A DNA stretch of 64,000 nt from a virus. Lineage: Duplodnaviria > Heunggongvirae > Uroviricota > Caudoviricetes. Positions within the stretch are counted from its first letter, which is position 1, and every line of letters starts with the position of its first letter. Both the position numbers and the translations under genes were made by a program. The stretch lies in IMG/VR virus record IMGVR_UViG_2861079508_000001; one strand, written 5' to 3'. Shown here one piece after another: positions 1 through 64,000 of the stretch. The notes under the pieces were generated by a model. The model saw only the letters and a list, made by a program, of their open reading frames with translations. It ran no database searches and was not told where the DNA came from.

Positions 1-1095
1 ATGTCCACAAAAAATAAAAAAGGTAAAAATAACAAAGAAGTAGAAGATAACATCGACAACTTTGAAGAAGGTTCCCTTGAATTGTACACAGGGGAACTTG
101 TCCCTAATAGCAACAATACAGTCCAACCAATTGCGTTGATGCGACTGGGGTTGTTCGTCCCCACGCTTAAGGGAACAAAATACAGTAAACGTAACAAGCC
201 AAATGAGATCGATGCTTCAAAGGAGCTTGTCCAGCTCGAAGTAGCCCGTTCTGAAGGCTATTCCGATATCAAGATAACCGGTCCTCGTCTCGACATGGAT
301 CATGATTTCAAAACGTGGGTGGGCGTTGTGCGTTCGCTGGCAGAATACGGCGAACCTAACGGTCGTGTCGAGTTAAGCATCACGAAATTTGCGAAGTTTT
401 GTGGCTATCCATCGTCACAGATCCGCAAAACACTCCGCGACCGGCTTACAAACAGTCTTTTGAAGATCATGCGTACAACTCTGTCTTTCCAGAGAACGTA
501 TGAAGAAAAGAACGTCGACGGCTCTAACAAGATCTCGCTTCTGATGGTGCACCTCATCAATAGCGTGGACTACAACGAGCAGAAAGATACGGTGGTGTTC
601 TATGCAGAACCGAAGCTGGCCGAACTATATCGCTTTGACCATAAGGTTCTTTTGCAGTTAAAGGTTATCAATAAGCTACCACGCAAAGAAACAGCACAGG
701 CTCTGTACACCTTCATCGAAAGTCTTCCAACCAAGCCTGCGCCGGTATCGCTTGCTCGATTGCGTGCGCGACTCAATTTGAGTAGCAGGAATGTCAGCTC
801 GCAGAATCAGACTATACGTAACGGCTTAAAAGCTCTCCAAGATTTGGGCTATCTCGAATACAGCGAGATTAAGCGTGGGCGGTCGATCTATATCCAGATT
901 CACAGCCGCAATCCAAAACTCAAAGTCGCACCGCCAAAACCTGAAGACATCGAACCCAAAAAACCAGATGAGAAAGCCGGGGAAATTGATGCCAAACAGA
1001 ACATTATCAATAAGATAACCGAACTTTCGCAGAATTTGACGCCTGAAAATATCAAGATGATTGAGATCCTTTCCAATAGTCTCAAACTGCTTTGA
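1..1095 (+). CDS. repA: RepA-type iteron-binding plasmid replication initiator (P1/P7 RepA-like)
   Basis: 364-aa ORF starting at window base 1; segments SNNTVQPIALMRLGLFVP, DIKITGPRLDMD, ALYTFIESLP and HSRNPKLK match P1 RepA as I recall it; followed directly by iterons. Confidence 0.85.
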   Translation: MSTKNKKGKNNKEVEDNIDNFEEGSLELYTGELVPNSNNTVQPIALMRLGLFVPTLKGTKYSKRNKPNEIDASKELVQLEVARSEGYSDIKITGPRLDMDHDFKTWVGVVRSLAEYGEPNGRVELSITKFAKFCGYPSSQIRKTLRDRLTNSLLKIMRTTLSFQRTYEEKNVDGSNKISLLMVHLINSVDYNEQKDTVVFYAEPKLAELYRFDHKVLLQLKVINKLPRKETAQALYTFIESLPTKPAPVSLARLRARLNLSSRNVSSQNQTIRNGLKALQDLGYLEYSEIKRGRSIYIQIHSRNPKLKVAPPKPEDIEPKKPDEKAGEIDAKQNIINKITELSQNLTPENIKMIEILSNSLKLL

Positions 1096-1096
1096 T

Positions 1097-1212
1097 ATGC
1101 TGTCAGCGGTGAAATGTATGCTATCAGCGGCTATTTTTCTGAAAAGTATGCTGTGAACGGTTAAAGATATGCTACCAGCGGTATAGTGAGATGAACGTAT
1201 GCTGTGAGCGGT
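1097..1212. repeat. iteron array 1: five direct ~14-bp repeats ATGCT(G/A)(T/C)(C/G)A(G/A)CGGT, starts 1097/1118/1148/1169/1199
   Basis: read directly; same orientation; alternating 21/30-bp spacing; begins 2 bp after repA stop. Confidence 0.85.
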
Positions 1213-1374
1213 AAATCATCTATCACCACTCAATGCTCTGCCATACCTCCCCAGTGGTTACTAACCTCGAAGAGTGCATTCCATATAGGTTTGCGCTCAC
1301 TAACATTCTATTGCTATTGCGCTGATTGCTTGTAGTGAAAGGCATTTATTGCCTGCTACTCCCTGATAGAATGT

Positions 1375-1627
1375 ATGCTGTCAGCGGTGTTTTATTGAGG
1401 AATTTTTGTTTGGATATGCTATCAGCGGTAATTAATGGTATATGTCAGACCTTCGTATGCTGCCAGCGGTAATTTTGTTCTGGTTATACCCATACCGGGA
1501 CACATTATTCATGCAATGTCTTAAGTATGCTGTCAGCGGTAAAAAATCGAGTAAAGTATGCTGTGAGCGGTGAGATAGACTCTCGATATGCTATCAGCGG
1601 TAGTTGATTGTGTATGCTGTCAGCGGT
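1375..1627. repeat. iteron array 2: seven more copies of the same iteron (starts 1375,1416,1457,1527,1558,1588,1614)
   Basis: read directly; incA-like copy-control locus by analogy with P1. Confidence 0.8.
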
Positions 1628-1642
1628 GACGACTATGAAATA

Positions 1643-1666
1643 TGACTGCGGAACGTGCCGCAGTCA
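1643..1666. terminator. hairpin TGACTGCGG-aacgtg-CCGCAGTCA after the iterons; possible terminator
   Basis: perfect 9-bp inverted repeat; weak T-tract. Confidence 0.35.
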
Positions 1667-1674
1667 GTTTGCAT

Positions 1675-1887
1675 TTAGTGTATTTTCTTTAACAGACCCC
1701 AAAGTGTTCCGGCTTTTGTAGTCAGTTTTCCTGTTTCTGGATCGTACATACGCCATTCACGCCGCTGGTGGACGATATACCCATCTTCACGTTCCAGACG
1801 CTCAAGAATGCCAGGCTGCTTGAAACCCTTAGCACGCCAGTAGCCGCTTGTTTTCTCGATTTCCAGACCTGCCAGTGTTAATGCCAT
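1675..1887 (-). CDS. hypothetical protein (70 aa)
   Basis: ORF in track; stop overlaps start of upstream gene; no recognisable motif. Confidence 0.4.
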   Translation of the reverse strand: MALTLAGLEIEKTSGYWRAKGFKQPGILERLEREDGYIVHQRREWRMYDPETGKLTTKAGTLWGLLKKIH

Positions 1888-2222
1888 TACCCAACCTCCT
1901 TGCAGTCATCGAAAAGGTAGCTGTCGTTCTTCGCGTGAACGCCGTATACATCACCCGATTTGTTGTAAACGAACCTATCTTTACCTACGCCAGATAGTTC
2001 GCCGTTACGTTTAGTGAGAAACGGGGAAGACAGGACGCGATCATCGCGTACCACATAAAACTGTTCGCCACGGTCCACAACCATCGCGCCGTAATTAGCT
2101 TTAACGGCGTTGCGGATCAGGCCGTTTTTCGCTTCGACCACAAACATTTCGCACTCATAGACATGTGTGTCCGCAAAGACGGGGAGAGTGAGCAGCGCCA
2201 GTACCAGGGCTGTTTTCTTCAT
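1887..2222 (-). CDS. secreted hypothetical protein with N-terminal signal peptide
   Basis: N-terminus MKKTALVLALLTLPVFA is signal-peptide-like; 111 aa. Confidence 0.5.
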   Translation of the reverse strand: MKKTALVLALLTLPVFADTHVYECEMFVVEAKNGLIRNAVKANYGAMVVDRGEQFYVVRDDRVLSSPFLTKRNGELSGVGKDRFVYNKSGDVYGVHAKNDSYLFDDCKEVG

Positions 2223-2436
2223 GCCACGACTCCTTTGAAAACGCCTAATGCTGAGTCGAAGACCAGTACTACGGCCAGCGCATTGATCATCACATCATTA
2301 ACAGGCGCCAGCGCTTTACGGATTGCCCCTGTGAAGATGCAGTCGAGCACAAAGGCTATCGAGATAATAAGTAACGTGATATCTAATAAAATTTTCACGA
2401 TAGGTAAATGCTAACTTATATATTTTGCTGTAAATA

Positions 2437-2775
2437 TCACTCAAAAGTGCTGATACCCAAAATGCGCTCAAGATGGGCCGCGTCTTCATCGCTTACCAGC
2501 ATTGTGTCGTCTACGTACCAGCAGCTACCGTTGTGCCAACAAACACCGTCATCATCGATATAAATAGAATCCGCATCCATTCCTGTGTATTCAACTAGAT
2601 TGCGTTCAATTGCCGCTTGAATTTCTTCATCGTTCAGCCCGTCGCACTTGATCATGAACAACGGGTAAACGTCATAGTCGGTACTAGATGAAATGCGAAC
2701 CAAAGTCTTCATGTGTTTTCTCCTTGTTGGTAAGTACTTATCTATCTTAATGGGCGCTATAAGGCGCACAATCAT
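2437..2775 (-). CDS. hypothetical protein; real start probably ATG at 2712 (MKTLVRISS...)
   Basis: GGAG ribosome-binding site a few bases upstream of the ATG at 2712; track start is a longer alternative. Confidence 0.4.
   Translation of the reverse strand: MIVRLIAPIKIDKYLPTRRKHMKTLVRISSSTDYDVYPLFMIKCDGLNDEEIQAAIERNLVEYTGMDADSIYIDDDGVCWHNGSCWYVDDTMLVSDEDAAHLERILGISTFE
2729..2746. promoter_or_regulatory. motif B (inverted ATAAGT/ACTTAT hexamers) upstream of 2437..2712 gene
   Basis: GGTAAGTACTTATCTATC read directly. Confidence 0.4.
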
Positions 2776-2891
2776 TGTGTTCAGGCTGGTGGAAAGAACT
2801 TCTCCAGCGTGTGGTTGATAGCCTTATCAATGTGCATCAGGTGCCAGACGACCATATCTTTGCTTCCAATGCCGCGAGTGTAGATGAAGTG

Positions 2892-6610
<3,719 letters not shown>

Positions 6611-6624
6611 AATTGTAAGTTCCC

Positions 6625-7788
6625 TTAATCAAAATTCTTCTGTTTCATTGCCTCAGCCGCTTTTTGCAGCGGTCCTTTTAAGGCTTTTTCTAACTTTGTC
6701 ATCTGCTCTAAGTGCCACGCAACCGCTTGGGGCCAAGTCTCTTTGTTAAACCCGTCAGCTTTGGTCGAAAACTGGATACGGCAAGATTTCTTCTCATCCA
6801 GCCTCATCCACTCAAGTTCTGCACCAAAAGTATGCTCAATGTCTTGTTTGGACTGACTCAACAAATCAAAAAGGTATTTATTCTCTTCGGTAACCCCACG
6901 GCTGATCCAAAGCTCTACTCGAAGCTCTTTTTGCAGAAATATCAGGTTATACGGACATCCACTTAGCCCTGAGCCTGCTGATAACCAATGATCTTTGCTT
7001 GGGCTAATGTTGTTATAGAGTTGGCAAGAGCTTTTCTGAAACGCCTCTAAGGCACGCTCCCAGTACTCGCGACGCACGGTATGGCGGTTTTTTAGTACCA
7101 CTTCGGTGGTTTTTTCTTCCGCTTCCTTGGCATTAATGCCGATCATCAACTCTTTCGCTTCTGGCGTTGGAATGATCTGGTCAATATTAATCAGTAGCTG
7201 TTCACCCAGTGAATAAGGCGTGATTTTGAAGCAGGCAATGCTAATGCCTTGACCCAATAACCACAGCGCGGTGCTGGTCACTTCTTTGCGAAAGTTTGCC
7301 GCAACTAACATAATGCGCTGGCTGTTACCCAGGTTGAGCTTTAACTCATCGAGATCGGGCGCATCCAAAAACTCACATATTCTAGCAGAGGCACTTGCAG
7401 GGGTATTAAACAAGTCAACCTCTCCTGTTACAGGCTCATAGCGGTCTAAGTACTGCTGGTAAATTTCAACGATTTGCGCTTTGGTTAAACTTGCGCAGTA
7501 GGAGGCATATTTAAGCGCCTGCCACACCACATCGCGGCCACTGTCGTCCAGCTTGTTTTCAATAATGACCAAGTTGCCATCTTTATCCAGTGCCAGTAAA
7601 TCTAAGCGTTCACGGGTGTCATCAAAGCCATCGAACTCTTTTTGAATAATCAGCAGCTCTTCACCCAGTGCGGAAGGCTCGTGTGCCAACCATTCCTGAA
7701 GATTTTTGCGCTCAGTAAAGCCCAACTCACTGAATCTCTTCGTCTTAACCGGACTAATCCTGTTGGTCTGATGATTTACCGTGAACAT
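6625..7788 (-). CDS. PD-(D/E)xK nuclease-like protein embedded in the type I R-M operon (DUF4268-like)
   Basis: 387 aa; N-terminal LDLLALDKDGNLVIIENK fits a D...ExK nuclease motif; 9-14 bp gaps to hsdS and hsdR; family assignment from memory. Confidence 0.5.
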   Translation of the reverse strand: MFTVNHQTNRISPVKTKRFSELGFTERKNLQEWLAHEPSALGEELLIIQKEFDGFDDTRERLDLLALDKDGNLVIIENKLDDSGRDVVWQALKYASYCASLTKAQIVEIYQQYLDRYEPVTGEVDLFNTPASASARICEFLDAPDLDELKLNLGNSQRIMLVAANFRKEVTSTALWLLGQGISIACFKITPYSLGEQLLINIDQIIPTPEAKELMIGINAKEAEEKTTEVVLKNRHTVRREYWERALEAFQKSSCQLYNNISPSKDHWLSAGSGLSGCPYNLIFLQKELRVELWISRGVTEENKYLFDLLSQSKQDIEHTFGAELEWMRLDEKKSCRIQFSTKADGFNKETWPQAVAWHLEQMTKLEKALKGPLQKAAEAMKQKNFD

Positions 7789-7797
7789 ATTCGCTTC

Positions 7798-9126
7798 CTA
7801 TTGCTCAACCATTTCTGGGGTGATCTTGATTTTTCCTGTCACGGCGCTGTTGATCAGGGTGGTTTTATATTCTTTAAGCTTTTCGATTTGTATTTTTTGA
7901 TACTCTATAGCTCGCTCAACATCACCATTTAATCTGTTAATGTACGTAATAATTCCATCTCGTTCATTTTTAGAAGGGGGGAAAGGCACAAAAATGCTAT
8001 TAAGATTCCCCACTGTAAGCTGATTAATTGTTGATGTAAGAAATGTCCCTGATAACATTTTGAAAACATCACTATTTAGAATGCAAAATAAATACTCATT
8101 GTGTTTAGATCTGAATACCGTAGTAAAGGCCCCGAAGCTGTTTCCCTCATCAGCGTCAGATACAAATGCACACTTGCCAATTAGGTCTCGACTTCCATTC
8201 CTGGAGCATATCAAAATATCACCTTTTTTAAGCTTTAAGTGCTCAGGAATAAAGCAATTGACATAAACATTTTCCTTTTCACCATACTTAAACTTCCCTT
8301 CGTATAAGTTTGATGATCGCGCAACTAGAGTTCCGCCTTTTTCATCACTTAAATCATTTGGCGAATAAGTTAACCCAATGATCGATTTACCAAGATATTT
8401 TAACCTCTTAACGTCCCAATGCGCTGGAATCTTACCAATCCAATCCACACCGGAGTCTTTCATTGGCACATTGGGATCAAGCCCTTGGGTCACCGCCTGT
8501 TGGATGATGATCTGCTTACGCTCTTTCAGCAGGCTAATTTGCTGCTCTTTGATCGAAATCGCTTCGTCGATTAGAGCGGTTTTCTTGTCGAGGAAGCAGG
8601 CAATTAGAAGTTGTTCCTCGGTTGGTGGCAAAAATACCAAGGCTCGTTTTAATTGAGGCCAATATAGGTTTCTCTGAATTGTTCCTACACCTTTTGAGCT
8701 AACTAAGTAATTAGCCACCATTGCCCCATCTCTGAACAGATAGTTACCAAAGCGGGGAACTATATCTTCCGATAAAGAAAGAACTAAGTAAGCTGGGCTG
8801 ACTATTCCTCGGTAATCAGAAACACCGACTGAACCACGCCAAGCTTGCTGATTATTTAAAACAAAGTCACCTGGATCTACCAACTGATACTTAGTCAGAT
8901 CCGAACTGGTTGTATTTGTACGTTTTGCATCAACGTCATCGAATTTTATTACTCCTTTGTCCAAATAGACTGATAGAAGCTCTTCATTTTCATTATTAGA
9001 AATAGATTTTAATTTTGATTTTGCGCACAAAGGAAATGAATTCCAGTGAACTGGTATGGCCCCTATCCATTCAACACCTGAATCTTTATAAGCCTCATAT
9101 TTCGGCATTTCAGAAATCTTCATCAT
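7798..9126 (-). CDS. hsdS: type I restriction-modification specificity subunit (HsdS), two target-recognition domains
   Basis: 442 aa; duplicated (V/I)(E/D)WIG.IP.HW signatures at N-terminus and mid-protein; between hsdM and hsdR. Confidence 0.85.
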   Translation of the reverse strand: MMKISEMPKYEAYKDSGVEWIGAIPVHWNSFPLCAKSKLKSISNNENEELLSVYLDKGVIKFDDVDAKRTNTTSSDLTKYQLVDPGDFVLNNQQAWRGSVGVSDYRGIVSPAYLVLSLSEDIVPRFGNYLFRDGAMVANYLVSSKGVGTIQRNLYWPQLKRALVFLPPTEEQLLIACFLDKKTALIDEAISIKEQQISLLKERKQIIIQQAVTQGLDPNVPMKDSGVDWIGKIPAHWDVKRLKYLGKSIIGLTYSPNDLSDEKGGTLVARSSNLYEGKFKYGEKENVYVNCFIPEHLKLKKGDILICSRNGSRDLIGKCAFVSDADEGNSFGAFTTVFRSKHNEYLFCILNSDVFKMLSGTFLTSTINQLTVGNLNSIFVPFPPSKNERDGIITYINRLNGDVERAIEYQKIQIEKLKEYKTTLINSAVTGKIKITPEMVEQ

Positions 9127-9132
9127 AACGAC

Positions 9133-11592
9133 TTACCCCTGAACCTTTTTTACTTCCGCACCAAGAATCTGCGCAATCAAACCTTCGGCTTTTTGTTCTA
9201 GGTTGATGATGTCGGTTGCGACCTCTTCTAAACTACGCAGCGGTTTATGACGGTAGAAATACTTATTGAAGCTGATTTCATAGCCAATTTTTACCGTATC
9301 TAGGTTTATCCATGCTTCATCGACATGAGGCTTCACTTCATCTAGGAAGTACTGGTAAATGCTTTGCTTTAATGGAACAGATTCTGTATCTCGCAGGTCT
9401 GAATTGGTCTCGTAAGTGATATACTCGCCTTTTTTACCGCCTTCTGCTGAAGGAACGGGGTAATAACCAAAATCTGGCAAGTCAGCGACTTCACACTCAT
9501 AGCGCTCCAGCAGGTCGTTTAATTTATCACCCGTTAATTTAACTACCTTTTTAACCACTTTCTTGGCGGTTTCGTCATACCAGCTCACCGCGTGAAGAAT
9601 GGCATTTTTCTCAGGTGCTGAAAGCTTAATAGCATGGGCTTTTAGCGATTTATCAACTTGGGTTTTAAAGCTATTGAAGTCATCAAATTCAATGCTACCG
9701 ATGTCAGCCATCAGCGTTTGTGCAGTTTCAAGCAATGCTTTTAGCGCCAGCCAGTGTTTCACATCAAGCAGTTTGGCCTTAGCCTTAGCATTGAGACTGA
9801 TGTCGTTATCTTCACACCAAGAAAGAATGTCTTTCTCGATGGATTTTAAGAAGCTCTTTTTCTGATCTGACCCGTAGCCAGTTTTTTCGTAAACACGTTC
9901 GCCGTGCTCTGCGTACACGTACTCCATCACTTCACTAAGTTGCTTATCAAAACGCAGTGGGGCTATGGCATCTTGAGTAAACTTGGCTTTGCGGCGATCT
10001 GGGCGCTCGATAGTGACTTTGTAGTAGCCAAAATCGTCATTGCTGAATACCTTACTGGCGATGCCAACAGGATCATTGTTTGCATCCAGTGCTCTTTCAA
10101 CATCCTTACACGCGAGGTAAGTATCGGTAATTTCCGTGATGTGCTCAGGCGCAAATTCGCAGTTTTTGTTACCTAAGTTCTTGCGCAACTTACGGTAGAG
10201 CAAGCTGGCATCAATTAATTGCACCTTACCTTTACGCGCCTCAGGTTTATTGTTGTTCAACACCCAAATGTAAGTGGTAATGCCAGTGTTATAGAACAGG
10301 TTATTAGGTAACTGAACGATGGCATCTAGCATGTCGTTTTCAATGATGAAGCGACGAATATTACTTTCGCCACCGCCCGCATCACCGGTAAAGAGCGATG
10401 AGCCGTTATGAACAGAGGCAATCCGGCTGCCTAATGGACTTACGCTCGGATCTTTCATCTTGTTGACCATCTCCATTAAGAAAAGCAGCTGGCCATCACT
10501 CGAACGTGGCGTGGCATCCACCACTTCGAGATTTCCCCAATAGTCTTTCAGGCTAACCTTAAAACGCGGGTCAATCACATCGCTGCCGTCTTTAATGTAC
10601 TTCTGTTCAGACGCCCAACTCTTACCGTATGGCGGGTTAGACAACATAAAGTCAAAGCGAGAAGCCGCAAACTCGTCGGTAGACAAGGTTGAGCCTACCT
10701 TGATGTTCTCAGGGTTGTTACCTTTGATCATCATGTCCGATTTACAAATCGCGTAGGTCTCGTCATTGATCTCTTTGCCGTAAAGGTAAATATCTCGGCT
10801 GTCGTTCGGGTATTTCTCTTCAATGAAGTTTTGAGATTCAGTGAGCATACCACCGCTACCACACGCAGGGTCGTAAACGGTCATGGTCAATGGTAGCTGC
10901 TCTTTCACTGGGTCAAAAACCAAGTGTGTCATCAGCTCAATCACTTCCCTAGGTGTAAAGTGCTCACCGGCTTCTTCGTTATTCTCCTCGTTGAACTTAC
11001 GGATCAACTCTTCGAACACGTACCCCATACCCAGGTTAGTAAGGGCTGGCATCTTGTTGCCATCTGGGTCTTCGATCGTTTCATGAGTTAAGTTGATGTA
11101 AGGGGAAACAAACTTTTCGACGACATCAAGAAGGACTTGCTTTGAGGCCATGTGACGAATTTGCGACTTGAGGTTAAAGCATTCAATGATTTCTTTAACA
11201 TTATCGCTAAAGCCAAGCAGGTACTCTTCAAAGTTGGCGAGTAATATCTGTTGGTTATTCGTTGCGGTGTTGAACAGGGATTTCAGGGTCCATTTAGATG
11301 TATTGTAAAAAACATAACCACTAGCCGCCTTCAATGGTTCATCATCAAGCTCCGTGGCTTGCATCTCTTCTTTTTGGAACTTGACCTCTTCAAGCACGGC
11401 TTCTTTGGTGGGTTCAAGTAACGTATCTAAACGTCGTAATACCACCATAGGTAAAATCACATCGCGGTACTTACCGCGAACGTACACATCACGTAAACAG
11501 TCGTCGGCAATGTTCCATATAAATGAGATGAGCTTGTTATGTACACTATGATCCATTTTCTTTTCCTGTTCAGTGTTGGTTGCACCCCACAA
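9133..11592 (-). CDS. hsdM: type I R-M N6-adenine DNA methyltransferase (HsdM) with long C-terminal extension; start probably MDHSV (about 11556)
   Basis: AdoMet motif DPACGSGGML and catalytic NPPYG; N-terminal IWNIADDCLR HsdM-N signature; about 800 aa versus roughly 520 typical. Confidence 0.85.
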   Translation of the reverse strand: MWGATNTEQEKKMDHSVHNKLISFIWNIADDCLRDVYVRGKYRDVILPMVVLRRLDTLLEPTKEAVLEEVKFQKEEMQATELDDEPLKAASGYVFYNTSKWTLKSLFNTATNNQQILLANFEEYLLGFSDNVKEIIECFNLKSQIRHMASKQVLLDVVEKFVSPYINLTHETIEDPDGNKMPALTNLGMGYVFEELIRKFNEENNEEAGEHFTPREVIELMTHLVFDPVKEQLPLTMTVYDPACGSGGMLTESQNFIEEKYPNDSRDIYLYGKEINDETYAICKSDMMIKGNNPENIKVGSTLSTDEFAASRFDFMLSNPPYGKSWASEQKYIKDGSDVIDPRFKVSLKDYWGNLEVVDATPRSSDGQLLFLMEMVNKMKDPSVSPLGSRIASVHNGSSLFTGDAGGGESNIRRFIIENDMLDAIVQLPNNLFYNTGITTYIWVLNNNKPEARKGKVQLIDASLLYRKLRKNLGNKNCEFAPEHITEITDTYLACKDVERALDANNDPVGIASKVFSNDDFGYYKVTIERPDRRKAKFTQDAIAPLRFDKQLSEVMEYVYAEHGERVYEKTGYGSDQKKSFLKSIEKDILSWCEDNDISLNAKAKAKLLDVKHWLALKALLETAQTLMADIGSIEFDDFNSFKTQVDKSLKAHAIKLSAPEKNAILHAVSWYDETAKKVVKKVVKLTGDKLNDLLERYECEVADLPDFGYYPVPSAEGGKKGEYITYETNSDLRDTESVPLKQSIYQYFLDEVKPHVDEAWINLDTVKIGYEISFNKYFYRHKPLRSLEEVATDIINLEQKAEGLIAQILGAEVKKVQG

Positions 11593-11764
11593 AGTTGCTG
11601 CAACGGCTTCACTATAAATTTAAAATTCTGTTCTTTCTGTAACGCCTAAATGGCCGCTACATCGTTCGATTAACTTGTTCTACCCGGCGCTAGATTTAAG
11701 TTTATGACACCATAAAGTGAATCGCCACAGGTTTAACAGACACCTCAGAGTCATTTAAGATGAC

Positions 11765-11956
11765 TTAAAGAGAGGTGTACAGCTCGGTATTCAGACCAGT
11801 CCACTGACGGCCAACGCCGACAACTTCACCGATACCTTTGTCTTCACCCAATTTGTTTACTTTGATGCCAACGTACCCAGGCTCAACACGATCGCAGCCT
11901 GTAAGACCCATTGTGCAAACAGCAGCCACGATCACTGCCAGTAAACCTTTCTTCAT
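11765..11956 (-). CDS. small lipoprotein (63 aa)
   Basis: N-terminus MKKGLLAVIVAAVCTMGLTGC has a lipobox. Confidence 0.5.
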   Translation of the reverse strand: MKKGLLAVIVAAVCTMGLTGCDRVEPGYVGIKVNKLGEDKGIGEVVGVGRQWTGLNTELYTSL

Positions 11957-11959
11957 TAC

Positions 11960-12160
11960 TTACTTCCCCTTCGAATTAATTAGTGACTTCAGAAAGTTAC
12001 GACCAACATTAAAGCCGATAACAGGAGCGCCAAAAGCAACAATGATTCCAAGCATTACGGCAATATCGCTTTTAGCCGAGATCAGCGACGGAACCAGCAA
12101 ACAGTAGATGAAAACTACAGATATACCTGTAGCCACTGCCATCAGATAGAGTTTGATCAT
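11960..12160 (-). CDS. small integral membrane protein (66 aa)
   Basis: two hydrophobic helices; 4 bp from the lipoprotein gene. Confidence 0.45.
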   Translation of the reverse strand: MIKLYLMAVATGISVVFIYCLLVPSLISAKSDIAVMLGIIVAFGAPVIGFNVGRNFLKSLINSKGK

Positions 12161-12250
12161 GTGTTTTCCTATGTGGCTATTGTGTGTAGATGGTGAGTAA
12201 GTGTTTATATATTTTCAAGGTATAAAGGCGTCCATTCGGACGCCTGAAAA

Positions 12251-13324
12251 TTAATCTTCTAATTCATCTGTCGGTGATGTCTTCTCGCGCCTGTCATCTA
12301 TTGCCTGTAACGCAGCAATGATTTCAGCTAATGGCTTCTCCCGGTACATCTCGACGATCTGTGATTTGGTGTATTTCTTCTCGCCAATTTCCACACGCCC
12401 GCTGGCGCTCTTGGGCAGGTATCCTTCCTCCAGCATGTATTCAACCAGAGACTCGACGACGTCCAGCCCGCGAGTCGGGTCGAAGTAGAATTTCCATGAG
12501 CATTTGCCAAACGGAGGCGCGACTTTGTTTTTAATGCACTCGGCGCCAACGTCCTGTCCGATCTTCTCTTTGCCATCCTTCATGACGGATGCACCCAGAC
12601 GGATGCGCACCGACGCGTAGAACTTCGGAGAGTCGCCACCCGGAGACGTAGTCGGATCGCCAAACATCACACCAATTTTGGTACGCACCTGGTTCAAGAA
12701 GATGATGCACGCGTTGTACTTACGCGCCCAAAGCGCCAGAGTAGGGAAGTTCGCACTTGTCGCGCGCGCCAGCGCCGTGTTGTCGTTCATGTTCAGCTGA
12801 TCTTTGTCTTTCGCAGTGCCTTCTGCCATCTTGTCGAACTTCTCAGCCTTCGAGTTCGGAACCATCGACGCCAGAGAGTCGGCTACGATGCAGATAGGGG
12901 CTGTTTCCGGAATAAGCTCTTCGTCGCGCACCAGCTTGAGGATTGTGCCGATCAGCTCTACGGAGTCTTCGAAGGTATCCGGCTGTTTGTAGACCCACTG
13001 ACCGTCATCCTCATCTGCGTTCAGGCCATTGGCTACAGCCAGGCCAACGTCAAAACTGTTTTCATGATCGAGGAATACCGCCAGACCATCTTGTTTTTGA
13101 GCGGAGATCATCGCTGCTGTTGCAAGGAACGTTTTCCCTGCACTTGGAGGACCGAATACTTCGACGATACGACCACATGGGAAGCCGCCATCGTAACGAC
13201 CAGAAATAGCTTTGTTTAACGGTGGAAAGCCTGTATCAATCCAATAAGTTACTTTCTGAATTTCGTCGTTGCTACCGATTTTCTTTTTCAGAGCAAGTGC
13301 CAGTGCGGATTTTCCTTTTGCCAT
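12251..13324 (-). CDS. RecA-family recombinase (UvsX/Sak4-like)
   Basis: 357 aa; Walker A GPPSAGKT; RecA-like core. Confidence 0.7.
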   Translation of the reverse strand: MAKGKSALALALKKKIGSNDEIQKVTYWIDTGFPPLNKAISGRYDGGFPCGRIVEVFGPPSAGKTFLATAAMISAQKQDGLAVFLDHENSFDVGLAVANGLNADEDDGQWVYKQPDTFEDSVELIGTILKLVRDEELIPETAPICIVADSLASMVPNSKAEKFDKMAEGTAKDKDQLNMNDNTALARATSANFPTLALWARKYNACIIFLNQVRTKIGVMFGDPTTSPGGDSPKFYASVRIRLGASVMKDGKEKIGQDVGAECIKNKVAPPFGKCSWKFYFDPTRGLDVVESLVEYMLEEGYLPKSASGRVEIGEKKYTKSQIVEMYREKPLAEIIAALQAIDDRREKTSPTDELED

Positions 13325-13326
13325 GA

Positions 13327-13599
13327 TCAGGCTCCTTTTGTTTCGTTGATTCGTTTTAAAGCGGCGGATTCGTCGAATACAATCGCATCGTGGTTAAGGA
13401 GTCTGGATACACGAGCGAGGATTTTTACGACCTGCTCGCTGACTAATCCAAACTCGCGATCTGTCGCTTTCATTCCGGCAGCGCCTAGAATTGACGGCAG
13501 TGCGATGACAGCGTACTCACCGTGATAAAAGACAATCTCTTTTGCCAGTTGGGCAGGGGTGGTTGTAGCGCCATTGATAATCGATTTAAGCATTAGCAA
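13327..13599 (-). CDS. hypothetical protein (90 aa)
   Basis: ORF between exonuclease and recombinase genes. Confidence 0.35.
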   Translation of the reverse strand: MLMLKSIINGATTTPAQLAKEIVFYHGEYAVIALPSILGAAGMKATDREFGLVSEQVVKILARVSRLLNHDAIVFDESAALKRINETKGA

Positions 13600-14588
13600 T
13601 ACCTTTCGAATGGAAGAACAAACACTTCAAGGTCTTCAAGGAACGAACGGAAATTCAGCTCGTAGCACAGTTGCTCGAATGCTTTCACGTCACGATTGCC
13701 TTTGATTGTTTCGATTTCGGTAGGCGGAAACTTCGTCTCAATCAGGTTCATTAGCGTGATGTTTCTCTTGAACGCTTCGAGCATTCGACAGCCTGTTTTC
13801 TCGTTGAAGGCATTCTTCGCTAGTTTGTTGAAGGCGGTCTTATGGCGTCCTTTGTCAACCACGATTGAGCCGTCGTTGATGCCGCGTACCATCGTTGCGA
13901 CACTTCCCCATTCATGCAGCAGCTCTTTCGCACCGCCAGCACCAATGCCACCAACACCGCTAATGTTGTCCGATTTATCGCCTTGTAATGCTTTTGCTTC
14001 CAAAAATGCGCGAGGAGTAGCGAATCCTGTCAGCTCCGCAAATTGCTCAAAATTAACCTGCTTGTTTTTGGCGTCTTCGCGCAGGCTTACCCAGCTTACG
14101 TTTTCGCGAACTAACTGAAGCCAGTCGCTATCGCCTGTTAACAGATAGATGTGTTCAACGATTGGCTGCGGTGCAATGCTGGCTACCAGCAGCCCGGCCA
14201 GATCATCCGCTTCTGCATCTTTTGCAATGAGTTGGGTAACTCCAAGCGCGGTCATCATTTTGAGGATGTATGGCTTCTGGATAGCAAAGCCTTCCTTCAT
14301 CTTTTTCATATCAGGATCGTCGTCGCGATTTGCTTTGTAGTCCGGGTAAAAGTCGCGACGCTTGTCACTAAATCCATCCCAAAGAATCATAGGTCGGGCA
14401 TGGAGGATGGAGGCATAACGACGGACGTTCTTAACAAAGCCGAAAGCAGCCTGTACTTCCATTTCGCCGTTGTGCAATTTGTCAGATTGTTGGTGGTAAT
14501 AACCCAGGCTATTGCCATCTACGAAGAGATAATTCACCGGTACATTCCTTCCAAAAAGTAAGGCGTCCGTAGACGCCTTACTGGTCAC
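13593..14588 (-). CDS. 5'-3' exonuclease / flap endonuclease (T5 D15 / T4 RNase H-like); real start probably downstream of track start
   Basis: NYLFVDGNSLGYY N-terminal, LLTGDSDWLQL and GDKSDNISGVGGIGAGGAKEL helix-hairpin-helix motifs. Confidence 0.8.
   Translation of the reverse strand: MTSKASTDALLFGRNVPVNYLFVDGNSLGYYHQQSDKLHNGEMEVQAAFGFVKNVRRYASILHARPMILWDGFSDKRRDFYPDYKANRDDDPDMKKMKEGFAIQKPYILKMMTALGVTQLIAKDAEADDLAGLLVASIAPQPIVEHIYLLTGDSDWLQLVRENVSWVSLREDAKNKQVNFEQFAELTGFATPRAFLEAKALQGDKSDNISGVGGIGAGGAKELLHEWGSVATMVRGINDGSIVVDKGRHKTAFNKLAKNAFNEKTGCRMLEAFKRNITLMNLIETKFPPTEIETIKGNRDVKAFEQLCYELNFRSFLEDLEVFVLPFERYC
14551..14580 (-). terminator. intrinsic terminator after SSB gene (stem TAAGGCGTC-cgta-GACGCCTTA, then CTTTTTGG on the minus strand)
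   Basis: read directly; lies inside the over-extended 5' end of the track exonuclease ORF. Confidence 0.55.
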
Positions 14589-14597
14589 GTAATGGGA

Positions 14598-15626
14598 TTA
14601 CAGAGAGTCCAGCTCTCTCAGTAGGTCATCCAGACCTTCATCTTCCGTCGCAGATGCGGCTGCTACAGATGTCGCTGCGACTGCTTCAGACTCTTTGACT
14701 GATACTGCAACGGCAGCGGGACTTGCTTCTGGTTTAAATTCAGTTTCAACGGCACGGAGGATTTCTTCATCAACCAGACTGGTTGGTTCAGAAGCTGGGG
14801 TATGAGCGGTAGCTACAGCAGTCGCACCCTCCGTATGACCAGTGACAGAGCCAAATCCAGGTAGTGCCGCAGCCGATGTTTTCGCGGTTGAGGAAATTGC
14901 TGGTGCAGATGCTGCGGCAGTTGGTGCAGCGATGCCAATCAGACGACCCATAGTGCGAACTGTCGACAGAAGACGAGTTTCATCAGCCTGATTTGCGTAT
15001 GCGATCAGATCATGCTGGGTGTTCCAGAATTTATCTTCGATATCGCCTTTGTAGACTTTACGCTTAGGCGAGACGTCATATTTGGTATCGCGACCAGAGC
15101 CAGTACGTTTAATCAGGAATGCGTAGCCTTCCTCTTTGCTCAGTGGATTGCCGATATCATCAGCGATGTCTTCGGTGATTGCTTTGCAGATATCATCGAA
15201 TACAGTAGACGGCAGCTCGATTAACTGGCATTTCTCAGCATCTGCGAAATCCTCACGAGCAGAAAGAATGCCGTTGACCAGGTAGCGAGGAGTGGCACGC
15301 ATTTGACCGATGCGTTCTTCCATTGCTTTGTTACCCTTGTGACGAGCGCGACCTTCCATCACCATTTCGCATAGCTGACAAGCGCGACCGTGAGTATGTT
15401 GCTCACAAATATAAGCGTTGGTTGCTTCTTTACCTTCCTCGTTCTGATACTTAACGTAGTGCATACCGAAAGTCTGGAAGAACTTACCGTTTGGGTCGTC
15501 TTTATTCGGGAAGATGCGGATATAGTTGACGCCGTCTTTTAAGCGAGTCAGATCAACGTTGTTACCACGTTTGGCGGCAATGTCTTCACGAGTTTTGTTA
15601 AGCAAATCAAGTAATGTCTTAGACAT
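14598..15626 (-). CDS. single-stranded DNA-binding protein, T4 gp32-like
   Basis: GVNYIRIFPNKDDPNG and zinc-site-like CEQHTHGRACQLC resemble gp32; Ala/Ser-rich linker; acidic C-terminus EDEGLDDLLRELDSL. Confidence 0.55.
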   Translation of the reverse strand: MSKTLLDLLNKTREDIAAKRGNNVDLTRLKDGVNYIRIFPNKDDPNGKFFQTFGMHYVKYQNEEGKEATNAYICEQHTHGRACQLCEMVMEGRARHKGNKAMEERIGQMRATPRYLVNGILSAREDFADAEKCQLIELPSTVFDDICKAITEDIADDIGNPLSKEEGYAFLIKRTGSGRDTKYDVSPKRKVYKGDIEDKFWNTQHDLIAYANQADETRLLSTVRTMGRLIGIAAPTAAASAPAISSTAKTSAAALPGFGSVTGHTEGATAVATAHTPASEPTSLVDEEILRAVETEFKPEASPAAVAVSVKESEAVAATSVAAASATEDEGLDDLLRELDSL

Positions 15627-15709
15627 GTGTTTCTCCTTGTTGTGATTTGGCCGATGGCGCTATGCGCGTTGGGCTTTCGTTCATTCGTGGCTCTTTCGAG
15701 CTGTTAAAT

Positions 15710-15738
15710 GATAGATCAGTACTTACTTATTATCTATC
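15710..15738. promoter_or_regulatory. motif B upstream of SSB gene
   Basis: GATAGATCAGTACTTACTTATTATCTATC. Confidence 0.4.
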
Positions 15739-15743
15739 AAAAA

Positions 15744-16199
15744 TCAACGGGGAGTAATAAAGCGTTCAGAGCCTAATCGCTCTAATTCAACGATGGCCAT
15801 CTTTGACGCCTGAACGATCATGTCTCGGCGATGCGAAAAGGCGGCGACAGCATGTTTGTATATGTCTGCGATGTGCCGTGCTTCATCCAACTTCTGCCTT
15901 TTAGACAGATACTGTGGGTTTGTTTTAACCTTAGCGTCCAGTACAGATTCGTTGAACTTAATGCCGTTCATACTCAAGTTCTTACGCTCTGTGTCGTATA
16001 GCTTTGCTTCAACAGCTTCAAGGTTAAGTTTTGCCTCTGCGACACTTCTTTCTGCATGAGCGAGTTTTGAGCCATACTCCATTAAAAGGCGGGGTTGTCT
16101 ACGCCAGACTTCCTCCAGATTGTCTCGGTCAAACTCGAGATCAGACATTATTTTCTCGTAAATATCGGCGATCATGCACATTTCCTTATCACTTATCAT
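15744..16199 (-). CDS. hypothetical protein (151 aa, predicted helical)
   Basis: ORF in replication module; no motif recognised. Confidence 0.4.
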   Translation of the reverse strand: MISDKEMCMIADIYEKIMSDLEFDRDNLEEVWRRQPRLLMEYGSKLAHAERSVAEAKLNLEAVEAKLYDTERKNLSMNGIKFNESVLDAKVKTNPQYLSKRQKLDEARHIADIYKHAVAAFSHRRDMIVQASKMAIVELERLGSERFITPR

Positions 16200-16300
16200 T
16201 TTGTATTGATTATATCATTGTAATGATGAGGCAATGAGCTTGAAGATAGGGGGGTGAGGGGATAAGGGAAAACATGGCCTTTATGGCCATGTTTATTGGA

Positions 16301-17470
16301 TCACGTCTTAATAGTTTCTGCTACGTCGGCTAATATCGCTTCTAGTCGTTCTCCCTCTTCAGGTCTGAAGTAAAGAATGTTGGGGTTAAACCCGTAAAAG
16401 ACAGTAACGTCAAGGTCTGGAAGATACTCCTTCCTGCCGACCAAATCGGATGGCTTGTTTTTGTTGTTAAACAATGAAGTTGCCCGGCTGCCACACGTCA
16501 GCACATAGGTCGGACGCACCAGATTGATCTCTTCACGCATAAAGTCGGTGAACTGGCCGATCTCGTCTTTGGTGTAGTCTTTTTCTTTGTCTTTAACCTT
16601 CTTGCAAACACCTGTGACATAGAGATCGCCCATGCGTAAATCTCCAGCCGTCAATAGCTTGGCCTTAAAGTCGTCGTATCCGTTCTCCATAAAGTAACCG
16701 GTTCGAGCATCATTGCCGTTCGCATTGTCCAGAATGATCATGATTTTCGGCTTAATACCAATGCTGGGGCGGATTAGTTCATCACCTAAGCCCATTTCAG
16801 CCGCCATCCGCGTCATGAGTACGTTAATTTCAGCCGAACGTTTGGGGTTCATCTCAAACGGACGTGAGGCTTTAACTGCGTCTATGACAAGGTTTCCCAT
16901 CAATTCAGCCTGGTCGCGTAGGCGCTCTGGATCAGTTGCTGGCAGACTGCCTGGCTCGATGGATGCAAACGCCCCTACTTTTTGCAGCGATTCGCGCACT
17001 CGACTATTACAGGCACGTTTCTCGACAGCTTCTTCGAATTGCGCCAGTGACTCGAATTTGCCGCCAACTTTTTCTCGCGCTCTCATGATGGCTTGGCAGC
17101 CATTCTCAGAACACCCCTTCACAGCAGAGAAGGGCGCATACAGCACCTGGCTGCCATCTTCAAGCGTGCGGATCTCGATTCGGTTAGATGACACGTTAAC
17201 GTCTGGTGGCAATACGCGAATGCCATAGGTCAGCGCATCTTTAACCAGCCCCTGGTGTTTATCTTCGCCAAGAATAGTGAGAGCAGCAGCGAAAAACTCT
17301 GCGGGATAATGAGTTTTCAACCACATAGATTGATAACTGATTAAGGAGTAAGCAACAGAGTGTGATTTGTTGAAGGCATACGCGCCGGATTTCTCAAACA
17401 TATTCCAGATTTCTTCGGCTCGTTCGTGCGTCAGGCCATTGCTCTCTTCGACAACACCGGTAATTTTCAT
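16301..17470 (-). CDS. dnaE: DNA polymerase III alpha (DnaE) C-terminal fragment
   Basis: starts at the conserved FNKSHSVAYSLISYQSMWLKTHYPAEFFAA region; ATG overlaps HNH stop (ATGA). Confidence 0.8.
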   Translation of the reverse strand: MKITGVVEESNGLTHERAEEIWNMFEKSGAYAFNKSHSVAYSLISYQSMWLKTHYPAEFFAAALTILGEDKHQGLVKDALTYGIRVLPPDVNVSSNRIEIRTLEDGSQVLYAPFSAVKGCSENGCQAIMRAREKVGGKFESLAQFEEAVEKRACNSRVRESLQKVGAFASIEPGSLPATDPERLRDQAELMGNLVIDAVKASRPFEMNPKRSAEINVLMTRMAAEMGLGDELIRPSIGIKPKIMIILDNANGNDARTGYFMENGYDDFKAKLLTAGDLRMGDLYVTGVCKKVKDKEKDYTKDEIGQFTDFMREEINLVRPTYVLTCGSRATSLFNNKNKPSDLVGRKEYLPDLDVTVFYGFNPNILYFRPEEGERLEAILADVAETIKT

Positions 17471-18201
17471 GCAGTCACCTCATCAATCTTCACGAACTCA
17501 TACCCATTGGAGGCCAGCCAGTTCCGTTGGCGCTCCCAGCTCCATATCTCTTCACGCATTTCACTATGCAGGCGAATGTGGGCGTCTTCTGGAAGTGCTA
17601 CAAGATTCCCAGGGGCGTTATCTATCGTATCGCGGTTAATATGGTGGACATGTTCATCGTCACGTAGCTCCCGACCGAGACGTTCTTTCGCTATCAATCG
17701 ATGAACGTATTCGTATTGCGAAACGCCATTGTTACCAACCAGCTGCATCATGTAGCCGTTGGTTTTTACGATGATGCCACCTTTGTAGTTGTTCGCTTCT
17801 TCTCCGATCTTTCCGCGTTTGGCAGCCGCCAGCTTTTCCTTCGTCTCCGCGCGGATTGTTCTGCCGGTTAGCTTTTTCGAAACGGTAGCCACTCGCTCAT
17901 CGATATCAGCACGCAGACCGGCATTCCACGAGGTTTTCCCATACATAGGGTTGCCAGTGCCAGTCCGGGCTTCGGAGAGACGCTTCATACGTTCGTCATT
18001 ATTTTTGTTTTTGCCACGATTCCAGGCTGGGGTAGCGGAGATCCGCGCGCTTCCGCGCCTGATCCCCCATTTGGCTAATAAGCGGTCAATATTTGCCTTG
18101 CTGCAACCAGCTTCGGCGGCAATGTCTTCTTTTCTCATCAGGTCAACCATGTAACGCTGACGTAACCATTCTTCTGTGATTTTGTACTTCGTACTCGGCA
18201 T
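17467..18201 (-). CDS. HNH homing endonuclease, free-standing, inserted within dnaE
   Basis: C-terminal HNH motif EHVHHINRDTIDNAPGNLVALPEDAHIRLH; N-terminal helix-turn-helix-like and NUMOD-like segments. Confidence 0.8.
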   Translation of the reverse strand: MPSTKYKITEEWLRQRYMVDLMRKEDIAAEAGCSKANIDRLLAKWGIRRGSARISATPAWNRGKNKNNDERMKRLSEARTGTGNPMYGKTSWNAGLRADIDERVATVSKKLTGRTIRAETKEKLAAAKRGKIGEEANNYKGGIIVKTNGYMMQLVGNNGVSQYEYVHRLIAKERLGRELRDDEHVHHINRDTIDNAPGNLVALPEDAHIRLHSEMREEIWSWERQRNWLASNGYEFVKIDEVTA

Positions 18202-18215
18202 TTCTAAGACTCACT

Positions 18216-18232
18216 AAACAAATTGTTTTCTT
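18216..18232. promoter_or_regulatory. motif A (AAACAAATTGTTTTCT) upstream of HNH / dnaE-C operon
   Basis: near-palindrome 15-30 bp upstream of start codon. Confidence 0.4.
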
Positions 18233-18249
18233 ATCTTATAAATTAATTC

Positions 18250-20613
18250 TCAAATATCGAAGCTCGTTATGTCGGCATTTATTGCCATTGCTTCGGCATA
18301 AGTGCGACGCTCACCATCAGCACAAAGTAGGCGTGCTGCTTTATGGATTTTTCTCGTAGAACCATCATCCAGTGACACTGTCACCCAGCCTTCCTCCGCT
18401 CGCTTAATGAAGTCGCCGCCAATGGATTTCATTTTCTCCATATCTTTTTTCCCGATCGCTTTCCTGACCGAGTCTGCTTCCGCCATTGAGAACCCCGCCA
18501 AGATTCGCGTAGCAGCCATGATCTGTTCCTGATAAATCAGAACTCCGTTTGTGTCGCGAGAGATGTCGTCCAGCATTGGGTGTAAGGAATGTGGGGCCAT
18601 GAAGCCTTTGGCCACGGACACATAATCGTCCAACATGCCGGATTGAATCGGGCCAGGTCGGAAGAGCGCAGTTGTAGCGACGACCGTTTTAAAGCTCATT
18701 GGCTCAATTCCACCACCTAAATCTTTAAGCAGCTTGCGCATTGGGCCTGATTCAAGCTGGAATACGCCCTGTGTATACCCTGCAGCAAAACCATCCAGCA
18801 CCTTGCGATCTTCAAGAGAAATGGCATCAAGATTGATATCTTCACCTGTGTTCTCTTTTATGTAGCGTTTTGCACTATCGAGCAAATCGAGAGTTGCCAG
18901 GCCAAGCACGTCCAGCTTAATTAGGCCCATAGCCTCGCAGTAACGCTTGTCAAATGCGATACAACGCGCGTCACCACGGCGTTCAACCGGTGTACGTTCT
19001 GTCAGAGGAACACCTGCTACGATCATCCCTGCCGCATGTCTACCAAAGCCACGCATAAGGCTTTGTAACTTGCAGGCTGCATTGAATGCATCAGGATATT
19101 TTGTTGCGTATTTGTCGAGACTTGCCAGTTGTTCGCGCAGCTCTTCCAATGGAAGGCTATCATCCTCGACGTTCTTCAGTTCTTTTGATACCGCCATATC
19201 TGCGGACTCCACACCATAAATACGAGCGGTGTCACGTAGTGCAGAGGCTGCGCCCAGGTAGGTGAAGTTCGGAATGCCTGCAACGTAATCTTCGCCGTAG
19301 CGTTCATTCAGATACTCGATCACCTCATGGCGACGTGCCTGGCTGAAGTCCAAGTCCGCATCCGGCAAGTCGAGACGCTCAGGGTTGATGAAACGCTCAA
19401 ACAGAAGACCGTGACGGATTGGGTCGACGTTGGTTATGCCTATGCACCACGCCACCAGAGAACCGGCAGAGGAACCACGACCAGGCCCGACAGGAATGCC
19501 AGTTTCACGGCTGTGATTCATCAGATCGCGTACCATCAGGAAGTAACCACAAAATCCCAGGCGAGTAAGCGTGTCCATTTCGTACTTAAGTCGCTCAACA
19601 TAAACCCTGTTCTCAGAAGCAGGTGGTGTGTATCCAAACTCTTTTGTGGTAAGACGTTTACGCAGCCCTGCAACAGCCAGTTTCATCAGCGTTGCAGGTT
19701 CGTCGTCTGCCATCTTGGGCAGTGCTGGTGGCAATTCATGCCAGCGCCATGTGCAGGCATCGATAATGGAGTCCTGCGTTGTTGAGGCCATTGCAGCTGT
19801 TACCGGCACATCCATGCGAACGGAGAAGGCTTTAAGCGCCTCAAGGAGATGGCGACGACCATTGATGGCGTTATCTCGCTGGTGGGGGATACGCAGACGA
19901 TGCGGCTGGTCGATTTTTATGTTGTTCGTAACCATGTGCGCAATGTCTTTAATGTCTGCATCGTCGATCGATTCGTAATAAGCGGGATAGAACGCTACTG
20001 GCTCTATTTTCAGTGCGCTGGCGACTTTCATCGCCCGGACGTTAATCTGGTCGTAGAATGGGGTAGGGTGCGGATAAACCACACTATAGAAGTTGTCTTT
20101 TCCACCCGCTGTAATCAGTGTGCTTATGATTTTTGCAAAATCGTTGCGTTGGAACACGCTACCGATGTCGGAAGTAAGCAGGATGATGTTGCCTTTGGCA
20201 TATGTAGAAACCAACTGTTCGAGCGAGAGACGCGGTACAAAGTAGAACTGTTCTCGTGTGTTGGCCGCCGTCATTAGTTCGCAGATGTCGCGATATCCTT
20301 TCTCATTTTTAATTAGAGCGGTAAACGAGTAGTTACGTCCTCGCTCTAATGATTCCATACATCTCATAGATTCTTTAGCAAGTTTAGCCCGGTGCTCGTA
20401 TGTGGGATCATCAACAATGTTTAGTTTCACACCACAAATAACCGCCATGTCGTCACCAGCGGCACGTTGTAGTGGAATAACGCTCGCAATATTCATGCTA
20501 TCTGCTGAAATTACAGCGGTGTAGCCAGCTTCTCTGGCAATCTTCACCGCGTTTTCTGCTTTTAGAGCCGACTCCCCAAGTGAGAAGTCAGTTCGAACCA
20601 TCAGTGCCTTCAT
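18250..20613 (-). CDS. dnaE: DNA polymerase III alpha (DnaE) N-terminal fragment (PHP domain plus polymerase core)
   Basis: 787 aa; GRGSSAGSLVAWCIGITNVDPIRHGLLFERFINPERLDLPDADLDF and FQLES...LFRPGP...YQEQIM match the DnaE core; last ~45 aa have no DnaE counterpart. Confidence 0.85.
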   Translation of the reverse strand: MKALMVRTDFSLGESALKAENAVKIAREAGYTAVISADSMNIASVIPLQRAAGDDMAVICGVKLNIVDDPTYEHRAKLAKESMRCMESLERGRNYSFTALIKNEKGYRDICELMTAANTREQFYFVPRLSLEQLVSTYAKGNIILLTSDIGSVFQRNDFAKIISTLITAGGKDNFYSVVYPHPTPFYDQINVRAMKVASALKIEPVAFYPAYYESIDDADIKDIAHMVTNNIKIDQPHRLRIPHQRDNAINGRRHLLEALKAFSVRMDVPVTAAMASTTQDSIIDACTWRWHELPPALPKMADDEPATLMKLAVAGLRKRLTTKEFGYTPPASENRVYVERLKYEMDTLTRLGFCGYFLMVRDLMNHSRETGIPVGPGRGSSAGSLVAWCIGITNVDPIRHGLLFERFINPERLDLPDADLDFSQARRHEVIEYLNERYGEDYVAGIPNFTYLGAASALRDTARIYGVESADMAVSKELKNVEDDSLPLEELREQLASLDKYATKYPDAFNAACKLQSLMRGFGRHAAGMIVAGVPLTERTPVERRGDARCIAFDKRYCEAMGLIKLDVLGLATLDLLDSAKRYIKENTGEDINLDAISLEDRKVLDGFAAGYTQGVFQLESGPMRKLLKDLGGGIEPMSFKTVVATTALFRPGPIQSGMLDDYVSVAKGFMAPHSLHPMLDDISRDTNGVLIYQEQIMAATRILAGFSMAEADSVRKAIGKKDMEKMKSIGGDFIKRAEEGWVTVSLDDGSTRKIHKAARLLCADGERRTYAEAMAINADITSFDI

Positions 20614-20791
20614 GTGTTTTTACCTTTCTGGTTTTTTTGATTTTGTCATTGGGGAAGCCTACGAACTTCCCATGCATCGAAATCGCAACTTCTTTTGCTG
20701 ATTGGTGACAATCGGGCTTGTCTGGACACACCAGACAAGCCTTACCTGTTTCAGAAGCAGCGATAAGAGAGCCGAAACATCCTTTACGCAC
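20588..20791 (-). CDS. small Cys-rich hypothetical protein (67 aa)
   Basis: CLVCPDKPDCH zinc-ribbon-like cluster; overlaps dnaE start by 26 bp. Confidence 0.3.
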   Translation of the reverse strand: MRKGCFGSLIAASETGKACLVCPDKPDCHQSAKEVAISMHGKFVGFPNDKIKKTRKVKTHEGTDGSN

Positions 20792-20793
20792 GA

Positions 20794-22029
20794 TTAACCA
20801 AATATTTTTTGAACAACTTCACGAGCCGCTTGTGCAGAAGCTGAAGGGAGTTTGTTAATGAAAGAACGCTCAATACCTGTCACAAAGTCGCCTCGCATCA
20901 TTCCAATCTTGGCTGACAACAAAAGTTCACGAGGGCCAATTGGCTGACTAATAAGGTGTTCTTCGTATCCATCGCGAACGATACCGGCAAACTTAACCAT
21001 CTTTTCAGCGTATTCATCCACGATGCCTGCATTTGTCAACATGTTGATCTCTGCGTCTTTGCTCATGTATTTCACATTCGAAACGATGCCAAAACGCGAA
21101 AAGTTCGCGGCGTTCTGGATGTTTGTACCCTGGTACAAGCCGGTTTCATCACCAGATCCGTTCGTGTTGCCAGTGCCAATGAAAGCAAACCGTTCATGCG
21201 GAGTAATGCGACGCCATTCTGGAGTTGCCTCTTTGATGACCAACGCTTCACCTTCCAGCACTGGCTGATACACGCCAAGAATTTGTGGAAACGCAAAGTC
21301 GTATTCATCCGCGAGGTAAACCCAGCCATGCTTCATTGCGAGCGCAAGCAAGCCAGGTTCGAAATACGTAGAGCCATCACGCGCCAGAATTTGCCCCGTA
21401 ACATGTGCCTCTTCCATTGATGCTGTATGTTGGGCACGGATCAACGGACGATTGAGCAAAGCACATAGCTGTGTAGGCAATGACGATTTGCCTGTTCCTG
21501 CATGACCCCACAAATAGCCAGGTATGCCAAGTTCAAGCATCATGAAAATATCTTTGATCAGTTCGAAGTCGCCATATACGTAGCCCTTCTTCACTTCTGG
21601 AACGAACTCTGGATACGGCGTATTGACGTTGACGCTAACCATGAGCGGCGTCCCACGTTTTGTTCCGAGTTCTTCCACCGTTACGTTTAGCAGTTCGTGA
21701 GCTGCGACCAGATCTGTCTTGTACTCAACTGTGCCTGTGTAGCCAGGGCTACTGGTCAAGACAGAAGATTTGGCCATTTCGCTTTTTTGCTCGGCACGTT
21801 TAGCTTGAATTGCATCAAGTGCCTTTTTCGATAGCGTTGGTTCATCTGGAAACTGCGTTGTGTACATTTTCAGTACGGTGTCAGGATCGGCATCTTTTAC
21901 TGACTCAGGAATGCCCTCGCAATTACCATTGGCTACATGGGACTTAAAATAGTGAAATGATTTGCCGCACCACTTGCAAACAAGGTAATCAGAAGGATTT
22001 TTTTCATTTTGCAGTGCAGTAGTCGTCAT
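20794..22029 (-). CDS. CobS-like MoxR-family AAA+ ATPase
   Basis: 411 aa; Walker A LWGHAGTGKSSL; paired with a downstream VWA protein as in pHCM2-type phage-plasmids. Confidence 0.7.
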   Translation of the reverse strand: MTTTALQNEKNPSDYLVCKWCGKSFHYFKSHVANGNCEGIPESVKDADPDTVLKMYTTQFPDEPTLSKKALDAIQAKRAEQKSEMAKSSVLTSSPGYTGTVEYKTDLVAAHELLNVTVEELGTKRGTPLMVSVNVNTPYPEFVPEVKKGYVYGDFELIKDIFMMLELGIPGYLWGHAGTGKSSLPTQLCALLNRPLIRAQHTASMEEAHVTGQILARDGSTYFEPGLLALAMKHGWVYLADEYDFAFPQILGVYQPVLEGEALVIKEATPEWRRITPHERFAFIGTGNTNGSGDETGLYQGTNIQNAANFSRFGIVSNVKYMSKDAEINMLTNAGIVDEYAEKMVKFAGIVRDGYEEHLISQPIGPRELLLSAKIGMMRGDFVTGIERSFINKLPSASAQAAREVVQKIFG

Positions 22030-22090
22030 GCGTTTTTCCTTTGTTCTCTAATGAGCGTTCAACTTCTTATATAAATATATCATTATATAT

Positions 22091-22109
22091 CGTAAGTGGT
22101 TACTTATCG
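22091..22109. promoter_or_regulatory. motif B upstream of cobS-like gene
   Basis: CGTAAGTGGTTACTTATCG. Confidence 0.4.
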
Positions 22110-22124
22110 TTAAGGCTGTTTTGT

Positions 22125-24233
22125 TCACTTTAAAATGATACGAGATAGTTCAGTAACTACAGATGAACCAAGACTATCAACGCTCGTTACCAGGGCATGA
22201 TTTGAGTAAAATCTCTCCGGTGCGTCAGTCATGATGCCAATTGCCATCAAATCAATATCAGTCTGCGTTTCAATTTGCTTCGCAACTGAACGCAAATGAG
22301 CGTCAAAACCTCTCCCAACAGCCCACGGCGCGCCATCACTCAGAACAAGCATGATCTTCCTGTCCTCCATGCGACCGGAAAATAACGATGCAAGGCTGGC
22401 TATGCTTTCACCATCCACGTTATTAAGAAGTGGGAATGTGTAGCCTACGCACCCCATACGTGAGCGAACTTCGCGAGAATTTACCTTTTCATTCCAATTT
22501 TTGATGATAGGTAGCATTAAAGATTCAAAGCGAGAGAACTCATACTTGACAGCCTTAAGTTCTCCTGCCGCCATATGACTACCAAATGTAGTGAAGCCGG
22601 TGATAATGTTGGGAACATTTATTCGATCAAGGGCATCGGCGATGGTATATGCACTTGCAAGAGCCAGTTTAATCGTTATACCACTCATTGAACCTGATAA
22701 ATCAATCACTTGTTGAACACAGGCGTTAACGGCTTTAGATTCTTCTTTTTTACGAAACACGCGAGCATCATTCATTGCTAATCTGTAGATACTAGAACCA
22801 TGAATGCGCCCCCGACGCTGGCCCGGTATAAACTGAACTCTGTTTCTGCTTGCTATTGCTCGCTCCAGGTCTTTTGCCAGCGTCGACGAAACACCTGACG
22901 AAAGATGCTTTTCAATATATTTGTCGAAGAGCTGGTTGCCTTCAGGAACGATGCGATAGCGGCTGATTGGATATCCTCCCAAATCAATATCGGAGAATGT
23001 TTTAATAAGCCGTTTGATATGGGCTTCTGCCTGATCAATCGAGCCGATGAAGTCGTATGAGCGATTGTATGGCCTGTATTCGCTTTTCGAGCTTTCTGTT
23101 AACTCGCTTTTAATCGTTTCGGATAGAGCATCTTCTGTCATGCCTCCGACTTCATCTTCTATGCTATCCAGCTCCTCTAAAGCCTCTTCCAGACTCATTT
23201 TTGACGGAGTTGGGATATCTGAAGAGCCATCTTCTGTCGTTTTTCTTTTTTCGTGGTCAGCGGTTAATGATTCTGACGCCGCGTTATCAGAAGCATCAGA
23301 ATCTGATACCTCTTTATCATTTTCTGTATCATCGAATATTGTTTCTGATGATTCAGAATTATCTGAATCATCACTGTCGCTATTATCATGTTTGTACTTA
23401 CTATGTGATTCTGATTTGATAGATTTGTGATTATCTAACACTGAGGGTGTCTCATGATCTTCGTTGTCTTCATTGTTTTCTCCAGAGGCATCCGTCTGGT
23501 CAGCGTCTGAAGGATCGGAAGTTTTTCCCGGAGCTGACTCCTTACCTTTGCTTTCACTTTCAGTGTCTTTGAGGATCTTAGCTATGGTCGCAGCCACCTT
23601 TACACAATCCTCGGTGCAAGACATGTTACGCACGGCCACATCGATACCATGTTCTTTTAATAATGAAATTGGTTTCTCAATGACAGGCCAATGTTCATCC
23701 ATGAAATCTACGAACGGTGCTTGGCCATCCCAGGCTCTTACAACCGGACAGAGAAAGAAGTTTAGAAAAAGCGCGCGCTGATCTTTGCCACAATAAGCAA
23801 TAGCCTCTGAAGCCTTTGGTTTAAAGACTTTTTCGATTATAAGGCGCTGAGTTGCCATCAGATTACGTCTTGTTCCGTTAAAGACCTGACCCATTTTTCG
23901 CTCGATGAACACGTCTTCTAAGGCATTCCATAGCGACCAGGAAGGAACGCGTCCTTTTTCTCTCATTTTGTTGGACACACGAATATCGGTAAACAAAATG
24001 TGAGCAACCTCATGATCGAGAAATCCGCGCACAGCATTCATCAATGCCGGTGTTGCGTTATCCGGGATTGATGGGATGTTTACGAAAATTGGCTCTCCAT
24101 CATCGTTATAGCGTACATAAGCGTCGTCCCCTCGTTCTGCAACAGGGATGTTTTTACCTGAAAGGAGAGCGACTACTCGTTTTACACTGTCACGGAAGTC
24201 CTGAACCTCTTTGATGGAACGTTTTTTAGACAT
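22125..24233 (-). CDS. CobT-like von Willebrand factor A domain protein
   Basis: 702 aa; VWA/MIDAS-like IDLSGSMSG; long acidic Ser/Asp-rich linker. Confidence 0.65.
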   Translation of the reverse strand: MSKKRSIKEVQDFRDSVKRVVALLSGKNIPVAERGDDAYVRYNDDGEPIFVNIPSIPDNATPALMNAVRGFLDHEVAHILFTDIRVSNKMREKGRVPSWSLWNALEDVFIERKMGQVFNGTRRNLMATQRLIIEKVFKPKASEAIAYCGKDQRALFLNFFLCPVVRAWDGQAPFVDFMDEHWPVIEKPISLLKEHGIDVAVRNMSCTEDCVKVAATIAKILKDTESESKGKESAPGKTSDPSDADQTDASGENNEDNEDHETPSVLDNHKSIKSESHSKYKHDNSDSDDSDNSESSETIFDDTENDKEVSDSDASDNAASESLTADHEKRKTTEDGSSDIPTPSKMSLEEALEELDSIEDEVGGMTEDALSETIKSELTESSKSEYRPYNRSYDFIGSIDQAEAHIKRLIKTFSDIDLGGYPISRYRIVPEGNQLFDKYIEKHLSSGVSSTLAKDLERAIASRNRVQFIPGQRRGRIHGSSIYRLAMNDARVFRKKEESKAVNACVQQVIDLSGSMSGITIKLALASAYTIADALDRINVPNIITGFTTFGSHMAAGELKAVKYEFSRFESLMLPIIKNWNEKVNSREVRSRMGCVGYTFPLLNNVDGESIASLASLFSGRMEDRKIMLVLSDGAPWAVGRGFDAHLRSVAKQIETQTDIDLMAIGIMTDAPERFYSNHALVTSVDSLGSSVVTELSRIILK

Positions 24234-24252
24234 GGCTAATCCTTTGTTATGA

Positions 24253-24268
24253 AAACAAATTATTTACT
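24253..24268. promoter_or_regulatory. motif A variant (AAACAAATTATTTACT) upstream of cobT-like gene
   Basis: 20-35 bp upstream of ATG 24233. Confidence 0.35.
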
Positions 24269-24331
24269 AGTGTGTTTAATGTAGCACTGCGCGAACAGGG
24301 AACTAAGCCATTCGCGCAGGGAGAAGAGGGG

Positions 24332-24544
24332 TTAACAGATTCTGACGGCTAAAGACCCGGAGCCGATATTGAGAAGCGTGAAGCGTTTGTTGTTAAGTTC
24401 GAATATAAAGCCAGTTGTGTCATTCACACCAACCTGAATCTGCTCATTCGGTAGATCGGTGAGGATGTCAGCTACACACTCATCAGCTAATTTCTGTACG
24501 TGTCCGATCTCAAGAGCGATTAGGCTGGAAATAGTGGTGTTCAT
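24332..24544 (-). CDS. hypothetical protein (70 aa)
   Basis: ORF only. Confidence 0.3.
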   Translation of the reverse strand: MNTTISSLIALEIGHVQKLADECVADILTDLPNEQIQVGVNDTTGFIFELNNKRFTLLNIGSGSLAVRIC

Positions 24545-24795
24545 TCAATCAATCCATTCTAACTTATACTATGGTAAGGAATACTACTAAAATTTATATC
24601 AATACTGAATACATTCATATCATATGCAAGTTAATTTTCTTACCTGTTTTGGGCTAATTTTTCTCCGTGCAATGGCCTTTAACCGGTCTTTTAAGTGCCT
24701 ATCGAAAAAAATGATAATAGCTTTACAACCCTAACCTTTGATGTAATATCGGTAAGCACTTACCAGAGAGAATTGAACGCGCAAAGGTTGTAACA

Positions 24796-25182
24796 ATGTC
24801 TGACAACAAGATTGAATTTATAGAAAGTCGCTATGCTGCTTTTATCGCAGGGCTGATTGAATCCTCACCTATGAGTCAGGCCCAAATAGCCAGACTTATT
24901 GGTTATAAAAATGCCAACAACCTTTCTTTAATTAAAAGTGGCAAAATTCCTTTGCCTATCGATAAGGTTCGTCCGTTGGCGCTGGCGCTGGGTATTGAGC
25001 CAAGTCGTCTTATGATGATGGTGCTGGAAGAACGCCAACCTGAACTCGCAGCATTTTTATACAAAGAAGGCACCGCTCCTCTTAACGAGGACGAAAAACA
25101 GGTTCTTGCTGCATATAACGAGCGATTCGGTAAAGAGAAAGGCGCATCACAAAAGGTTGTTGAGGCCATAAAGTCTCTATGA
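24796..25182 (+). CDS. helix-turn-helix (XRE-like) transcriptional regulator
   Basis: 128 aa; SQAQIARLIGYKNANNLSLIKSGK helix-turn-helix; AT-rich 250-bp upstream region. Confidence 0.55.
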   Translation: MSDNKIEFIESRYAAFIAGLIESSPMSQAQIARLIGYKNANNLSLIKSGKIPLPIDKVRPLALALGIEPSRLMMMVLEERQPELAAFLYKEGTAPLNEDEKQVLAAYNERFGKEKGASQKVVEAIKSL

Positions 25183-26280
25183 AAAATTTACACGAATAAG
25201 CTCTGTTGATAGACGATCTCCCTTGAATTTGTGGTCAATTTCGTCTAAATCCGGTTGCTCTACGATTGATGCGATGTACGTCGAGAAACTTTCTAAGGCG
25301 TCTCGCATCTCGTCCATATAATCGTGCCGGTCGTAGACTCGATCTATCCCCTCAAGACTGTGGTTCATGATTTTGCGTGATACCTCCTGGCTTATGCCTA
25401 ATGCTGGGAAGTAACTACGCGCAGTGCGGCGCAAGTCTCGGGGTGTAAATGGCTCAAGCTCCATCAGTTCTGGTCGTTCCAGAATACGACGTAATGCCTG
25501 GGCTATTGCCACTTTAGACATAGGAAGGTCTTTCCCGATTTTTTTATTCGAAGGCACGAGCCACTGGCTGCCTTTACCGTATTCGAACAACTCTTCAATG
25601 CATGTGCGCATTAATGAGCTTAAAGGCAGAGAATGCTCACGGGCAGATTTGTTCCTCTTGCCTTGATTCCAAACCCCACGCTTAAGATTGAACTCACTTT
25701 TTTTAGCCCGCAGTACTTCGTCAGGTCGTCTTGCGGATACAAGACATAGCCTGGCCGCCCATTTTGTACCAGCACACACATTGAAGTAGTCCCATATATT
25801 CCAGAACACCCATACCTCTGCGTCGGTTAGCTTCCGCTCGCGAGGTGTGGGCTTTGCGCCACCGGCAACTTTGTTAAGTGACATATCGTTTAACGGTGAC
25901 ACGTCGATCATCCCCTGGAAGGCGCACCAGCTGAGGAACTGCTTCATCAGAGAGAAAACGCGGCGACCCATAACAATTTTGCCATCCAGTATTAGTGGGT
26001 TGACCAGTTGGTTCACCATGAACCTATTAATATCACTTACTTTTACATCGGCAATGTGCGGCAAAACATGTATCAAAATACAATGAACAGCGATCTCTGG
26101 CCGACGTCTTGTTATCAGCAGAGATAAGCGAGTGAATAACATGAATGCGTCCGAGAATCTCATGTCATTGCTGACCTGGGAGATCATAACGGCCTGCATT
26201 TGAGATGCTCTTTCGAGATACTCAATCGCCTCTTTTGAGGTGTTCTCCGCAGCGCGTGCTCTGTCAAAGCTATTTTTCAT
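25177..26280 (-). CDS. tyrosine recombinase / integrase (lambda Int-like catalytic domain)
   Basis: 367 aa; C-terminal TPRDLRRTARS and NHSLEGIDRVYDRHDY (box II, His, Tyr nucleophile). Confidence 0.7.
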   Translation of the reverse strand: MKNSFDRARAAENTSKEAIEYLERASQMQAVMISQVSNDMRFSDAFMLFTRLSLLITRRRPEIAVHCILIHVLPHIADVKVSDINRFMVNQLVNPLILDGKIVMGRRVFSLMKQFLSWCAFQGMIDVSPLNDMSLNKVAGGAKPTPRERKLTDAEVWVFWNIWDYFNVCAGTKWAARLCLVSARRPDEVLRAKKSEFNLKRGVWNQGKRNKSAREHSLPLSSLMRTCIEELFEYGKGSQWLVPSNKKIGKDLPMSKVAIAQALRRILERPELMELEPFTPRDLRRTARSYFPALGISQEVSRKIMNHSLEGIDRVYDRHDYMDEMRDALESFSTYIASIVEQPDLDEIDHKFKGDRLSTELIRVNFS

Positions 26281-26530
26281 ATGACAATCACCGAGTTACG
26301 CCGATGCACTGTATAAGTAAACAGTATATTAGGCATAGATTCTTATAGGATCAAGAGTAAAAGTAACTCATTTTCAGTAATGATTCCATACATAGTAGGT
26401 ATGGAATCATTGTAGGCCTTTTTTATAAAATCTGTGATTCTTCTCAGGATAAATTATCTAAACTAAAAATTGTGTTTTGTGTTGGCATCTGCTTGAATAG
26501 ACGCATGTTTATTCAGATATGGAATAATCA

Positions 26531-27067
26531 GTGAACAACCAAATTCATTGGGACTACCCATTCTCAGAAGAATTCGGCAGTGGGATGGTACACAGACAAT
26601 TCACTGTGGGAAGCACTATTTATGCCGTTGGGTTTGAACAAATATTGACGATGGATGATTTCACACGTAAGGGAGTTGATATCCTAAATGTACATCCAAC
26701 ATTCCGGTTTCCTCTGAGTGGTGTATGGGGAGTGATTTTTGACGAAATTGACCCTGTAGAAATGGATTTCAAAGGATTTCGGCATATCCAACATCAAGGC
26801 TTGGCAGGTGGTCAAGTGCTTTTGAATGTTGCAAGTATAATCTTTGACCATTATACTGTTTGTAACGCAGGAGCTTATGTCTTCTCCGCCGCAGACGACC
26901 ATCAGCATTTACGCAGAACTGACTTGGTAGACATTTACTGTAAGATACTAGGTCTAAATGGAAAACGTAAAAGTAGATTGTTCGCCAATGGTTTTCCTGG
27001 ATGGGAGGCATACTGTGATGTACCAACAGGAGGAAGAGGCTATGTCGTCACGACTGAAAGTTATTAA
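26531..27067 (+). CDS. hypothetical protein (178 aa, GTG start)
   Basis: plus-strand ORF in a minus-strand backbone; overlaps next small gene by 26 bp. Confidence 0.35.
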   Translation: MNNQIHWDYPFSEEFGSGMVHRQFTVGSTIYAVGFEQILTMDDFTRKGVDILNVHPTFRFPLSGVWGVIFDEIDPVEMDFKGFRHIQHQGLAGGQVLLNVASIIFDHYTVCNAGAYVFSAADDHQHLRRTDLVDIYCKILGLNGKRKSRLFANGFPGWEAYCDVPTGGRGYVVTTESY

Positions 27068-27269
27068 TTATTACCCCACCTCTGCAGAACGTTTGAGCCT
27101 TGAAATGGGCGAAAGACTACAGAAAGCTGCTGGTCAGGATTTAAAGAACAAGTTGGGTTCAGGGGAAATTAAACTGATTAACGGTAAATATGTAGGTGAA
27201 AGCCTGAAAGTTAATAGCACCTCTATGCTAAAAGCGCGGTTGCGTAAAGCGTATATCCCCGCTAAATGA
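27042..27269 (+). CDS. small hypothetical protein (75 aa, MSSRLKVINYYPT...)
   Basis: strong ribosome-binding site AGGAGGAAGAGG before ATG 27042; ends at an intrinsic terminator; track shows a longer ORF from 26958. Confidence 0.45.
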   Translation: MSSRLKVINYYPTSAERLSLEMGERLQKAAGQDLKNKLGSGEIKLINGKYVGESLKVNSTSMLKARLRKAYIPAK

Positions 27270-27298
27270 AAAGGCCTATATGGGCCTTTTCATTTTTA
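27270..27298. terminator. bidirectional intrinsic terminator (AAAGGCC-tatat-GGGCCTTTT plus T-run)
   Basis: read directly between convergent genes ending at 27269 and 27296. Confidence 0.6.
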
Positions 27299-27541
27299 TA
27301 GTGTACTCACCAGCGCCGCAAATTCCGTATACCCCCCAATATGCTCTCCATGTATGAATATCTGAGGTATGGTATCCACTGGTTTACCAACCTGGTTGCT
27401 CAACGTTTCTTTGTTGATCCCCGCAGATGTAATATCTATATACTCATAATCACCGTAGCCATGTCCCTTTAGTTGCTTCGCCAACTCGACCGCACGTTTG
27501 CAGTATGAGCAGTTATCTCGTCCGTAGATAGTGATCGTCAT
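27296..27541 (-). CDS. glutaredoxin-like protein (NrdC/GrxA-type)
   Basis: 81 aa; CSYC active site near N-terminus; thioredoxin-fold size. Confidence 0.7.
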   Translation of the reverse strand: MTITIYGRDNCSYCKRAVELAKQLKGHGYGDYEYIDITSAGINKETLSNQVGKPVDTIPQIFIHGEHIGGYTEFAALVSTL

Positions 27542-27608
27542 AACTTAACAAATACCTTTATAAATATTGATTCGAACATATCAGACTATACTACAAACAG
27601 ATTTTTTT

Positions 27609-27629
27609 GATAAGTATGTAGTAACTTAT
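27609..27629. promoter_or_regulatory. motif B upstream of the AT-rich orphan gene (plus orientation)
   Basis: GATAAGTATGTAGTAACTTAT; AAACAATTG half-site of motif A at 27643-27651. Confidence 0.4.
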
Positions 27630-27714
27630 TGATTGACTAGTAAACAATTGAAGTGATTACGACAATAGATTACAGTAAGGATTGCCTTGAAATGTACATT
27701 TTATAGAGGTTTTA

Positions 27715-28623
27715 ATGATTGGTAAGTTGTCTGATTCTTTGATTGAAAATAAATACAACGAATTTAGAGAAGAAATATCTTTACTTTTTGACTATTTAAA
27801 TCAGATAAATGATACAACAAAGAAAAATATAAAACGTCTTCTTAAAGAAGTGGAGTATGCACAAAATCCAGATACTATTATTAATATTAATGAAACTATT
27901 AAGATTAAGTGTGGCACAACGTTAGCTCGCCATTTATGTTCAAACCCATATACAGGTTCAACATTAGAGATAGGTAACAGCGCCATTGATTTAGAAGAAA
28001 AGATAAGATTGTGTAATACTTTGAAAAATAAACAATATCAGTGGGTTATTACTGAAGCCTATGAGTTACTGGAAGACTATATTGAGGCAATATATGTCTA
28101 TACTGTATGTGTTCGAAATGATTTATGGTCCTCAAGTGATTTTGGTAAGGTTGAAGATGATGAAATTGGGAAAAGGGAAGTTTATTACAGATTATTAAAA
28201 GCAAAAAGTAACCCATCGAAAAAAATAACTAAAATTTTCAGAAATAAAATACCTGGCTTCAAAGAGATAGAAACAAACAACAAGATTGGCAAAAACTATC
28301 GCTTTAACATCAAGCTAATTGAACTACTAAGACATACAATAGTACACAATAGTGGACGATTCAATGATACAGAAAAATTTATAAATAAGGTTTTAGATGA
28401 ATCTGAAATAAACGGTAAGAAAAGAGTTATTGGAGAAAGAGCTGTTAGAAGTTACATTACTAAAGTGCAAGAAGATGATATTGTGATGCTCTTAGAAAGA
28501 CCATCTGAAATTTTAGGTTCTTTTGGTGGGTATTTTAACAGAGCAAAATTTTTACTAAGTGATATTTTAGAATACTCACTAATCATTAAAGAAGAACTAA
28601 AATCATATCTAGGCAATCATTAA
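27715..28623 (+). CDS. AT-rich orphan protein with HEPN-like Rx4H motif; candidate Abi-like defence/anti-defence
   Basis: 302 aa; coding region visibly AT-rich versus flanks; motif LLRHTIVHNSGRF (R-x4-H); own upstream motif and own terminator; function is inference. Confidence 0.5.
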   Translation: MIGKLSDSLIENKYNEFREEISLLFDYLNQINDTTKKNIKRLLKEVEYAQNPDTIININETIKIKCGTTLARHLCSNPYTGSTLEIGNSAIDLEEKIRLCNTLKNKQYQWVITEAYELLEDYIEAIYVYTVCVRNDLWSSSDFGKVEDDEIGKREVYYRLLKAKSNPSKKITKIFRNKIPGFKEIETNNKIGKNYRFNIKLIELLRHTIVHNSGRFNDTEKFINKVLDESEINGKKRVIGERAVRSYITKVQEDDIVMLLERPSEILGSFGGYFNRAKFLLSDILEYSLIIKEELKSYLGNH

Positions 28624-28630
28624 CAAAAAA

Positions 28631-28658
28631 GGGGCCGAAGCCCCTTTGGATTTTGCGC
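28631..28658 (+). terminator. intrinsic terminator GGGGCCGAAGCCCC plus TTTGGATTTT
   Basis: read directly, 8 bp after the 27715..28623 stop. Confidence 0.65.
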
Positions 28659-28720
28659 TTAAAAAAGTGTTGCTAGGATGTTAGCAAGCTATGGTTAAGA
28701 ACGTCTGCCGTAATTGTCTA

Positions 28721-28799
28721 TCACAGCGTTGAGCGGTCTGGTTTATGTTAGCGGAGTCTTAATCGAGTTGATTAAAAGGCCAAACCGCTCAACGCTGTG
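28721..28799. repeat. long hairpin H0 (arms CACAGCGTTGAGCGGTCTGG / CCAAACCGCTCAACGCTGTG, ~38-nt loop)
   Basis: inverted repeat read directly, just 3' of tRNA-Ser on the minus strand. Confidence 0.5.
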
Positions 28800-28801
28800 T
28801 C

Positions 28802-28888
28802 TGGCGGAGAGTAATGGAATCGAACCATCATCGCTTGCGCAATGGGACGGTTTTCAAGACCGCTTGAGCACCATGCTCCCTACTCTCC
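28802..28888 (-). tRNA. tRNA-Ser (anticodon UGA), class II long variable arm
   Basis: folded by hand from the reverse complement: acceptor GGAGAGT/ACTCTCC, anticodon loop CTTGAAA, T-loop TTCGATT, 3' CCA. Confidence 0.8.
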
Positions 28889-28987
28889 AGCTATTGTGAT
28901 GGTCGGTGCTGAACTCCGACACAGGGTTGTAGCAAGCCCCGCAAAGCGCGCACTACTGTAGTTGCGGCACATCAGCCTGTGCATTCA

Positions 28988-29070
28988 TCACAACGGTAAG
29001 ATCACTACCTTTCGACCAGTCATTGTGCACATGAACGACGATTAACCGTAATGATCTTATCGTTGTGTTG
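28988..29070. repeat. long hairpin H1 (arms CACAACGGTAAGATCA / TGATCTTATCGTTGTG)
   Basis: inverted repeat read directly between tRNA-Ser and tRNA-Thr. Confidence 0.5.
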
Positions 29071-29115
29071 TGAAGCCAGATGCTTATCTTCTGGTTGCTT
29101 CAAAGAGCTGCACTT

Positions 29116-29208
29116 CCTCACAACGGTAAGAGCACTGGTCTGACTCTATCGATTTACGGCCTTGTGGGTCAGTATCGCCGATTCGCCCAATGCTCTTACC
29201 TGTTGTGT
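29116..29208. repeat. long hairpin H2 (arms CACAACGGTAAGAGCA / TGCTCTTACCTGTTGTG), paralogue of H1
   Basis: inverted repeat read directly; ends at tRNA-Thr. Confidence 0.5.
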
Positions 29209-29284
29209 TGGTGCCGGTTAACGGACTTGAACCGCTGGCCATTCGCTTACAAAGCGACTGCTCTACCAACTGAGCTAAACCGGC
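29209..29284 (-). tRNA. tRNA-Thr (anticodon UGU)
   Basis: hand fold: acceptor GCCGGTT/AACCGGC, D-arm GCTCAGTTGGTAGAGC, anticodon loop TTTGTAA, T-loop TTCAAGT, CCA. Confidence 0.8.
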
Positions 29285-29288
29285 AATT

Positions 29289-29375
29289 TGGTGGGGAGTG
29301 ATGGAGTCGAACCACCCGAGTCGCCATGACAGTAGATTTACAGTCTACACCGCTACCTCTACGGACTAACTCCCC
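29289..29375 (-). tRNA. tRNA-Tyr (anticodon GUA), class II
   Basis: hand fold: anticodon arm CAGACTGTAAATCTG-like (GACTGTAAATC), long variable arm, T-loop TTCGACT, CCA. Confidence 0.85.
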
Positions 29376-29380
29376 TAAAT

Positions 29381-29455
29381 TGGCGATGGTGGGTGGATTC
29401 GAACCACCGACCAGTTGGTTAACAGCCAACTGCTCTACCGCTGAGCTACACCATC
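29381..29455 (-). tRNA. tRNA-Asn (anticodon GUU)
   Basis: hand fold: perfect 7-bp acceptor GATGGTG/CACCATC, anticodon loop CTGTTAA, T-loop TTCGAAT, CCA. Confidence 0.85.
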
Positions 29456-29717
29456 AATTCAGCACTGCCAGTATTTATTACTCAACAGTGCCAATCGCGA
29501 CGGTTTAGTTTCTGCCAGGAAACGCACCGCTACTTGCACTTTTCGTTAGTGCCAGACGCTTTCGACTTCGCTCAATAGTAGAAGGCAAAATCTTTAAGTA
29601 GATGATGTTTCTGAGGACAGCACCTACTTTGTAATTTATACAATGTGATGTATGGAATCATTTGTTGTGAAAACAGGCACCAATGGCAACAGTGGTTAAA
29701 CCTACACAACAATCCCG

Positions 29718-29846
29718 TCTTCACAACGTTGAGGCCACTACTCCGATTGAATGTTTGCCCAACATGTTACATATCAACGCTCGCCGGTATCTCTGTGAAT
29801 AGAACCTTAGAATTGATAAAAATGTAATGGCCTCAACGTTGTGTGC
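29718..29846. repeat. long hairpin H3 (arms CACAACGTTGAGGCCAC / ATGGCCTCAACGTTGTG, ~93-nt loop)
   Basis: inverted repeat read directly in the non-coding region. Confidence 0.45.
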
Positions 29847-30004
29847 TGGCTAACCATACCAGCCGGGCTACGTCGCCGCTTTTTAACCCAGTATAAACGA
29901 CATAATTGAACAAAATGACGTAACAGGATGGGCGGTCAGTGGCTAAGAATCCGGGAGTCATATGGAGTTGAAAATATACCAACCGCCCATTCTGTTACTT
30001 CATC

Positions 30005-30028
30005 GGAGGGAACATGAATGTTCCCTCC
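30005..30028. other. perfect 10-bp stem hairpin GGAGGGAACA-tgaa-TGTTCCCTCC
   Basis: read directly; contains a GGAGG and ATG. Confidence 0.45.
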
Positions 30029-30202
30029 TGCGTTCTGCAATCACACTCGCTCAGTGTGTCCCATTTCGGTAACGAGGCTGGAAACTGACCTCGCTGGTGT
30101 TTGGCTTATTAGGCTACTGCCAGATAGACTTCTTCGTTTGCACTTGTATTTAAGTTCAAACAGTCGCGTCTCAACGAAAACAAAGTCATCTTATACATAA
30201 AA

Positions 30203-30225
30203 GATAGGTAAGTAAATACTTATCG
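30203..30225. promoter_or_regulatory. motif B at the edge of the 770-bp non-coding region
   Basis: GATAGGTAAGTAAATACTTATCG. Confidence 0.35.
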
Positions 30226-30233
30226 AAATGTTT

Positions 30234-30524
30234 TTATTCGGTTGTGACTTTTTTGATCAAGGCCACTCTACGATCAGGTGTTCTTGTGATGGTGGCAGTG
30301 AATCGTTTCGCTTGGATAGTAATGGTTTCGTTCTCATTAAGTTGCCCGTAGCGAGTTTCCACAAGGGTACCAAGACGCCACAGGCCATCATCAATACGTT
30401 TATGGCTAGCAAATTTAATCAGCAGCAGTTTTACGACTAACTGCCCTACGTAAAAAGCGAATGCGACTCCGGCTGCCATAAAATAGGTTGCCAACCACCA
30501 TTCCCAAGAAGTTAAATTGCTCAT
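30234..30524 (-). CDS. small membrane protein (96 aa)
   Basis: N-terminal hydrophobic helix WWLATYFMAAGVAFAFYVGQLVV. Confidence 0.4.
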   Translation of the reverse strand: MSNLTSWEWWLATYFMAAGVAFAFYVGQLVVKLLLIKFASHKRIDDGLWRLGTLVETRYGQLNENETITIQAKRFTATITRTPDRRVALIKKVTTE

Positions 30525-30669
30525 TTTCTCACCTTTGTTTCATGAACTACCCGATACACACGCTTTCCGATGCACAGTGTTTTGGTTTTAAGTTCCTGCT
30601 TAATTAAGTCACGACAGATGCCGAAGCCGATAAGGAAGCCACCCATAAAAGCTAATGAGATGTATGGAA

Positions 30670-30885
30670 TCATTTTAACACTCCTGATTCTACTAATTGC
30701 TGTAGCAATACTTTCCCTTTATCAGTTAACTGGTAGTTGGCCGAACACTTCGTTTCAGAAACGTTTGCAACCAACCCTAAACGCTCTAACTTAGCTCGCG
30801 TTTTAGGCTTCCAGTACTCAGGGAACTCCGGCCACTTACTGATTTCATGAAGCGTTTCCTTCTCCCGTTTACTTAATACGATCAT
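30670..30885 (-). CDS. hypothetical protein (71 aa)
   Basis: ORF only. Confidence 0.35.
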   Translation of the reverse strand: MIVLSKREKETLHEISKWPEFPEYWKPKTRAKLERLGLVANVSETKCSANYQLTDKGKVLLQQLVESGVLK

Positions 30886-31044
30886 CCTTAATCTCCTTCA
30901 CGGTGTTGGTTATTTCTACAATGCGATAAATGCGACCGCGTCTTTCTATAACACCGTTTTTAATGTAGTCATTAATGCAACTGGACATCACCACAATACC
31001 GATGAAAAAACCAACTGCTAAAAATGCAATCATCCAGCCGAGCA

Positions 31045-32367
31045 TCATTCTTTATCTCCGATTCGATCTTCTGTATCGCGTAAGCAACGCGGCCATTTCA
31101 GTCGTGGGTGGCGTAAGCTGCCATCAGGTGTTTTCTCGTGACAATGAACCTCGACAATACGACCACGGTACTTCTCTTTGTTGTTCCAGATCTCGTCCAG
31201 ATATTTATGCTTAATGCCGCTCGCACGAACGATGACGCCGTTTTCAAGACGAATAACAATTTTTCCAAGCGTGTTGGCAAAACCAGAGTCCGGGTCGCCC
31301 GGCTCAAAATCGATAATTTCACCATCTTCTGAATCTTCGTCTTTTAACTTCCACCAGCTGCGGGTACGTTTAAATTCGTAAACAGAGTTCGGATCTTTGC
31401 CCATCTCCCCTTCTTCGTTATCGTCCAGGCGTTTCATGAAGCGTTCGATGAAGTCTTCGTGGCTATGGATGATGTAGAACGGATGCAGGTGAATGTCTTG
31501 TGCGTAGCCTTCACTGCGATCGTTTTTGAACAACGCCACGAGCATAGCCAGGCGCTCTTTCAGCTTCATACCTGTCTTTGCATACTCTTTGGATTTAGCC
31601 TGTGCTCGCCATTCCGGTAGGAAGAAGTCGAAAACATGATAAATAGCGCCAATTGCCTGCACGTTCTTTTTGCGCAATGCAGATACGGACTGGTTAAATG
31701 AACCGGCTGTGCCTTCACCATCGAAGAAGATGTGTTTGTGGCCTGAAAGTTTGCCTAATTCGAGCATGGCTGGCTTTAGGTGATCGAGAGACGTGATTGG
31801 ATTACCAGTACGAGAAAGGAAGTTAACCTCTTCTTCGTCAACAATAACCTCGCAAATTACTCGCAAACCATCGAGCTTAAGGCTGCCAATCATCGGCCAT
31901 TTTGCTTTAGGGTTTGGCTTGAAGGGGTATTTGTCGCCTTTTTCTTTATACGGTGACGCCAGCTGCACCTCGAATTTCGGAATGGGATTTTCAAAAACCT
32001 TGTTACATAGGCTAATCCCAACGCCAGCTTTCGGATCTTTTAAGAGGAAACGACGGAAGACGTCCTGCCCATCGGCGCACATTGACGCCACGATAGACTC
32101 AACAGCAACTATTGCTGCGTTCCCCGTCAGCTCGCGAGAGGCCAGCTTATTCAGTATATCAATGGCTTTTTCGTCACTTGGGACGGACTCACTAAGCGGC
32201 TCTGCCACTTTGTATTTTTTTACCCCAAAACGGATGAAAGGGTTGAGCATCAATGAAACCATGCTTTGCTCGAAGTCATCCATGTTGGCCAATGCCTCTT
32301 TTTTTGCATTGGTTCCCATAGCTTTCATTTCGTCCAGCTTATGCTTAAGTGCGATCAACTTTTTCAT
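31045..32367 (-). CDS. ATP-dependent DNA ligase
   Basis: 440 aa; adenylation motif I SLKLDGLR (KxDG). Confidence 0.8.
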   Translation of the reverse strand: MKKLIALKHKLDEMKAMGTNAKKEALANMDDFEQSMVSLMLNPFIRFGVKKYKVAEPLSESVPSDEKAIDILNKLASRELTGNAAIVAVESIVASMCADGQDVFRRFLLKDPKAGVGISLCNKVFENPIPKFEVQLASPYKEKGDKYPFKPNPKAKWPMIGSLKLDGLRVICEVIVDEEEVNFLSRTGNPITSLDHLKPAMLELGKLSGHKHIFFDGEGTAGSFNQSVSALRKKNVQAIGAIYHVFDFFLPEWRAQAKSKEYAKTGMKLKERLAMLVALFKNDRSEGYAQDIHLHPFYIIHSHEDFIERFMKRLDDNEEGEMGKDPNSVYEFKRTRSWWKLKDEDSEDGEIIDFEPGDPDSGFANTLGKIVIRLENGVIVRASGIKHKYLDEIWNNKEKYRGRIVEVHCHEKTPDGSLRHPRLKWPRCLRDTEDRIGDKE

Positions 32368-32834
32368 TGTTGTTTTACCTCCATATGTTGATCGATTTGC
32401 TCATGTGTTTCTTTTGTTGTTTCTTCAAGCAACGCCGCATACACGTCAGTGATCGCTGTTTGTGATGTGGTGCTCTTCTTAACCATGCTATTAATCGTTA
32501 CACTGTCACGTTTTCGTTTTATAGTTCTGGCTTGTTTATTCCGTTCTTCAACCTCCTTAATGAGCGCGGTCATATCTTCGAAATACAGAGATTCTCCTTT
32601 ACGAATCTCTTCAACCATCATTTTTAACGCCTTGCATTTGCCTGCTTTAATAGCGGTTGCGCACGACTGGAAAGAAGTTCGAGGAAGACGGTTTTCTTTG
32701 AAGGCAAGAATGGTGTGCTGGCAAACGGAATAGCTGCAATATGTCGACTCACCGTTTATCTTTACTTCCTCACAACGAAGTGAATAACCGTTATTTCCTG
32801 AAATAGAAGGGATTTTTGACAAATCAGCTTTCAC
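32364..32834 (-). CDS. hypothetical protein (156 aa)
   Basis: ORF; stop overlaps ligase start. Confidence 0.4.
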   Translation of the reverse strand: MKADLSKIPSISGNNGYSLRCEEVKINGESTYCSYSVCQHTILAFKENRLPRTSFQSCATAIKAGKCKALKMMVEEIRKGESLYFEDMTALIKEVEERNKQARTIKRKRDSVTINSMVKKSTTSQTAITDVYAALLEETTKETHEQIDQHMEVKQQ

Positions 32835-32900
32835 AATTACCGCCAGAAATAATCTTGTGCTTACCTATCATTATTTGCGTAAAAACGACACACAGAGAGC

Positions 32901-33677
32901 TTACCAACTTCCCCAGCTAATCATCTTGCGCTGATCGCTTTCTAAGCGATAAGGGGCAAGAAGCTCTGTGACATGATTGGTGGCGTATGATTTAGCCTCT
33001 TGCTTAATCATCGGTAATTCGTTAGCAATCCTGACCATCTTCCCAGCAAATTCCGCCATTACGCCATCACAAGCCTTCCCCGCATCAACAACGATATGCA
33101 CAAGATCCAACTGGCTTTTGCACATATCCCAAAGAGACGCGTATTCACTCTCTCTGATTACATTTACGGCACTATTAGCCCCTTTATTAATCAAAACTTC
33201 CAACAGATTTTTCGGGGTAACGAAATCTGCTTTCAGAGATAATGTCTTTTCACCACTTATCGAACGCAAGTACTCTTCGTAGTTATTCTTCATCAAACCG
33301 CTGCTGCGCATTGCTAGAACTGCTTCTTGAATGGCCGCTTCAATAGTTTCGTCGTTTGAAAGACAAAAAACGGTATTTGTGTAGATCACTCTGCCATCAA
33401 GCCATGCTCCAACCTGCACTTTAAGACTGAGCGGGTTTTCTTTGCTAATAAAAACAACTAATGCAGAACGCCGTGCACAAGAAGGTTCGCCCCATACGTG
33501 TAACTCAACCTTCAGATAAGGCAACCCTGGTAGCGGGATCTCGTCCATACGAGCAGCGATATGATTCATTGCTGTATTGACGGCCTTTCCAATGATGTCT
33601 AGTCGACTGCCCTCGCTGATTTCTAAACCTGTTTTATCAATGATGTCACAGGCCAATTTCTGAATTTCGTCTTTCAT
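32901..33677 (-). CDS. hypothetical protein (258 aa)
   Basis: ATG at 33677 checked in sequence; motif B site 45 bp upstream. Confidence 0.45.
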   Translation of the reverse strand: MKDEIQKLACDIIDKTGLEISEGSRLDIIGKAVNTAMNHIAARMDEIPLPGLPYLKVELHVWGEPSCARRSALVVFISKENPLSLKVQVGAWLDGRVIYTNTVFCLSNDETIEAAIQEAVLAMRSSGLMKNNYEEYLRSISGEKTLSLKADFVTPKNLLEVLINKGANSAVNVIRESEYASLWDMCKSQLDLVHIVVDAGKACDGVMAEFAGKMVRIANELPMIKQEAKSYATNHVTELLAPYRLESDQRKMISWGSW

Positions 33678-33719
33678 ACCAACTCCTAGCTAACAGATGA
33701 AAGTATTCTTACAAAAAAC

Positions 33720-33739
33720 TAAGTATGTATCTACTTATC
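33720..33739. promoter_or_regulatory. motif B upstream of 32901..33677 gene
   Basis: TAAGTATGTATCTACTTATC. Confidence 0.4.
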
Positions 33740-33802
33740 ATTTTAGGCGCAATAGTTCCCTATACGAAGATGCCGGGCTTATAGTCTGCCCGGCATTCAC
33801 CA

Positions 33803-34216
33803 TTAATGAGCTACAGCCTCACTGTTGCACATCTTTCTGTAGACCTGCTTATAACGCTGTAAGTCATGAGGATCATTAGGTGCCAACGACTTCGATAGGA
33901 TTTTGTATACCACCCCTTTCGAAAACATGCCCTTTGGCTTCATTTCGAGTTCAACAACATATGAGTGATAGCCCACGTATGCACCAAAGCCATTTTTGGC
34001 GTTCAATTCTCCGCACACAAAGCCTGTCACACTCCCATCGTCATGATCAGTCCTGACAAACTTATCTTTCCTAAACATCACCGACGTGGGATCTTTCATA
34101 TCATCCGCAATTGCTTGTTGGCCCAGAGCAATAGCCTTCTCGTCTGTAGGCTTACACCCCACTAAAGCAAACAAAGACAATAAAGCTCCTGTTAAAATCA
34201 GCTTATTTTTGCTCAT
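33803..34216 (-). CDS. lipoprotein (137 aa)
   Basis: N-terminus MSKNKLILTGALLSLFALVGC has a lipobox. Confidence 0.55.
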   Translation of the reverse strand: MSKNKLILTGALLSLFALVGCKPTDEKAIALGQQAIADDMKDPTSVMFRKDKFVRTDHDDGSVTGFVCGELNAKNGFGAYVGYHSYVVELEMKPKGMFSKGVVYKILSKSLAPNDPHDLQRYKQVYRKMCNSEAVAH

Positions 34217-34449
34217 GTTGGCTTCCCTTTATTTATATTTATCGCAGGTATTAGTTAATCAAAACACGAGCAGTGCCACAATAATTAAATGGCGTACTAT
34301 TTCTTATGGTTATTAGTTTCCTAGTAACTTTACCGACCATAAACTAAATCAACAAAGCTGACATATTAACTAAATTTAAGTACCATTTTTCGCACACTTG
34401 ACACTTGCCGCGTCTAAACTGTTCATCCTATATCAACAGAACAAAAAAT

Positions 34450-35595
34450 ATGAAATACATAAAATCTTCATCGTTGCTGGCATTAACTTTGCTTTTTAGC
34501 TCTGGATTCGTTAACGCAGACAATAAACAAACGCTGATAGAAGCCGCTACCGCAGGGGATACCGCAGCACAAAGTGAGTTAGGGACAAATTATTTTGATG
34601 GTATCAATGGTTTTGATAAGGATGTAGTTGAGGCCAAGAAGTGGATTGATCTCGCTGCAGAAAAGGGAGACAAAGTAGCATATTATGCACTTGGGGTTAT
34701 GTACACATTTGGCGAGGGTGTAGATAAAGACTTAAATAAAGCAGTTGAGTACTACAAACTTGCGGGAGATGCTCGTGAAGGTAGAGCCTATAACAATCTT
34801 GGTGCTATTTATCAAAAGGGGATGCTTGGTAAAGTAGATCATGCGCTCGCCATTAAATACTTCAAACTAGCCTCTGATGCCGGGTATGTTAAAGCTAGCT
34901 ACCTTCTTGGTGCGTATTACCAATATGGTAAAGGTGTACAAAAGAGTTATAAAAAAGCTTTTACTTATTACAAAAAAGCGGCGGATCAAGGTAGTTCAGA
35001 TGGCATGTTCGCATTAGGCACCTTATACGATGACGGTTTAGGTGTTAAACGCAACGATGCCGAAGCAATTAAGTGGTATAAAAAAGCTGCTGAACTCGGA
35101 AACGCCGATGCCATGACAAATCTTGGCATTATGTATGAGTATGGTGAAGGGGTTAAAAAAGACTATAAAAAAGCAGCTGAGCTTTATCAGGCTGCTTGTG
35201 ATAAAGAAGATAAAAATGGCTGTGATTACATTGCAGAACTGAAAGAAAGCGGCAAATATCGAGCGCCGGCTTCCAAAGCCAAAACAAAATCCGCCACCCA
35301 GCGACTTATTGCTAAATCCATTGATAAGGGCGTTAACGCTACATTTACCTGGCAGGGTGATGATGCTACCTTCACCGCTAATGATGGCAAAGTTGACTGC
35401 ACCTTCCTGAAGGATTTTTCAGAGAAAGGAGGCAATCTGGCTACCTCGTTTGTTTGCACCGATAACGTTCAAATCATACTGAAGCAATTCAGAGATACCA
35501 AGAATGCCTACCTCGCGGTAATGACTGACAACTTCAACACAGAAGTTAAATCATTTTCGGTCAATGTGTACGTGACTAATACTGGTTCAAACTAA
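34450..35595 (+). CDS. secreted Sel1-repeat (TPR-like) protein
   Basis: signal peptide MKYIKSSSLLALTLLFSSGFVNA; repeated A..YY.LG.MY..G.GV.KD...A..W Sel1 units; ATG at 34450 preferred over track start 34405. Confidence 0.75.
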   Translation: MKYIKSSSLLALTLLFSSGFVNADNKQTLIEAATAGDTAAQSELGTNYFDGINGFDKDVVEAKKWIDLAAEKGDKVAYYALGVMYTFGEGVDKDLNKAVEYYKLAGDAREGRAYNNLGAIYQKGMLGKVDHALAIKYFKLASDAGYVKASYLLGAYYQYGKGVQKSYKKAFTYYKKAADQGSSDGMFALGTLYDDGLGVKRNDAEAIKWYKKAAELGNADAMTNLGIMYEYGEGVKKDYKKAAELYQAACDKEDKNGCDYIAELKESGKYRAPASKAKTKSATQRLIAKSIDKGVNATFTWQGDDATFTANDGKVDCTFLKDFSEKGGNLATSFVCTDNVQIILKQFRDTKNAYLAVMTDNFNTEVKSFSVNVYVTNTGSN

Positions 35596-36840
35596 TGCTG
35601 CTATGCCTTTTACCTTGCTTAAAAGTTCAAGCTGTCGTGAGTAAGGTTTTGCGCAATAGTAGGCTTTGATAATCTGCCCCGGGGTCGCATCGCCGGGGTC
35701 GAGTCCTTCCTCGCCCAAACATGCAATTTTCACATTAAGACCGATACTGGTCAGTCGCCTGGCTGCGGCCATAGTGTTTCGTATAGCTTGCTTTTCACTA
35801 TCCCACATCATGATCACATTACGTAATCCACGCGCCTTGAGCGTCAGGAACGCGCCCAACTGATCTTCTGCATCCTGAGTGGTGTTACCAGATAGATGCA
35901 TCCCGAACGTTCCTATTGGTTCCACGTAATCGCGTAATGTTTCTTCGTCAAAAATAGCTCGTTTGACCCCCATAACATCGAACGCCCCCTCACAGACAAC
36001 TACAGTCTGTTTGCCGACTGCATTGTGGCCGTTGTAGAGAAACTTACCTGAAGCTGGAAGCTGCATAGGAAAGAGGTAGCGGCGTTCTGCTGTACCGGTA
36101 ATGTCTCGTCCTTGAAATGTCTTCATTACCCCATCCAGATCGTAAACCGGTATCAGTATTCGCATATCGAAAATCTGTCCTTTAACCTGATCTGTATACG
36201 GATCTACATAAGCGTGCTTGCCTTCGACGCAGTATCGTAGGTCAAAATACTTTGCCATTTCAGGCGATATATTTCGTTCAACCAGATAGTCTGGAAGATG
36301 GCCATCTATAGGAAGATCGTAATGACGAGGGAGTGCAACTGGTCCCTCTAACTCGACTGTGCTTGCAAGCACTATCTCTTCTTTCTTTGGTGCCCACCCC
36401 TGGGAAAGAAGAGCGTTCTGCACATATTCCTCGAACTGTCGTCGTGATTTACCGCTGTAGTGCTTGAGGAAGACCAGCTTATTGAACTGAATCTCTTCGG
36501 GATGATCACCAGCGAAGCATTTACCGACGCCACTGGTCAGATTGAAATATACCTTCCAGTTGGAGCTGCCGCATACCGGACACTCCTTGATATTCACTTC
36601 ACGACCGCGAGTACTCACGCCTCCACGTCGATAAACGATACCTTCAGTATCCAACCATTGTTCAAAATCTAATTCGGTAATTAGCTCTTTCAGCTCGCTC
36701 ACGATAATTCCACTTTTAACAGGCAATATTGTGACCAACCTAAATGTTGATATAACATAAAGGCTCATGTGTTTTTCTTTTGTGGTTTGGCAAAAGAAAA
36801 GTTGTTTCACCAATGAATCAAGCGTGGAGGTGTTCTCCAC
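35587..36840 (-). CDS. DNA primase (zinc-ribbon plus TOPRIM)
   Basis: CPVCGSSNW...C..GDH zinc ribbon; TOPRIM-like VVVCEGAFDVMG; start uncertain (ATG at 36768 possible). Confidence 0.7.
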   Translation of the reverse strand: MENTSTLDSLVKQLFFCQTTKEKHMSLYVISTFRLVTILPVKSGIIVSELKELITELDFEQWLDTEGIVYRRGGVSTRGREVNIKECPVCGSSNWKVYFNLTSGVGKCFAGDHPEEIQFNKLVFLKHYSGKSRRQFEEYVQNALLSQGWAPKKEEIVLASTVELEGPVALPRHYDLPIDGHLPDYLVERNISPEMAKYFDLRYCVEGKHAYVDPYTDQVKGQIFDMRILIPVYDLDGVMKTFQGRDITGTAERRYLFPMQLPASGKFLYNGHNAVGKQTVVVCEGAFDVMGVKRAIFDEETLRDYVEPIGTFGMHLSGNTTQDAEDQLGAFLTLKARGLRNVIMMWDSEKQAIRNTMAAARRLTSIGLNVKIACLGEEGLDPGDATPGQIIKAYYCAKPYSRQLELLSKVKGIAALV

Positions 36841-36849
36841 GCTTATTTT

Positions 36850-38190
36850 TTAGGTAACGTCTAAGATTCGCTCAATGAAGCGCATTTGTTCGAGGTTTTG
36901 TTTAACGCGAATGCTGATCCCTCCCTGCTGGTTACGCGAACCAGCAAAGTAGAGACGAGCCTCTCCTTTCGCTTCTTCTTCTTCGGTTTTGTTGATCGTT
37001 ATTACCAGGTCAGCAATACGTACTTTTTCGATGTTGTCGGCAGCGTGCATCATTGTGGCAACTTCTGACGCGCCACCTTCACGGTTTGTTTGCGACGCCG
37101 TGATACCAGCAACGTTATGCTTGTCATAAAGAGCACGTAAATCGGTGTAGATACTACGAATGTTGGCGCGATCATCACGAAGGTCATAACTGGCACGCAT
37201 CAAATCTGCGTAGTCGACAACAACCATGTCAGGCACCATGCCATTGGCTTTCATACTGTTAAGCATACGGTCCAGATCTGCCGGTGACATACTTCCTGAC
37301 GGACGCTCAACAACCCACAAACTACCAATCCCCTTCGTGGCTCCCAACTCTGCCAACTTGCGATGAACTTCATCGCGCCGTTCCACCAGCTTGGACATTT
37401 CCGTCTCCGACAATCTTGCATCAAAACGGTCGGACAAAATGGTGGTGTGAACCTCCAGCGAGAGATACAGAACATTGTAGCCAGCAAGCGTAGCGTTTAT
37501 GGAAAACTCACCCATTGCGGTCGATTTACCGGATTTAGCAAAACCCATGAAGAGCACCATTTCGCGCTTTGCCCAGCCTTTTTGGTACAGCAATCTATCA
37601 AGCAGAGGGAGTCCAGTTGTAATGCTGTTTGGCACATACTCCTCTGAAGCCTCATATTCACGCGCTTTCAATCGCTCACTTGCGGAGGTGTAGTAGTCAT
37701 AGATTCCGGTCGCTTCGTTCGAGCCTATCTGCTGAACCTTGGCCATGATTGCCATCGCCCCCTGAAAGTCGCCCTTCTCTTTCAGTTCAGCAGCTTTAAT
37801 CAGAGCATCATCAAACGCTACACTTTTTGCGAATGTGGATACCTGGTCAACCATGTACGAGGTATCAGACAATTTTTCTGCAAGGATGCGCTTAAACGCA
37901 GCAACAACATCCGGGAAGAGTTCCTCACGGATGGTCTTATCGCGTTTCGCACGCTTAAGCATATCCAGAATCGCAGATGAAGAAGGCGCGCTCTTGTACA
38001 TACGGTAATAGCCCGAAACCATATTAACCAATATGGCATTGGCCGCATTGGCAAATTGGCTAGGCACAACCAGATCTCCCGCACGAGTAAGAAACTCGTG
38101 ATCACGACAAAAATATGCCGTCAGTCTGTTCTGGAAATCTTCATCAAACTCTTCGGACAGCCCGCGTCCTGTATGGCAAAGTTCGGTCAT
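36850..38190 (-). CDS. DnaB-like replicative DNA helicase
   Basis: 446 aa; Walker A GFAKSGKST in RecA-like C-terminal domain; ATG at 38190 with AAGGAAAG ribosome-binding site. Confidence 0.8.
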   Translation of the reverse strand: MTELCHTGRGLSEEFDEDFQNRLTAYFCRDHEFLTRAGDLVVPSQFANAANAILVNMVSGYYRMYKSAPSSSAILDMLKRAKRDKTIREELFPDVVAAFKRILAEKLSDTSYMVDQVSTFAKSVAFDDALIKAAELKEKGDFQGAMAIMAKVQQIGSNEATGIYDYYTSASERLKAREYEASEEYVPNSITTGLPLLDRLLYQKGWAKREMVLFMGFAKSGKSTAMGEFSINATLAGYNVLYLSLEVHTTILSDRFDARLSETEMSKLVERRDEVHRKLAELGATKGIGSLWVVERPSGSMSPADLDRMLNSMKANGMVPDMVVVDYADLMRASYDLRDDRANIRSIYTDLRALYDKHNVAGITASQTNREGGASEVATMMHAADNIEKVRIADLVITINKTEEEEAKGEARLYFAGSRNQQGGISIRVKQNLEQMRFIERILDVT

Positions 38191-38209
38191 GTGCTTTCCT
38201 TTGTTTTTT

Positions 38210-38225
38210 AAACAAATTGTTTTCT
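38210..38225. promoter_or_regulatory. motif A (AAACAAATTGTTTTCT) upstream of helicase gene
   Basis: 20-35 bp upstream of ATG 38190. Confidence 0.4.
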
Positions 38226-38233
38226 AGTATTAG

Positions 38234-38983
38234 TTAATTAGATAGGGGATCAATAAACCGCCGTGCTTCTTCCAGTTCTTCTGGAAAGTGGGCGGAAATA
38301 AGGCGCTCTGGAACGATTTCCATTAGCCAGATAGCGGAGAAAATTGCGCGTATGCGCTTGCTGCGGGGGATGGTGCGTAAACGCTCCAGAATCCACTCAA
38401 AATAGCTTTCCTGGATCGGGTTGAACTGCATGTCTCCCATATGCTTAAAGCTAACTAGAGAGTCATCCAGACGGGTTGTTGCGCGTCTGGCTAATTTCTC
38501 TTCGAATATCTCAACCAGCTCTGGCTGCCATAAATGCTGTGGGCGCGGCAGCTTGTCCCACAGCCGTCGTGCAGCTGCGGAAAGAACGGTGGAGATAAAG
38601 TAGTCGTATGAGCAGCAATAGCGGTCAGCAAACTGGCGTGCTTTCCATAGAGACGTTTTATTGGCAGTCGACAACTCCTGATAAGGCAGGCGTTTTAACC
38701 CGGTGGTGAACGGAGCTGTTTCAAAGTGTTCGCGACCGTGCGTCAGCATGATATTTGAGTACTGACGTTTGTATGCCTCCGTAAAAAGACAGGTGGCCAT
38801 GAGAGGATGCATGTCGCGGTAATCAAACCACTTCGTCTCGAAGAGTTCAGCCTCGTCTTTACAGCGCGACAAACCAATGTTTTCAGCGACCCACTTGTCC
38901 ATAACAGCGGTATTCCACTCTGTCATGAAGTCGTACTGGTCGTTGTCGATGGTATCGAAAAAGATTTGGCTCATGTGGCTCAC
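38234..38983 (-). CDS. hypothetical protein (about 246 aa; ATG probably at 38974)
   Basis: ORF with AGGTGA ribosome-binding site; motif B abuts it. Confidence 0.4.
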   Translation of the reverse strand: MSHMSQIFFDTIDNDQYDFMTEWNTAVMDKWVAENIGLSRCKDEAELFETKWFDYRDMHPLMATCLFTEAYKRQYSNIMLTHGREHFETAPFTTGLKRLPYQELSTANKTSLWKARQFADRYCCSYDYFISTVLSAAARRLWDKLPRPQHLWQPELVEIFEEKLARRATTRLDDSLVSFKHMGDMQFNPIQESYFEWILERLRTIPRSKRIRAIFSAIWLMEIVPERLISAHFPEELEEARRFIDPLSN

Positions 38984-38985
38984 CT

Positions 38986-39008
38986 GGTAGGTAGTTACTT
39001 ACTTATCA
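38986..39008. promoter_or_regulatory. motif B upstream of 38234..38974 gene
   Basis: GGTAGGTAGTTACTTACTTATCA. Confidence 0.4.
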
Positions 39009-39090
39009 CAATGAGCGGATGATAGCGACTGGTGGCAGTTTTTGGAAGTGGAAACGGAAGGGAGTTGTTCTGGTGGTGTCTTTTAAAAGA

Positions 39091-39144
39091 CCTGCTTCCG
39101 TATATATTTAATAAGTTACTTATTATTTATATATACAGAAGCAG
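39091..39144. promoter_or_regulatory. 54-bp imperfect palindrome (arms CCTGCTTC(C/T)GTATATAT...) centred on a motif B core AATAAGTTACTTATT
   Basis: read directly; intergenic upstream of the GIY-YIG-like gene. Confidence 0.5.
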
Positions 39145-39256
39145 GCATAACTTGTCGTCTTAGACGCCCAGAAGCTCTACACTTTGAGCCTGTTAAATTG
39201 ATTAAAAACTTATGTGTAAAATAGAACGCATTAGTCAGTAGCAAAGAGATGCAATA

Positions 39257-40024
39257 ATGGACGATTTATCGGTATACGCGAGATCATTGGATAAGGCTAA
39301 ATACTATGTTTACTGTCTCTATGATACAGAAGACAAGATGAAAAGACCGTTTTACATAGGAAAAGGCAAATCGACTCGTTGTCTCGATCACATCAAGTAT
39401 CCCGATGACTCTCCCAAATCCATGCGGATCAAAGAACTTTTGGCTAATAAAAAATTAGGCATAGATATACTTCGTCATGGTATGGATGAAACCACAGCCA
39501 AACTTGTTGAGGCGACATGCATCGACCTTATGGGGGTCGGAGAGCTTACGAATAAGGTACGAGGAAGTGGTTCCATGATGGGCAGAATATCACTGGACGC
39601 CTACCATCACTTAGTGCTGCAAGAGGAAACTGAAATTGCTCCTGAGCACGCCGGTCTTGCCTTCCTGCTAAACAGCACCTACAAGTCAGGAATGTCCGCT
39701 CTGGCATTATATGAGGCTACGCGTGGCGTATGGGCAAAGGTTCCAAGAGACGAGAATCTCAAATATGCCTACGCTACATATGGTGGGCTGATAATGGAAG
39801 TTTATCAGATTGAATGCTGGGTCAAAGCCGGTTCTCAGCAGTACTTTACAAGGGATATAGCTCTTGGCCCCGACACAAAACGTTATGAATTTGTTGGCAG
39901 AATAGCCGATGAGCATATTAGAAAACTGTATGTAGGCAAATTAATCAAGAAGCCACCAAGCTACGGTAGCCCTTTTGTGAAGGTTGGGGTGGTTAGGACT
40001 GAACATAGTGTTAGCGCGGCATAA
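39257..40024 (+). CDS. GIY-YIG-like nuclease domain protein (possible free-standing homing endonuclease)
   Basis: N-terminal KYYVYCLYDTEDKMKRPFYIGKGKSTRCLDH resembles the GIY...YIG...R...H pattern; plus-strand orphan behind a 54-bp palindrome. Confidence 0.4.
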   Translation: MDDLSVYARSLDKAKYYVYCLYDTEDKMKRPFYIGKGKSTRCLDHIKYPDDSPKSMRIKELLANKKLGIDILRHGMDETTAKLVEATCIDLMGVGELTNKVRGSGSMMGRISLDAYHHLVLQEETEIAPEHAGLAFLLNSTYKSGMSALALYEATRGVWAKVPRDENLKYAYATYGGLIMEVYQIECWVKAGSQQYFTRDIALGPDTKRYEFVGRIADEHIRKLYVGKLIKKPPSYGSPFVKVGVVRTEHSVSAA

Positions 40025-40076
40025 AGCTGACACTGTAGTTATGCATTGGCGCAATGTACGCGCCAATGCATGATTT

Positions 40077-40436
40077 TTAACCTTTCTTCATCAACTCTCG
40101 TTTGATTTCATCGGTACGCATCGTGACATCGGCAGCGGTGATCGCCTCATTCAATTTCACGATGTCCTCGATTTCCTGCGGTGACTTCTCTGCCAGATGG
40201 AAAATGGCTGCTCGAATCACGTCAGAACGAGTGAACTTCTCGAAGCGAGGGATGAACTTCATCATCTCCAGCAGTTCGAAGTATTCGTCCTCCAGTGACA
40301 TTGTGCGGCTTTTAATTTTCTCTTTGCCACGAGTCGGGCGTCCCTGTGGTCTGACTGGTTGGCGCAAAGGAGTTGTGTTCTTAGCCGGTGCATCAGGCTC
40401 TTTGCGCTTTGCTAGGTCACCCATTTTCATGGACAT
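40077..40436 (-). CDS. ParG-like centromere-binding protein (ribbon-helix-helix), partner of ParA
   Basis: 119 aa; basic N-terminal tail, C-terminal ribbon-helix-helix-like segment; 1-bp overlap with parA. Confidence 0.5.
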   Translation of the reverse strand: MSMKMGDLAKRKEPDAPAKNTTPLRQPVRPQGRPTRGKEKIKSRTMSLEDEYFELLEMMKFIPRFEKFTRSDVIRAAIFHLAEKSPQEIEDIVKLNEAITAADVTMRTDEIKRELMKKG

Positions 40437-41104
40437 TATTCTTCTTCCTCCAGACTCAACAGATAATCTACAAATTCTTCAAACTCGGCTTCCGCCTTTT
40501 TGTCGCGCTCGCTACCGGTCATTTCAAAGATAGAACGACCAGACTCTTCCGCATCATCATAGACGTTGCGGTTATATAGATTGACTGGCGCAGACTCGAT
40601 GCCAAACGTCTCAACAATCTCTTTAGCCGCCAGAATGCGAGACACTTGTGATGGCAAAGCCGGGCACTGGTTCATGACCGCGCGGACCTTCACTTTATCG
40701 TTTACATTACGAACATTGTCGATAATAGGATCGATGTCACGCAGAGATTTCAAATCACGACGCTTAGGACGAAGCGGGATAATGATAACGTCGGCCATCA
40801 GCATCGCTTGTCGCTGAATTTCGGAGTCAAAGCCACCAGCATCTACCACTACATACTCAGCTCTACCCTGAAGCGATTTTAGGTGCTTAATGATGTCATC
40901 CTGAACGTATGCAAAAGGAATCAGCTCAAGGTCTTCGTTCTGTCGACGGTCTTCACACCAGCTCGTTGTCGTGCGCTGAATATCTATATCGGTGATATAA
41001 ACCTTCTTCTTCTTTTTGACTTTCAGGCAAACGGCAATTTGCTGGGCAACGGTGGATTTGCCAGGCCCGCCCTTTGTGCCGCCAACCACAAAGATCTTGG
41101 TCAT
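40436..41104 (-). CDS. parA: ParA/ParF-type partition ATPase
   Basis: 222 aa; deviant Walker A GGTKGGPGKST. Confidence 0.85.
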   Translation of the reverse strand: MTKIFVVGGTKGGPGKSTVAQQIAVCLKVKKKKKVYITDIDIQRTTTSWCEDRRQNEDLELIPFAYVQDDIIKHLKSLQGRAEYVVVDAGGFDSEIQRQAMLMADVIIIPLRPKRRDLKSLRDIDPIIDNVRNVNDKVKVRAVMNQCPALPSQVSRILAAKEIVETFGIESAPVNLYNRNVYDDAEESGRSIFEMTGSERDKKAEAEFEEFVDYLLSLEEEE

Positions 41105-41139
41105 TGGAGAGTTCCCTTTGCGTATATAATTATCGTCTG

Positions 41140-41155
41140 AAACAACTTGTTTTCT
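41140..41155. promoter_or_regulatory. motif A (AAACAACTTGTTTTCT) upstream of parA
   Basis: 36-51 bp upstream of ATG 41104. Confidence 0.4.
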
Positions 41156-41258
41156 TATATGTGATATAGCCTAAATGCCTACGGCTGTGGTGTAAAGGTT
41201 AAATGGTAGGTGCTGCCTTAGAATTTTTAGGCGAGAATCAATGGCTGTTAACAAAAAA

Positions 41259-41282
41259 GGCGACCAAAGTCGCCTGATTTTT
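41259..41282 (-). terminator. intrinsic terminator GGCGAC-caaa-GTCGCC flanked by A/T runs
   Basis: read directly; minus-strand reading ends in TTTTTTGT after the stem. Confidence 0.65.
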
Positions 41283-42033
41283 AATCTTTTAGGTATAAAC
41301 CTACTGGAGTTCTTGTTTTGCGGGAGATGATAAGTACGATAAATTTCTGAACGTTAACTTGCACTTTGTTTGGGAGCCAAGAGCTTAACTCTGCATCAAG
41401 CAACAATCCTCTGTTCCACGGCAAAAATCCGGTTTCTTTCCCCATCCCGTACTCGCCTAACACATCCTCGAACGTTTCTGTTTTGGCATTGTATATACGC
41501 ACATCGCCGGTTCGCATGAGAGGCCCTGCCCAGATCTTAGCACCAGGAATGGTTTGTGTATCGTCGCAGACTAAATGCTCATACCAATGAAGAAGAAAGA
41601 GATAGGTACGGTGACACAATCCTCGCTGACGACGCTCTCTGACAGTTTCGACACCGGCTACCTGGTAACATTCGATCTCATTACCGTCTTCAACAAAACT
41701 ATATTCACGCAGAGCTATCCTACCAGCGATCGTATTTTTGTTTTCGTCCAGAAGCCCGGACTGGAGCACCTCTTTGATAATCTCTTCTTCAGGGGCATCT
41801 TCATCCGCTCGATCTAAGATGAATTCGCTCAGGTCGCCTTGGTCGCGCGCACCTACAAGTTCCATAGAGACATACAGGCAAATGTCATCTTCTGGTTCAA
41901 TGATTTCAATTTCTGAGATTTTATAGAGGGAGGCTTCATTGATAAGAAAGCCAAAACGAACAACACGAGTCTCCCCTTTATGAGGAAACTCGCTTAGATC
42001 TTTTGAATATGCGCTATCTAGTGTAGGAGCCAT
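41281..42033 (-). CDS. hypothetical protein (250 aa)
   Basis: ORF only. Confidence 0.4.
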   Translation of the reverse strand: MAPTLDSAYSKDLSEFPHKGETRVVRFGFLINEASLYKISEIEIIEPEDDICLYVSMELVGARDQGDLSEFILDRADEDAPEEEIIKEVLQSGLLDENKNTIAGRIALREYSFVEDGNEIECYQVAGVETVRERRQRGLCHRTYLFLLHWYEHLVCDDTQTIPGAKIWAGPLMRTGDVRIYNAKTETFEDVLGEYGMGKETGFLPWNRGLLLDAELSSWLPNKVQVNVQKFIVLIISRKTRTPVGLYLKD

Positions 42034-42401
42034 TTTGTAGCAGAATCATCAGCCTTAACCGTGCTGACAATGCTACCATGATTGCGTAAGAAGCGGCGAA
42101 TAGAATGTTCAATAACCTCCGAAAAAGCCTCGATAAAACGAGACAGCTCAGGGTACTGTTTAGCTGGCTTGACTACAAAACGAACACGACCATTCAGGTA
42201 AATTGCTTCAGCTAATGGCTTCACGCTTGCACCAGCGCGCTCAACATCGTCTTTGAAGGTAACGATGAAGCGTGAGTCTTCCGGTTCAATAGCGTCATTA
42301 TTGAGCTTACGTACTTCAAGCTTGTGCTGATTCAGCACATGAGTCTCGATAATACTCGTGCAATCGCGAATAGTTTGTATAGAACGTTTCTCGTTCAGCA
42401 T
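42018..42401 (-). CDS. hypothetical protein (127 aa)
   Basis: ORF only. Confidence 0.4.
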   Translation of the reverse strand: MLNEKRSIQTIRDCTSIIETHVLNQHKLEVRKLNNDAIEPEDSRFIVTFKDDVERAGASVKPLAEAIYLNGRVRFVVKPAKQYPELSRFIEAFSEVIEHSIRRFLRNHGSIVSTVKADDSATKWLLH

Positions 42402-42625
42402 GTGTCCACCTTAGCCGTTAACACAAGTGTCATTGCGGCACCCCTCTCGGGGTTGAAGGCTACGAGGATGCGTAGCCTGTATGTGCCCACTTACGTGGAT
42501 GCCTAATAAATCTACATCAAATTACTAAATGATTCAACATGAGCTTGAGTGAACAGGCGTGTATATGAGTGAAGATGCCATCTTTAGGATAAAAGGTAAA
42601 CTGAGACCACTCATCAATCATCGAC

Positions 42626-42958
42626 TCAGTTCAGGTGCCCCCACTCACACAGCCTTTCACCTATCGTATTGTGGATAAGCAACTGTCGCTCCGTTTCCTC
42701 AGTCATAAAATCCTCTCTACTCACATAAATAGGATTTGCAGCATCGCAGAATAGCACGCCTGGAGCCTGCGTCTTAATCACGCACCCATTTATCAAACAG
42801 CTCGCGATGAACACCAGAGGCATCTTTTTGCCGCACTTCATTAACCGTTTCATTTTTGACATCCACTGTGCTTTGAAGTCGTTTTCTGTCTTCCTGTTTT
42901 GCCTTCTCTTCCATTGCTCGTCGCGCCGCATTTCCGCCCATCGTGTAAGCGCCGACAA
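42626..42958 (-). CDS. possible o-spanin (Rz1-like lipoprotein), probably starting at an internal Met
   Basis: lipobox-like FIASC within MKRLMKCGKKMPLVFIASCLINGC; out of frame within the upstream gene. Confidence 0.35.
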   Translation of the reverse strand: MSALTRWAEMRRDEQWKRRQNRKTENDFKAQWMSKMKRLMKCGKKMPLVFIASCLINGCVIKTQAPGVLFCDAANPIYVSREDFMTEETERQLLIHNTIGERLCEWGHLN

Positions 42959-43025
42959 GAACGAAAAGAACGGCAGCCAGCGTAATCAAAGCAACTTTTA
43001 GCTTTGTCATCAGGCTGCCTAGCAT
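42774..43025 (-). CDS. possible i-spanin (Rz-like) membrane protein
   Basis: N-terminal helix LKVALITLAAVLFVLVGAY then charged helical region; overlaps the putative o-spanin ORF. Confidence 0.4.
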   Translation of the reverse strand: MLGSLMTKLKVALITLAAVLFVLVGAYTMGGNAARRAMEEKAKQEDRKRLQSTVDVKNETVNEVRQKDASGVHRELFDKWVRD

Positions 43026-43026
43026 A

Positions 43027-43746
43027 TTAGACCATCCCTTTCTGGTGTTTTCTTACCTGCGACCAGGCAATGAATCCTGCCACAACAATAGTGGCAATAC
43101 CGAAGATGATGCGTACTGTATCCCCGCTAGAGATATGACCTTGTGCTTTATCCATAGCAGCGGAAACCTGCGGCATAACATCGGCAAGCTGCGCCAGACC
43201 AATACCTGCTGTGACAGTTGCGCCTGCGGTTTCTTTAGTTACAGGAACAGCCTTCACGGTTTTCACCGGCTTAACGACGCCGGCTCGACGCAGACCTTCC
43301 TCAATAACTTCTGCCGCATACCAGGTGTTCAGCGTTTTTAGTGGACCTCGACCATTCTCGTGGCGAATGATTGCCTCAACCAAAGGTCGAAGGATGTCGT
43401 AATCATGCAGATCGATGATCATGTCTGCGGTTACACCAACGGCTTTAGACACCTCATTAATGTAGGCGTCAGTGTTGTTTTCATTCGGCGGTGCCCAACG
43501 TTCAATAACTTCACGAATGGTATCGATACTTGAGCCGTCTTTTGCGCGACGTTTGTCGTGGTAGGTAATTAGAGTCACCGCCAGCGCACGAATCCCCCAA
43601 ACAGGGTCTTTAAACGTGCAAAAGCGCGGTTCGTCTGGATTCGCAACCAGACCTTGCCACGGTGATCCTTTATCAAGATTACCGGGGTTATTATTACGAA
43701 TGCCTCTCGGAGTCTTCATCCTTGATCTCCTGTTATTGCAGTCCAT
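43027..43746 (-). CDS. putative endolysin / cell-wall hydrolase with C-terminal transmembrane helix
   Basis: position between holin-like and spanin-like genes; N-terminal GIRNNNPGNL motif; C-terminal IIFGIATIVVAGFIAW; family not confidently recognised. Confidence 0.4.
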   Translation of the reverse strand: MDCNNRRSRMKTPRGIRNNNPGNLDKGSPWQGLVANPDEPRFCTFKDPVWGIRALAVTLITYHDKRRAKDGSSIDTIREVIERWAPPNENNTDAYINEVSKAVGVTADMIIDLHDYDILRPLVEAIIRHENGRGPLKTLNTWYAAEVIEEGLRRAGVVKPVKTVKAVPVTKETAGATVTAGIGLAQLADVMPQVSAAMDKAQGHISSGDTVRIIFGIATIVVAGFIAWSQVRKHQKGMV

Positions 43747-44068
43747 TTTTTACGCCATACGCGGCTAACCCCAAAAGCAGTGCAGTAATAATGAACGACG
43801 TTATTTTAGAAACAATGCCGCCAAAGAACCCACTGGAGATGGAATCTAACCGGTTAAGGAGTTTGTCCAGATTGGAGTGTTGAATACTATGTTGCGCCGG
43901 GGTCATATCACCAAAGTAGGTTTTCAGCTGATCATTGACCTCCTGGCCAATTTCTTCACGTAGCTCTTTACCTAATTTGCCAACAACCTCCCGAGCAACG
44001 ATCGCGGCAATACGCTCAACTTGCTCTGTTGTAACGCTCGCCATCTCGTTCGACATGTTTTCCTCCAT
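43733..44068 (-). CDS. holin-like protein with one C-terminal transmembrane helix (start probably ATG at 44057)
   Basis: GGAGGAAAAC then ATG at 44057; C-terminal ITSFIITALLLGLAAYGV. Confidence 0.4.
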   Translation of the reverse strand: MEENMSNEMASVTTEQVERIAAIVAREVVGKLGKELREEIGQEVNDQLKTYFGDMTPAQHSIQHSNLDKLLNRLDSISSGFFGGIVSKITSFIITALLLGLAAYGVKNGLQ

Positions 44069-44118
44069 GAAAAGTCAAATCGGGATGGCGGATTTATATC
44101 ACATTTCACCCTTTTATT

Positions 44119-44140
44119 GTAGGTGTGTACCTACCTATCA
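44119..44140. promoter_or_regulatory. motif B variant upstream of holin-like gene
   Basis: GTAGGTGTGTACCTACCTATCA. Confidence 0.4.
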
Positions 44141-44371
44141 TTCAGCATTGCAACGGACTGATGAGAAAGCACCTACTCCTACCCATCGCCAGTTATAGAT
44201 ACTACCCGCTTTGTATAAGGTATAGTCGTTCACTTTTTTAACAGCATATATGGGTATGACTGTCTCCTGTCCACCAATGATAGCCTCACCGTAACATATA
44301 GGTGTCGGCAATTTCTGGCAGCCAGTAAGAGAGAGAACAACAGCTATTATTAGAAATAATCTTTTCATCAT
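44138..44371 (-). CDS. small lipoprotein (77 aa), possible superinfection-exclusion factor
   Basis: MMKRLFLIIAVVLSLTGC has a lipobox; sits between lysis genes and tail-fiber genes. Confidence 0.5.
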   Translation of the reverse strand: MMKRLFLIIAVVLSLTGCQKLPTPICYGEAIIGGQETVIPIYAVKKVNDYTLYKAGSIYNWRWVGVGAFSSVRCNAE

Positions 44372-44378
44372 TTACTCA

Positions 44379-44987
44379 TCAGTTATACAGATTTCTATTT
44401 ATTACCGGTACTCTGCCATTTACGCTAAAACTATGGCCGCCATTAAGTTGGTTTACGAATATCGAGCTAACAGTATTTCCATATGCCGCATATCCATAAA
44501 CCATTGTCATGGCTCCGCCCGGTACTGGAACAGCGAACACATTCGCATATGTTGGGATTATCGCTGGTGGGTAATCAAAAACATGCCCTCCAGAGCTGTT
44601 CCACTCCGTATTATTAAGAAAGGTAAATGAAAGTGGGATATTTGCCGTATTATAGATTTCCTCCCCTTGTGCATTGAAAAAACTCATGCCCCAAGTTTCT
44701 TTTTTGGCTATACCTTTCGAAAATACGTATATCGTGGCACTAGAGTCGCTACCCTGACCTCCGAAACTGTAAATCACCTGGTTGTTACGCACTATTCTGT
44801 TGGCTATTAATGAAACAGCTTTCGAATAGGCAACAAAAATCATCGGTGAACGATCTGGAGATATTTGGGTGTTAAACTCTGTCCCGCCGGACAAAGAAAC
44901 AACCTGCTTTCTCTGAAAAACGATAGGAGACAAAGAAGGAGACATCCAGACCTTCCCGTCAGATCGATATATCTTGCTTCCGTACAT
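44379..44987 (-). CDS. hypothetical tail-fiber-associated protein (202 aa)
   Basis: ORF directly downstream of the tail fiber locus; Gly/Ser/Asn-rich. Confidence 0.35.
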   Translation of the reverse strand: MYGSKIYRSDGKVWMSPSLSPIVFQRKQVVSLSGGTEFNTQISPDRSPMIFVAYSKAVSLIANRIVRNNQVIYSFGGQGSDSSATIYVFSKGIAKKETWGMSFFNAQGEEIYNTANIPLSFTFLNNTEWNSSGGHVFDYPPAIIPTYANVFAVPVPGGAMTMVYGYAAYGNTVSSIFVNQLNGGHSFSVNGRVPVINRNLYN

Positions 44988-45241
44988 TATTTTTGAAAAA
45001 CCAATATGTTTAAATTACCACTAGCTCCAGACCACGAAATGGTATTTCCAGAAACCGTAAGACTTGTGTATTTTCCATTGGTTACGTCCATTATGTAATA
45101 GTCGATTCCCAATCCCGCCTCAACCTCATATGTTCTACTTCCTGAACCAGAGGGAGTAAAATAATCGAGGTAATAAACAGGGGCCAACGCATCGACCATC
45201 TCCTGTCTTGATGGCGACCAAACCTGTGCACCATAGCTCAT
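44987..45241 (-). CDS. hypothetical tail-fiber-associated protein (84 aa)
   Basis: ORF; 1-bp overlap with the next gene. Confidence 0.35.
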   Translation of the reverse strand: MSYGAQVWSPSRQEMVDALAPVYYLDYFTPSGSGSRTYEVEAGLGIDYYIMDVTNGKYTSLTVSGNTISWSGASGNLNILVFQK

Positions 45242-45266
45242 AAATATATCCTTATACTTTTAAGCA

Positions 45267-45289
45267 GGGGCTGGTTTAGTTCCAGCCCC
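45267..45289. terminator. hairpin GGGGCTGG-tttagtt-CCAGCCCC downstream of tail fiber gene
   Basis: 8-bp GC stem; no clear T-tract. Confidence 0.35.
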
Positions 45290-45301
45290 GATTGAAGTTG
45301 T

Positions 45302-48300
45302 TTATTCTTTAGGTGAATTTAACTTCGTTTCAAGCTCCTCAACCCTTTTGGTCAATTGCTGAATATGATGAATGAGTGGTACAACCAAACGCTCATACAT
45401 CACTCCTTCAGCGACCATACCATTTGAGGAAATATCTTCTGGAGAATCATTATTTGTTGGTTCACGCCAATGGACATATTGCGGGGCAATCTCACCAACC
45501 TCTTCAGCAATAAGGCCGTAATACCCCCAATCCTTTCGGTCACCTCGACAAATTGAACGATACCAAACAGGTCTTAATGACAAAAGTTCATCAGCATATC
45601 GATCTTGTAATGTTTCAATATCCTTTTTATAGCGCCTTGAAGAGGTTGAACGCCAAACTGTATTGATACCTGGGTTTGGATCAATGTACATATTGGCACC
45701 GCTAGTAGTTGTGCCAATATCCCATATAGCAAACCCTCCACTACCGCCTGATTTGACAACCAGTGTTTCAGCAATAATATCCAGGTTGCCACTATAGCCT
45801 GTCAGTGATGATCTGCTTGCATAGGAACTTAGAAGGTTTGTTACCTCTGTTTTCGTGTAAGCATTAAGGTTAGCCGCAGTCAAAGTTATATCGGCAGAGC
45901 CATCAAACGCCACACCAGCAATTTTCCTTGCTGTCTGCAATTTTGTGGCGGTTGCGGCATTACCAGTAGTGTTCTGATTACCAGTTGTATTCACACCAGG
46001 GATTGAATCCTTAGCGGTATATACCTGCGCCCACGCTGACCATGCCGCACCTGTGTTATCTCTTCGTGAGCGAATGAAAACTGGCGCATGTGCACCGCTC
46101 GTACCACTCCAGCCAATAAGCAACTCTCCCTCACCAGCAGCACTCGCACCTTTCATGTGCAATACGTTGCCATACATGGTCGGGTAGCTATTGTTGTACG
46201 CCTCGTACATTTGAATGCCAGCAGTGCCTTGAGTAGAGCCGCTTAACGCCGTAACTCGGCCACGAGATACCAATGTATTAATGTTGATATCGCCTGAGCC
46301 ATCAAACTTAACACCATTGATGTTTCTCGCTGTTTGCAACTTCGTAGCTGTTGAAGCATTACCGTTCAAACTACCATTTACGCCACCAGTCACATTTAGT
46401 CCATTACCAATTGATACAGCACCGCTGGTATTATTAATTGTAATAGGTCGCAAACCGTTCCATGAACCTAATGTGTCTCCTGATGCTGTTAGCATGAAAT
46501 ATGTGTTCGATCCATCATTACGGATAAAGAACCCAAAGCTACCGTAAGCAATGCGGAAACCATTTGCATATTTTGAAATGATCTCGCCAGAAGATGTCAA
46601 ACCTCCAGATAATGTACCACCGGTAAGAGGTAATGCACCGACATCAGAGGCTGTTGGTTTGTTTTTCGTGTTATATACTCTTCGCCATCCCGGAGAATAA
46701 TCTGTGCCATTAAATACATAGATAAACTCCGCATTAGTGAGAGCACCAGAGACACTCGTCGTTGTGGCCGTTGTTATACGGATCGTATAATTGTTTGAGC
46801 TACTACCGTTATTAAATACCTCTATAACAGCTCCTGCCAATGGAATAACGCCACAACCAGTTTCACTATTTGGTATGGTTGCACTATTGGCATAGGCCCA
46901 CGCACATCGAGCAATCCATGACTTTGTGTTAAATGCTCCATTATTTTGCAATAACGTCACTAACTGTGCTGTTGTTATTGCTCCGCCATTACTTCCTGTA
47001 GTTAACCAACCAGTAGGAGATGCCGGGCAACCTATATTTGCTGGCGACAAGGAAATATTTGCCGAGCCGTCAAACGACACCCCATTGATAGTACGCGCAG
47101 TCTGCAACTTCGTAGCAGTAGCCGCGTTGCCCGTTGTATTCTGATTACCAGTCGTATTAACACCTGGCAAATTAATATTCGCAGTACCATCAAAGCTCAC
47201 GCCGCCGATAGTTCTTGCCGTCTGAAGTTTTGTAGCAGTTGCAGCATTACCAGTGGTGTTCTGATTACCCGTAGTATTTACACCTGGAAGGTTGATATTT
47301 GCAGAACCGTCGAAACCAACTCCACCGATAGATCTTGCCGTCTGCAATTTCGTTGCTGTACTTGCATTACCATTTAATGTTCCGGTGATCCCACCAGTAA
47401 CAGACAACGGACCTGAAACTGTTCCTCCGGTTGTTGGCAGTGCTCCAATATCTAACGGCGTCGGTTTCTGATGTGTGCTATACATCGTATAAACAACACC
47501 ATCGGTAACGCTGGAAGGCTTACTAGCTGAATATGTTGGCGATGTATAAATAGAAACTGTCGCATTTGCAGTACAATCCCAATGGATATTTACACGAGTC
47601 GCATAATTGCCAATCTCAACGTAAATATCATATGTATCGCCGGATGTGTTGATCCAGGCGAAATTCGTTAATCCGACAGCTGTACGCTTCCACAAAGCAC
47701 CTGTAATCCCTTTGGGGTTTCCATTGCCTGCTCGTAGAACCAGTTCTGAAATGCCTGCCTGATGTGGGGAGCCGACGTTGTAACCAGCGCCACCAATCAA
47801 TGCGATGTAAACGATGGAACTCGCTTGTGGCATGGTAACCGTAGCCAGTTTGAACCACCCTGCCCCGCCAGAGAAAGACATCGTTACTGAATTTAAAGTA
47901 CCAATATCTTTCGGCGTTAATGTGATATCCGCAGTCAGTGCTTTACCGTTAACTTTTCGGTTAGATGGCACCCTGCTATTCGCATTGTCATTGGCTGCTT
48001 TAACTGCTTTTGGCGTTGCGGCCAGCGATTCACTGGTGCTGTCGACAGCACTGCTAAGTTTCACAACACCTTTAGTTGTAAGGCTTGCGTCTTCCATCGC
48101 AACTGCACCGGCAATCTCTTCAGCACGATCAGCAGCAGCTTCCGCACGGGTCGCAGCGGATTCAGCAGCAGTTTTGCTCTGAGATGCTGCCGTCGCACTG
48201 CCTGCCGCCTCTGTTGCTTTCGTGGATGCCGTCGTGGCGCTGCCCTTCGCTGCTGACGCCTGTCTGGTCGCCTCATCTTTTGAAGCAGACGCAGATGATG

Positions 48301-49459
48301 CCGATGACGCTGCCGAACTGGCGGACGATGCGGCTGCCGTTTTTGAGGATTCTGCACGGGTTTCCGACGCTTTCGCGTTCGTTTCGGATGTCTTCGCTGC
48401 GGAAGCAGACCTCGCTGCTGCGCTGGCCTGTTCAGTGGCTTCGCCAGCCTTCGTTGTGGCTGTTGAAGCAGACGATGCGGCACTTTCTGCCGATTTTCCG
48501 GCGGCTGTGGCACTGGCTGAGGCCTGCCCGGCACTTGTTGACGCGGCACTGGCAGACGACGCAGCCGCTGTTTTTGAGCCTGCTGCAGCCGAGGCGCTCT
48601 GTCCCGCTGCCGTTTCAGAAGACTTGGCGTTCGTCTCGGACGTTTTTGCCGCCTTCGCGGAATTTCCTGCCGCCGTTGCCGAGGAAGCTGCGCTACTGGC
48701 GCTCGAGGATGCGTTCGTTTCTGATGATTTCGCTGCCTCTTTTGAGGCCGCCGCATCCCGGGCTGAGGTGGCAGCTTCTGACGCTTTCGTGGTCGCGGTG
48801 GATGCAGAAGTGGCTGCTGATTGTTGTGACGCTGCGGCATTCGTTTCAGATTTTTTCGCAGCAGTTGCACTCGCACTTGCGGCACTTTGTGAGGATGCCG
48901 CAGCGGATGCACTTTGAGACGCTTGAGAGGCTTTTTCTCCAGCGGTATTGGCGCTTTCTGCTGCTGCGGCAGCACTGGCCGCCGCCTCACGAGCTTTGTC
49001 GCCAGCAGCATCAATCGCGTCAGTGTTATTTTTATACCACTCAACGTTTTCGTTGTGCTCGTTGACGATCTGCATTAGCGGCTTAACGGTTACTTCTGAA
49101 CCGTCTTCACGCTCGATTGTCACCTCATCCAGAGCAGTCAACCAACTGCGCATGGACTTGGAATCAGCCGACATACGCGACATTAGTGCTGTAAAGCGCG
49201 CGCTAAACTGTGTTAAGTCGCCTTCATAGGTCGTAATGATTCGGCACGGAACTTCAGACTGAGTTTCGCCGGTATAAGGTTCTGAGAGAACAATGTTCGT
49301 ATCACTGGTTACGCGCTTGATCTCATACAGCTTATTGTCGGGGCCAATGACGATCATCCCCGGCAACACACCATTAGCTGTTACGTTCCAGGCTGTCCCT
49401 GCCCCAACCAGAGTATTGCTGCCCTGTGTAAATGTGATAGTACCTTCCCTGTACCACAT
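45302..49459 (-). CDS. tail fiber protein with Ala/Ser-rich region, repeated NTTGNQNTTGNAATATKLQTAR modules and C-terminal S74-type self-cleaving chaperone domain
   Basis: 1385 aa; repeats visible in protein and DNA; C-terminal STSSRRYKKDIETL...LSLRPVWYR motif. Confidence 0.8.
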   Translation of the reverse strand: MWYREGTITFTQGSNTLVGAGTAWNVTANGVLPGMIVIGPDNKLYEIKRVTSDTNIVLSEPYTGETQSEVPCRIITTYEGDLTQFSARFTALMSRMSADSKSMRSWLTALDEVTIEREDGSEVTVKPLMQIVNEHNENVEWYKNNTDAIDAAGDKAREAAASAAAAAESANTAGEKASQASQSASAAASSQSAASASATAAKKSETNAAASQQSAATSASTATTKASEAATSARDAAASKEAAKSSETNASSSASSAASSATAAGNSAKAAKTSETNAKSSETAAGQSASAAAGSKTAAASSASAASTSAGQASASATAAGKSAESAASSASTATTKAGEATEQASAAARSASAAKTSETNAKASETRAESSKTAAASSASSAASSASSASASKDEATRQASAAKGSATTASTKATEAAGSATAASQSKTAAESAATRAEAAADRAEEIAGAVAMEDASLTTKGVVKLSSAVDSTSESLAATPKAVKAANDNANSRVPSNRKVNGKALTADITLTPKDIGTLNSVTMSFSGGAGWFKLATVTMPQASSIVYIALIGGAGYNVGSPHQAGISELVLRAGNGNPKGITGALWKRTAVGLTNFAWINTSGDTYDIYVEIGNYATRVNIHWDCTANATVSIYTSPTYSASKPSSVTDGVVYTMYSTHQKPTPLDIGALPTTGGTVSGPLSVTGGITGTLNGNASTATKLQTARSIGGVGFDGSANINLPGVNTTGNQNTTGNAATATKLQTARTIGGVSFDGTANINLPGVNTTGNQNTTGNAATATKLQTARTINGVSFDGSANISLSPANIGCPASPTGWLTTGSNGGAITTAQLVTLLQNNGAFNTKSWIARCAWAYANSATIPNSETGCGVIPLAGAVIEVFNNGSSSNNYTIRITTATTTSVSGALTNAEFIYVFNGTDYSPGWRRVYNTKNKPTASDVGALPLTGGTLSGGLTSSGEIISKYANGFRIAYGSFGFFIRNDGSNTYFMLTASGDTLGSWNGLRPITINNTSGAVSIGNGLNVTGGVNGSLNGNASTATKLQTARNINGVKFDGSGDININTLVSRGRVTALSGSTQGTAGIQMYEAYNNSYPTMYGNVLHMKGASAAGEGELLIGWSGTSGAHAPVFIRSRRDNTGAAWSAWAQVYTAKDSIPGVNTTGNQNTTGNAATATKLQTARKIAGVAFDGSADITLTAANLNAYTKTEVTNLLSSYASRSSLTGYSGNLDIIAETLVVKSGGSGGFAIWDIGTTTSGANMYIDPNPGINTVWRSTSSRRYKKDIETLQDRYADELLSLRPVWYRSICRGDRKDWGYYGLIAEEVGEIAPQYVHWREPTNNDSPEDISSNGMVAEGVMYERLVVPLIHHIQQLTKRVEELETKLNSPKE
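47040..47400. repeat. three tandem ~120-bp repeats inside the tail fiber gene (further diverged copies near 45890-46010 and 46270-46390)
   Basis: repeated ...gtattaacacctgg...gccgatagttcttgccgtctg... blocks seen directly. Confidence 0.6.
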
Positions 49460-49503
49460 GTTGAATATGCTCCTTGATTTGGTGGGCTATCCTTGCCCAC
49501 CAT

Positions 49504-49522
49504 TAAGTATGTACCTACTTAT
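49504..49522. promoter_or_regulatory. motif B upstream of tail fiber gene
   Basis: TAAGTATGTACCTACTTAT. Confidence 0.4.
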
Positions 49523-49551
49523 TTTTACCGATATAAATATTTTTTTCTACA

Positions 49552-52500
49552 TTACAGAAGGCCAATTCTTACTCGTAGGACGTTGTTATCGTCATAAACG
49601 TCAATCCGCTGACCATTTATGACCAGTCGCCCATTACCCCCGCTATTACCGTTGATCTCAAGCGTTCCATTTTTGCCGAACCGCCATCCAGATCTACCGC
49701 TAACAAAATTGGTAGATTGCAGATCGCCTACTTTTGCATTGGTGATTGTGCCATCCTTGATATACGCACCATTCATATAGGCGATACTGTTTTCGATAAC
49801 AAATGGCGTGGTGATCTTCCCGTTAACAGAGTTGACCAAACCAAACCTGTCAGCCTGCACCAAAAACTGAGAAAGGCCAGTGGTGTCGATACCAAGCGCA
49901 ATACCAGCAACATACTTCTGCCCTCCGCTCGTTGAAGTTTCCATTTTCAACGTCCACGCGGTTGACACTTTTTTGTTGGTATCAGCAATAGCTGTTGCCT
50001 GCTGTTGAATTGTCGCGGTATTTCCATCCACCTCTGCTTTCAGAGTATCGATTCGCCCACTCAGAGCATTATCTGCCTGCGTTCTCGCTGTCGTTTCAGT
50101 TGTTACCGCCGCGGAAATGTTGGCTGCCGTTTGAGACTCTAAGTTTGTGATTTGAGTCGCCAATGCAGCATCTTGCTCTGTACGCGTTTTCGTTTCGGTT
50201 GCTACAGCCGCTTTAATATCCTCTTTGTATTGAGAGGTCAGCTTGGTGATCTGAGACGACAACGCCGAGTCAGCATCAGTTCGAGCCTGCGTTTCAACTG
50301 CAACGGCCGCACTAATATCTTTCGCTGTCTGTGCTTTTAAACTTGAAACCTCTTTTGTTAAAGCGGTATCACCATCAGCACGAGCCGTTGTTTCTCTGGC
50401 AAGAGATGCCTCGAGATCATTAGCTTTTGCTGTAAGAGACGAAATCTGAGTGGACAATGCACTATCGGCATCAGTCCTTGCCTTTGTCTCTACAGCAACC
50501 GCTGCGGCAATATCAGTTCCGGTTTGTGCTCGCAGGCTGTTAATTTCTCGTGAGAGCGCCTGGTCAGCACTTGCTCTGGCCTCCTGCTCCTGAGTGATGG
50601 CAGCGGATATATCACCGTCAACCTTTGACTGAAGCTGGTTTATTTGTTTGGCTAACGCAGAGTCCCCGCTTGCTCGGGCCTCCTGCTCACTACGTATTGC
50701 AGCAGAAATATCATCATCAACCTTTGCCTGAAGTTGGGTGATCTGGCTTGCCAGAGCCGAATCTTCCGTTGCTCGGGCTTCTTGCTCTTCCTTAATAGCT
50801 GCGACGATATCGTTGCTTACTTTCGACTCAAGCTGAGTGATCTGTGTCGTCAGAGCTTCATCGGCAGATGTGCGAGCCTCCTGCTCTGTACTAATCGCCG
50901 CGCTGATATCTCCTTCAAACTTAGATTGCAGCTGAGTGACACGCTTTGCCAACGCTTCATCGCCATCGGCACGAGCGGTGGACTCTTCCAGAATACTGGC
51001 CTTAATGTCTTCGCCAATTTCTACGCGAATTTCCTCAACCTTCGTGGCCATTGCAGACATATCATCAGCAAAGGTTTTCTGTGTTGTTGCGATCTTCGCG
51101 TTATTGACCATCTGCTTGTGCTGGTCTTCATCTTGACGAAGAGCTAGGTCAATATTTGTTTTGGCTAACGCCTCAATGTTCGTAGTCAGTTCTGCACTGG
51201 CACGATCGACCTCTGCAACCGTCTTTTTCATTTCTTCAACGGCAGCGGAGCTTTCCTCTACCGTTGACTGCAACACTTCCAGTTGTTTAGCGTTTGCAGC
51301 ATCGCCTTCAACACGAGCCTCGCTTTCCTTAGCAATAAGAGCCGCCGCTTCATCTCTTGCAGCCTTTATTGCCTCGACTGTATTAGCGAGAGCTTTATCG
51401 TGTTCAGATACGGTGTTTTCGATTTCAACAATTGCAGCATCAGTAGCATCAATTTTTTCAAACGCTTCATTGACCTTGTCGATCGTTGCCGAAACCTCAC
51501 CTTTAAGCTCGGTTTGTGCGTTCTCCAAAGCATCGCTACGCTCGTTGAATTTTATTTCAAAACCCGCGAGGTTATCGCTGAACTGCTTATCTAATTCAGC
51601 TATATCTTCCTTAACGTCGTTTACCGACCCCTCCAAAGATTCGACGCTCTGGTTGATATGCTCATTTAACTCGTCAACTGCTTCTTGAGAGGCTTTGCTG
51701 TTGATGTCCTCAAGCAGAGCCTGACCAAGCTCGGAAGATGTAATTTTGCCAGCCAGGAACGACAGTACATCGCGAGTTGTCGCCTCTGTACCCAAGTTTG
51801 AGTTCGGAGGGCTTAACATACCTCGCTTGTTCGATGCTCGAACCCAGTAATACCACGTTTCGCTATCCCCAAGACCAGCATGTGTAAAGGTGGTGCTTGC
51901 AGACTCTGCGATCAGTTTCGCCGTATCCAGATTGTTGGTCTGGGATGCGTAAACATTAATGTGATCAAGGTCTACCGAATCTGGATTAACCCAATTCAGT
52001 ATCACATTACGATAGTCTCCAACGGCCGTTAATGACGTTGGTGCATCCGGCGGTGTCATTGTGCCCAGCACCTGATAAACGGTACTGATAATTTCTGTTT
52101 TTTTACCGTTGAATGAAACCGCATACAGTTGGAAGTCGTAGCGTCCATTCTCCGCGACATTAACGATTTCGTATTGTTCTTCGGTTACACGCGCCGATTG
52201 CCAGTTCGATACATTGTTTTCATCAGAACGTCGCCAACTGATCCAATACTCTGGAGATTTCCCTTCCCATGTTGCAGTCAGTTTTACTGACAGGTTGCCC
52301 GGGCTTGAGAGGTAAGTCCCTTCAGTGATTTGCAAATTAGACGGCTTGGAGTAAGTCGGGTCCAATACCGTCGTATTCTGCGGGATAAGCGTTGCACCAT
52401 TGTCGATCGCCTCATATTTAGACGGATTGTTTTCAACAGCGGTGATGTCAAAGCTACCCGACGTTTCCCCCTGAGCGATGTTAACGATGCGAACGCGCAT

Positions 52501-54270
52501 AGGTTCGAGATCTGGTTCTGTAATTGTCCAGACACCGTTCAAAACAGGCGTTTCCGCTGACGACAGAGCTTTTGAAAACGTAACCTTTGTTATGTTTTCG
52601 CCAGTTTCAAGAACATCGCGCTCAACGATTTTGCCTTCCTGATTCAATATCCGAATAAAGCTGCCGCTTTTAGCTAACGACACAGGCGCATCGAGAGTGA
52701 TGCTGTTTTTGGTAAACTCCACAATTCGACCGGAGTTACGTTTACCTGCACGATATTTGTTCTGAATCAGAACGGTTTCACCGGGCATCAGAAATGAGGC
52801 GTCTAAGCCGGCAGTAAATGTAATTACATCCGACTCCATTCTGGCGGTATACAAAAGCCACAAACCAACTCGGTGAGCCTGGCCTCGGCTTGTACATCCA
52901 AATGCTACGACTTCTGTTTTACGCTCACCATAACGGCGCATTGCGTCCTGATCTTCAACGTACTCGATGTTTTGCTTATAACCGTCCTCCTTGTTGTTGT
53001 AGGTTACGAGCGCAACGGATGGGCGATCTTTACGCGCAGAACCTTTATAGGTAAACAGTCCATCTTTGACGTTGGAGTTGGTAAACATCATTACTGGATC
53101 TGATGGGCTATCCTGCATGATGTTAACCATGCCACCAGCCCAAAACACCATGCCGCGGAATGCACCGGCAATATCCTGAATTAATCGGTATGCGTCTTGT
53201 CGACTGGTGATCTGCGTATTGATTGCAAAGCGTTTCTCTTTACCCCCAAAGCCATCATCGACCTCTTCGTCACAATATCGACCAATCTGGTAGAGCTGGC
53301 CGAGGTCAATCATGGATTCCGACACAAATTGCCCAAGACCATACCGAGTATTGGTAAGCAAATCGTAGAGAATCCACGCAGGGTTTGAAGAAGACAACAG
53401 CTTAAAAGTACCGTCCCATACGCCGACATAAGTATTGGTGTATTCGTTGTCTCGGATTTTGATACCGCGCACCAAATACGAACGGGAAGGCATTGTGCTA
53501 CCAAACTGCTCTGAATTGACCTTCAAGCCAACAAGAGCAGAGTTAGGGTAGTTCATTGGCGTGTCGACAATCTCACCTATGGAATCAACCCATGTGTCGT
53601 TGTAGAGGTACTGGCTACTGTTATCATCTGTAAGACGAATCACCCTAACCTTGTATGCACGACCAGGCTTAGGTAGTTTCAGCTCATAGCTACGGTAATA
53701 CACGCCGGTTTTCTTTGCCGTTAGCGTGATATCAACGCTTTTCTCACCTTCTGCCACTACATCAGAAAATGTTGCGTCTCCGTTGGCGATCTGGAATTTG
53801 TACTTCACCGTAGTGCCATTTGTATCGCCAGAGCTTTTATCAACGCTACGTAAAGAGGGGAATTTCATGATGACACGAACGCGATCAGCTTCATCGTTAT
53901 CGATTGAAACCGTAACGTCGTGTGTTTTTTTAAGCTGAATATTTACGGACTTAGGCGTTTCGACAAAATCAAAACCAGCCATTGGCGTCTGGTCTTGTGA
54001 GCCGTCACGAAAATCCCATGTAATACCGCTGAAGTTGGAAGAGCCATCTTCATTCAAGATCGGTAAATCGTCGATGAAGATCGACTTTGCGCCATTTACC
54101 AGGCCACCGATAACCCCCTCGCCAAGAAGGTCGAGGATGGCTGCCATAGCACGAGAATTGACAGTATCATCAGCTTCAACCGGGGTACGGCTGGAGCTTT
54201 TACTTTTCTTGCCACCAGCACCGGCAATAAGAAGCGGTAATTTTTTCTTCTTGAACTGTTCCATGTCCAA
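49552..54270 (-). CDS. lambda J-like tail tip / host-specificity protein with long coiled-coil repeat insertion
   Basis: 1572 aa; ILDLLGEGVIGGLVNGAKSIFIDD, YPNSALVGLKVNSEQFGS and VVAFGCTSRGQAHRVGLWLL match lambda J; ~330 aa of ~28-aa helical repeats. Confidence 0.85.
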   Translation of the reverse strand: MDMEQFKKKKLPLLIAGAGGKKSKSSSRTPVEADDTVNSRAMAAILDLLGEGVIGGLVNGAKSIFIDDLPILNEDGSSNFSGITWDFRDGSQDQTPMAGFDFVETPKSVNIQLKKTHDVTVSIDNDEADRVRVIMKFPSLRSVDKSSGDTNGTTVKYKFQIANGDATFSDVVAEGEKSVDITLTAKKTGVYYRSYELKLPKPGRAYKVRVIRLTDDNSSQYLYNDTWVDSIGEIVDTPMNYPNSALVGLKVNSEQFGSTMPSRSYLVRGIKIRDNEYTNTYVGVWDGTFKLLSSSNPAWILYDLLTNTRYGLGQFVSESMIDLGQLYQIGRYCDEEVDDGFGGKEKRFAINTQITSRQDAYRLIQDIAGAFRGMVFWAGGMVNIMQDSPSDPVMMFTNSNVKDGLFTYKGSARKDRPSVALVTYNNKEDGYKQNIEYVEDQDAMRRYGERKTEVVAFGCTSRGQAHRVGLWLLYTARMESDVITFTAGLDASFLMPGETVLIQNKYRAGKRNSGRIVEFTKNSITLDAPVSLAKSGSFIRILNQEGKIVERDVLETGENITKVTFSKALSSAETPVLNGVWTITEPDLEPMRVRIVNIAQGETSGSFDITAVENNPSKYEAIDNGATLIPQNTTVLDPTYSKPSNLQITEGTYLSSPGNLSVKLTATWEGKSPEYWISWRRSDENNVSNWQSARVTEEQYEIVNVAENGRYDFQLYAVSFNGKKTEIISTVYQVLGTMTPPDAPTSLTAVGDYRNVILNWVNPDSVDLDHINVYASQTNNLDTAKLIAESASTTFTHAGLGDSETWYYWVRASNKRGMLSPPNSNLGTEATTRDVLSFLAGKITSSELGQALLEDINSKASQEAVDELNEHINQSVESLEGSVNDVKEDIAELDKQFSDNLAGFEIKFNERSDALENAQTELKGEVSATIDKVNEAFEKIDATDAAIVEIENTVSEHDKALANTVEAIKAARDEAAALIAKESEARVEGDAANAKQLEVLQSTVEESSAAVEEMKKTVAEVDRASAELTTNIEALAKTNIDLALRQDEDQHKQMVNNAKIATTQKTFADDMSAMATKVEEIRVEIGEDIKASILEESTARADGDEALAKRVTQLQSKFEGDISAAISTEQEARTSADEALTTQITQLESKVSNDIVAAIKEEQEARATEDSALASQITQLQAKVDDDISAAIRSEQEARASGDSALAKQINQLQSKVDGDISAAITQEQEARASADQALSREINSLRAQTGTDIAAAVAVETKARTDADSALSTQISSLTAKANDLEASLARETTARADGDTALTKEVSSLKAQTAKDISAAVAVETQARTDADSALSSQITKLTSQYKEDIKAAVATETKTRTEQDAALATQITNLESQTAANISAAVTTETTARTQADNALSGRIDTLKAEVDGNTATIQQQATAIADTNKKVSTAWTLKMETSTSGGQKYVAGIALGIDTTGLSQFLVQADRFGLVNSVNGKITTPFVIENSIAYMNGAYIKDGTITNAKVGDLQSTNFVSGRSGWRFGKNGTLEINGNSGGNGRLVINGQRIDVYDDNNVLRVRIGLL

Positions 54271-54281
54271 AAAATCCTTGA

Positions 54282-54872
54282 TTACATAAGCTGGTCGATG
54301 GTGATAGAAGAACTCACGACCTGTGAGCCAACTAAAATTTCCTCGCCATAGATAAGCTGTACAGGGTTCCCCTGGTTTGTTGTGTTTTGAGGTCCATCAA
54401 AGTAATAAGAGTTCGAGTTATCCGCCTGCCTCACACTTTCGTTAGTGGCTTGCGGAGATATGATTTGCGCTATACCGCCCATCATCAGTGACAAACCGAG
54501 AGGCGCAAGAGCGGGCACCCATATCGAGGCAACCATTAATACTGCTCCAACAACCGTCTGAAACCATCCAAAAGCAGATCCACCACTTCCTCGCGGAACA
54601 GGGGTAATGCGGATTTTTGCAATATTGTCAGACTGCCCCATCATCTGATATTCACTCTCGTCCACAGACCACTTGTGGCCCTGTTTATTGGTGATCTGGA
54701 TGTGGTATCTGTCATAGGTTTTGATATTGCGCTTCATCCATGCTTTAAACCCAGGCTTGTTGGCCTCAATTAAATCCAGAGCCTGTTTTGTATTACGCAC
54801 CTTTAGATGCCAGTGGCGGCCAAAATGTTTGGCCATAGGGCCGCCAAGCTGCACATGAACTAACTCAGACAC
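54282..54872 (-). CDS. lambda I-like tail assembly protein
   Basis: 196 aa; position between K-like and J-like genes; C-terminal hydrophobic segment. Confidence 0.75.
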   Translation of the reverse strand: MSELVHVQLGGPMAKHFGRHWHLKVRNTKQALDLIEANKPGFKAWMKRNIKTYDRYHIQITNKQGHKWSVDESEYQMMGQSDNIAKIRITPVPRGSGGSAFGWFQTVVGAVLMVASIWVPALAPLGLSLMMGGIAQIISPQATNESVRQADNSNSYYFDGPQNTTNQGNPVQLIYGEEILVGSQVVSSSITIDQLM

Positions 54873-55684
54873 GTCTCATCTCCCTTGAGCAAGTCTCTGT
54901 GACGCAAGTGATGCGTCGTATGTTTCTGATACATTCCGCCGTAATAAGCACGACAACTTAGGCGGTCGATCTGGTGATGAAGAATCATTCCATCGCCGAT
55001 ATAAACCGCGCAGTGGTCAGGCATTTTCCCGTATTGGATAAAGAATACGTCCCCACGTTGAGGCTCTGTTCCGGGCGCAAGACGCACCAATCCCTCGTTA
55101 CGGTAGTTCTGATCGAGAATGTCGTTATCGCCGGTGTACCACGATGGAATATGCAGGTGTGCGTTCGGGTTTAGTTCGACGTTAAACTCACGCTTCAAAT
55201 AGTCCCGACACAACATCCAGCAATCAAATACGCCAAATACATACGGTCTGCCCAGGTATGGCATTTCGAAACCATCAGGTGTGATCACATTCATCTCGCT
55301 AAAATGGAAAGGGGCATCTCCCTCAACATTCTTGCGAATAGCCAGAATCATCCACGGAACTTCCGTCGCTTCGCAGCCTGCACGATCGGCATCAGATGCT
55401 TCTGCTGATTCATCAGTATGTGAATGCCAGATTGCGATAACATCACCCGCATCCTCTGCCGCCATAATGTCGTCAACGTGCATTACAAAAGTGTTCTGCG
55501 GGTTCTCCGAAACATTCCGCGCTTCCATAAAGCGATATTTGTCGCCATTAGTTCTAACCAGAAAGCCACACGCTTCATTAGGGTAGCGATTTATGGCGCA
55601 GAGATAGATTTGCTGCATAACGTCAGAGCCAAGCTCAGGGATTGCTTTATTACCCATACCGCGTAGCTCCAATAAATCCGCCAA
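54860..55684 (-). CDS. lambda K-like tail assembly protein (JAMM/MPN plus NlpC/P60)
   Basis: JAMM-like WHSHTDESAEASDAD and Cys/His C-terminal domain. Confidence 0.8.
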   Translation of the reverse strand: MADLLELRGMGNKAIPELGSDVMQQIYLCAINRYPNEACGFLVRTNGDKYRFMEARNVSENPQNTFVMHVDDIMAAEDAGDVIAIWHSHTDESAEASDADRAGCEATEVPWMILAIRKNVEGDAPFHFSEMNVITPDGFEMPYLGRPYVFGVFDCWMLCRDYLKREFNVELNPNAHLHIPSWYTGDNDILDQNYRNEGLVRLAPGTEPQRGDVFFIQYGKMPDHCAVYIGDGMILHHQIDRLSCRAYYGGMYQKHTTHHLRHRDLLKGDETCLS

Positions 55685-56381
55685 AATGGATCACACCGTC
55701 GGCAAAATAATTCCGACGCGCATTACAGGCGTCATAACGTTTTGTGCAGTAATCCGCACCAGACATAGACGTCTGCTGGTTATTTTTGTCGAAATATGGA
55801 CCGGTATAGCCGCATTCTGGCCCTCGGTATTTCCACGGGCAGGTGTTTTTAATGATCTGACGATACGGCAGTTGCACCCCCATCAAATCGAACACACTGG
55901 ACAATTCAAACTCGACAACCTGATGAGTTTCGAGAGTTTTCTGTTCGATAAACCACATTTCATCCGGGAAATGTTGGTTTGGATCTGCTGTTGGGTTGCC
56001 GTCTTTAAAATTAACGGCATCGAGGAAGCGAGCCAGCGTCATCTTGCGAATAATGCGGCAGCCAACAAGATCGTCGTTCGCCTGAACTTCCGCAGAGACG
56101 GTTCCGGCAAAGTTCGATACCTGAATTTTTGGACGTGGCAACGTTCCCTGGCCCGTTTTGTCAAAGCCTGATGCTTTTATTGGCCACGGCTCGTATGTCA
56201 CTCCTTGCCAGACGACCGGTTGCATCAGTTCGTTTGTTCCGGCGTGGAAGAATAGCTTCCCCCCTGAAGTTGTGTTCGACATATCCAGTACGAACAACTC
56301 AATGAGTGCAGAGGGAGATAAGCTCTGAATATCAGCTTTAATTCCCATTGTTTCATCCTTGAAATAAGTAGGCGCTAACAT
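55650..56381 (-). CDS. lambda L-like minor tail protein (real start probably ATG at 56348)
   Basis: KNTCPWKYRGPECGY matches the lambda L motif; AAGGA ribosome-binding site before 56348. Confidence 0.8.
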   Translation of the reverse strand: MLAPTYFKDETMGIKADIQSLSPSALIELFVLDMSNTTSGGKLFFHAGTNELMQPVVWQGVTYEPWPIKASGFDKTGQGTLPRPKIQVSNFAGTVSAEVQANDDLVGCRIIRKMTLARFLDAVNFKDGNPTADPNQHFPDEMWFIEQKTLETHQVVEFELSSVFDLMGVQLPYRQIIKNTCPWKYRGPECGYTGPYFDKNNQQTSMSGADYCTKRYDACNARRNYFADGVIHFGGFIGATRYG

Positions 56382-56403
56382 CCTGTCAGCGCCACAATGA
56401 TAG

Positions 56404-56424
56404 TAAATCAGTACTTACTTATCC
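56404..56424. promoter_or_regulatory. motif B upstream of L-like gene, followed by hairpin 56371-56393
   Basis: TAAATCAGTACTTACTTATCC then GGCGCT...AGCGCC. Confidence 0.4.
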
Positions 56425-56430
56425 AGATGC

Positions 56431-56766
56431 TTAAGCCTCAAATACTTGTCTGAATGTAGCAGTTAAGACACAGTACCCCTGATATCGCTTGACCGTATGA
56501 CTGTCACATACAACTACAATCTGCTTGCCTCTTGGATTAACCCAATAGAACGATTCAACGCCTGATCGCTCAGTCAGGAAGTCATCGATTGCATTAATTT
56601 CGTTGTATGATCTGGTAAAGGTTAACGACCATTCTTCTTTAATACGATTAAGACCTTGAGCCTGTCGCTGCTCGTAGTCATCACCAAAATTAAGTACCGT
56701 TACATTCGGTTTTACGCTTTTTTCAGATTCGTAATCTGGATACCAATTAAACGTTTGTCTTTCCAT
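56431..56766 (-). CDS. lambda M-like minor tail protein
   Basis: 111 aa; LNFGDDYEQRQAQGLN resembles lambda M; position. Confidence 0.75.
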   Translation of the reverse strand: MERQTFNWYPDYESEKSVKPNVTVLNFGDDYEQRQAQGLNRIKEEWSLTFTRSYNEINAIDDFLTERSGVESFYWVNPRGKQIVVVCDSHTVKRYQGYCVLTATFRQVFEA

Positions 56767-56808
56767 CTCACATCCTTGTGAGACTGCCCCGGTCGGGGCA
56801 GTCGATAG

Positions 56809-59800
56809 TTAGTTACGTTGAGTGTTTGGGTTGAGAGATCCGCCAGGGCGTTTCTCTTGAGCGATAGTCTCAAGCGCGATTGCTTTCATCCGTTGAGCGG
56901 CATTGTTCCATATGCTTTCTGTATCGCCGGATTCAGTTGTGCTACCGTCACTATGGACGTTGATCTCAATTGATACCGGAGAAAGAACATTTCCTCCTCC
57001 ACTCATACCATCGGTACTGAGCGTTACAGGGATTGTTCGACCATCAGGCAATGGAACATACGCCTCATTCATATCGCCTTCCCCAAACAACGCCAATTGA
57101 GGTGAGTTGGCGATACCGCCTTTCTGGTATGCCCGGAGCGGGATCACGCCGTCTTTTCCGAATATGCCACCATTTGCAAACTTCGGAATTGCAGGAATAC
57201 CATTCGTGCCATCGGCAGCAGAACTGGTCAGATTGTTGAACCCGGAAGTTGAGCCAGAAGAACCGGACATCAATCCATCGAATCCACCACCAGCCCATAC
57301 TGAAACCAAACCAGATGCAACTGTCGCGCCGAAATTCAACCACTTATTACCAGAGCCGGAAGCATTAGCTCCAAGCATTGCAAACGCGGCAGACAGAGCG
57401 CCGGTAACAGAGCTGAGGTTCTGCATCGAGAAGATGGAGTCCTTCACTGCTTTTGTCTCAGCATCTTTGGCTTCGGTGCTATCAAATAGCCCCGATACCC
57501 AGCTACCAATCGCATTTGTTGCTGTGCCAATTGCGCTGGTGGTCTGCTGTGTTGTTTGCCCCAATCCAGTTACCGAACTGGACGTCTCCTTCGTGGCTTC
57601 TCCTACCGACTTGTCGCCATTAACAGTGTTGCCCATTCGTACACCTTGATTGGCAACGGCAGAAGCAACTCCAGTGAGCAAATTGCCACTCTGTGAACTA
57701 CCAGCTGCGGTGGTTCCCATCCCCAACATGTTCATTAGAGGCAGCGTGATTTGCGACTTCACGACCATATTGGTGATATCTTTCAAAATGGACTGAGATA
57801 GGCTGGAGAAGCTCATCTTCCCGTTAATAACGAAATCAGTCAGGACATCAGTTAAGCCACTAAACAAATCAGTCCAGGTGCTTTCGATCTGCTCTGCCAA
57901 GTTTTCGTATTCCAGTGCCAACTTCTGCGTCGCAGTCCCCGTCTCTTTAATAAGCGCGGTATTGCCAGCAGCAATCAGTTGATTGATTTTCTTTGTATAA
58001 AGCGCCACAACTTTAGGATCAGACGCCTTATCACGAAGTTCTATCAACGCTTTGAGATTGCGGTTGTAGGTGTCTTCGAAATCGGCAACTTTCTCTTCGC
58101 GAGACGGCGTATAGCCAGCACTAATAATGGAATCCGCCTCCGGTGCCCAAGTGGAGATCATCTGCTCAACATTGCGGCGATTAAACATCTCACGATATTC
58201 AGGTGTCGCATTTTTGAGGTCTTCAAGACGTTTTTTCGCCTTGTCGATCATCTCTTGAGTGATGAACTCGTTAGGAACCGCATTAGCCAAATCTGTCAGC
58301 GATTTCGTTGTATCGCGAAGAGACTGATCAAACGATACCGTAGCCTTAGAGCTTTCACCCATTTGCCCCATAAGCTGATCGGCTTTGTCCAGAGCCTTCT
58401 GGTATCCGGCTGCCAGTTTCTGTTGCGCTGCCTGTTCCTTCTTGGCCGCACGCTGCGAGGCGTTAGCTGATCGTTGGGCTGCTTTCTCGGCAGCTGCTGC
58501 ATCCTGTTCACGAGCTTTAGTTAGTGCAGCAATGGCTGCGGCACGCTCTTCATCGCTCATTTTCTCCAGAGAGCTGGCGCTGGATGCTTTCTGCAAATTA
58601 AGCTGCGTCTTGAGTTGTTTAGGCCCAATAATCGGCTTACCTTCGAAGTCCATCATCGGAGTGCCGTCAGGCAAAGTACGCTGATAAGTCGCAGAATTCA
58701 TCTGGTTTCGCATATATTGCGCCAACGCCTTCTGAGCAGCTTTATCAGTTGTACCTAACCCAAGAACAGTCCCCTGGTTTGACATTACGCCCTTACCAGT
58801 TTTGGCCGCGTTATCTCTCTCGAACTCTGCCTGAGTAAGTTCCTGAGCAACGGCTTCCAAATGCTCCTGATAACCACGAATACTGCCTTGCAGTTTCTGG
58901 ATTTGCTCGGTATTGCCATCCTTTTTGGCTTTTTCAAGCTGATCATTAAGAGTCGCGATTTGCTTCTCGGTCGCATTCTTACGAGAAGAAAGTGAATCAA
59001 CCAGTTTTTGCGCAGGCTCCAGATAGCTTTTGTTTACCGTTTCACGTAACGGTGCCAATAGCTTGTTCTTTTCGTCATCTGAAAGTGAACCGTCATCATT
59101 GATTTTCTGGATCTTATCCAGAGCCTCCTGCCGGGCTTTCACGAATGTTGCCGCGAAAATCTGGTTTTCCGCTCGAATTTTCTCAATCTGAGATTCGGCA
59201 GCCTCTTTAGCCAAACGCTTTGCTACAGCGCCGTCACCAAGAGCTATCGTGCCGGTTATCTTTTGATACTCTTCCTGATTTTTTTTCAGGCGTGCTTCGA
59301 TGTCAGCCTTCGACTCTTTGTGAGTAATAACACCGGCAGAGTTAGATACGTAATTAACACCCTCACCAGTTTTTAATGCTCGTTGATCAGCAAGAATCTG
59401 CTTTTCGAGCTTTTCTGCGCGGTCGGCCATTTGTGCACGTTTGGCCGCCGTCATCGCCTCTGGTATTTTCCTAATCTCGTCAACGACCTTTGAAGTTTCG
59501 CTGCGGAGCATGGTCATGTACGTGATTAGGCCAGCAACAGCTACAGTGGCAACTGTAAATGCTGCCCCTATAGGGTTTGCTGCAATGAACGCCGTTAATC
59601 CAGCAAAAGCGCCTTTAAGCCCCGTAATCGCCCCACGGATGGCGAAAATAAGAGAGGGGATCGGAGCCAGCCCCATACGTGCCGCACGATTGAATCGGGT
59701 TACTGCTGTAGCGCCGAGGTTAAATGGAGTCTGTATGGCGGTCGCCATCGTGGCAAAGGTGCTAACCATCTGGCTGCCTGCGCCAACTACCCCCATGATC

Positions 59801-60547
59801 CCTGCTCGCATCAGTTTGAACGCAACCATCGCGGCCACGACCTTACCGAGATTAATTACCAGCTCTTGGTTCTTTGCTAACCATTGAGCAAGCTGACGCA
59901 ACCCATCAATTGCCGTCGTTAACCCCGAGCCTAAAGAATTGGCAAACGAAATCCCTTCGGCGCTATTCATGATTGAAGCCAGTTCTTTCATCCCCTTCGA
60001 TAGAGAATCCAGATATCCGGCCTGACCAACCCGATCAGCAAATAACGTGAATGACGTCTGAAGTTGCGCCAGCGCACCTGTGTAGGTTTGCATCATGTCT
60101 TTCGCTGCGTTCTCATTCTCCGCACGCAGACCAACAAACATCAGAGACAACGCCTGTTTTGCCTCAACCGTACCGCTGGCAACGGCTTTAGTCAGTTCCC
60201 CCATAGTGATGCCTGCGGCGTCTGCCATTGCCTGCATCGCGTTAGGAACGGCTTCACCTAATTGCTGACGTAGCTCTTCCATTGACACAACGCCCTTACC
60301 GGACATCTGCTGAACGGCCACAGCCGCACGTTTCAACAGCTCACTATCACCACCAAAACGAGCAACGGAGTCCACCAGCGCCTTCAGAGAACCATCGGTT
60401 GGATCTAAGCCAGCAGAACGAAACTTCACGAAGGAATCTGTTAACGCCTGCATCGCGAACGGCGCATTTTGCGCCATGTCTACGATGTACTTCATATCAT
60501 CAGCGGCAGCCTGGCCAGGGTTGGACTTCTCCTTATTCAACCCTCGA
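56809..60547 (-). pseudogene. tail tape-measure protein, C-terminal ~1245 codons, separated from its 5' part by IS629
   Basis: long helical Ala/Gln-rich ORF upstream of M; reading frame stays open up to the IS boundary at 60547. Confidence 0.8.
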
Positions 60548-60601
60548 TGAACCGCCCCGGGAATCCTGGAGACTAAACTCCCTGAGAAAGAGGTAAACAG
60601 G

Positions 60602-60928
60602 ATGACTAAAAATACTCGTTTTTCCCCCGAAGTCCGTCAGAGGGCGATTCGTATGGTTCTGGAAAGTCAGGGCGAATATGACTCACAGTGGGCGGCAATT
60701 TGTTCCATTGCCCCAAAGATTGGCTGTACACCGGAGACTCTGCGTGTCTGGGTACGCCAGCATGAGCGGGATACCGGAGGCGGTGATGGCGGGCTCACCA
60801 CCGCTGAACGTCAGCGTCTGAAAGAGCTGGAACGTGAAAATCGTGAACTGCGCCGCAGTAACGATATCCTTCGCCAGGCTTCCGCTTATTTTGCGAAGGC
60901 GGAGTTCGACCGCCTCTGGAAAAAATGA
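60602..60928 (+). CDS. IS629 OrfA
   Basis: 108 aa [23 protein letters not shown]...; A6 run at 60920-60925 at orfA/orfB overlap. Confidence 0.9.
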
Positions 60929-61815
60929 TGCCACTGCTGGATAAGCTGCGTGAGCAGTACGGGGTCGGACCGCTATGCAGCGAACTGCATATTGCCCCGT
61001 CAACGTATTACCACTGTCAGCAACAGCGACATCATCCGGATAAACGCAGTGCCCGTGCGCAGCGCGATGACTGGCTGAAGAAAGAGATACAGCGCGTATA
61101 CGATGAAAATCATCAGGTGTACGGTGTGCGTAAAGTCTGGCGTCAGTTGTTACGGGAAGGTATCAGAGTGGCCAGATGCACTGTGGCACGTCTCATGGCG
61201 GTTATGGGACTTGCCGGTGTTCTCCGGGGTAAAAAGGTCCGTACGACCATCAGCCGGAAAGCCGTTGCCGCAGGCGACCGCGTAAACCGTCAGTTCGTGG
61301 CAGAACGACCTGACCAGCTGTGGGTGGCTGATTTTACTTACGTCAGCACATGGCGGGGCTTCGTCTATGTGGCGTTCATCATTGATGTGTTTGCCGGATA
61401 CATCGTGGGGTGGCGGGTCTCATCGTCTATGGAAACGACATTCGTGCTGGATGCTCTGGAGCAGGCGTTATGGGCCCGTCAACCGTCCGGCACAGTCCAT
61501 CACAGTGATAAAGGTTCTCAGTATGTATCGCTGGCCTACACACAGCGGCTTAAGGAAGCCGGATTACTGGCATCAACAGGAAGTACTGGTGACTCGTATG
61601 ACAACGCGATGGCGGAGAGCATCAATGGCCTTTACAAAGCGGAGGTAATACACCGTAAGAGCTGGAAAAACCGGACAGAAGTGGAGCTGGCCACACTCAC
61701 GTGGGTGGACTGGTATAACAATCGACGATTGCTGGAAAGGCTGGGCCATATCCCACCGGCAGAAGCAGAAAAAGCTTATTATGCTTCCATCGGAAACGAT
61801 GATCTGGCAGCCTGA
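60925..61815 (+). CDS. IS629 OrfB (DDE transposase), -1 frame relative to OrfA
   Basis: 296 aa with rve core (WVADFTYV...HHSDKGSQY...YDNAMAES). Confidence 0.9.
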
Positions 61816-61857
61816 GTTCACAGATAAAACACTCTCCAGGAAACCCGGGGCGGTTCA

Positions 61858-62714
61858 CGAAGCATCACCCGCATACGTTCCATTTCGGCCGCAGCTTCAA
61901 CAATAGGCTTCTGCCACCCAAACATGATGTCAGTAACCGTTCTGGCTGCATCTCCGATCTCGCCAAGCAGGAAAATGTTGCCACGAAGGCCAGAGAACAT
62001 ACCTCCTTCGTTACTTTTACCGCTATGGCCAGAAGCGCCGCTACGCCGCCCGCTACCACCATCGCCACTTCCAGATGTACGAACGCGTACCGGCTTGCTA
62101 ATCAGTTGCTGACGTCCGATAACTTCGTCCATCTGCTCACGAACCTTTTTCAGTCCCTCGGCAGCCTGACTCGTTGTGACACCCCAATTACTGAGTCGCT
62201 TCGTCGTGGTATTAAGGCGCGTATTCATGCCACTCACGGACGCAGAGGCTTCTTTGACCTCCGTACCAAAGCGGCTTGCGCTTTTGCTTGCATAGGTCGC
62301 CCAATCAGAGAAATCATTTAGCTCTGATTGCACTTTACGTAATGACGCGGTGAGTTTATCTACTGAAGAAGTTGTCGTATCGACGCGCTCAATCAGGGCT
62401 TTAAGACCAGAATTGAGGCTGGTGATGTTGCCACGCATTTTACGCGTAGCATCTGAAGCAAGCTCAAAACCGGCAGCTACATCCTGTAGTTTATCTGCTG
62501 TAGAATCGAGCTTGCTTTCCAGAACGCCAATGATACGGGCGACCGAACCCAAAGAGCGTTCAAAGGTTTGGATTTTTTGAGCAGGCTTTGTTACCTGCTC
62601 ACCAAATCGAGTAAGCAGTTTCCCCGCACGATCGATTGACGCTGTAAACTGTTTGTCTTCCAGCGACAGGATAAACTCTACGTTTTGTGACATTCCCTTG
62701 TCATCCTCTGCCAA
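61858..62714 (-). pseudogene. tail tape-measure protein, N-terminal ~285 codons (track ORF continues into the IS to 61818)
   Basis: follows G/T chaperone genes; frame arithmetic shows continuity with 56809..60547 after removing IS plus one CGA. Confidence 0.8.
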
Positions 62715-62970
62715 ATATTTGCATCAGTTGCTCTTTGGCGTCAGGGTCTGCCTTATCCTGGCTTGGATCGTAGACTTTATCTGTTACGACTGGTCTTCCA
62801 ATCCTGAGTTGCAAACCCTCCATGAACGCCTTCACAGCCTCGCCATCCGCCTGGGACGCACGAGCGACTTGTAAGTTGCGGACATCCTCTTCCGCACGCA
62901 GACGGTCTATATTGCGACTGAGCATCCAGAACATCGTGAGAGGAACGTTCAGTAGCTCTAATGGCGACAC
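62701..62970 (-). CDS. tail assembly chaperone T-frame segment (GT-like, probably via -1 frameshift from G)
   Basis: in the -1 frame relative to G and overlapping the tape-measure start; lambda G/GT synteny. Confidence 0.45.
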   Translation of the reverse strand: MSPLELLNVPLTMFWMLSRNIDRLRAEEDVRNLQVARASQADGEAVKAFMEGLQLRIGRPVVTDKVYDPSQDKADPDAKEQLMQIFGRG

Positions 62971-63050
62971 GGCGTAGTGAGCAACTACACGACTGAAATA
63001 GAATCCGAGATCTATTGAGACGGTCCTTGTCCCGGATTCATCGCGGGAAA

Positions 63051-63368
63051 TTACTTTGCCCCTTCGCCAGCCGCTTTTTCGTTTTCTTCATCAATCACTT
63101 CCATAGCGAAGGTGAAGATCTGCTGGAGTTGCGGAACAGTCAGTTTTTCAAGAACTTCATCAGGCACTGAAGGGATAACCTTACGAACCAGATCTGCATA
63201 AGCTGTCACTTGCTCAACAGGAGACATGTTCATGAGATCTTTGCCTTCCATCTGCTTGATGGAAACGAACAAACCTACCGTCATTTCAACGATGGGATAT
63301 TCCTGACCGCCAAATTTGATGCTTTTCTTCGGAGGCAGAATGGAATCGAGATCGAGTAATTTGGTCAT
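63051..63368 (-). CDS. tail assembly chaperone (lambda G-like)
   Basis: 105 aa acidic protein between major tail gene and tape-measure gene. Confidence 0.6.
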   Translation of the reverse strand: MTKLLDLDSILPPKKSIKFGGQEYPIVEMTVGLFVSIKQMEGKDLMNMSPVEQVTAYADLVRKVIPSVPDEVLEKLTVPQLQQIFTFAMEVIDEENEKAAGEGAK

Positions 63369-63423
63369 TGGTTTAAATCCTTTTAAAAGAGAGGCTCATC
63401 CTGAGCCTCTGCTTAGTTACTGA

Positions 63424-64000
63424 TTAATCTGCGGAGTTAATCGTTACTGACTTAGTAGCCTTCTTAGAACCGCTATTGCTGGTGAAGGAGATGTTTGCAG
63501 TACCCTGCGCCACACCGCGCACAAGACCCGTTTGATCTACCGTGGCCTTTTCCTGGTCTTCGGATTCCCAAACACCGGTTTTGTCTGCGGCATCAGCTGG
63601 AGTGATTTCGGCTGTCAGTTGCACAGTTTCTCCAGCTTTTACGGTTGGAGATTCCGGTTTGATCGACACGGTTTTTACCGGTTTAGGGCCGCTCATTCTT
63701 CCCAGAACGCCTTCGTCATCAGGGTACGCACTGAACTGAACAGAGAACACACGAACATCATCAGACTGGTAAGTCATGGTGAAGTTACCTGCGGTCGCAG
63801 CTTTCGGGATGGTCAGAACGTAGTCGGTAGTGTCCTGCGGAGTCAGAACCAGCTCTTTGGCTACGTCGATCAGGTTGACACCCTGTGCGGAAGTGATGGT
63901 CACAGCGTTGTCGTCTTCGTTCAGAGTAGACCCCGGCATCAGATCGACCATATTTTTCAACACAGACTCGGCCAGCGGCGCAGTAATGGTAATGTTACGA
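63424..64000 (-). CDS. major tail protein (lambda V-like) with C-terminal Ig-like domain; 5' end beyond window
   Basis: frame stays open to base 64000; C-terminal VQLTAEITPADAADKTGVWESEDQEKATVDQTGLVRGVAQGTANISF is Ig-like. Confidence 0.7.
   Translation of the reverse strand, partial: RNITITAPLAESVLKNMVDLMPGSTLNEDDNAVTITSAQGVNLIDVAKELVLTPQDTTDYVLTIPKAATAGNFTMTYQSDDVRVFSVQFSAYPDDEGVLGRMSGPKPVKTVSIKPESPTVKAGETVQLTAEITPADAADKTGVWESEDQEKATVDQTGLVRGVAQGTANISFTSNSGSKKATKSVTINSAD

Follow-up and report, generated by a model that had tools for sequence, protein, structure and literature searches.

A predicted LexA-controlled tyrosine recombinase with a candidate lox-like site, and a probable self-repressing prophage repressor, in an SSU5-type phage-plasmid

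Cre/loxP of phage P1 and ResD/rfsF of the F plasmid each pair a simple tyrosine recombinase with a minimal site close by and serve multimer resolution and cyclisation. The P1 repressor C1 has many dispersed operators. These are among the closest described systems to the locus considered here, which was compared to Cre/loxP using the properties given in PMC7969092 together with established knowledge. The DNA analysed (the window, 64,000 nucleotides) is an SSU5-supergroup phage-plasmid, 100% identical to the Escherichia coli plasmid pSJC33-2. Its recombinase (Int) and helix-turn-helix (HTH) genes form a module carried by 251 of 5,426 complete E. coli genomes and by more than 500 PLSDB plasmids. 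The literature search turned up no paper that addresses what this Int or HTH protein does.

The locus is best explained, with moderate confidence, as two linked modules. The first would be a LexA-controlled, Cre/loxP-like unit of int and an inverted repeat, producing monomer circles and not integration; the second a self-repressing HTH protein that is the probable prophage repressor. The genes are laid out as follows.

24332-24544, minus strand: 70-aa gene of unknown function (phrog_2627), divergent from the HTH gene and always found with the module
24545-24795: AT-rich divergent control region, with the HTH gene (plus strand) on one side and the 70-aa gene on the other
24796-25182, plus strand: HTH, ORF of 128 aa coding an Xre-type helix-turn-helix protein without S24 peptidase domain
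25177-25182: int and HTH overlapping tail to tail by 6 bp at their stop codons (TCATAG)
25177-26280, minus strand: int, ORF of 367 aa coding a tyrosine recombinase

These ORFs agree in position and convergent orientation with the initial annotation, which had also correctly described an AT-rich HTH leader: its 251 bp have a GC content of 0.331 vs 0.462 in the window, within the lowest 2% of 251-bp windows. Conservation of this control region with Klebsiella is confined to the 50 bp proximal to HTH. The overlap of int and HTH measures 6 or 9 bp in all 76 loci whose Int is at least 80% identical and, since the stop codons overlap, there is no room for a terminator between both genes. The 70-aa gene heads a leftward cobT-cobS-PolIII gene string, and its orthologue in Cyrano, CYRAN_46, is upregulated ~90-fold between LB and 6 h in macrophages. 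The Cyrano data used throughout are published strand-specific RNA-seq from an element 98% identical. An Rfam scan of 24200-29800 returned tRNAs only.

Int is a genuine tyrosine recombinase, as proposed in the initial annotation. It matches Pfam PF00589 Phage_integrase (E 4e-10, 40.1 bits for a cut-off of 27.1), has a lambda-Int-like fold and conserves the catalytic residues. Its two domains, Phage_int_M and Phage_integrase, are both common to P4/CP4-57-type integrases, which are the closest sequence relatives outside the int family (24-31% identity). The AlphaFold (AF2) model (pLDDT 85.7) features core-binding and catalytic domains preceded by an all-helical segment, residues 1-57. Foldseek gave lambda Int residues 75-356 (1z19/1z1b) as best match, with a TM-score of 0.72-0.75 to 1z19; lambda Int, Tn1549 Int, XerA, IntI and XerH all have probability 1.00, IntI being ranked below lambda Int. 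A PDB sequence search with the Int and HTH proteins yielded nothing useful.

A family alignment of 30 sequences gives R185, K211, R281-D-L-R284, H307 and Y316 as the catalytic set; R185, R284 and Y316 are invariant, K211 and H307 nearly so. The R...HxxR...H...Y pattern formerly attributed to Int is thus not literally there, RxxR replacing HxxR. The His-I position is Arg (R281) across the int family and His only in remote P4-like relatives. Arg at His-I is present in a minority of active tyrosine recombinases; the exchange at residue 281 is unusual and counts against the Cre/loxP-like reading. Relative to Klebsiella, int has a pN of 0.12 and a pS saturated at 0.76; these two values are given in place of dN/dS, which is not computable when synonymous sites are saturated. 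The pN of int is below that of HTH, the 70-aa gene and cobT, making it the most conserved gene of the neighbourhood, and judging from these values int is under strong purifying selection. Because its catalytic residues are invariant or nearly so and its pN is this low, the recombinase is probably active.

A feature distinguishing Int from the P4/CP4-57 type is its amino terminus, where ~57 helical residues stand in place of the arm-binding domain PF13356. No Pfam match to PF13356 was found in Int, residues 1-57 being helices only in the model, and in precomputed Pfam annotations this domain is confined to relatives with 24-34% identity to Int. The two-domain organization without arm-binding domain is shared with Cre, whose host is likewise a plasmid prophage. 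In contrast, Int has no detectable sequence relation to Cre (Foldseek E 0.08-0.5, well below lambda Int), descends from P4-like integrases, and combines the Arg at His-I with a second His kept where Cre has Trp.

The DNA upstream of int has three further features.

26379-26411: candidate core recombination site, "lox-like", with perfect inverted arms (A)ATGATTCCATAC and GTATGGAATCAT(T) and a 7-bp spacer
26412-26430: T/A-tract by the distal arm, TGTAGGCC-TTTTTTAT on the plus strand, loosely conserved
26412-27295: variable cargo slot from the repeat to grx, here with two plus-strand ORFs (26531-27067 and 27042-27269) of unknown function

The perfect inverted repeat, ATGATTCCATAC-N7-GTATGGAATCAT, occupies 26380-26410, ~100 bp upstream of the int ATG. 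Its geometry is 12-7-12, or 13-7-13 with the flanking A and T, and its spacer (26392-26398) reads ATAGTAG on the plus strand and CTACTAT on the int strand. This is the organization of a minimal site: two inverted arms of 11-13 bp separated by 6-8 bp and close to the gene. The earlier reading of the recombinase omitted this candidate site and the LexA box described below. The likeness to loxP extends to the site, located immediately upstream of the recombinase gene and built of identical inverted arms of 12-13 bp on either side of a short asymmetric spacer; the spacer has 7 bp here and 8 in loxP.

The repeat accompanies int in 101 of 101 IMG/VR loci (Int 59-100% identical), 44-100 bp upstream. 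Int homologues of 44-48% identity occur in phage-plasmids of Providencia and Xenorhabdus and in Erwinia and Pantoea plasmids that are not phages; there, the two arms are altered together to ATGACTCCAGAC/GTCTGGAGTCAT by the same two changes, around a 7-bp spacer. The spacer keeps its 7-bp length throughout the more than 100 examples, and the sequence of this loop varies freely. A full-text literature search for the arm sequences retrieved unrelated primers only.

It is proposed that Int dimers bind the two identical arms and that Y316 cleaves on either side of the 7-bp spacer, followed by recombination between two copies of the site. The reaction would convert multimers of the plasmid-prophage to monomer circles and, if the incoming genome is terminally redundant, possibly also yield a monomer circle from it.

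The repeat can also be seen as a hairpin (-17.4 kcal/mol), flagged by a terminator-like scan, and together with the T/A-tract it could be a weak terminator for plus-strand transcripts. The tract is seen in the phage-plasmid loci whatever their cargo, and is absent at the Erwinia and Pantoea plasmid sites. An arm 15-mer, ATGATTCCATACATC, is moreover found in the window as three conserved single copies, at 20349, 29647 and 30659, which persist at syntenic places in SSU5, a phage that has no int. Another factor may therefore read ATGATTCCATACATC, which counts against the repeat as the Int site. The single copies were considered as full asymmetric sites and rejected, their flanks showing by eye no partner arm; the exception is the 29650 copy, where a partner arm matches weakly (6/11) across an 8-bp spacer. 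The changed arm does not occur as a single copy in 13 kb of the Providencia/Xenorhabdus loci, where the PolIII segment is not conserved.

These observations are what commends a reading of the repeat as a regulatory element, operator or hairpin/terminator, recognized by another conserved factor that also reads the three 15-mers, Int acting elsewhere or being mainly regulatory. The position of the repeat between two divergent transcription units would suit such a role too. This reading is unlikely nonetheless: the repeat tracks int and not the phage backbone, following it to Erwinia and Pantoea plasmids without the T-tract, and the spacer is held constant despite the free loop sequence. Its arms have the standard size of a core site, and near-identity between elements stops exactly at the repeat, as detailed further on.

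The initial annotation left open whether Int resolves multimers or mediates integration, with tRNA genes as common targets. The first role fits and the second does not. A search of the 5,426 complete E. coli genomes located the module 254 times, each time on a plasmid and never on a chromosome, so that multimer resolution or cyclisation is favoured over integration. SSU5-type elements have likewise been reported as exclusively extrachromosomal (PMC9600943). For the DNA upstream of int, a search of the E. coli chromosomes relaxed to E<=10 gave nothing attB-like, the two matches obtained (E=7) being at chance level; the suggested tRNA/attB target finds no counterpart. A conventional lambda/P4-type integrase, inserting the phage-plasmid in a chromosomal attB such as a tRNA gene and switching it between plasmid and integrated states, could be invoked from the lambda-Int-like fold, from P4/CP4-57-type integrases being the closest recognizable relatives and from tRNA genes 2.4 kb away. 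It is nevertheless highly improbable in view of the plasmid-only location, the chance-level chromosomal matches, the missing arm-binding domain of Int and the reported extrachromosomal state. In contrast to P4/CP4-57-type systems, neither attP arms nor Xis nor a chromosomal attB was found: int has no small Xis-like ORF or family match beside it, and no arm-type repeats occur within 250 bp, one degenerate half-site candidate being located at 26515-26528. Int homologues with the same type of site sit on the ordinary plasmids of Erwinia and Pantoea. Chromosomal integration is largely refuted for E. coli. Int-mediated cointegrates were sought in two module-bearing plasmids of unusually large size (218 and 240 kb) and found no support, the arrangement at the repeat being normal in both.

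As a by-product, the repeat would be a recombination hot spot at which related elements exchange flanks, another property in common with loxP. Any two of 34 E. coli-type loci share at least 96% identity over the proximal 250 bp, while their distal flanks sort into five unrelated clusters. In 253 E. coli plasmids most alignments, among the matches listed, end at window position 26411. Most E. coli-type loci have no cargo in the slot (83-86 bp), which elsewhere has five unrelated fillings, among them a YafO toxin pair and CYRAN_43, whose expression is high (~700-fold above background); PADLOC found nothing in the cargo ORFs and the 70-aa gene. The grx allele shifts with the cargo, with 78-85% identity vs 99-100% for int, a pattern that an exchange of entire flanks among elements would produce.

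LexA box, recombinase gene, adjoining site and variable expressed cargo past the site follow the order of intI/attI. An integron-like device, in which an SOS-induced recombinase inserts circular cargo beside its own gene, would account for variable, highly expressed genes next to the site, including the toxin-antitoxin genes and CYRAN_43. It seems rather improbable when confronted with the other side of the slot: a cassette boundary was sought towards grx and discarded, as that end of the cargo carries neither a second full site nor a hybrid one and the degenerate half-site at 26515-26528 is the only candidate. Furthermore, the slot is empty in most E. coli elements, the co-variation of grx suggests that cargo is exchanged with larger flanks, the site is a symmetric duplex core site and not attI/attC, and the recombinase is not of IntI type in the Foldseek ranking.

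Transcription of int is predicted from signals situated between the repeat and the gene.

26326-26354, minus strand: predicted int promoter from sequence reading, with -35 TTGATC (26349-26354), a 17-bp spacer and -10 TAATAT (26326-26331)
26307-26326: LexA (SOS) box, TACTGTTTACTTATACAGTG on the int strand, with CTGT-N8-ACAG core at 26309-26324

Both hexamers, -35 and -10, stay identical from E. coli to Klebsiella elements despite saturation at synonymous sites. The LexA box begins one base past the -10 hexamer, 29-44 bp upstream of the int ATG. It is the sole CTGT-N8-ACAG of the 64-kb window, matches 16 of 20 consensus positions and has perfect CTGT/ACAG in 85 of 89 loci with Int at least 77% identical, with 12 different N8 fillings. 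A conserved box directly abutting a promoter element is the sequence signature of the LexA regulon. From this arrangement, int is probably under SOS (LexA) control. Since the box abuts the -10 of TTGATC-17-TAATAT, from which int would be transcribed, expression is expected to be low in normal growth and to increase in the SOS response, which would be the time of RecA-dependent multimerisation and prophage induction. Cyrano int is ~5-fold above background in LB and rises 26-fold in SOS-inducing macrophages, in parallel to the other LexA-box gene CYRAN_98; this rise is not specific evidence for LexA control because it is common to many plasmid genes. A LexA box in the promoter sets int apart from cre, and SOS control is atypical for a resolvase, which counts against the explanation favoured here.

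The helix-turn-helix assignment of the convergent gene holds. It rests on a sub-threshold Pfam match to HTH_19 (18.9 bits for a gathering score of 30.2), a match to the PHROG transcriptional-regulator family phrog_8 (6.6e-12) and an AF2 model with a predicted 5-helix Xre fold (helices 12-80). Foldseek aligned the model to C.AhdI, C.BclI, HigA and 434 repressor with TM-scores of 0.6-0.8, generic Xre proteins with weak E-values. The carboxyl-terminal part has three helices and no S24 match, and so no cleavage domain of CI/LexA type. The recognition-helix region YKNxNNLSLIKSGKIPLP is nearly invariant, whereas elsewhere HTH diverges faster than its neighbours, as immunity repressors do. Two elements of the control region are relevant to its activity.

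24722-24749, plus strand: predicted HTH promoter from a promoter scan, with -35 TTTACA, a 16-bp spacer and -10 TAATAT
24751-24764: palindromic operator candidate GGTAAG-CA-CTTACC, found in the sequence at about +1 of the HTH promoter

The promoter is conserved across all Int/HTH identity classes. Across 74 loci with HTH 57-100% identical, the operator candidate, the sole exact GGTAAGNNCTTACC in the window, varies only at its first base and in its central two. In distant phage-plasmids no clear palindrome was found as HTH operator, a shared TATTTACTTATA being present near the promoter. The inner 12 bp, GTAAGNNCTTAC, match a palindrome that is 5-10-fold enriched and dispersed around the genome, where it is placed between the -35 and -10 hexamers, in the spacer of ~12-30 sigma70-like promoters, for instance at window positions 2726, 30204, 38987 and 44119. 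It is proposed that HTH represses its own promoter at GGTAAG-N2-CTTACC and probably acts as prophage repressor at the same palindrome in the ~12-30 promoters. A palindrome at the regulator's own promoter and scattered over many promoters of a ~110-kb phage-plasmid recalls P1 C1, to which HTH is unrelated in sequence. HTH also resembles Xre/CI-type repressors without cleavage domain: it is small, transcribed in the lysogen and divergent from a long string of replication genes.

The role of lysogeny or maintenance repressor suggested in the initial annotation is plausible, HTH being a candidate, and probably the actual, prophage repressor. In lysogens, transcripts of its Cyrano orthologue, CYRAN_45, are ~10-fold above background (PMC9928086). 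The module is retained in 585 of 585 matching plasmids. SSU5, a phage isolated as virions, is the only relative without HTH, a ~6.3-kb deletion having removed the module. SSU5 keeps ~17-30 palindrome copies without the HTH gene, as many as the others. This last point gives weight to a more modest role, in which HTH is a local regulator only, controlling with autoregulation the divergent 70-aa/cobT operon or the cargo, and another protein is master repressor and reader of the palindromes. The genome does code other regulators, e.g. CYRAN_114 and CYRAN_37, as well as an S24 peptidase whose gene carries a separate LexA box; the best fold matches of HTH are restriction-modification controller proteins and HigA antitoxins, with a weak PADLOC "control protein" match besides; and in macrophages HTH mRNA stays high while some genes with palindrome promoters rise. 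Such a local role is a serious contender, though judged the less probable of the two. It has to reconcile the identity of the inner 12 bp of the HTH operator with the dispersed motif, the presence of HTH in every plasmid-state relative and its loss in the lytic isolate alone, its transcription in lysogens, and a fast divergence outside the recognition helix that is typical of immunity repressors.

As HTH lacks an S24 domain, SOS induction, which is seen for Cyrano, would need another route. The overlap of int and HTH, together with the LexA box, might form an SOS switch: loss of LexA would allow transcription from the int promoter to continue antisense through the HTH gene, which it would reach because no terminator fits between the overlapping stop codons, leading to less repressor and to derepression of the palindrome promoters. 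This switch is a speculative idea with little likelihood. Its context is widespread, with the overlap in 76/76 and the LexA box in 85/89 loci, and it would explain induction by ciprofloxacin or mitomycin without repressor cleavage or an antirepressor. In macrophage RNA-seq, HTH mRNA stays high as int rises 26-fold and most lytic genes are silent; therefore these data bring no positive support for the switch. The proposal envisages that transcription collision and antisense pairing lower repressor synthesis.

SSU5-type phage-plasmids are common in Enterobacteriaceae and can carry resistance genes. If the reading favoured here is correct, the protein universally annotated as "integrase" in these elements is wrongly named and belongs to a lox-like resolution system whose defined site is 31 bp long, and pipelines or prophage predictors that take "integrase" as evidence for integration would be wrong for the SSU5-type family. 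The repeat would mark the point at which SSU5-type elements swap cargo. The recombinase and its site would be a compact pair with natural specificity variants (ATGATTCCATAC vs ATGACTCCAGAC arms), a possible orthogonal tool, while the HTH gene and its palindrome would provide a concrete candidate for the lysogeny switch.

The window region matches 528 PLSDB plasmids of ~110 kb each from Escherichia, Klebsiella, Salmonella and other genera, which belong to the SSU5 supergroup of phage-plasmids (PMC7969092; group table in PMC11652158). Identity is 100% in E. coli plasmid pSJC33-2 and 97-98% in phage-plasmid Cyrano (pLF82). The module formed by a recombinase gene (int), an inverted repeat upstream of it and a convergent helix-turn-helix gene (HTH) has the following layout in the window:

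24751-24764, palindrome GGTAAG-CA-CTTACC, immediately after the predicted HTH promoter TTTACA-16-TAATAT
24796-25182, + strand, HTH, ORF of 128 aa
25177-26280, - strand, int, tyrosine recombinase ORF of 367 aa
26307-26354, int strand, predicted int promoter TTGATC-17 bp-TAATAT with the LexA box TACTGTTTACTTATACAGTG directly after the -10 hexamer
26379-26411, inverted repeat (A)ATGATTCCATAC-ATAGTAG-GTATGGAATCAT(T) with perfect arms, ~100 bp upstream of int
26412-27295, cargo slot of 885 bp, with ORFs of 178 and 75 aa

The two ORFs are convergent as described in the initial annotation, and their stop codons overlap (TCATAG). The recombinase scores above the Pfam Phage_integrase threshold. Its AlphaFold model, built from 30 homologues (pLDDT 85.7), has as top structural match lambda Int residues 75-356 (1z19/1z1b; TM 0.72-0.75), followed in order by Tn1549 Int, XerA, IntI and XerH. 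In the family alignment R185, D282-L283-R284-R285 and Y316 are invariant while K211, H216 and H307 are nearly so. The R...HxxR...H...Y catalytic pattern first proposed is right in essence but errs at a single residue: the His position of HxxR is R281 in this family.

The original label of lambda Int-like protein holds for the fold but not for the lifestyle. The module was found at 254 places in 251 genomes among 5,426 complete E. coli genomes searched, all plasmid-borne, and the DNA upstream of int has just two chromosomal matches in E. coli, both at chance level (E=7). The suggestion that the enzyme mediates integration is not borne out by this distribution. SSU5-type elements were also reported by Pfeifer et al. 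to be exclusively extrachromosomal (PMC9600943). The PF13356 arm-binding domain, carried by the nearest recognisable relatives (24-34% identity), is absent from the recombinase family, whose model has helices at residues 1-57, and inspection of ORFs and repeats around int revealed neither a Xis-like gene nor arm-type repeats. The recombinase is not a lambda/P4-type integrase, neither by architecture nor by use. Comparison with the Klebsiella orthologue yields a pN of 0.12 and a pS of 0.76 (pN of the neighbours: HTH 0.29, 70-aa gene 0.39, cobT 0.25). Synonymous sites are saturated; Int is a protein under strong constraint and no relic.

The repeat, with two 12-bp arms and a 7-bp spacer, is built like the core site of a tyrosine recombinase and is a candidate recombination site. 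A search of IMG/VR for the exact pattern retrieved 101 loci, in which Int identity to the window ranges from 59% to 100%. All loci long enough to judge have the gene order grx, variable gap, repeat, int, convergent HTH, 70-aa gene, cobT. The spacer is always 7 bp long and its sequence is lineage-specific (CTACTAT, CTATTAA, TTGTAAG, TTGGTAG, TTATATA and others). Two independent lineages have exactly reverse-complemented spacers (PhiR41_1, ATAGTAG vs CTACTAT; locus L058, TTAATAG vs CTATTAA), with arms and int side the same as in close relatives; such flips could be small inversions at a perfect palindrome, hairpin- or recombinase-mediated.

The comparison was extended to Int homologues of 44-48% identity, with their flanks, from Providencia, Xenorhabdus, Erwinia and Pantoea. 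The Providencia and Xenorhabdus phage-plasmids retain the synteny int, HTH-like gene, 70-aa gene, cobT. In Erwinia (a ~106-kb contig, most likely a plasmid) and Pantoea (a 507-kb replicon, probably a megaplasmid) int lies amid metabolic genes, without the module neighbours. All four homologues have an upstream 12-7-12 repeat with two identical changes per arm (ATGACTCCAGAC-N7-GTCTGGAGTCAT), showing that the repeat travels with the recombinase and not with the phage backbone. Symmetric covariation of the arms around a spacer of fixed length is the behaviour that a cognate core site should display, and the constraint on the repeat exceeds the needs of a hairpin loop.

What speaks most against so simple an interpretation of the repeat is the 15-mer ATGATTCCATACATC, composed of a repeat arm and three spacer bases, which is also found in three single copies in the window:

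20349-20363, + strand, antisense inside the PolIII alpha gene (coding CMESL)
29647-29661, - strand, intergenic, upstream of the tRNA cluster
30659-30673, - strand, at the start codon of an ORF of 50 aa (MIPYI)

No partner arm is recognisable at any of the three. All are kept at syntenic places amid diverged flanks in Cyrano, in Klebsiella pJN2-26 and even in the int-less SSU5. Half-sites or pseudo-sites of Int that date from an ancestor with int are one possibility, binding sites of some other factor a second.

PolIII alpha is one gene of ~1,170 aa in Cyrano, SSU5 and Klebsiella, and is apparently split in the window (16301-20613, - strand):

18250-20613, - strand, PolIII alpha N-terminal ORF of 787 aa
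17467-18201, - strand, intervening ORF of 244 aa, probably the pSJC33-2 gene annotated as HNH endonuclease
16301-17470, - strand, following ORF of 389 aa

A LAGLIDADG insertion is found within the CobS-like AAA gene of the Xenorhabdus relative. The tRNA block (27715-29455) codes in the window for Ser, Thr, Tyr and Asn tRNAs and a 302-aa ORF (phrog_35492), in Cyrano for Ser, Thr and Asn, and in SSU5 and Klebsiella for Asn only.

The repeat also marks a mosaic boundary. Every pair of 34 E. coli-type loci shares at least 96% identity over the int-side 250 bp, while on the distal side they sort into five clusters unrelated to one another. When 26281-26470 was compared by blastn to 253 E. coli plasmids, most of the listed alignments broke off at query position 131, corresponding to 26411 in the window, where the repeat has its outer edge. 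In the majority of E. coli elements the slot is "empty", with 83-86 bp between the grx terminator and the repeat. The 178-aa ORF in the window slot has no match in Pfam, PHROGs, NCBIfam or PADLOC, and the 75-aa ORF none in a PADLOC scan. Other elements carry a YafO-family toxin pair, CYRAN_43 (Cyrano 40268-40822; a 184-aa gene transcribed ~700-fold above prophage background) or longer inserts. The grx allele switches along with the cargo (78-85% identity, while int is at 99-100%) and no second site bounding the cargo was found, a pattern that does not fit capture of cassettes at the site. It fits a crossover at the repeat through which co-resident elements swap whole flanks, comparable to the recombination hot spot at P1 loxP.

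The motif CTGT-N8-ACAG occurs once in the 64-kb window, at the int promoter. One match is roughly the chance expectation and the evidence for a LexA box therefore rests on position and conservation. Among the 89 loci whose Int identity is at least 77%, 85 have perfect CTGT and ACAG halves and three more have one mismatch, while N8 is filled by 12 variants; the -35 and -10 hexamers are identical in E. coli and Klebsiella elements. The box is absent from the 60% Int class and from the Erwinia and Pantoea homologues, so the predicted SOS control is an add-on to a basic unit of recombinase and site. In strand-specific RNA-seq published for LF82, the Cyrano host, int has log2 fpkm values of 5.6 in LB, 8.9 after 1 h in macrophages and 10.3 after 6 h, the last being described as an SOS-inducing condition. 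These data are consistent with SOS control. CYRAN_98, which has its own strong LexA box, rises in parallel, as do many other plasmid genes, and the rise of int is therefore not specific for LexA. The level in LB, ~5-fold above background, is what a maintenance function would need.

The second LexA box, tataCTGTATGTGTATACAGta, is conserved (Cyrano 89277-89292, beyond the window; SSU5 88011; Klebsiella pJN2-26 23732) and lies just upstream of CYRAN_98, a small gene annotated "LexA-like peptidase S24". This gene, transcribed well above background and up in macrophages, could be UmuD-like or a member of the induction pathway.

The HTH family was found only on contigs of about 100-116 kb from SSU5-type elements. 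The fold predicted for it combines a five-helix Xre domain with three C-terminal helices (pLDDT 73.5), and an S24 domain is lacking; the structural matches are generic, with weak E-values (R-M controller proteins, HigA, 434 repressor, Stl). HTH diverges faster than Int (57% vs 83% identity to Klebsiella, about 50% vs 60% in the distant class), yet its recognition-helix region YKNxNNLSLIKSGKIPLP is nearly invariant. The AT-rich leader noticed at the outset is real (251 bp, GC 0.331 vs 0.462 for the window), and the layout of promoter and palindrome is kept in 74 loci of all classes. The inner 12 bp of this palindrome fit a dispersed ~20-bp palindrome, ATArGTAAGT-ACTTACyTAT, probably one of the two motifs, A or B, that the initial annotation proposed as possible HTH targets:

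window 20-mers at 2400, 2726, 15711, 30204, 38987 and 44119
Cyrano copies at 3527, 22448, 57446, 67883, 77436, 84620 and others

When up to one mismatch is allowed, Cyrano has 12 hits to the core GTAAGNNCTTAC, SSU5 has 17 and a Klebsiella element 21, for ~2 expected, a 5-10-fold enrichment. The palindrome lies between the -35 and -10 of sigma70-like promoters (TTGAAA-N17-TATnAT) upstream of many genes. This arrangement resembles an operator network that spans the genome and recalls the C1 operators of P1. The copy at 2729-2742 precedes the start (~2713) of a small gene; just upstream of that gene, in a segment adjoining repA (1-1095), lies inserted cargo, an IS3-family transposase fragment and after it a 1,005-aa protein resembling a type I restriction R subunit (2892-6610, - strand).

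A natural deletion bears on the role of the module. In SSU5 tRNA-Asn is directly followed by cobT, without grx, int, HTH or the 70-aa gene. This junction is contiguous in none of 585 matching PLSDB plasmids, and in plasmids 99% identical to SSU5 ~6.3 kb with the module lies there (SSU5 42596-42761 vs E. hormaechei pD-CRECL423). The deletion takes out the 70-aa gene, HTH, int, repeat, cargo, grx, gp49, phoH and two hypothetical genes. SSU5 was isolated as free virions and serves as a lytic phage in biocontrol. That the sole module-less member is this virion-isolated phage fits a lysogeny or maintenance role of the module, a role not separable among HTH, Int and the other genes lost jointly. SSU5 keeps the palindromes without HTH, so another reader of the motif is possible.

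The stop codons of int and HTH overlap by 6 or 9 bp in all 76 loci examined, which makes an overlap of the two transcripts unavoidable. Within HTH (24940-24956) there is a weak hairpin that resembles a terminator for the int transcript, and the repeat with its T-tract could end + strand transcripts. Silencing of the candidate repressor gene by SOS-driven int transcription has a low probability and is unsupported by the LF82 data, where HTH mRNA is still high when int goes up and most lytic genes remain close to background. CYRAN_45, the HTH orthologue in Cyrano, is transcribed in lysogens at a level ~10-fold over background and annotated as putative repressor; ciprofloxacin induces Cyrano 39-fold (PMC9928086). 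HTH, a putative autoregulated Xre-type protein adjoining int, is the leading, though unproven, prophage-repressor candidate. The searchable literature yielded nothing that describes the site, the LexA box or the plasmid-wide family. The best-supported reading is that int and the repeat form a lox-like, SOS-tuned system for resolution or cyclisation, whose site doubles as an exchange point for cargo.

Follow-up and report, generated by a model that had tools for sequence, protein, structure and literature searches.

A mobile two-gene cassette encoding a truncated GNAT-like protein in a phage-plasmid cargo slot: a possible reverse-order toxin-antitoxin module

A pair of small overlapping genes carried by an Escherichia coli phage-plasmid, analysed here within a 64,000-nucleotide stretch of DNA (the window), is a self-contained, horizontally mobile accessory cassette. 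The upstream gene, ORF1, belongs to a sequence-orphan family whose predicted structure is a truncated GNAT-like alpha/beta core. The pair is tentatively read as a reverse-order type II-like module, with ORF1 as the putative effector and the downstream gene, ORF2, as the putative neutraliser; this is a plausible reading that may well prove wrong, and the evidence on both sides of it is set out below.

ORF1 (26531..27067, plus strand) encodes an acidic protein of 178 aa (pI 5.7) from a GTG start with a weak ribosome-binding site, and ORF2 (27042..27269, plus strand) encodes a strongly basic protein of 75 aa (pI 10.1) from an ATG start. In the list of open reading frames the ORF2 frame is entered as a 103-aa ORF (26958..27269), with the conserved start being the ATG at 27042, which gives the 75-aa product. 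The sequence GGAGGAAGAGGCT lies directly 5' of this ATG, which places the Shine-Dalgarno GGAGG at 27029..27033 on the plus strand with a spacer of 8 nt; it is encoded by Gly-Gly(-Arg) codons of ORF1. The two genes share 26 dual-coding nucleotides (27042..27067, plus strand), where the end of ORF1, YVVTTESY and its stop codon, lies over the ORF2 residues MSSRLKVIN, implying that translation of the two ORFs is coupled. Both starts are backed by comparison, as homologues share the first residue of ORF1 (MNN.I.W...) and of ORF2 (MS(S/L)). The pair keeps this junction in over 15 Enterobacterales lineages: the GGAGG-N7-8-ATG arrangement is kept in every lineage examined, and even the distant types B and C retain the GGAGG. 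Most lineages have the 26-nt overlap, which extends to 29-53 nt in those with a longer ORF1 C terminus. RefSeq places both ORFs at identical coordinates as the hypothetical proteins WP_077818713.1 and WP_032328855.1, accessions for which no literature mention was found.

The pair lies between a recombinase gene (25177-26280; Pfam Phage_integrase, 4e-10) and a glutaredoxin gene (27296-27541; Pfam Glutaredoxin, 4e-11), both on the minus strand. It ends at a bidirectional intrinsic terminator (27264..27295) that also serves the convergent glutaredoxin gene; this terminator bounds the cassette on the right. This hairpin has 16-nt arms with 94% complementarity and a U-run 3' of it on both strands, and folds at −21.8 kcal/mol on the plus strand (z = −6.2) and −18.6 kcal/mol on the minus strand (z = −5.1). 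An earlier note on this DNA had described a 178-aa ORF overlapped by a 75-aa ORF with a strong ribosome-binding site, running opposite to the backbone and ending at a bidirectional terminator, and this anatomy is now established in each of its parts. The note had also recognised no family for either protein, and searches of Pfam, PHROGs, NCBIfam and PADLOC agree, returning no match for either even at E ≤ 1-10.

A candidate sigma-70 promoter (26470..26498, plus strand) precedes ORF1, consisting of a −35 hexamer TTGTGT at 26470-26475, a 17-nt spacer, and a −10 hexamer TTGAAT at 26493-26498 preceded by TGC, with a predicted transcription start near 26505. Of 15 loci drawn from unrelated contexts, 12 have the TTGAAT hexamer ~32-40 nt 5' of the ORF1 start, and TGn usually precedes it; the variants are TTCAAT in two loci and ATGAAT in L047. 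A TTGT(G/T)(T/A) hexamer is located 17 nt 5' of the −10 in the loci checked (the window and L009). From these alignments the candidate promoter appears to be conserved and to travel with the cassette. The ORF1 start codon is GTG in 11 of the 15 loci. A further, internal promoter is possible at 26829-26857.

Breakpoints derived from relatives delimit a cargo segment of 884 bp (26412..27295, plus strand) that comprises the promoter, ORF1, ORF2 and terminator, with a GC content of 40.6% against 46.2% for the window. On the left, Cyrano, PhiR41_1 and two CMS-2020a records cease to be homologous to the backbone at 26411/26412; the right edge, at 27295/27296, was obtained by comparison with CMS-2020a L029. 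The DNA of this segment has no matching phage record in INPHARED. Measured against a Citrobacter element, synonymous divergence reaches 0.33-0.45 in the cassette genes and 0.76-1.76 in the flanking genes, which shows that the cassette has moved between phage-plasmid lineages.

The slot occupied by the cassette lies between an integrase-side palindrome and the glutaredoxin gene, and its contents differ among related phage-plasmids: some have fimbrial genes there, others an esterase, a YafO toxin module or further genes. The YafO-family toxin, preceded by a partner gene, is the cargo of CMS-2020a (E. coli) and pJN2-26 (Klebsiella). The 184-aa protein found in the slot in Cyrano was considered as a divergent ORF1 and rejected (BLASTP E = 1.4). 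No description of the slot was found in the phage-plasmid surveys checked. The palindrome (26379..26411), which marks the left edge of this variable slot, has 13-nt arms and a 7-nt spacer, AATGATTCCATAC-ATAGTAG-GTATGGAATCATT; it is part of the phage-plasmid backbone and lies outside the cassette proper. It is present in all relatives, with identical arms and a variable spacer, and related palindromes with co-varying arms are located 5' of the cassette in Yersinia and Pluralibacter chromosomes. A plain intrinsic terminator is an unlikely identity for it, given an AT-rich stem, a T-run that starts 5-9 nt past the stem, invariant arms around a varying loop, and the lack of any upstream plus-strand gene to terminate. 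It may be a recombination site for the 367-aa integrase or an operator, for which a 128-aa HTH protein is a candidate binder; single copies lie at 20348, 29650 and 30662. As a separate observation, the backbone ends exactly at this conserved palindrome, the cargo beyond it differs among relatives, and the cassette was transferred later than its flanks.

The accessory position proposed in the earlier note is borne out by synteny comparison. The pair has 28 representatives among 1.84 billion proteins; of 5426 complete E. coli genomes 3 carry it, and an ORF1 relative occurs in only 33 of the 932 PLSDB plasmids that carry this integrase family. In Dickeya, Yersinia, Erwinia, Serratia, Pluralibacter and Enterobacter it forms isolated two-gene islets between unrelated core genes, for example adjoining nrdAB in Pluralibacter, and isolated islets of the cassette are known from more than 10 unrelated contexts. 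The cassette also adjoins IS elements, and some plasmids have it in their maintenance region together with VapBC, ParA and a recombinase; Mrr_cat and Shedu SduA_C are occasional neighbours. Serratia species keep the pair stably and in synteny on the chromosome, located between queE and queD. A link to queuosine synthesis was rejected: queE and queD are absent from every other context, so that this locus is read as an insertion between two convergent core genes. A link to the canonical GNAT gene found upstream in Dickeya and at a second Serratia locus was likewise rejected; the two GNATs have no mutual BLAST similarity, and as they are unrelated to each other the association is probably due to chance.

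The ORF1 family comprises 43 protein clusters and is under purifying selection (dN/dS about 0.1). Conserved residues include F70-D71, H85, H107-Y108, Y136 and G168-R169-x-Y171. The AF2 model of ORF1 is confident (pLDDT 84, pTM 0.83) and places it in the GNAT-like fold class; Foldseek searches of the PDB gave weak matches headed by AtaT, TacT and KacT. Judging from the order of secondary-structure elements in this model, ORF1 appears to lack the N-terminal alpha1-alpha2 arm. Thirty-five members submitted singly to Pfam at E ≤ 10 produced no match to an Acetyltransf family, and profile searches of PDB sequences, run with three alignments, returned nothing meaningful. The acetyl-CoA pyrophosphate loop Q/R-x-x-G-x-G/A that precedes helix alpha3 is not conserved across the family: only type A keeps G90 and G94, and neither types B and C nor other distant members retain them. 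The best Foldseek matches also include internal domains of large phage proteins in BFVD, of putative identity, and these large proteins also hold deaminase, Zeta-toxin, ParB or ART domains. A tblastn search of all phage records with ORF1 and one distant homologue gave only noise.

The ORF2 family comprises 49 clusters, all of them short stand-alone proteins; ORF2 is very basic (pI about 10-11) and has a dN/dS of 0.05-0.2. Members of the family share a conserved N-terminal core of ~52 aa, composed of a long helix and a beta-hairpin with the motif KL-x-(S/T)-G-E...(N/D)-G-(R/K), followed by a variable basic tail. The low-confidence AF2 model (pLDDT 67) places the helix at 14-40 and the hairpin at 43-52. 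No DNA-binding or antitoxin domain was matched in Pfam or PDB sequences, even at E ≤ 10. A ribbon-helix-helix (RHH) fold, which consists of an N-terminal strand and two helices, was considered but is unsupported: there is no profile signal and the AF2 model shows one continuous helix. The partner is replaced in distant members of the family: type B ORF1 proteins (30-34% identity) occupy the same slot in ~22 Klebsiella and Salmonella plasmids with an overlapping partner for which hhalign detects no relationship to ORF2 (E = 0.15), and the type C partner is a 184-aa protein that has only the ORF2 N-terminal core in common, at its N terminus. Conservation extends to both ORFs and not to one alone, with purifying selection acting on each (dN/dS 0.05-0.2); the locus is not a core gene, and the predicted ORF1 fold does not preclude a toxin role.

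The earlier note had suggested a toxin-antitoxin or small defence module. For the former, two generic type II features are present: a pair of co-oriented small overlapping genes with one conserved candidate promoter and one terminator, and a patchy, horizontally mobile spread on mobile elements and in chromosomal islets, a rare and uneven distribution that is typical of such modules. The YafO module in the same slot, the change of partners and the GNAT-like fold point the same way, as does the pattern of decay. ORF1 is destroyed and ORF2 left intact in three cases, namely in E. mori by IS truncation, in S. plymuthica by a frameshift, and in L038/L039 by an N-terminal deletion, and no locus was found with an intact ORF1 but without ORF2. 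The weight of this asymmetry is reduced because two of the three cases are 5' truncations, which would spare the downstream gene anyway. Against the toxin-antitoxin reading, neither protein matches a known family of such systems in Pfam or PADLOC, and ORF1 fails the sequence criteria of GNAT toxins; an acidic upstream and a basic downstream protein would have the opposite roles by the commonest convention, and the stable, syntenic residency in Serratia also fits an ordinary cellular function. The defence suggestion fared less well, having in its favour the occasional Mrr_cat and Shedu SduA_C neighbours and against it the lack of any PADLOC match.

Under the toxin-antitoxin model, both genes would be driven by the single conserved promoter. 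ORF1 would be the effector, an acidic, stripped-down GNAT-like core without the usual N-terminal helices, in which D71, H85, H107-Y108, Y136 and R169-x-Y171 are conserved. ORF2 would be its cognate neutraliser, with the conserved N-terminal helix-hairpin binding ORF1 and the variable basic tail possibly serving in nucleic-acid binding or as a degron. ORF1 would be poorly translated from its GTG and weak ribosome-binding site, and ORF2 well translated from its ATG and the GGAGG inside the end of ORF1; the neutraliser is proposed to be in excess because of this difference between the two starts. Post-segregational killing by the module would give the plasmid prophage its stability, and infections might be aborted as well. 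The analysis shows that the genes are real, how the operon is built, that it is accessory and mobile, the fold class of ORF1, the asymmetric decay and the change of partners; toxicity, neutralisation, physical interaction, and any enzymatic activity together with its target are inferred.

Among known systems, HigBA, HicAB and MqsRA are reverse-order type II modules, in which the toxin is encoded upstream and the antitoxin downstream with independent strong translation signals, and their antitoxins carry HTH or RHH DNA-binding domains. The cassette resembles them in its proposed upstream toxin and in the strong translation signals of ORF2, but has no homology to these toxins or antitoxins, and neither HTH nor RHH is detectable in ORF2. 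In the GNAT/RHH systems (TacA-TacT, AtaR-AtaT, KacA-KacT, ItaR-ItaT and GmvA-GmvT) the gene order is the reverse of that seen here, where the GNAT-like gene comes first. ORF1 also differs in matching no Acetyltransf Pfam family at any threshold, in lacking a conserved Q/R-x-x-G-x-G/A loop, in being acidic, and in the apparent loss of the alpha1-alpha2 arm from its AF2 model, and its partner is downstream and gives no RHH or DUF1778 signal; on these grounds the locus is not a member of those families. The YafO modules of CMS-2020a and pJN2-26 are also two-gene cassettes and share the slot in sister phage-plasmids, suggesting that the slot takes addiction-type cargo, but their proteins are unrelated, they lie on the opposite strand, and a partner of 202-205 aa precedes the toxin.

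Several other readings were weighed. The roles may be reversed, with the small basic ORF2 acting as the toxin, for instance by binding nucleic acid or an enzyme, and the acidic GNAT-like ORF1 acting as an antitoxin that sequesters or modifies it; this is improbable. YjhQ is acetyltransferase-like. The E. coli TopAI (YjhX)/YjhQ pair provides the parallel, as its 181-residue protein neutralises an 85-residue toxin (PMC4666372). The likeness lies in the pairing of a ~180-residue with a ~80-residue protein, and the system demonstrates that the larger protein can be the neutraliser; however, the small toxin gene yjhX comes first there, opposite to the order here, and Pfam searches give neither ORF any similarity to either component, with ORF2 matching neither YjhX_toxin nor any other family. 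The threefold loss of ORF1 with ORF2 intact also runs in the wrong direction, pointing to ORF1 rather than ORF2 as the harmful partner, unless a 5' truncation silences ORF2 as well. Stronger translation signals on ORF2 would be unusual for a toxin, and it is the partner that is the more variable and replaceable component, as antitoxins usually are. At the far end of the scale, the proposal that one or both ORFs are chance frames in an intergenic spacer has as its only point the absence of family annotation, and it is refuted by the 43 and 49 clusters, the selection on both genes, the junction kept in every lineage and the confident ORF1 model, so that it can for practical purposes be dismissed.

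A stronger contender, though still rather unlikely, is that the cassette is conflict cargo with no addiction role. ORF1 would then act as an effector enzyme with relatives among the domains of the polyvalent proteins that phages inject, and ORF2 as its regulator or adaptor, providing anti-phage defence for the lysogen or counter-defence for the phage-plasmid. In phage and plasmid polyvalent proteins, GNAT domains adjoin ART domains (Iyer et al. 2017, PMC5512222), and the ORF1 Foldseek matches to internal domains of large phage proteins, whose identity is putative, are reminiscent of these. Unlike such domains, ORF1 stands alone, is mostly chromosomal or plasmid-borne, and has no sequence link to them; the BFVD targets are themselves uncharacterised. 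Further, neither ORF matches PADLOC (E ≤ 1), ORF1 and the cassette DNA are absent from 50,697 phage records, and most chromosomal copies lie between housekeeping genes and outside defence islands. There is also a slim chance that ORF1 is an ordinary acyltransferase-like enzyme acting on a small molecule or protein, with ORF2 as a small accessory or regulatory subunit, the pair being a moron that confers a physiological trait, for example the detoxification or modification of a metabolite, and has no toxic or conflict role. Against this, the acetyl-CoA-binding glycines are not conserved, the upstream-GNAT association is probably fortuitous, no metabolic neighbour is consistent across the more than 10 contexts, and metabolic enzymes do not typically have an obligatory overlap with a small basic partner that evolves fast and can be replaced.

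Clinical E. coli, Klebsiella and Salmonella commonly carry phage-plasmids of this group, whose integrase family is represented by the 932 PLSDB plasmids, and the stabilisation and cargo of this group are poorly described. The palindrome and its slot may bear on how phage-plasmids gain accessory genes. It is conceivable, if doubtful, that two broader proposals hold together: that ORF1 founds a new effector family, with a minimal GNAT-derived fold without the canonical acetyl-CoA loop, common to Enterobacterales mini-cassettes and phage polyvalent-protein domains and checked by interchangeable small partners, and that the cassette is repeatedly delivered into one slot of SSU5-like phage-plasmids via the integrase-side palindrome, so that the slot would capture cargo site-specifically, much as an integron or dif module does. 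If ORF1 is related to the domains of injected polyvalent proteins, it would make an uncharacterised conflict domain available as a small and tractable protein that stands alone. As an addiction module, the pair would represent a new family of toxins and antitoxins in which the effector is a divergent GNAT-like protein, the gene order is reversed and partners can be exchanged, and it would account for some of the persistence of these elements.

Two overlapping plus-strand reading frames lie between the integrase gene (25177-26280) and the glutaredoxin gene (27296-27541), both on the minus strand. ORF1 (26531-27067) encodes 178 aa from a GTG start, and ORF2 (27042-27269) encodes 75 aa from an ATG at 27042; the frames overlap by 26 nt, and a GGAGG is present upstream of the ORF2 start at 27029-27033 (plus strand). 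The earlier note had described this overlapping pair, its strong ribosome-binding site, its orientation against the backbone and a bidirectional terminator at its end. The coordinates, the GGAGG and the RefSeq annotation, which carries the same two CDSs as hypothetical proteins, bear out the pair, and the strand of both flanking genes agrees with the orientation. The terminator corresponds to a hairpin at 27264-27295 that is strong on both strands (-21.8 and -18.6 kcal/mol, z-scores -6.2 and -5.1). Both ORFs are real genes. Homologues of ORF1 form 43 clusters at 90% identity and those of ORF2 form 49, every one a stand-alone protein of 59-100 aa; the ORF1 family is nonetheless small, as only 28 members turned up when 1.84 billion representatives were searched exhaustively with a profile. 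Every locus with an intact ORF1 has ORF2 starting at the same place, in more than 15 distinct lineages that include phage-plasmids of E. coli, Citrobacter, Salmonella and K. oxytoca, other loci in Dickeya, Yersinia, Erwinia, Pluralibacter, Enterobacter, Serratia and Pantoea, and metagenome contigs. At this junction the GGAGG is supplied by Gly-Gly-Arg codons of ORF1, and the ORF2 ATG falls within ...G-Y-V-V-T-T.... Outside the overlap, dN/dS (Nei-Gojobori) is 0.09-0.12 for ORF1 and 0.05-0.21 for ORF2; the homologous clusters, shared junction and low dN/dS of both genes speak against conservation of one ORF only.

The interval 26400-27300 has a 100% identical counterpart in the 112 kb E. coli plasmid CP057685.1 and counterparts of 99.6-99.9% identity in six further E. 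coli plasmids, 108-113 kb in size; all of these plasmids are non-mobilizable. Around this interval, the backbone is matched at 95-98% by Escherichia phages CMS-2020a, Cyrano and PhiR41_1, and at about 74% by Klebsiella phage-plasmids, pJN2-26 among them. Phage genes, size, IncFIB typing and non-mobilizable status were found as well. Because of these plasmid and phage backbone matches we take the window to be a phage-plasmid, presumably of the SSU5/pHCM2 type. Elsewhere in the window, a CobT/vWA-like protein of 702 aa (22125-24233, minus strand) carries a long acidic Ser/Asp/Glu-rich low-complexity insert at roughly residues 225-380. Just past the glutaredoxin gene lies a 302-aa ORF (27715-28623, plus strand) whose sole match is phrog_35492, of unknown function (E = 3e-211). 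CMS-2020a SCU-107 has this ORF and Cyrano lacks it, and it looks like a second accessory insertion. It adjoins a cluster of four minus-strand tRNA genes (28802-29455; Ser-tga, Thr-tgt, Tyr-gta, Asn-gtt), a set that differs among relatives, since only Ser, Thr and Asn are annotated in Cyrano.

The pair belongs to a sharply bounded accessory cargo segment. Cyrano, PhiR41_1 and the two CMS-2020a records all cease to be homologous at 26411/26412, where 26411 is the final base of a palindrome, and CMS-2020a homology restarts at 27296, the glutaredoxin stop codon. The cargo is therefore 26412-27295 (884 bp), with a GC content of 40.6% vs 46.2% for the window. The same slot in relatives holds a 637-aa SASA-esterase protein, a colicin-E1-immunity-like protein, an AraC regulator with a fimbrial usher (PhiR41_1) or an unrelated 184-aa protein (Cyrano). 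In E. coli phage CMS-2020a (L029, 3455-4483) and Klebsiella phage pJN2-26 (L032, 5875-6912) it holds a YafO-family toxin of 136 aa (Pfam 5e-22); the partner encoded upstream of this toxin (202-205 aa) lacks a family assignment and may represent an undescribed type of YafO antitoxin. Among 932 PLSDB plasmids with the integrase family, 33 carry an ORF1 relative; the cassette was present in three of 5426 complete E. coli genomes, plasmid-borne each time, and in none of the INPHARED phage records. Outside phage-plasmids the pair forms an isolated islet at a different site in each genus: between a GNAT gene and a sigma-54 activator gene in Dickeya, between a Sua5-like gene and a LysR gene in Erwinia, in a prophage-like region with an Mrr_cat gene in Yersinia aldovae, near nrdAB in Pluralibacter, near nik genes in Enterobacter, downstream of a type I secretion operon in an Enterobacterales contig (L015), and, elsewhere, adjoining IS elements. 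In Serratia it lies between convergent queE and queD (L028 7305-9094; also L027 and L018), with a second, distant copy adjoining a PAT-like GNAT gene and DUF808, and in Pantoea-type plasmid maintenance regions it accompanies VapBC, a tyrosine recombinase and ParA. Together with the varied slot contents, this synteny supports the accessory position proposed in the earlier note, and the patchy distribution is not that of a conserved core gene. Synonymous divergence from the Citrobacter phage-plasmid is 0.45 for ORF1 and 0.33 for ORF2, lower than for the flanking glutaredoxin (0.76), integrase (1.42) and HTH (1.76) genes or a 70-aa gene (saturated), and therefore the cassette entered the slot after the backbones of the two lineages had split.

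The palindrome at the left edge (26379-26411; AATGATTCCATAC-N7-GTATGGAATCATT; arms of 13 nt, spacer of 7 nt) is located 100 nt upstream of where the integrase gene starts. It was compared among the window, L001, L003-L005, L029-L032, L009 and L024; no sister phage-plasmid differs in the arms, while the spacer varies and is inverted in PhiR41_1. Variable cargo begins at the right arm, as backbone homology ends exactly there. Related palindromes with symmetric arm changes are located upstream of the cassette in the Yersinia aldovae and Pluralibacter chromosomes, with no integrase nearby. Exact single arm copies occur at 20348-20360 (plus strand), 29650-29662 and 30662-30674 (both minus strand), where none is expected by chance, and all three extend to AATGATTCCATACAT; at 30674 the arm coincides with the AGGAG-ATG start of a small hydrophobic ORF (MIPYISLAFMGGFLIGFG...). 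Arm matches with up to two mismatches number seven in the window vs two expected, a count reached by no shuffle. By analogy with the C1 operators of P1, the single copies suggest that operators of a phage-plasmid regulator are scattered along the sequence. Based on arm identity, the cargo edge, the chromosomal palindromes and the single copies, the palindrome may serve as operator to a DNA-binding protein of the phage-plasmid, may be the core site of the recombinase (a lox-like or dif-like site being a candidate), or may be both.

Cassette copies share a predicted promoter (-35 TTGT(G/T)(T/A), 17-nt spacer, TGn-TTGAAT) about 32-40 nt upstream of the ORF1 start, at 26470-26498 (plus strand) in the window. 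ORF1 starts with GTG in most lineages and has a weak ribosome-binding site in the window, whereas ORF2 has an ATG with GGAGG upstream. A degenerate palindrome arm (AGATATGGAATAAT, 86% identical) at 26515-26528, directly upstream of the ORF1 GTG, overlaps this weak site; it may tie ORF1 expression to any protein that binds the palindrome or be due to chance. Within ORF1, a promoter-like site (26829-26857, plus strand; TTGCAA-17-TATACT, 9/12 matches) lies 185 nt upstream of ORF2 and could serve ORF2 alone, as in some reverse-order toxin-antitoxin (TA) operons; its conservation tells little, as it overlaps the conserved VASIIFDHYTV coding motif.

Neither protein matches a known family, as the earlier note had it: searches of Pfam, PHROGs, NCBIfam, PADLOC and PDB sequences were empty even with profiles or at E <= 10. 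The AF2 model of ORF1 is good (pLDDT 84, pTM 0.83), with the order beta-beta-alpha-alpha-beta-alpha-beta-alpha-alpha-beta-beta. Foldseek found nothing significant in the PDB (best AtaT, E = 0.037, then many AtaT, TacT, KacT and 7byy chains) and better matches in BFVD (E from 1e-4, probability about 1.0, TM up to 0.54-0.60) to uncharacterised phage proteins and to domains inside large phage proteins that bear deaminase, Zeta-toxin, ParB or ART annotations; these matches recall polyvalent-protein GNAT domains (PMC5512222). We infer from the model a truncated GNAT-like core (beta2-beta3, insertion, beta4-alpha3-beta5-alpha4-beta6-beta7) that would lack the N-terminal alpha1-alpha2 arm. Across the wide family, F24, F70-D71, H85, V100, H107-Y108, A120-A121, L132, Y136, G141 and Y171 are conserved; the putative acetyl-CoA loop glycines G90 and G94 are kept only in the close family. 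With no family match and these glycines so restricted, ORF1 does not qualify as a GNAT toxin by sequence or motif, and the predicted fold resemblance stands as a lead. The ORF2 model is of low confidence (pLDDT 67; helix 14-40, hairpin 43-52, basic tail), and its conserved core is about the first 52 residues, with the motif KL-x-(S/T)-G-E-...-(N/D)-G-(R/K). In nearly all lineages ORF1 is acidic (pI about 5-6) and ORF2 strongly basic (about 10-11).

ORF1 is lost with ORF2 intact in E. mori (IS truncation), in the S. plymuthica type strain NBRC 102599 (frameshift at the queE-queD site) and in the L038/L039 loci (N-terminus missing). An IS cut ORF1 in L036/L037 and ORF2 was removed too; an intact ORF1 without ORF2 was found in none of the loci examined. 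Type B relatives of ORF1 (30-34% identity) occupy the same slot in about 22 Klebsiella and Salmonella SSU5-like phage-plasmids (e.g., L051 2899-3757 and L052 2950-3694), with an overlapping partner of 76-97 aa at the same G-R-x-x-Y/ATG junction; no similarity between this partner and ORF2 could be detected (hhalign E = 0.15), so the slot has been filled repeatedly by different versions of the module. A type C ORF1 is paired with a 184-aa protein that matches the ORF2 profile over its first 50 residues (E = 4e-5), in a locus adjoining Shedu SduA_C, VapBC and ParA. Taken together, the decay asymmetry, partner replacement, translation signals and YafO in sister slots tentatively favor a reverse-order type II-like module, in which the upstream ORF1 would be a harmful effector and the downstream ORF2 its neutraliser.

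Several observations weigh against such an assignment: it has weak support from structure, its proposed effector ORF1 is an acidic protein, no DNA-binding domain is recognisable in ORF2, synteny of the pair is stable among the species of Serratia, and the decay asymmetry comprises three cases. The roles could be reversed, with ORF2 harmful and ORF1 neutralising, for which TopAI/YjhQ is a precedent (PMC4666372); with the decay pattern as it is, we regard this as quite improbable. A similarly small chance is given to an ordinary enzyme, acyltransferase-like and accompanied by a small subunit. A defence or counter-defence effector pair is unlikely, though less so, and the module matches no known defence family. 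For the module with ORF1 as effector, the known systems most alike in working would be the GNAT-toxin TA systems, of which it is not a member, as sequence, motif, antitoxin type and gene order all fail. YafO, which occupies the same slot in sister elements, is a bona fide TA toxin family. The cassette is rated as TA-like and built from two unannotated families.

Follow-up and report, generated by a model that had tools for sequence, protein, structure and literature searches.

The 302-aa open reading frame (ORF) at positions 27715..28623 (plus strand, stop codon included) of the window, i.e. the whole stretch of 64,000 nucleotides analysed here, most likely encodes an unnamed stand-alone member of the HEPN superfamily of metal-independent RNases; an SSU5-type phage-plasmid has it in a replacement hotspot as accessory cargo, where it would act on its own in abortive infection or exclusion (we put the probability of this reading at about 0.55). 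An earlier sequence-only reading had proposed a HEPN-type defence or anti-defence gene of the Abi_2 kind. The HEPN-like signature, the predicted layout of the fold and a defence context of the family speak for the first part of that proposal, whereas Abi_2 membership was not borne out and an anti-defence role is disfavoured.

The gene, its cassette and the replacement hotspot

The ORF is present as described earlier, with a Shine-Dalgarno-like AGAGG (27705..27709, plus strand; found by sequence inspection) that places GAGG ahead of the ATG, at a distance of 5 nt. Its surroundings also agree with the earlier description: a glutaredoxin gene lies upstream (27296-27541, minus strand), tRNA-Ser (28802-28888, minus strand) borders a Ser/Thr/Tyr/Asn tRNA cluster on the other side, and a tyrosine recombinase gene (25177-26280) is located about 1.4 kb away. 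An Rfam scan of positions 26000-31000 detected nothing beyond the tRNAs. The protein matches phrog_35492 (unknown function) over its full length, and annotation with Pfam, NCBIfam, PADLOC and PHROG gave it no named family. It is nevertheless not the orphan it had been taken for: proteins of about 300 aa related to it form 453 clusters, counted by representatives at 50% identity, in Proteobacteria, Campylobacterota, Bacteroidota, Spirochaetota, Nitrospirota and other phyla. Most members are chromosomal and not on plasmids; 11 IMG/VR contigs carry the family, often close to contig ends.

The gene is indeed AT-rich (GC 0.292 versus 0.465 in the remaining window), which had been taken to suggest a recent foreign acquisition. 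However, 25 of 26 family loci compared are also more AT-rich than their flanks (by 11 GC points on average), and the phage-plasmid alleles all have 29-32% GC although they have diverged as far as 38-59% identity. Since low GC is thus a trait of the whole family, shared by divergent alleles, it is no evidence for recent acquisition, and we dropped that claim.

Homology with the gene-less phage Cyrano stops at position 27541, which places the gene in a discrete cassette. Among SSU5-type phage-plasmids the gene is accessory (57 versus 758 records), with carriage of only about 7-13% among related phage-plasmids; it is replaceable and lacking in Cyrano. At least four deeply diverged alleles (38-59% identity) occupy the slot in near-identical backbones. 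The identical protein was found in phage-plasmid CMS-2020a and in 13 plasmid records among those listed, with 22 plasmid records, again among those listed, at 99% identity or more, and no fewer than 1000 public contigs of E. coli encode the exact protein. Related alleles are present in SSU5-type phage-plasmids from clinical Klebsiella isolates. In a sliding-window alignment against the 59% identical allele (L006), nucleotide identity rises from about 0.7 to 0.95-1.0 at 28554..28623 (plus strand), and this 3' end of the ORF marks a recombination junction inside the gene. Copies of the gene are repeatedly frameshifted or truncated, as expected of a costly or toxic gene.

The cassette begins with an AT-rich region of 173 bp (27542..27714, plus strand) that separates the ORF from the start of the divergently oriented glutaredoxin gene. 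The previously noted 'motif B' site was recovered there as the perfect palindrome ATAAGTATGTAGTAACTTAT (27610..27629, plus strand), whose pattern occurs 14 times in the window where 2.5 occurrences are expected; a count of 14 was reached by none of 100 shuffles. The palindrome moves with the gene cassette, being seen in three allele classes and missing from the empty slot of Cyrano, and an alignment of the three classes shows that the GACTATAC and TAAGTA-N-GTAG-N-TA-N-CTA blocks of the upstream region are kept. It is also one of at least nine ATAAGTA-N-GTA elements dispersed in the window, which are intergenic and directed at the downstream gene. The palindrome is a candidate promoter or operator of the phage-plasmid. 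No sigma-70 promoter for the ORF reached the scanner threshold; the best candidate found by hand, TTGAAG-17-TACAGT, has 8 of 12 matches and is kept only in the closer allele, and we do not claim it. The small-ORF listing contained no credible small ORF in the cassette, and the tandem-repeat search found neither a tandem repeat nor a repeat RNA.

Downstream of the ORF, a GC-rich hairpin (GGGGCC-GAAG-CCCC, flanked by A and T runs) is located at 28628..28647. It had been described as an intrinsic terminator of the gene's own; the hairpin is real, but the gene-less Cyrano has it with every base unchanged, and so it does not belong to the gene. The terminator scanner scored it on the minus strand only, on which a clean U-tract faces the convergent tRNA operon, whereas on the plus strand the tail is broken up (UUUGGAUUUUG); the folding energies are -13.2 kcal/mol for the plus and -15.4 kcal/mol for the minus strand. 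We regard the hairpin as a terminator of the backbone that also serves the convergent tRNA operon and lies outside the cassette; it possibly terminates transcription in both directions.

Invariant residues, predicted structure and genomic context

The R-x4-H motif on which the HEPN proposal was built is present once, as RHTIVH at residues 206-211, but the bare motif is at chance level: it occurs in 19% of composition-matched shuffles and in 17 of the 50 window ORFs of at least 100 aa. Its significance derives from conservation and from nothing else. In a set of 128 homologues with 17-37% identity, R206 and H211 are present in all 128, and together with E117 they are the only invariant residues; residue 207 is H in 124 and N in four sequences, and G214 is conserved in 125. 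The HEPN superfamily is defined by R-x4-6-H with a polar residue following the R (Anantharaman et al. 2013; PMC3710099). R206 and H211 show this spacing, and residue 207 is a polar residue of the type mostly found there (N, D or H). The upstream conserved acidic residue is represented by E117; its E-x3-[KR] context is absent (E117-x3-D121).

The AlphaFold2 model of the protein (pLDDT 94.5, pTM 0.90) allowed us to place these residues. The N-terminal module (residues 2-91; 27718..27987, plus strand like all segments given here) is made up of a helix of 49 residues, a linker of low conservation and a beta-hairpin. Nowhere is the protein more variable (0.4-1.3 bits per segment versus 2.3-2.5 bits in the core helices), and this module may form a sensing or oligomerisation surface. 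It is followed by helix 93-133 (27991..28113), corresponding to HEPN 'helix 2', which on the basis of the model and of conservation contains N105, Q107, W110, the invariant E117 (codon at 28063-28065), E120 and Y127. An insert of short helices (residues 134-194; 28114..28296) with conserved W138, D142, R176, E186 and N189 separates it from helix 195-212 (HEPN 'helix 3'; 28297..28356), which ends in R206-H207-T-I-V-H211-N-S-G214 (codons at 28330-28356), the predicted RNase active site. The R206..H211 motif is thus located at the C-terminal end of its helix in the predicted structure, as in HEPN proteins, and is followed by loop 213-218 and helix 219-229. In the model, the arrangement of the E117 helix, the helical insert and the motif-ended helix resembles the canonical HEPN layout, in which an insert separates helices 2 and 3 of an up-and-down four-helix bundle.

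Neighbour clustering of 23 diverse loci revealed no conserved neighbour that could be a partner or an antitoxin, and the family gene is a stand-alone unit. At least 8 of the 23 loci carry defence-type genes within three genes of the family member, namely PDC-S15, a type IIG restriction-modification (R-M) gene, PD-T7-5, MADS, PD-Lambda-1, PDC-S65/S69, a SIR2-like gene and a methyltransferase; the type IIG R-M gene overlaps the family gene by 4 bp. AbiE, ToxN, HigB, Avs4, PDC-S13 and a type I S subunit are also present among the 108 neighbours.

Possible mode of action and alternative explanations

The starting point for a mechanism is, in silico, a helical protein whose sole invariant residues, E117 and R206-x4-H211, occupy HEPN active-site positions. 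By analogy with HEPN enzymology, two protomers would bring their R-x4-H motifs together to form the active site. Because no partner or antitoxin was found and because HepS (see below) provides a precedent, we suppose that the resting protein is an oligomer without activity, which a component of an invading phage or other mobile element would activate, with the variable N-terminal helix and the hairpins doing the sensing. The active protein would then cut cellular RNA, leaving 2',3'-cyclic phosphate ends, so that translation is arrested and replication of the invader blocked; by analogy with HepS, PrrC and RloC, the target would most likely be the anticodon loops of tRNAs, mRNA or rRNA being other possibilities. 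The 38-59% divergence of the slot alleles would reflect turnover or diversification of trigger specificity.

The RNase could alternatively serve mainly the phage-plasmid itself and not phage defence: it would kill or arrest cells from which the element has been lost, or keep competing plasmids out. This would fit a gene on a low-copy plasmid-prophage whose hotspot in relatives also carries YafO-type toxins, colicin-M and microcin-like genes. Plasmid p2 of Kp1604 (CP085480) carries a family member at 104788-105702, 96% identical to the P0007 allele, and curing of p2 increased plasmid uptake besides phage burst (PMC8969562), a result that is equally a precedent for the preferred abortive-infection or exclusion reading. 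Moreover, an Ishtar HEPN protein excludes RP4, and Ishtar proteins with an N-terminal HEPN domain (DUF4145 or DUF3644) cause plasmid loss (10.64898/2026.07.06.735840); the Ishtar architecture differs, however, by a C-terminal beta-rich domain. An antitoxin candidate is absent, be it a conserved neighbour, a small ORF or a repeat RNA; the family is mostly chromosomal and found in defence islands, and the gene must be dispensable for maintenance because so few of the related phage-plasmids have it. Altogether, we consider this explanation unlikely. An RNase of the lytic cycle, expressed with the backbone operons after induction or infection and degrading or processing RNA to the benefit of the phage (for instance to shut off the host, to turn over RNA or to process transcripts of the adjacent tRNA operon), appears quite improbable. 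The cassette does share the directional ATAAGTA-N-GTA element with at least eight backbone transcription units, and in each of the four allele classes of phage-plasmids the gene and the tRNA cluster are convergent, but Cyrano does without this replaceable gene, and the chromosomal members lie outside phages, away from tRNA genes and beside R-M and other defence genes. The tRNA sets also vary independently of the gene: gene-positive loci have Ser/Thr/Tyr/Asn or Ser/Asn and the gene-negative Cyrano has Ser/Thr/Asn, and we rejected a co-variation of the gene with the tRNA set, in particular with tRNA-Tyr.

Whether the protein is a nuclease at all can be questioned on the basis of the fold comparison, which was unspecific, with generic bundles scoring on a par with HEPN proteins; a Foldseek search of the PDB with the first model returned nothing significant, no HEPN family gave a significant profile match, and the E-x3-[KR] context is missing. 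The protein could then be a helical bundle with a regulatory, scaffolding or ligand-binding role, as in non-catalytic HEPN relatives such as MtlR, or a bundle of unrelated origin whose R-H-x3-H residues bind a metal or ligand. Against this, non-catalytic HEPN families typically lack R-x4-6-H (PMC3710099), while in the present family nothing but R, H and the upstream E is invariant in 128 sequences, and these residues take up the canonical positions in the model, so that we regard a non-nuclease as decidedly unlikely. We give hardly any credence to the earlier alternative of an anti-defence protein that disables a host immune system. Its location in a phage accessory hotspot and its AT-rich composition as cargo would suit such a role, but the family resides mainly in chromosomes among defence genes, and a protein of 300 aa with a conserved enzyme-like site does not resemble the typical small inhibitors. 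We know of no precedent for a HEPN protein in anti-defence.

An extension of the preferred abortive-infection or exclusion reading, which we offer as a long shot, is that the nuclease and the neighbouring tRNAs are a functional pair: particular host tRNAs would be cut upon activation and a competing phage starved of translation, while cleavage-resistant tRNAs of the phage-plasmid, the Ser-UGA, Thr-UGU, Tyr-GUA and Asn-GUU copies directly downstream, would spare its own lytic cycle. If this were true, self-immunity would be provided by tRNA supply with no antitoxin, and the slot would be a polymorphic receptor locus whose alleles have different triggers. Confirmation of the abortive-infection or exclusion reading as such would add a widespread and at present unannotated family to the few HEPN immune effectors that work as single proteins, with a possible effect on phage-therapy host range and on plasmid competition. 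The family escapes the models of Pfam, NCBIfam and PADLOC, and defence-annotation pipelines based on those libraries would therefore miss it. Among the Klebsiella SSU5-type phage-plasmids with related alleles, Kp1604 p2 is the only one for which an anti-phage and anti-plasmid phenotype has been published. A single hotspot with at least four deeply diverged alleles in near-identical backbones is a handy natural setting in which to follow the evolution of trigger specificity in a solo sensor-effector.

Comparison with known families and systems

Neither the PDB sequence search with two profiles, which gave spurious matches only (ribosomal uS19, SNAP-25, CmlS), nor PADLOC-DB v2.0.0, in which no family matched the ORF protein at E<=10, assigned the protein to a known system; among the 128 members, PADLOC matches were scattered and single, with E of 6e-4 or weaker. 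The similarity of a few members to TrmL (TIGR00185; 14-24 bits versus a cutoff of 190) was set aside as chance or convergent, the region concerned being all-helical in the model. The Abi_2 proteins (AbiD/AbiD1/AbiF, PF07751) resemble the present one as single-gene Abi proteins of the HEPN superfamily carried on mobile elements, but their motif is of the R-N-x-x-A-H type, in contrast to R-H-x-I-V-H here. PF07751 gave no match at E<=10 and is not among the families matched by the 128 members, and we rejected Abi_2 membership.

The weak sequence pointers of the family lead to DUF3644, HEPN_Apea and a Csx1/Csm6 model, with sub-threshold Pfam matches among the 128 members for DUF3644 (E of 0.0065 at best; 3 of 128 members) and HEPN_Apea (E of 0.022). 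DUF3644 (PF12358) is the only Pfam family that reaches the motif region of the ORF protein (residues 182-223; 7.9 bits, E=2.9, versus a gathering score of 27.6 bits). We located EC042_2821 in E. coli 042, gathered 99 PF12358 proteins and compared profiles with hhalign; the 47-sequence DUF3644 profile aligned LRHTIVH with FRDQAVH, R on R and H on H, at a probability of 0.65% (P=0.087, 21 columns). As the match is below the gathering score and the alignment not significant, we do not claim specific homology. DUF3644 proteins (of the EC042_2821 type, HEC-08 and some Ishtar proteins) carry wHTH, REase or zinc-finger domains as fusions, whereas the present proteins are stand-alone, and they have D after the R where H is found here. 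In the defence-associated, DUF3644-type HEC-08, an H128 mutant loses defence (Payne et al. 2024).

The HEPN-MNT (HepT/DUF86) toxins and HI0074-type proteins (PDB 1jog, 8xdj, 7ae2, 5yep) have 130-140 aa, and the present protein is twice as large. Such toxins are neutralised by an adjacent MNT nucleotidyltransferase antitoxin; here the 23 loci showed no conserved neighbour of that kind, and the flanks in the window are glutaredoxin and tRNA-Ser. HepS (STM14_3211), a 'HEPN Solo' Abi protein of the Salmonella prophage Gifsy-1, is activated by a trigger and cleaves tRNA (PMC13043305; PDB 9oik). The family profile did not find 9oik even at E<=10. HepS has 218 aa (target length of 9oik_A) versus 302 aa here, and the present protein differs from it by its R-H-x-I-V-H-x-x-G motif and by extra elements, namely an N-terminal helix of 49 residues, two beta-hairpins and a helix at the C-terminus.

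The gene as an accessory cassette

The window is a portion of an SSU5/pHCM2-type phage-plasmid (~108 kb) whose backbone shares 96-99% identity with Escherichia phage CMS-2020a and phage Cyrano. The plus-strand ORF at 27715-28623 (302 aa) is real and preceded, at a distance of 5 nt, by a GAGG ribosome-binding site; the AT-richness ascribed to it in the sequence-only reading was borne out (GC 0.292 vs 0.465 in the remainder of the window). It is flanked on the left by a divergent glutaredoxin gene (27296-27541, minus strand), and to its right four minus-strand tRNA genes (Ser-UGA, Thr-UGU, Tyr-GUA and Asn-GUU) form a convergent cluster at 28802-29455; a tyrosine recombinase (25177-26280) is located 1.4 kb further left, past two unknown ORFs. 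All public sources list the product as 'hypothetical'. Records of the exact protein (cluster P0156) cover at least 1000 contigs; the longest of these (4.89 Mb) is either a chromosomally integrated phage-plasmid copy or an assembly artefact.

In the alignment with Cyrano, homology ends at 27541 and restarts at 28624, the base directly after the stop codon, and the Cyrano slot is filled by an unrelated 351-bp gene on the minus strand. Neither core nor orphan, the gene forms a cassette at a hotspot. By tblastn it was found on 57 PLSDB plasmids, all non-mobilizable (28 from Escherichia, 27 from Klebsiella, one from Citrobacter and one from Pseudomonas), with sizes of 105-126 kb except in Pseudomonas, where the plasmid measures 190 kb and the match is weak and partial. 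Since the adjacent backbone ligase is present on 758 plasmids (433 at >=90% identity), the comparison of related phage-plasmids that had been proposed earlier shows the gene to be accessory.

Discrete alleles occur at ~100%, 56-59%, 43% and 38-40% identity. Locus inspection covered the window/CMS-2020a, 59% and 38-40% alleles, which share slot and orientation, and alleles just 59% identical in protein sit on 97-98% identical backbones. Within the final 70 nt of the ORF the nucleotide identity climbs from ~0.7 to 0.95-1.0, a sign of allele replacement via recombination, with the junction inside the gene. A split or frameshifted gene was noticed in a clonal Klebsiella phage-plasmid group and in some E. 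coli copies (CP110593, NZ_CP031803, CP110730, CP110603 and NZ_LR890257/705/503/429, of 111,122-111,123 bp; also NZ_CP072464, of 111,878 bp, CP012114, and proteins P0005 and P0006).

The stretch at 26412-27295 is non-homologous to relatives despite the 97-98% identical backbones, and its two plus-strand ORFs (26531-27067 and 26958-27269) had no match in Pfam. The equivalent slot of the relatives contains a YafO-family toxin and a 182/201-aa neighbour and, in loci L003-L005, also colicin-M-like and microcin-like genes, PhoH and a gp49-like gene; this slot, located between the integrase and the tRNA cluster, is a cargo hotspot rich in toxins.

Palindrome and hairpin around the gene

The palindrome ATAAGTATGTAGTAACTTAT, called 'motif B' in the sequence-only reading, is real and lies at 27610-27629. 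Its pattern has 14 matches in the window vs 2.5 expected, and the sites have ATAAGTA-N-GTA in common when read toward the downstream gene. The dispersed element is an imperfect palindrome, ATAAGT-N8-ACTTAT, which is intergenic and always oriented toward the downstream gene, with the ATAAGTA-N-GTA sites 3-177 bp ahead of the start codons of at least eight backbone transcription units. The 20-nt element is found at window positions 2400, 15711, 24548, 27610, 30204, 33719, 38987, 49503 and 56403, the copy at 27610 being the only one oriented to the plus strand, and it looks like a candidate phage-plasmid-specific promoter or repressor operator that may define a regulon. The 27610 palindrome is kept in three divergent allele classes and is part of the gene cassette, since it is absent from the Cyrano slot although the neighbouring backbone copies are retained there.

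The intrinsic terminator previously assigned to the gene does not belong to it, as the window hairpin (28628-28647) recurs unchanged in Cyrano, where the gene is missing. The scanner called a terminator on the minus strand only, where UUUUUUGUU comes next, the plus-strand tail being an interrupted UUUGGAUUUUG; on the minus strand the hairpin would end transcription of the convergent tRNA operon.

The protein family and its predicted fold

The word-indexed search gave 8 clusters only; exhaustive searching by HMMER, with a profile built from 6 sequences, returned 453 representatives at E<=1e-3 (142 at E<=1e-30), which contradicts the former description of the gene as an orphan. Among the 150 matches listed, most were full-length to proteins of 280-320 aa, and the others were shorter fragments. 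The R-x4-H motif pointed out earlier is present as RHTIVH at 206-211, but the bare motif means little, as 19% of composition-matched shuffles of the protein contain one; it also occurs in 17 of the 50 window ORFs of >=100 aa. In the alignment of 128 sequences (17-37% identity to the query, except for two close phage-plasmid alleles), E117, R206 and H211 are the only invariant columns, so that both motif residues proved to be conserved among the homologues. N105, Q107, W110, Y127, W138, E186, N189, H207, V210 and G214 are near-invariant, and the family motif reads R-[H/N]-x-I-V-H-x-x-G (H in 124 sequences, N in 4). No Pfam, NCBIfam or PADLOC model reached threshold on any member, and the Abi_2 (PF07751) assignment was rejected on the Pfam result; the PHROGs entry, phrog_35492, is of 'unknown function'.

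[quoted passage not shown] 2013, PMC3710099). The AlphaFold2 model, obtained from the 128-sequence alignment (pLDDT 94.5, pTM 0.90), consists of helix 2-50 and a beta-hairpin, a helix with E117 (93-133), an insert of short helices (134-194), the motif helix (195-212) with R206..H211 at its end, followed by a loop, and then helices 219-229 and 235-245, a second hairpin and helix 276-300. The structure prediction suggested in the sequence-only reading is thus in keeping with the HEPN sequence and topology features, bar the E-x3-[KR] context of the acidic residue. Against this, designed helical bundles gave the same fold-match score, and Foldseek with the model found nothing in the PDB at E<=0.001. 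DUF3644 (PF12358) matched residues 182-223 below the Pfam threshold (E=2.9), and the best sub-threshold matches of members were to DUF3644 (0.0065, three members) and HEPN_Apea (0.022). We tested the DUF3644 link by hhalign, finding EC042_2821 in E. coli 042 and gathering 99 PF12358 proteins; the motif helix was the sole aligned stretch, LRHTIVH on FRDQAVH (probability 0.65%, P=0.087). Neither hhalign nor Pfam showed homology to any particular HEPN family already known; the motif and predicted structure make membership of the HEPN superfamily quite likely.

The NCBIfam TrmL model (tRNA wobble 2'-O-methyltransferase, TIGR00185) was matched collinearly by members P0020, P0017, P0147, P0043 and P0073. 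These recurrent matches (residues ~85-200, 14-24 bits against a cutoff of 190 bits, best E 2e-5) are probably due to chance or convergence, since the confident model has only helices in the matched stretch. The family profile at 83-169 (residues ~95-180 of the window protein) weakly matches the C-terminal helices of the chloramphenicol halogenase CmlS (PDB 3i3l, E 0.0086), passing through the N..Y..EAYE.F..FL..Y....FW helix, and NF033113 was matched in 8 members.

Defence context and proposed function

Neighbour clustering at 23 loci from very diverse bacteria (including Lonsdalea, Variovorax, Collimonas, Undibacterium, Oceanospirillum, Sulfurimonas, Sulfurospirillum, Treponema, Bacteroidales, Aminicenantes and Nitrospira) revealed no conserved partner, and scanning of the cassette gave no small ORF or repeat RNA; the family gene is a one-gene unit. 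In the defence scan (PADLOC and Pfam, three genes each side), family members were adjacent to PDC-S15 (L011, E 3e-93), PD-T7-5 (L025, 4e-120) and a MADS mad3/mad8 giant protein (L027, 2e-146), overlapped a type IIG R-M gene (L023, 6e-189), and were accompanied by PD-Lambda-1 (L033, 4e-181), PDC-S65 and PDC-S69 (L028), a SIR2-like protein (L014) and a methyltransferase (L022). The rest of the 108 neighbours included AbiE, ToxN, HigB, Avs4, PDC-S13 and a type I specificity subunit. Defence genes are thus found at at least 8 of the 23 loci and make up roughly 15% of neighbours, far above the 1-2% of genes that is typical. At 25 of 26 family loci the gene exceeds its flanks in AT content, it is present on 11 IMG/VR viral contigs, often close to contig ends, and it behaves as mobile defence cargo.

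In L023 (164-3420, a Campylobacterales MAG), the start of the family member overlaps the stop of the type IIG gene by 4 bp, which suggests co-transcription with the R-M system in this lineage. Contigs L007-L009 (Thermodesulfobacteriota, gene 10-927 or 254-1171), with a 30%-identical homologue, repeatedly end just upstream of it, a hint that a repeat or mobile element may adjoin the gene; their convergent 562-aa neighbour weakly matches PADLOC PDC-M28C (E 5e-9).

We favour a solo HEPN-type RNase that serves defence or exclusion, with a probability of roughly 0.55. Several gene copies are frameshifted or truncated, a recurrent loss that would fit a costly or toxic gene. That the gene is an addiction or anti-plasmid toxin is unlikely. 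Slightly less probable still is an RNase of the lytic cycle tied to the dispersed ATAAGTA element, one copy of which belongs to a cassette that is itself accessory. A non-catalytic bundle protein, given the score of designed bundles on one side and the invariant E117, R206 and H211 on the other, stands at the same low level, and an anti-defence role for a gene found among defence genes is highly improbable.

The idea that the nuclease and the neighbouring tRNA genes form a functional pair, in which host tRNAs are cut and the phage-plasmid copies serve as resistant substitutes, was weakened: the tRNA sets change independently of the gene (Ser-Thr-Tyr-Asn in the window, CMS-2020a and L006, Ser-Thr-Asn in Cyrano, Ser-Asn in L003-L005), relatives without the gene keep their tRNAs, and chromosomal family members are not tRNA-adjacent. 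The tRNA-Ser/tRNA-Thr spacer is 320 bp in the window (28889-29208, no Rfam match) vs 8 bp in Cyrano.

For the solo RNase, a stand-alone protein with the invariant E/R/H triad at HEPN positions, encoded by an accessory, diversified cassette in defence-island context (all shown in silico), would dimerise to form a composite R-x4-H site and cleave RNA independently of metal, by analogy with HEPN enzymology. The N-terminal helix, linker and hairpins may form a sensing or oligomerisation surface, as conservation is lowest there. The protein would be off by default and activated by a trigger, with an abortive outcome, as the lack of an antitoxin and the example of HepS suggest.

Circumstantial support comes from plasmid p2 of K. 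pneumoniae Kp1604, which carries a family member (L034 3607-4521): curing of p2 increased phage burst and plasmid uptake (PMC8969562), a whole-plasmid phenotype credited by its authors to R-M. What makes the family valuable is that it is broad, that the Pfam, NCBIfam and PADLOC libraries checked do not contain it, that it is abundant in phage-plasmids of clinical E. coli and Klebsiella, and that a single hotspot offers a natural series of alleles. It would be an unnamed new family among HEPN solo defence effectors, a known kind, and plausible rather than surprising to a specialist. The closest functional precedent is HepS, a single HEPN protein without a partner in an accessory slot of the Salmonella prophage Gifsy-1, which is an inactive tetramer at rest and, once switched on by siphovirus tail-tip proteins, cleaves tRNA anticodon loops (PMC13043305).

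Follow-up and report, generated by a model that had tools for sequence, protein, structure and literature searches.

Hairpins interleaved with a phage tRNA cluster belong to a widespread RNA family shared with lambda and the Qin prophage and are probable RNase III processing stems

Classical RNase III stems are found in the early region of phage T7 (R1.1 and others) and in the flanks of 16S and 23S rRNA. Like the hairpins described here, they are about 20 bp long, often irregular, and located between the units of a polycistronic RNA, which are separated when the stem is cut. However, they have no sequence similarity to these hairpins. The T7 sites have small loops, often with an internal loop that results in a single cut, and in the rRNA stems the two strands come from distant flanks, whereas in the hairpin family the CACAAC/GUUGUG base is conserved and the loops are large and variable. 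Structured RNAs that are not tRNAs have also been observed in phage tRNA clusters: in phage T4, the stable 'species 1 and 2' RNAs are co-transcribed and co-processed with the tRNAs. These are unrelated in sequence to the hairpins, and to our knowledge no long RNase III-type stem has been described for them.

Homologues of the hairpins are found at two phage loci that have been linked to RNase III. In the E. coli K-12 prophage Qin, Faubladier, Cam and Bouche reportedly found in 1990 that RNase III generates the 190-nt DicF precursor's 5' end. The 190-nt DicF species is lost without RNase III, which makes its 5' end (Ragunathan et al. 2023, bioRxiv 10.1101/2023.04.14.536235). The homologous hairpin (CAUAACGCGAAAGCGCAUGG...CCGUGCGCUUCCGGUUGUG) is located at NC_000913.3 1649173-1649256, between ydfC and dicF and upstream of the latter, and the published reports do not assign it to any family. 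It is a divergent member (35 bits with the covariance model R1, see below), with divergent arms and U.G pairs in its stem base. Counting back 190 nt from position 1649434 gives 1649434 - 190 + 1 = 1649245, which places the end roughly 12 nt from the stem base, within the hairpin's 3' arm (1649238-1649256). The length of 190 nt is a gel estimate, and any length of 179-197 nt still lands in the 3' arm. As in the window, the Qin hairpin is part of a polycistronic phage transcript. After it come a module with the closing helix GUUGUGGC/GCUGCAAC and, next, a small RNA that RNase E releases. The Qin hairpin precedes an Hfq-dependent small RNA, whereas the hairpins in the window flank tRNAs.

For phage lambda, Daniels, Subbarao, Blattner and Lozeron are said, going by their title, to have described RNase III processing sites of the Q-dependent late transcript in 1988 (Virology 167:568; reference 49 of PMC7547250). 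A canonical family member occupies positions 44787-44862, just after tR', with arms nearly identical to those of hairpin H2 described below; it sits in an mRNA leader that precedes the lysis genes, with no tRNAs next to it. From the paper title and this position, we infer that the lambda hairpin corresponds to the reported RNase III sites. In a fold of the whole lambda late leader, the hairpin was absent among the helices of at least 9 pairs, which included the closing helix of a module B (44857-44941) and other helices of 11-16 bp. This fold thus does not single out 44787-44862 as the lambda RNase III site, as several other helices are candidates.

In the window, the 64-kb stretch of viral DNA analysed here, four hairpins of this kind are interleaved with the genes for tRNA-Ser, tRNA-Thr, tRNA-Tyr and tRNA-Asn, all on the minus strand. 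The features of this region are as follows.

28628-28647, minus strand: intrinsic terminator from a terminator scan, about 75 nt after H0
28722-28799, minus strand: hairpin H0, 78 nt, 20-bp stem CACAGCGUUGAGCGGUUUGG / CCAGACCGCUCAACGCUGUG, base CACAGCG/CGCTGTG
28802-28888, minus strand: tRNA-Ser (UGA), ARAGORN and Rfam
28893-28988, minus strand: module B after H1 (tRNA-shaped spacer), closing helix UUGUGAUG / CAUCACAA
28989-29067, minus strand: hairpin H1, 79 nt, stem CACAACGAUAAGAUCAUUAC / GUAGUGAUCUUACCGUUGUG, base CACAACG/CGTTGTG
29068-29118, minus strand: short module B after H2, closing helix GUUGUGAGG / CUUCACAAC, inner hairpin CCAGA-AGAUAAGCA-UCUGG
29119-29207, minus strand: hairpin H2, 89 nt, CACAAC-A(bulge)-GGUAAGAGCAUUGG / CCAGUGCUCUUACC-GUUGUG, canonical family member
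29209-29284, minus strand: tRNA-Thr, ARAGORN and Rfam
29289-29375, minus strand: tRNA-Tyr, ARAGORN and Rfam
29381-29455, minus strand: tRNA-Asn, ARAGORN and Rfam
29664-29721, minus strand: short module B after H4, closing helix GUUGUGAAGA / UUUUCACAAC
29722-29843, minus strand: hairpin H4, 122 nt, 20-bp stem CACAACGUUGAGGCCAUUAC / GUAGUGGCCUCAACGUUGUG, 82-nt loop
29914-30004, minus strand: fifth long hairpin, inverted repeat I2 of about 25 bp, 25 pairs in the minimum free energy (MFE) fold

The hairpins directly adjoin the tRNAs, with 2 nt between the 3' CCA of tRNA-Ser and the start of H0, and 1 nt between the CCA of tRNA-Thr and the start of H2. Of the family elements, H4 comes first in the transcription unit and H0 comes last, before the operon terminator, which also serves a convergent plus-strand ORF that ends at 28623. 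As no sigma-70 consensus promoter was found within the tRNA/hairpin cluster, the cluster is probably co-transcribed with the upstream minus-strand genes. The hairpins themselves are not tRNAs, as the initial annotation had judged: ARAGORN made no call, and Rfam model RF00005 had no match, on any of the four (E up to 10). Nor do they look like intrinsic terminators, as none of the four is followed by a U tract and the scan found only the terminator at 28628-28647.

The four inverted repeats that the initial annotation had reported fold far better than shuffled sequence. As minus-strand RNA, their z-scores against dinucleotide shuffles were -9.5 (H0), -4.9 (H1), -5.5 (H2) and -6.5 (H4), and none of 200 shuffles folded as stably as any of them. 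When the 1.6-kb minus-strand transcript was folded in full, its MFE structure retained all four stems. The arms measure 19-21 bp and the loops roughly 38-82 nt. The inverted repeats lie at the annotated positions, and the annotated upper loop length of 93 nt is slightly too long. Each stem is closed by CACA(A/G)C...G(U/C)UGUG; the base reads CACAAC(A)GG/CCGTTGTG in H2, and H4 has the same CACAACG/CGTTGTG as H1, whose stem contains a single A.C mismatch at pair 8. CACAACG occurs six times in 64 kb, and three of these occurrences are the stem bases of these hairpins. On the minus strand, G.U pairs make 20-bp stems uninterrupted where the plus strand has C.A mismatches. The paralogy of H1 and H2 that had been pointed out earlier was recovered as repeat family D2. 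In contrast to the arms, which are identical between orthologues in E. coli and Klebsiella phage-plasmids, the loops differ between these orthologues, and the loops of the window hairpins are mutually unrelated in sequence.

The initial annotation had missed the fifth hairpin at 29914-30004 and the tRNA-shaped modules between the hairpins. The fifth hairpin lies just upstream of H4 in the transcript and has a different arm sequence, scoring only 14.7 bits with R1. It may be an extra double-stranded-RNA processing site, and is no clear member of the family.

To relate the hairpins to those in other phages, we used covariance model R1, which was built without the window sequence or its close relatives. 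In a local search, R1 recognised all four hairpins with E-values from 2e-14 to 7e-7, and in each case the minus strand outscored the plus strand: 62.1 bits (E = 2e-14) vs 41.3 for H2, 46.2 vs 42.9 for H1, 40.2 vs 30.0 for H4 and, with speed filters off, 30.4 vs 23.9 for H0. Elsewhere, the model scored 59.9 bits in lambda, 37.8 in SSU5 and 35.0 in Qin, and identified four sites in the ban-operon leader of P1 (60.6, 47.4, 33.7 and 28.6 bits). The P1 orthologue of H2 (L002:2828-2914) adjoins trnT, just as H2 adjoins tRNA-Thr. All four window hairpins show the defining features of the family, namely a 19-20 bp stem, CACARC / GYUGUG and a variable loop of 25-95 nt. These sequence comparisons place them in one family with the hairpins of lambda and Qin.

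The family occurs in more than 100 viral contigs and at least 244 phage records, as well as in P1, D6, SSU5, phage lambda and the E. coli K-12 Qin prophage. Its conserved arms are carried by hundreds of phages from several phage families and host genera. In lambdoid prophages, the late leader that lies between Q and the holin gene carries the element directly after the PR' terminator. Members vary in their irregularities. The bulged A that follows the sixth pair in the main subtype is absent in 79 of 179 family members; within the window it is found in H2 only, the other three belonging to no-bulge subtypes. The U.U mismatch that the main subtype has at pair 9 is found in none of the four window hairpins according to the R1 alignments, and all four have U.G at pair 17. 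Rfam searches of the window and 14 related loci, in gathering and E-value modes, returned no family for the hairpins, only chance matches of miRNA/snoRNA type, and an exact-sequence search of the literature for the arm sequence found nothing.

The arms show the pattern of substitutions expected of a selected helix. Alignment A2 comprises 46 independent members; 95.1% of its cells were paired, and this fell to 33-59% when partners were slid. Double-sided, compensatory changes were found at 10 of 19 stem pairs, and the covariation score of 0.287, compared to 0.105 in shuffles, was reached by none of 500 shuffles. Orthologues of individual window hairpins agree with this: in those of H0 (56 viral contigs), pairing is kept through wobble and compensatory changes, with U.G at pair 17, and in those of H4 (58 viral contigs and SSU5), GGCC/GGCC, GGUC/GGCC and GACC/GGUC again represent wobble and compensatory changes. 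Folding and covariation had been proposed as a check by the initial annotation, and both came out in its favour (z -4.9 to -9.5; 10 of 19 pairs). As judged from these alignments, pairing of the stems is under selection.

The same alignments reveal the strand on which the stems act. Among 112 oriented, non-redundant members, collected by a strand-neutral search, the sense strand contained 1907 Watson-Crick pairs, 172 G.U and 34 A.C. Orientation by the bulge and by the flanking motif was concordant in 71 of 71 cases, and all 22 members located within 220 nt of a tRNA were co-oriented with it, often lying 1-2 nt from its end. In a relative, CMS-2020a SCU-107, H1 is found directly 3' of tRNA-Thr. 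As G.U is in excess over A.C on the transcribed strand, the stems act, on the evidence of pair composition, as RNA on the tRNA strand rather than as a DNA-level structure.

Three of the hairpins are followed by a module that reuses their 3' arm. A test for such closing helices was uninformative with G.U allowed, as shuffles performed equally, and it was therefore rerun with Watson-Crick pairs only. Closing helices that reuse the 3' GUUGUG were present after H4, H2 and H1 (8-9 of 10 Watson-Crick pairs); that of H4 had 9 of 10, with its partner ending 58 nt downstream. The module at 28893-28988, which was read from the sequence and from alignment to relatives and lambdoid leaders, uses the GUUGUG of the H1 3' arm; within it, GCAC-AGGCUGAU-GUGC resembles a D arm and GUCGG-AGUUCAGCA-CCGAC a T arm. 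The short module at 29068-29118 is kept in P1, D6 and Ro157c2YLVW. No module that reuses the GUUGUG-type arm was found after H0, where the terminator comes next.

Module B has a possible counterpart among the STnc100 / PasD prophage sRNAs (Zhu, Shabalina & Storz 2026, bioRxiv 10.64898/2026.05.13.724894), with which it shares a genomic niche, the Q-to-holin region and tRNA clusters. STnc100 (RF02076) resembles the neighbouring module B and not the hairpins. In locus L054, module B reached 38 bits, short of the 47-bit threshold, when aligned to STnc100 positions 31-147; the alignment included the closing helix UGGUG/CACCA, the 5' hairpin and the 3' CCGGG...CCCGG hairpin. In the window, STnc100 had no match in 28600-30250 (E up to 10). 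Two other candidates were discarded: Y RNA / YrlA gave a chance sub-threshold match over true tRNAs in L054 and has a different topology, and ManS, an RNase III-processed Salmonella sRNA, proved unrelated on checking.

Together, these observations indicate that the hairpins are probably cis-acting RNase III processing stems in a minus-strand polycistronic tRNA/small-RNA transcript. The initial annotation had listed processing signals among several options, and this one gained support from the excess of G.U over A.C, the covariation, the co-orientation with tRNAs (22/22) and the homologues at RNase III loci. We infer that the window copies are cleaved by RNase III and that the RNA refolds after the cut. 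The transcript would consist of four tRNAs and several tRNA-shaped spacer modules, with each element forming a double-stranded RNA helix of 19-21 bp in which the base, CACARC/GYUGUG, is conserved and the loop arbitrary. RNase III of the host would most likely cut each of the two arms some 8-12 bp up from the stem base, parting upstream tRNAs from downstream RNA and freeing the loop as a small hairpin. As H2 abuts tRNA-Thr and H0 abuts tRNA-Ser, the tRNA would keep a short 3' trailer for exonuclease trimming. The 3' half-arm (...CCGUUGUG) would become the 5' end of the downstream piece, and its freed GUUGUG could re-pair with a CACAAC located 50-200 nt downstream and close the tRNA-shaped module B. 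In this way, the stems would separate tRNAs from the neighbouring tRNA-shaped, STnc100-like modules; what counts against this is that after H0, the terminator is the sole downstream item to release.

The hairpins could instead be genes for stable trans-acting small RNAs, in which the variable loop is the working part and the conserved stem a scaffold. Loops could then be decoys, tRNA mimics or antisense seeds, and processing would serve only their release. This fits the hypervariable loops and constant arms of the family, and the way in which elements fill tRNA-like slots in tRNA arrays, 1-5 nt from the adjacent tRNAs. Some loops contain recognisable tRNA parts, in sense orientation only: a T-arm-like stem-loop in 9 of 98 loops, and an initiator-tRNA-like anticodon stem-loop (GGGCUCAUAACCC) in 5 of 98, with one compensatory variant (GGCUUCAUAAGCC). 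However, the mutually unrelated loops of the window contain neither motif, orthologous loops differ between E. coli and Klebsiella phage-plasmids on identical arms, and no loop-level conservation was seen across the family in A2, which makes this explanation unlikely. The tRNA-derived pieces in some relatives' loops, and the location of the elements in tRNA clusters, would also be expected if the hairpins were decaying remnants of duplicated tRNA genes, or functionless palindromic filler. Such an origin is very improbable, as the arms are conserved with compensatory changes in hundreds of phages across several families and host genera, keep a constant position and orientation, and are 95% paired, which is unexpected for neutral remnants. 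A tRNA acceptor stem has 7 bp, not 20, and a degenerate duplicated tRNA fragment, the origin that the initial annotation had named as refuting its view, was not found in the arms.

Explanations at the level of DNA have to account for the same strand asymmetry. Integron attC sites resemble the hairpins in size and imperfect pairing, and also in having conserved ends, a variable centre, extrahelical bases and a location 3' of short cassettes; the hairpins (64-135 nt, imperfect stems, bulged base) could be such folded single-strand recombination sites, or cassette boundaries that shuffle tRNA/small-RNA cassettes. Unit content does vary among phage-plasmids that are >96% identical, with junctions in CACAAC; CMS-2020a SCU-107 is without H2 and its short module B, and P1-like, SSU5-like and lambdoid phages have modules in common. 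These insertions and deletions are explained equally well, however, by ordinary homologous recombination between repeated stems. Moreover, attC sites fold as single-stranded DNA and need IntI and RYYYAAC/GTTRRRY boxes, whereas G.U exceeds A.C 5 to 1 on one strand of the hairpins, always the transcribed strand, indicating RNA, and the window lacks IntI and fitting boxes. The ends ACACAAC/GTTGTGA depart from the 5' box once and from the 3' box twice, and H0 has AGC/GCT in place of AAC/GTT. The initial annotation had speculated about a link to the nearby tyrosine recombinase. Its ORF (25177-26280) encodes an ordinary phage-type integrase; no integron-integrase model matched it, and the sole match was to a generic integrase domain (NF007246, 33.5 bits). 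In lambda, P1 and Qin, the element occurs without a dedicated recombinase, in positions unrelated to any recombinase, so that neither this link nor the recombination or packaging role raised alongside it was supported. We therefore give a DNA-level site very little credence. Even harder to sustain is the notion that the hairpins are MITEs with the arms as terminal inverted repeats. Inverted repeats of 16-20 bp, a total size of 64-135 bp, many copies and a presence that varies among relatives are all MITE-like, but copy interiors are unrelated, orientation is fixed with respect to transcription, the arms covary rather than being identical, and target-site duplications are lacking (the flanking bases, T...T, A...A or G...G, form no repeat). 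Neither a transposase binding CACAACGG ends nor empty and filled sites with duplications were seen, and we know of no transposase that matches the arms.

RNase III processing thus remains the reading that we favour, and it leaves part of the conservation unexplained. RNase III needs about 20 bp of double-stranded RNA, which does not explain why CACAAC/GUUGUG, the bulged A, the U.U at pair 9 and the U.G at pair 17 are conserved. The mutually exclusive pairing of GUUGUG with the downstream CACAAC suggests an additional or different role. One rather unlikely, more elaborate version is that the hairpin and the STnc100-like module B form a horizontally exchanged RNA processing cassette with a refolding switch and a pool of trans-acting loops. 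The RNase III cut would then let GUUGUG refold with CACAAC into a tRNA-like cap, which would control stability, or RNase E / RNase P processing, of the tRNAs and sRNAs that follow (DicF, Pas-type). The excised hypervariable loops would be a diversifying pool of small hairpin RNAs, some of which mimic the tRNA T-arm or the initiator-tRNA anticodon arm, and could have trans functions, for instance by decoying host defences that target tRNAs, or translation factors.

The hairpin family is widespread in phages yet uncatalogued: it has no Rfam family and, despite its presence in hundreds of phages, is recorded in no database or genome annotation. Its recognition corrects existing annotation, as its elements are overlapped by two P1 ORFs, plp and upl, by lambda orf-64 and by many 'hypothetical proteins'. 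RNase III-dependent sRNA biogenesis is considered rare in Gram-negative bacteria (PMC11745405), and the family provides a search model for such biogenesis in prophages. It would unite two long-standing, separate observations, the RNase III sites of the lambda late leader and of the DicF precursor, in one conserved RNA family. That the stem sequence is conserved and that a downstream pairing competes with it both hint at refolding as a regulated step. Processing at these stems would illustrate how the tRNAs in phage-plasmid, P1-like and lambdoid clusters can be excised from long transcripts.

The tRNA cluster lies in a region of the window that is 100% identical to E. coli plasmid NZ_CP080257.1; its close relatives are pECOH89-type and 'phage CMS-2020a'/Cyrano genomes, which are SSU5-like phage-plasmids. 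The four inverted repeats reported in the initial annotation were found as described (H0, H1, H2 and H4), interleaved with tRNAs and with tRNA-shaped units, referred to as module B.

Features of the tRNA cluster, in transcript order
29914-30004, minus: fifth hairpin, about 25 bp (arms 29915-29936 and 29982-30003), just upstream of H4
29722-29843, minus: H4, inverted repeat
29664-29721, minus: module B after H4, followed by a spacer
29381-29455, minus: tRNA-Asn
29289-29375, minus: tRNA-Tyr
29209-29284, minus: tRNA-Thr
29119-29207, minus: H2, inverted repeat
29068-29118, minus: module B after H2
28989-29067, minus: H1, inverted repeat
28893-28988, minus: module B after H1
28802-28888, minus: tRNA-Ser (UGA)
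28722-28799, minus: H0, inverted repeat
28647-28628, minus: terminator, last in the transcript

H0 starts 2 nt beyond the tRNA-Ser CCA and H2 1 nt beyond the tRNA-Thr CCA. The fifth hairpin differs from the four others in arm sequence and scores only 14.7 bits with R1, our covariance model of the hairpin family; possibly it serves as a further double-stranded-RNA processing site. The tRNA-Ser (UGA), also present in D6, scores 44.6 bits as Rfam tRNA-Sec, just below the gathering score of 47, because of its long variable arm. Elsewhere in the window, an ALIL pseudoknot (60883-60999; Rfam RF01497, 120 bits) marks an IS3-family frameshift site.

The folding z-scores of H0, H1, H2 and H4 as RNA range from -4.9 to -9.5, with none of 200 dinucleotide shuffles equally stable, and the minimum-free-energy fold of the whole 1.6-kb minus-strand transcript retains all four hairpins, fully closed. 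On the minus strand the stems are 20 bp and uninterrupted, because G.U pairs stand where the plus strand has C.A mismatches. A strand-neutral detector that used Watson-Crick pairs only yielded 112 non-redundant elements that could be oriented, and two independent orientation cues (a bulged base and a flanking motif) were concordant in 71 of 71 cases. The sense strand of these elements, i.e., the transcribed one, has 1907 Watson-Crick, 172 G.U and 34 A.C pairs, and it is the tRNA strand in all 22 elements within 220 nt of a tRNA. Covariation analysis, proposed as a check in the initial annotation, found the stem pairing conserved: across 46 aligned independent members, 95.1% of cells are paired and 10 of the 19 pairs show double-sided changes, a level of covariation reached by none of 500 shuffles, and sliding the partners lowers pairing to 33-59%. 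H4 orthologues (GGCC/GGCC, GGUC/GGCC and GACC/GGUC) include both a wobble intermediate and a compensated pair. Strand bias, co-orientation with tRNAs, covariation and the compensation in H4 therefore reveal that the pairing is under selection at the RNA level, on the transcribed strand.

The stem base of these hairpins, CACA(A/G)C...G(U/C)UGUG, also occurs in D6, SSU5 and Klebsiella phage-plasmids and, beside trnT, in P1, where the annotated 'plp' ORF contains it. Scanning viral contigs for the pattern and filtering for arm complementarity gave at least about 100 elements that read 5'-CACAAC(A)GGUAAGAGCAUUG ... CAGUGCUCUU(U/A)CCGUUGUG-3', which among the matches listed have mutually unrelated loops of 25-95 nt and several covarying arm variants. 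A second scan, free of 5'-arm bias and with the 14-mer of the downstream-module junction as its sole anchor, found a hairpin of this form upstream in about 60 of 92 unique junctions, again with varied arms. The arm subtypes of H0 and H4 were found in 56 and 58 contigs, respectively, mostly of 60-115 kb and thus phage-plasmid-sized. R1, trained on the 46-member alignment without sequences from the window or its close relatives, scores H2 at 62.1, H1 at 46.2, H4 at 40.2 and H0 at 30.4 bits on the minus strand, and in each case lower on the plus strand. R1 also matches lambda (59.9 bits), the E. coli K-12 prophage Qin (35.0 bits), SSU5 and, at four positions, the P1 ban-operon leader. The lambda copy as BLAST query matched at least 244 phage records, from Salmonella, Klebsiella, Escherichia, Enterobacter, Shigella and Cronobacter, in which the element is annotated as 'hypothetical protein' or not at all. 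An exact 20-mer of this copy is present in genomes of many Enterobacterales genera. The 20-mer also occurs in low-coverage contigs of assemblies from unrelated taxa (L233, L254, L261, L246, L253 and others). Three contigs (Pseudomonas sp., Shewanella canadensis) measure about 48.4 kb, the size of the lambda genome, those in Oceanobacillus and Neobacillus about 21-24 kb, and further taxa hold small fragments; this looks like contamination with lambda DNA.

In lambdoid prophages the element lies in the late-operon leader, between the holin gene and the terminator of the short PR' transcript, which it directly follows. The lambda member (NC_001416, 44787-44862) immediately follows tR' of the 6S RNA; the annotated orf-64 (44621-44815), which overlaps 6S RNA, tR' and the first part of the hairpin, is probably not a genuine gene. 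At locus L044, an Rfam isrJ match (9495-9571), a short terminated PR'-type transcript, lies immediately upstream of a family hairpin, and IsrJ looks like a late-promoter RNA of the lambda-6S/StxS type. The P1 ban-operon leader (NC_005856) carries family hairpins at 2334-2412, 2595-2688, 2828-2914 and 3273-3353, with a 'dicF-like region' just upstream. Three of the four cover upl and plp, ORFs annotated on the opposite strand and hence probably not genes.

Module B, typically found 3' of each family hairpin, contains D-arm-like and T-arm-like hairpins. In its closing helix, the hairpin's 3' GUUGUG and 3-4 further nucleotides pair with ...CACAAC 50-200 nt downstream. Helices with at least 9 of 10 Watson-Crick pairs occur in 28% of cases versus 0.8% of shuffles, and the extra nucleotides covary (GUG/CAC, AUG/CAU, AGG/CUU, CUG/CAG). 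Module B shows a sub-threshold alignment to positions 31-147 of the STnc100 model (RF02076), and Rfam did not detect the three copies in the window. The centroid fold of lambda already favours the GUUGUG-CACAAC closing of module B over the hairpin; the window hairpins stay closed in the minimum-free-energy fold.

The initial annotation had also considered recombination sites. A reading as DNA recombination or attC-like sites is contradicted by the strand bias, by end sequences that do not fit, by the ordinary integrase of the window and by the presence of the element in lambda, P1 and Qin. Units are gained and lost between near-identical phage-plasmids with junctions in CACAAC, which is explained by homologous recombination between the repeated stems. 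The stretch from tRNA-Ser to tRNA-Thr (28889-29208) is hypervariable among >96% identical phage-plasmids (versus L001, L003 and L004): Cyrano has no hairpin there, SCU-107 only H1 and SCU-175 different hairpins. The defining features of MITEs and of terminators are absent from the hairpins. That they are not tRNAs, as hand folding for the initial annotation had indicated, agrees with the lack of a tRNA call for any of the four and of an Rfam family matching them or family members at related loci; a literature search for the arm sequence gave no match either. Less probably, the variable loops could act in trans. A T-arm (canonically GGGUUCGAAUCCC) is found in 9 of 98 loops and an initiator-tRNA-like anticodon stem-loop (GGGCUCAUAACCC; compensated variant GGCUUCAUAAGCC) in 5 of 98, both in sense orientation only (examples of either motif: L002:2828-2914, L104:10639-10730, L034:1855-1949). 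The loops in the window contain neither.

Processing stems cut by RNase III represent a classical type of element. The Qin member (1649173-1649256 in K-12) lies between ydfC and dicF. The 190-nt DicF species needs RNase III, which makes its 5' end, and 53-nt DicF is then generated by RNase E (Faubladier et al. 1990; Ragunathan et al. 2023). A 190-nt species ending at the annotated 3' end of DicF (1649434) would begin at 1649245, within the 3' arm of the Qin hairpin (1649238-1649256) and about 12 nt up from the stem base; with precursor lengths of 179-197 nt the 5' end would still lie in this arm. Daniels et al. reportedly placed RNase III sites in the lambda late leader. The predicted fold of this whole leader does not single out hairpin 44787-44862, which is absent from the helices of at least 9 pairs; those listed comprise the module B closing helix (44857-44941) and several other helices of 11-16 bp.

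By homology, we conclude that the window hairpins are putative RNase III processing stems. Among the earlier suggestions, that of processing signals is supported by the RNA stems on the tRNA strand, with the role of RNase III drawn from related loci. Cutting H2 and H0 would detach tRNA-Thr and tRNA-Ser, respectively, with short trailers; it would also free the loops and leave ...CCGUUGUG as the 5' end of the downstream piece, whose freed GUUGUG may then re-pair with the downstream CACAAC and close module B. Cleavage by RNase III alone does not call for a conserved CACAAC/GUUGUG base, a bulged A, a U.U mismatch at pair 9 or U.G at pair 17, nor does it account for the competing downstream pairing.

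Individual members are already known from experiments: the one in the DicF precursor and, probably, that in the lambda late leader. A hairpin family without an Rfam family, annotation or literature record of its sequence appears to be new, as does its alternation with STnc100-like modules and tRNAs. Apparently new, too, is that the members form one conserved, covarying family across lambdoid, P1-like, SSU5-like and other enterobacterial phages.
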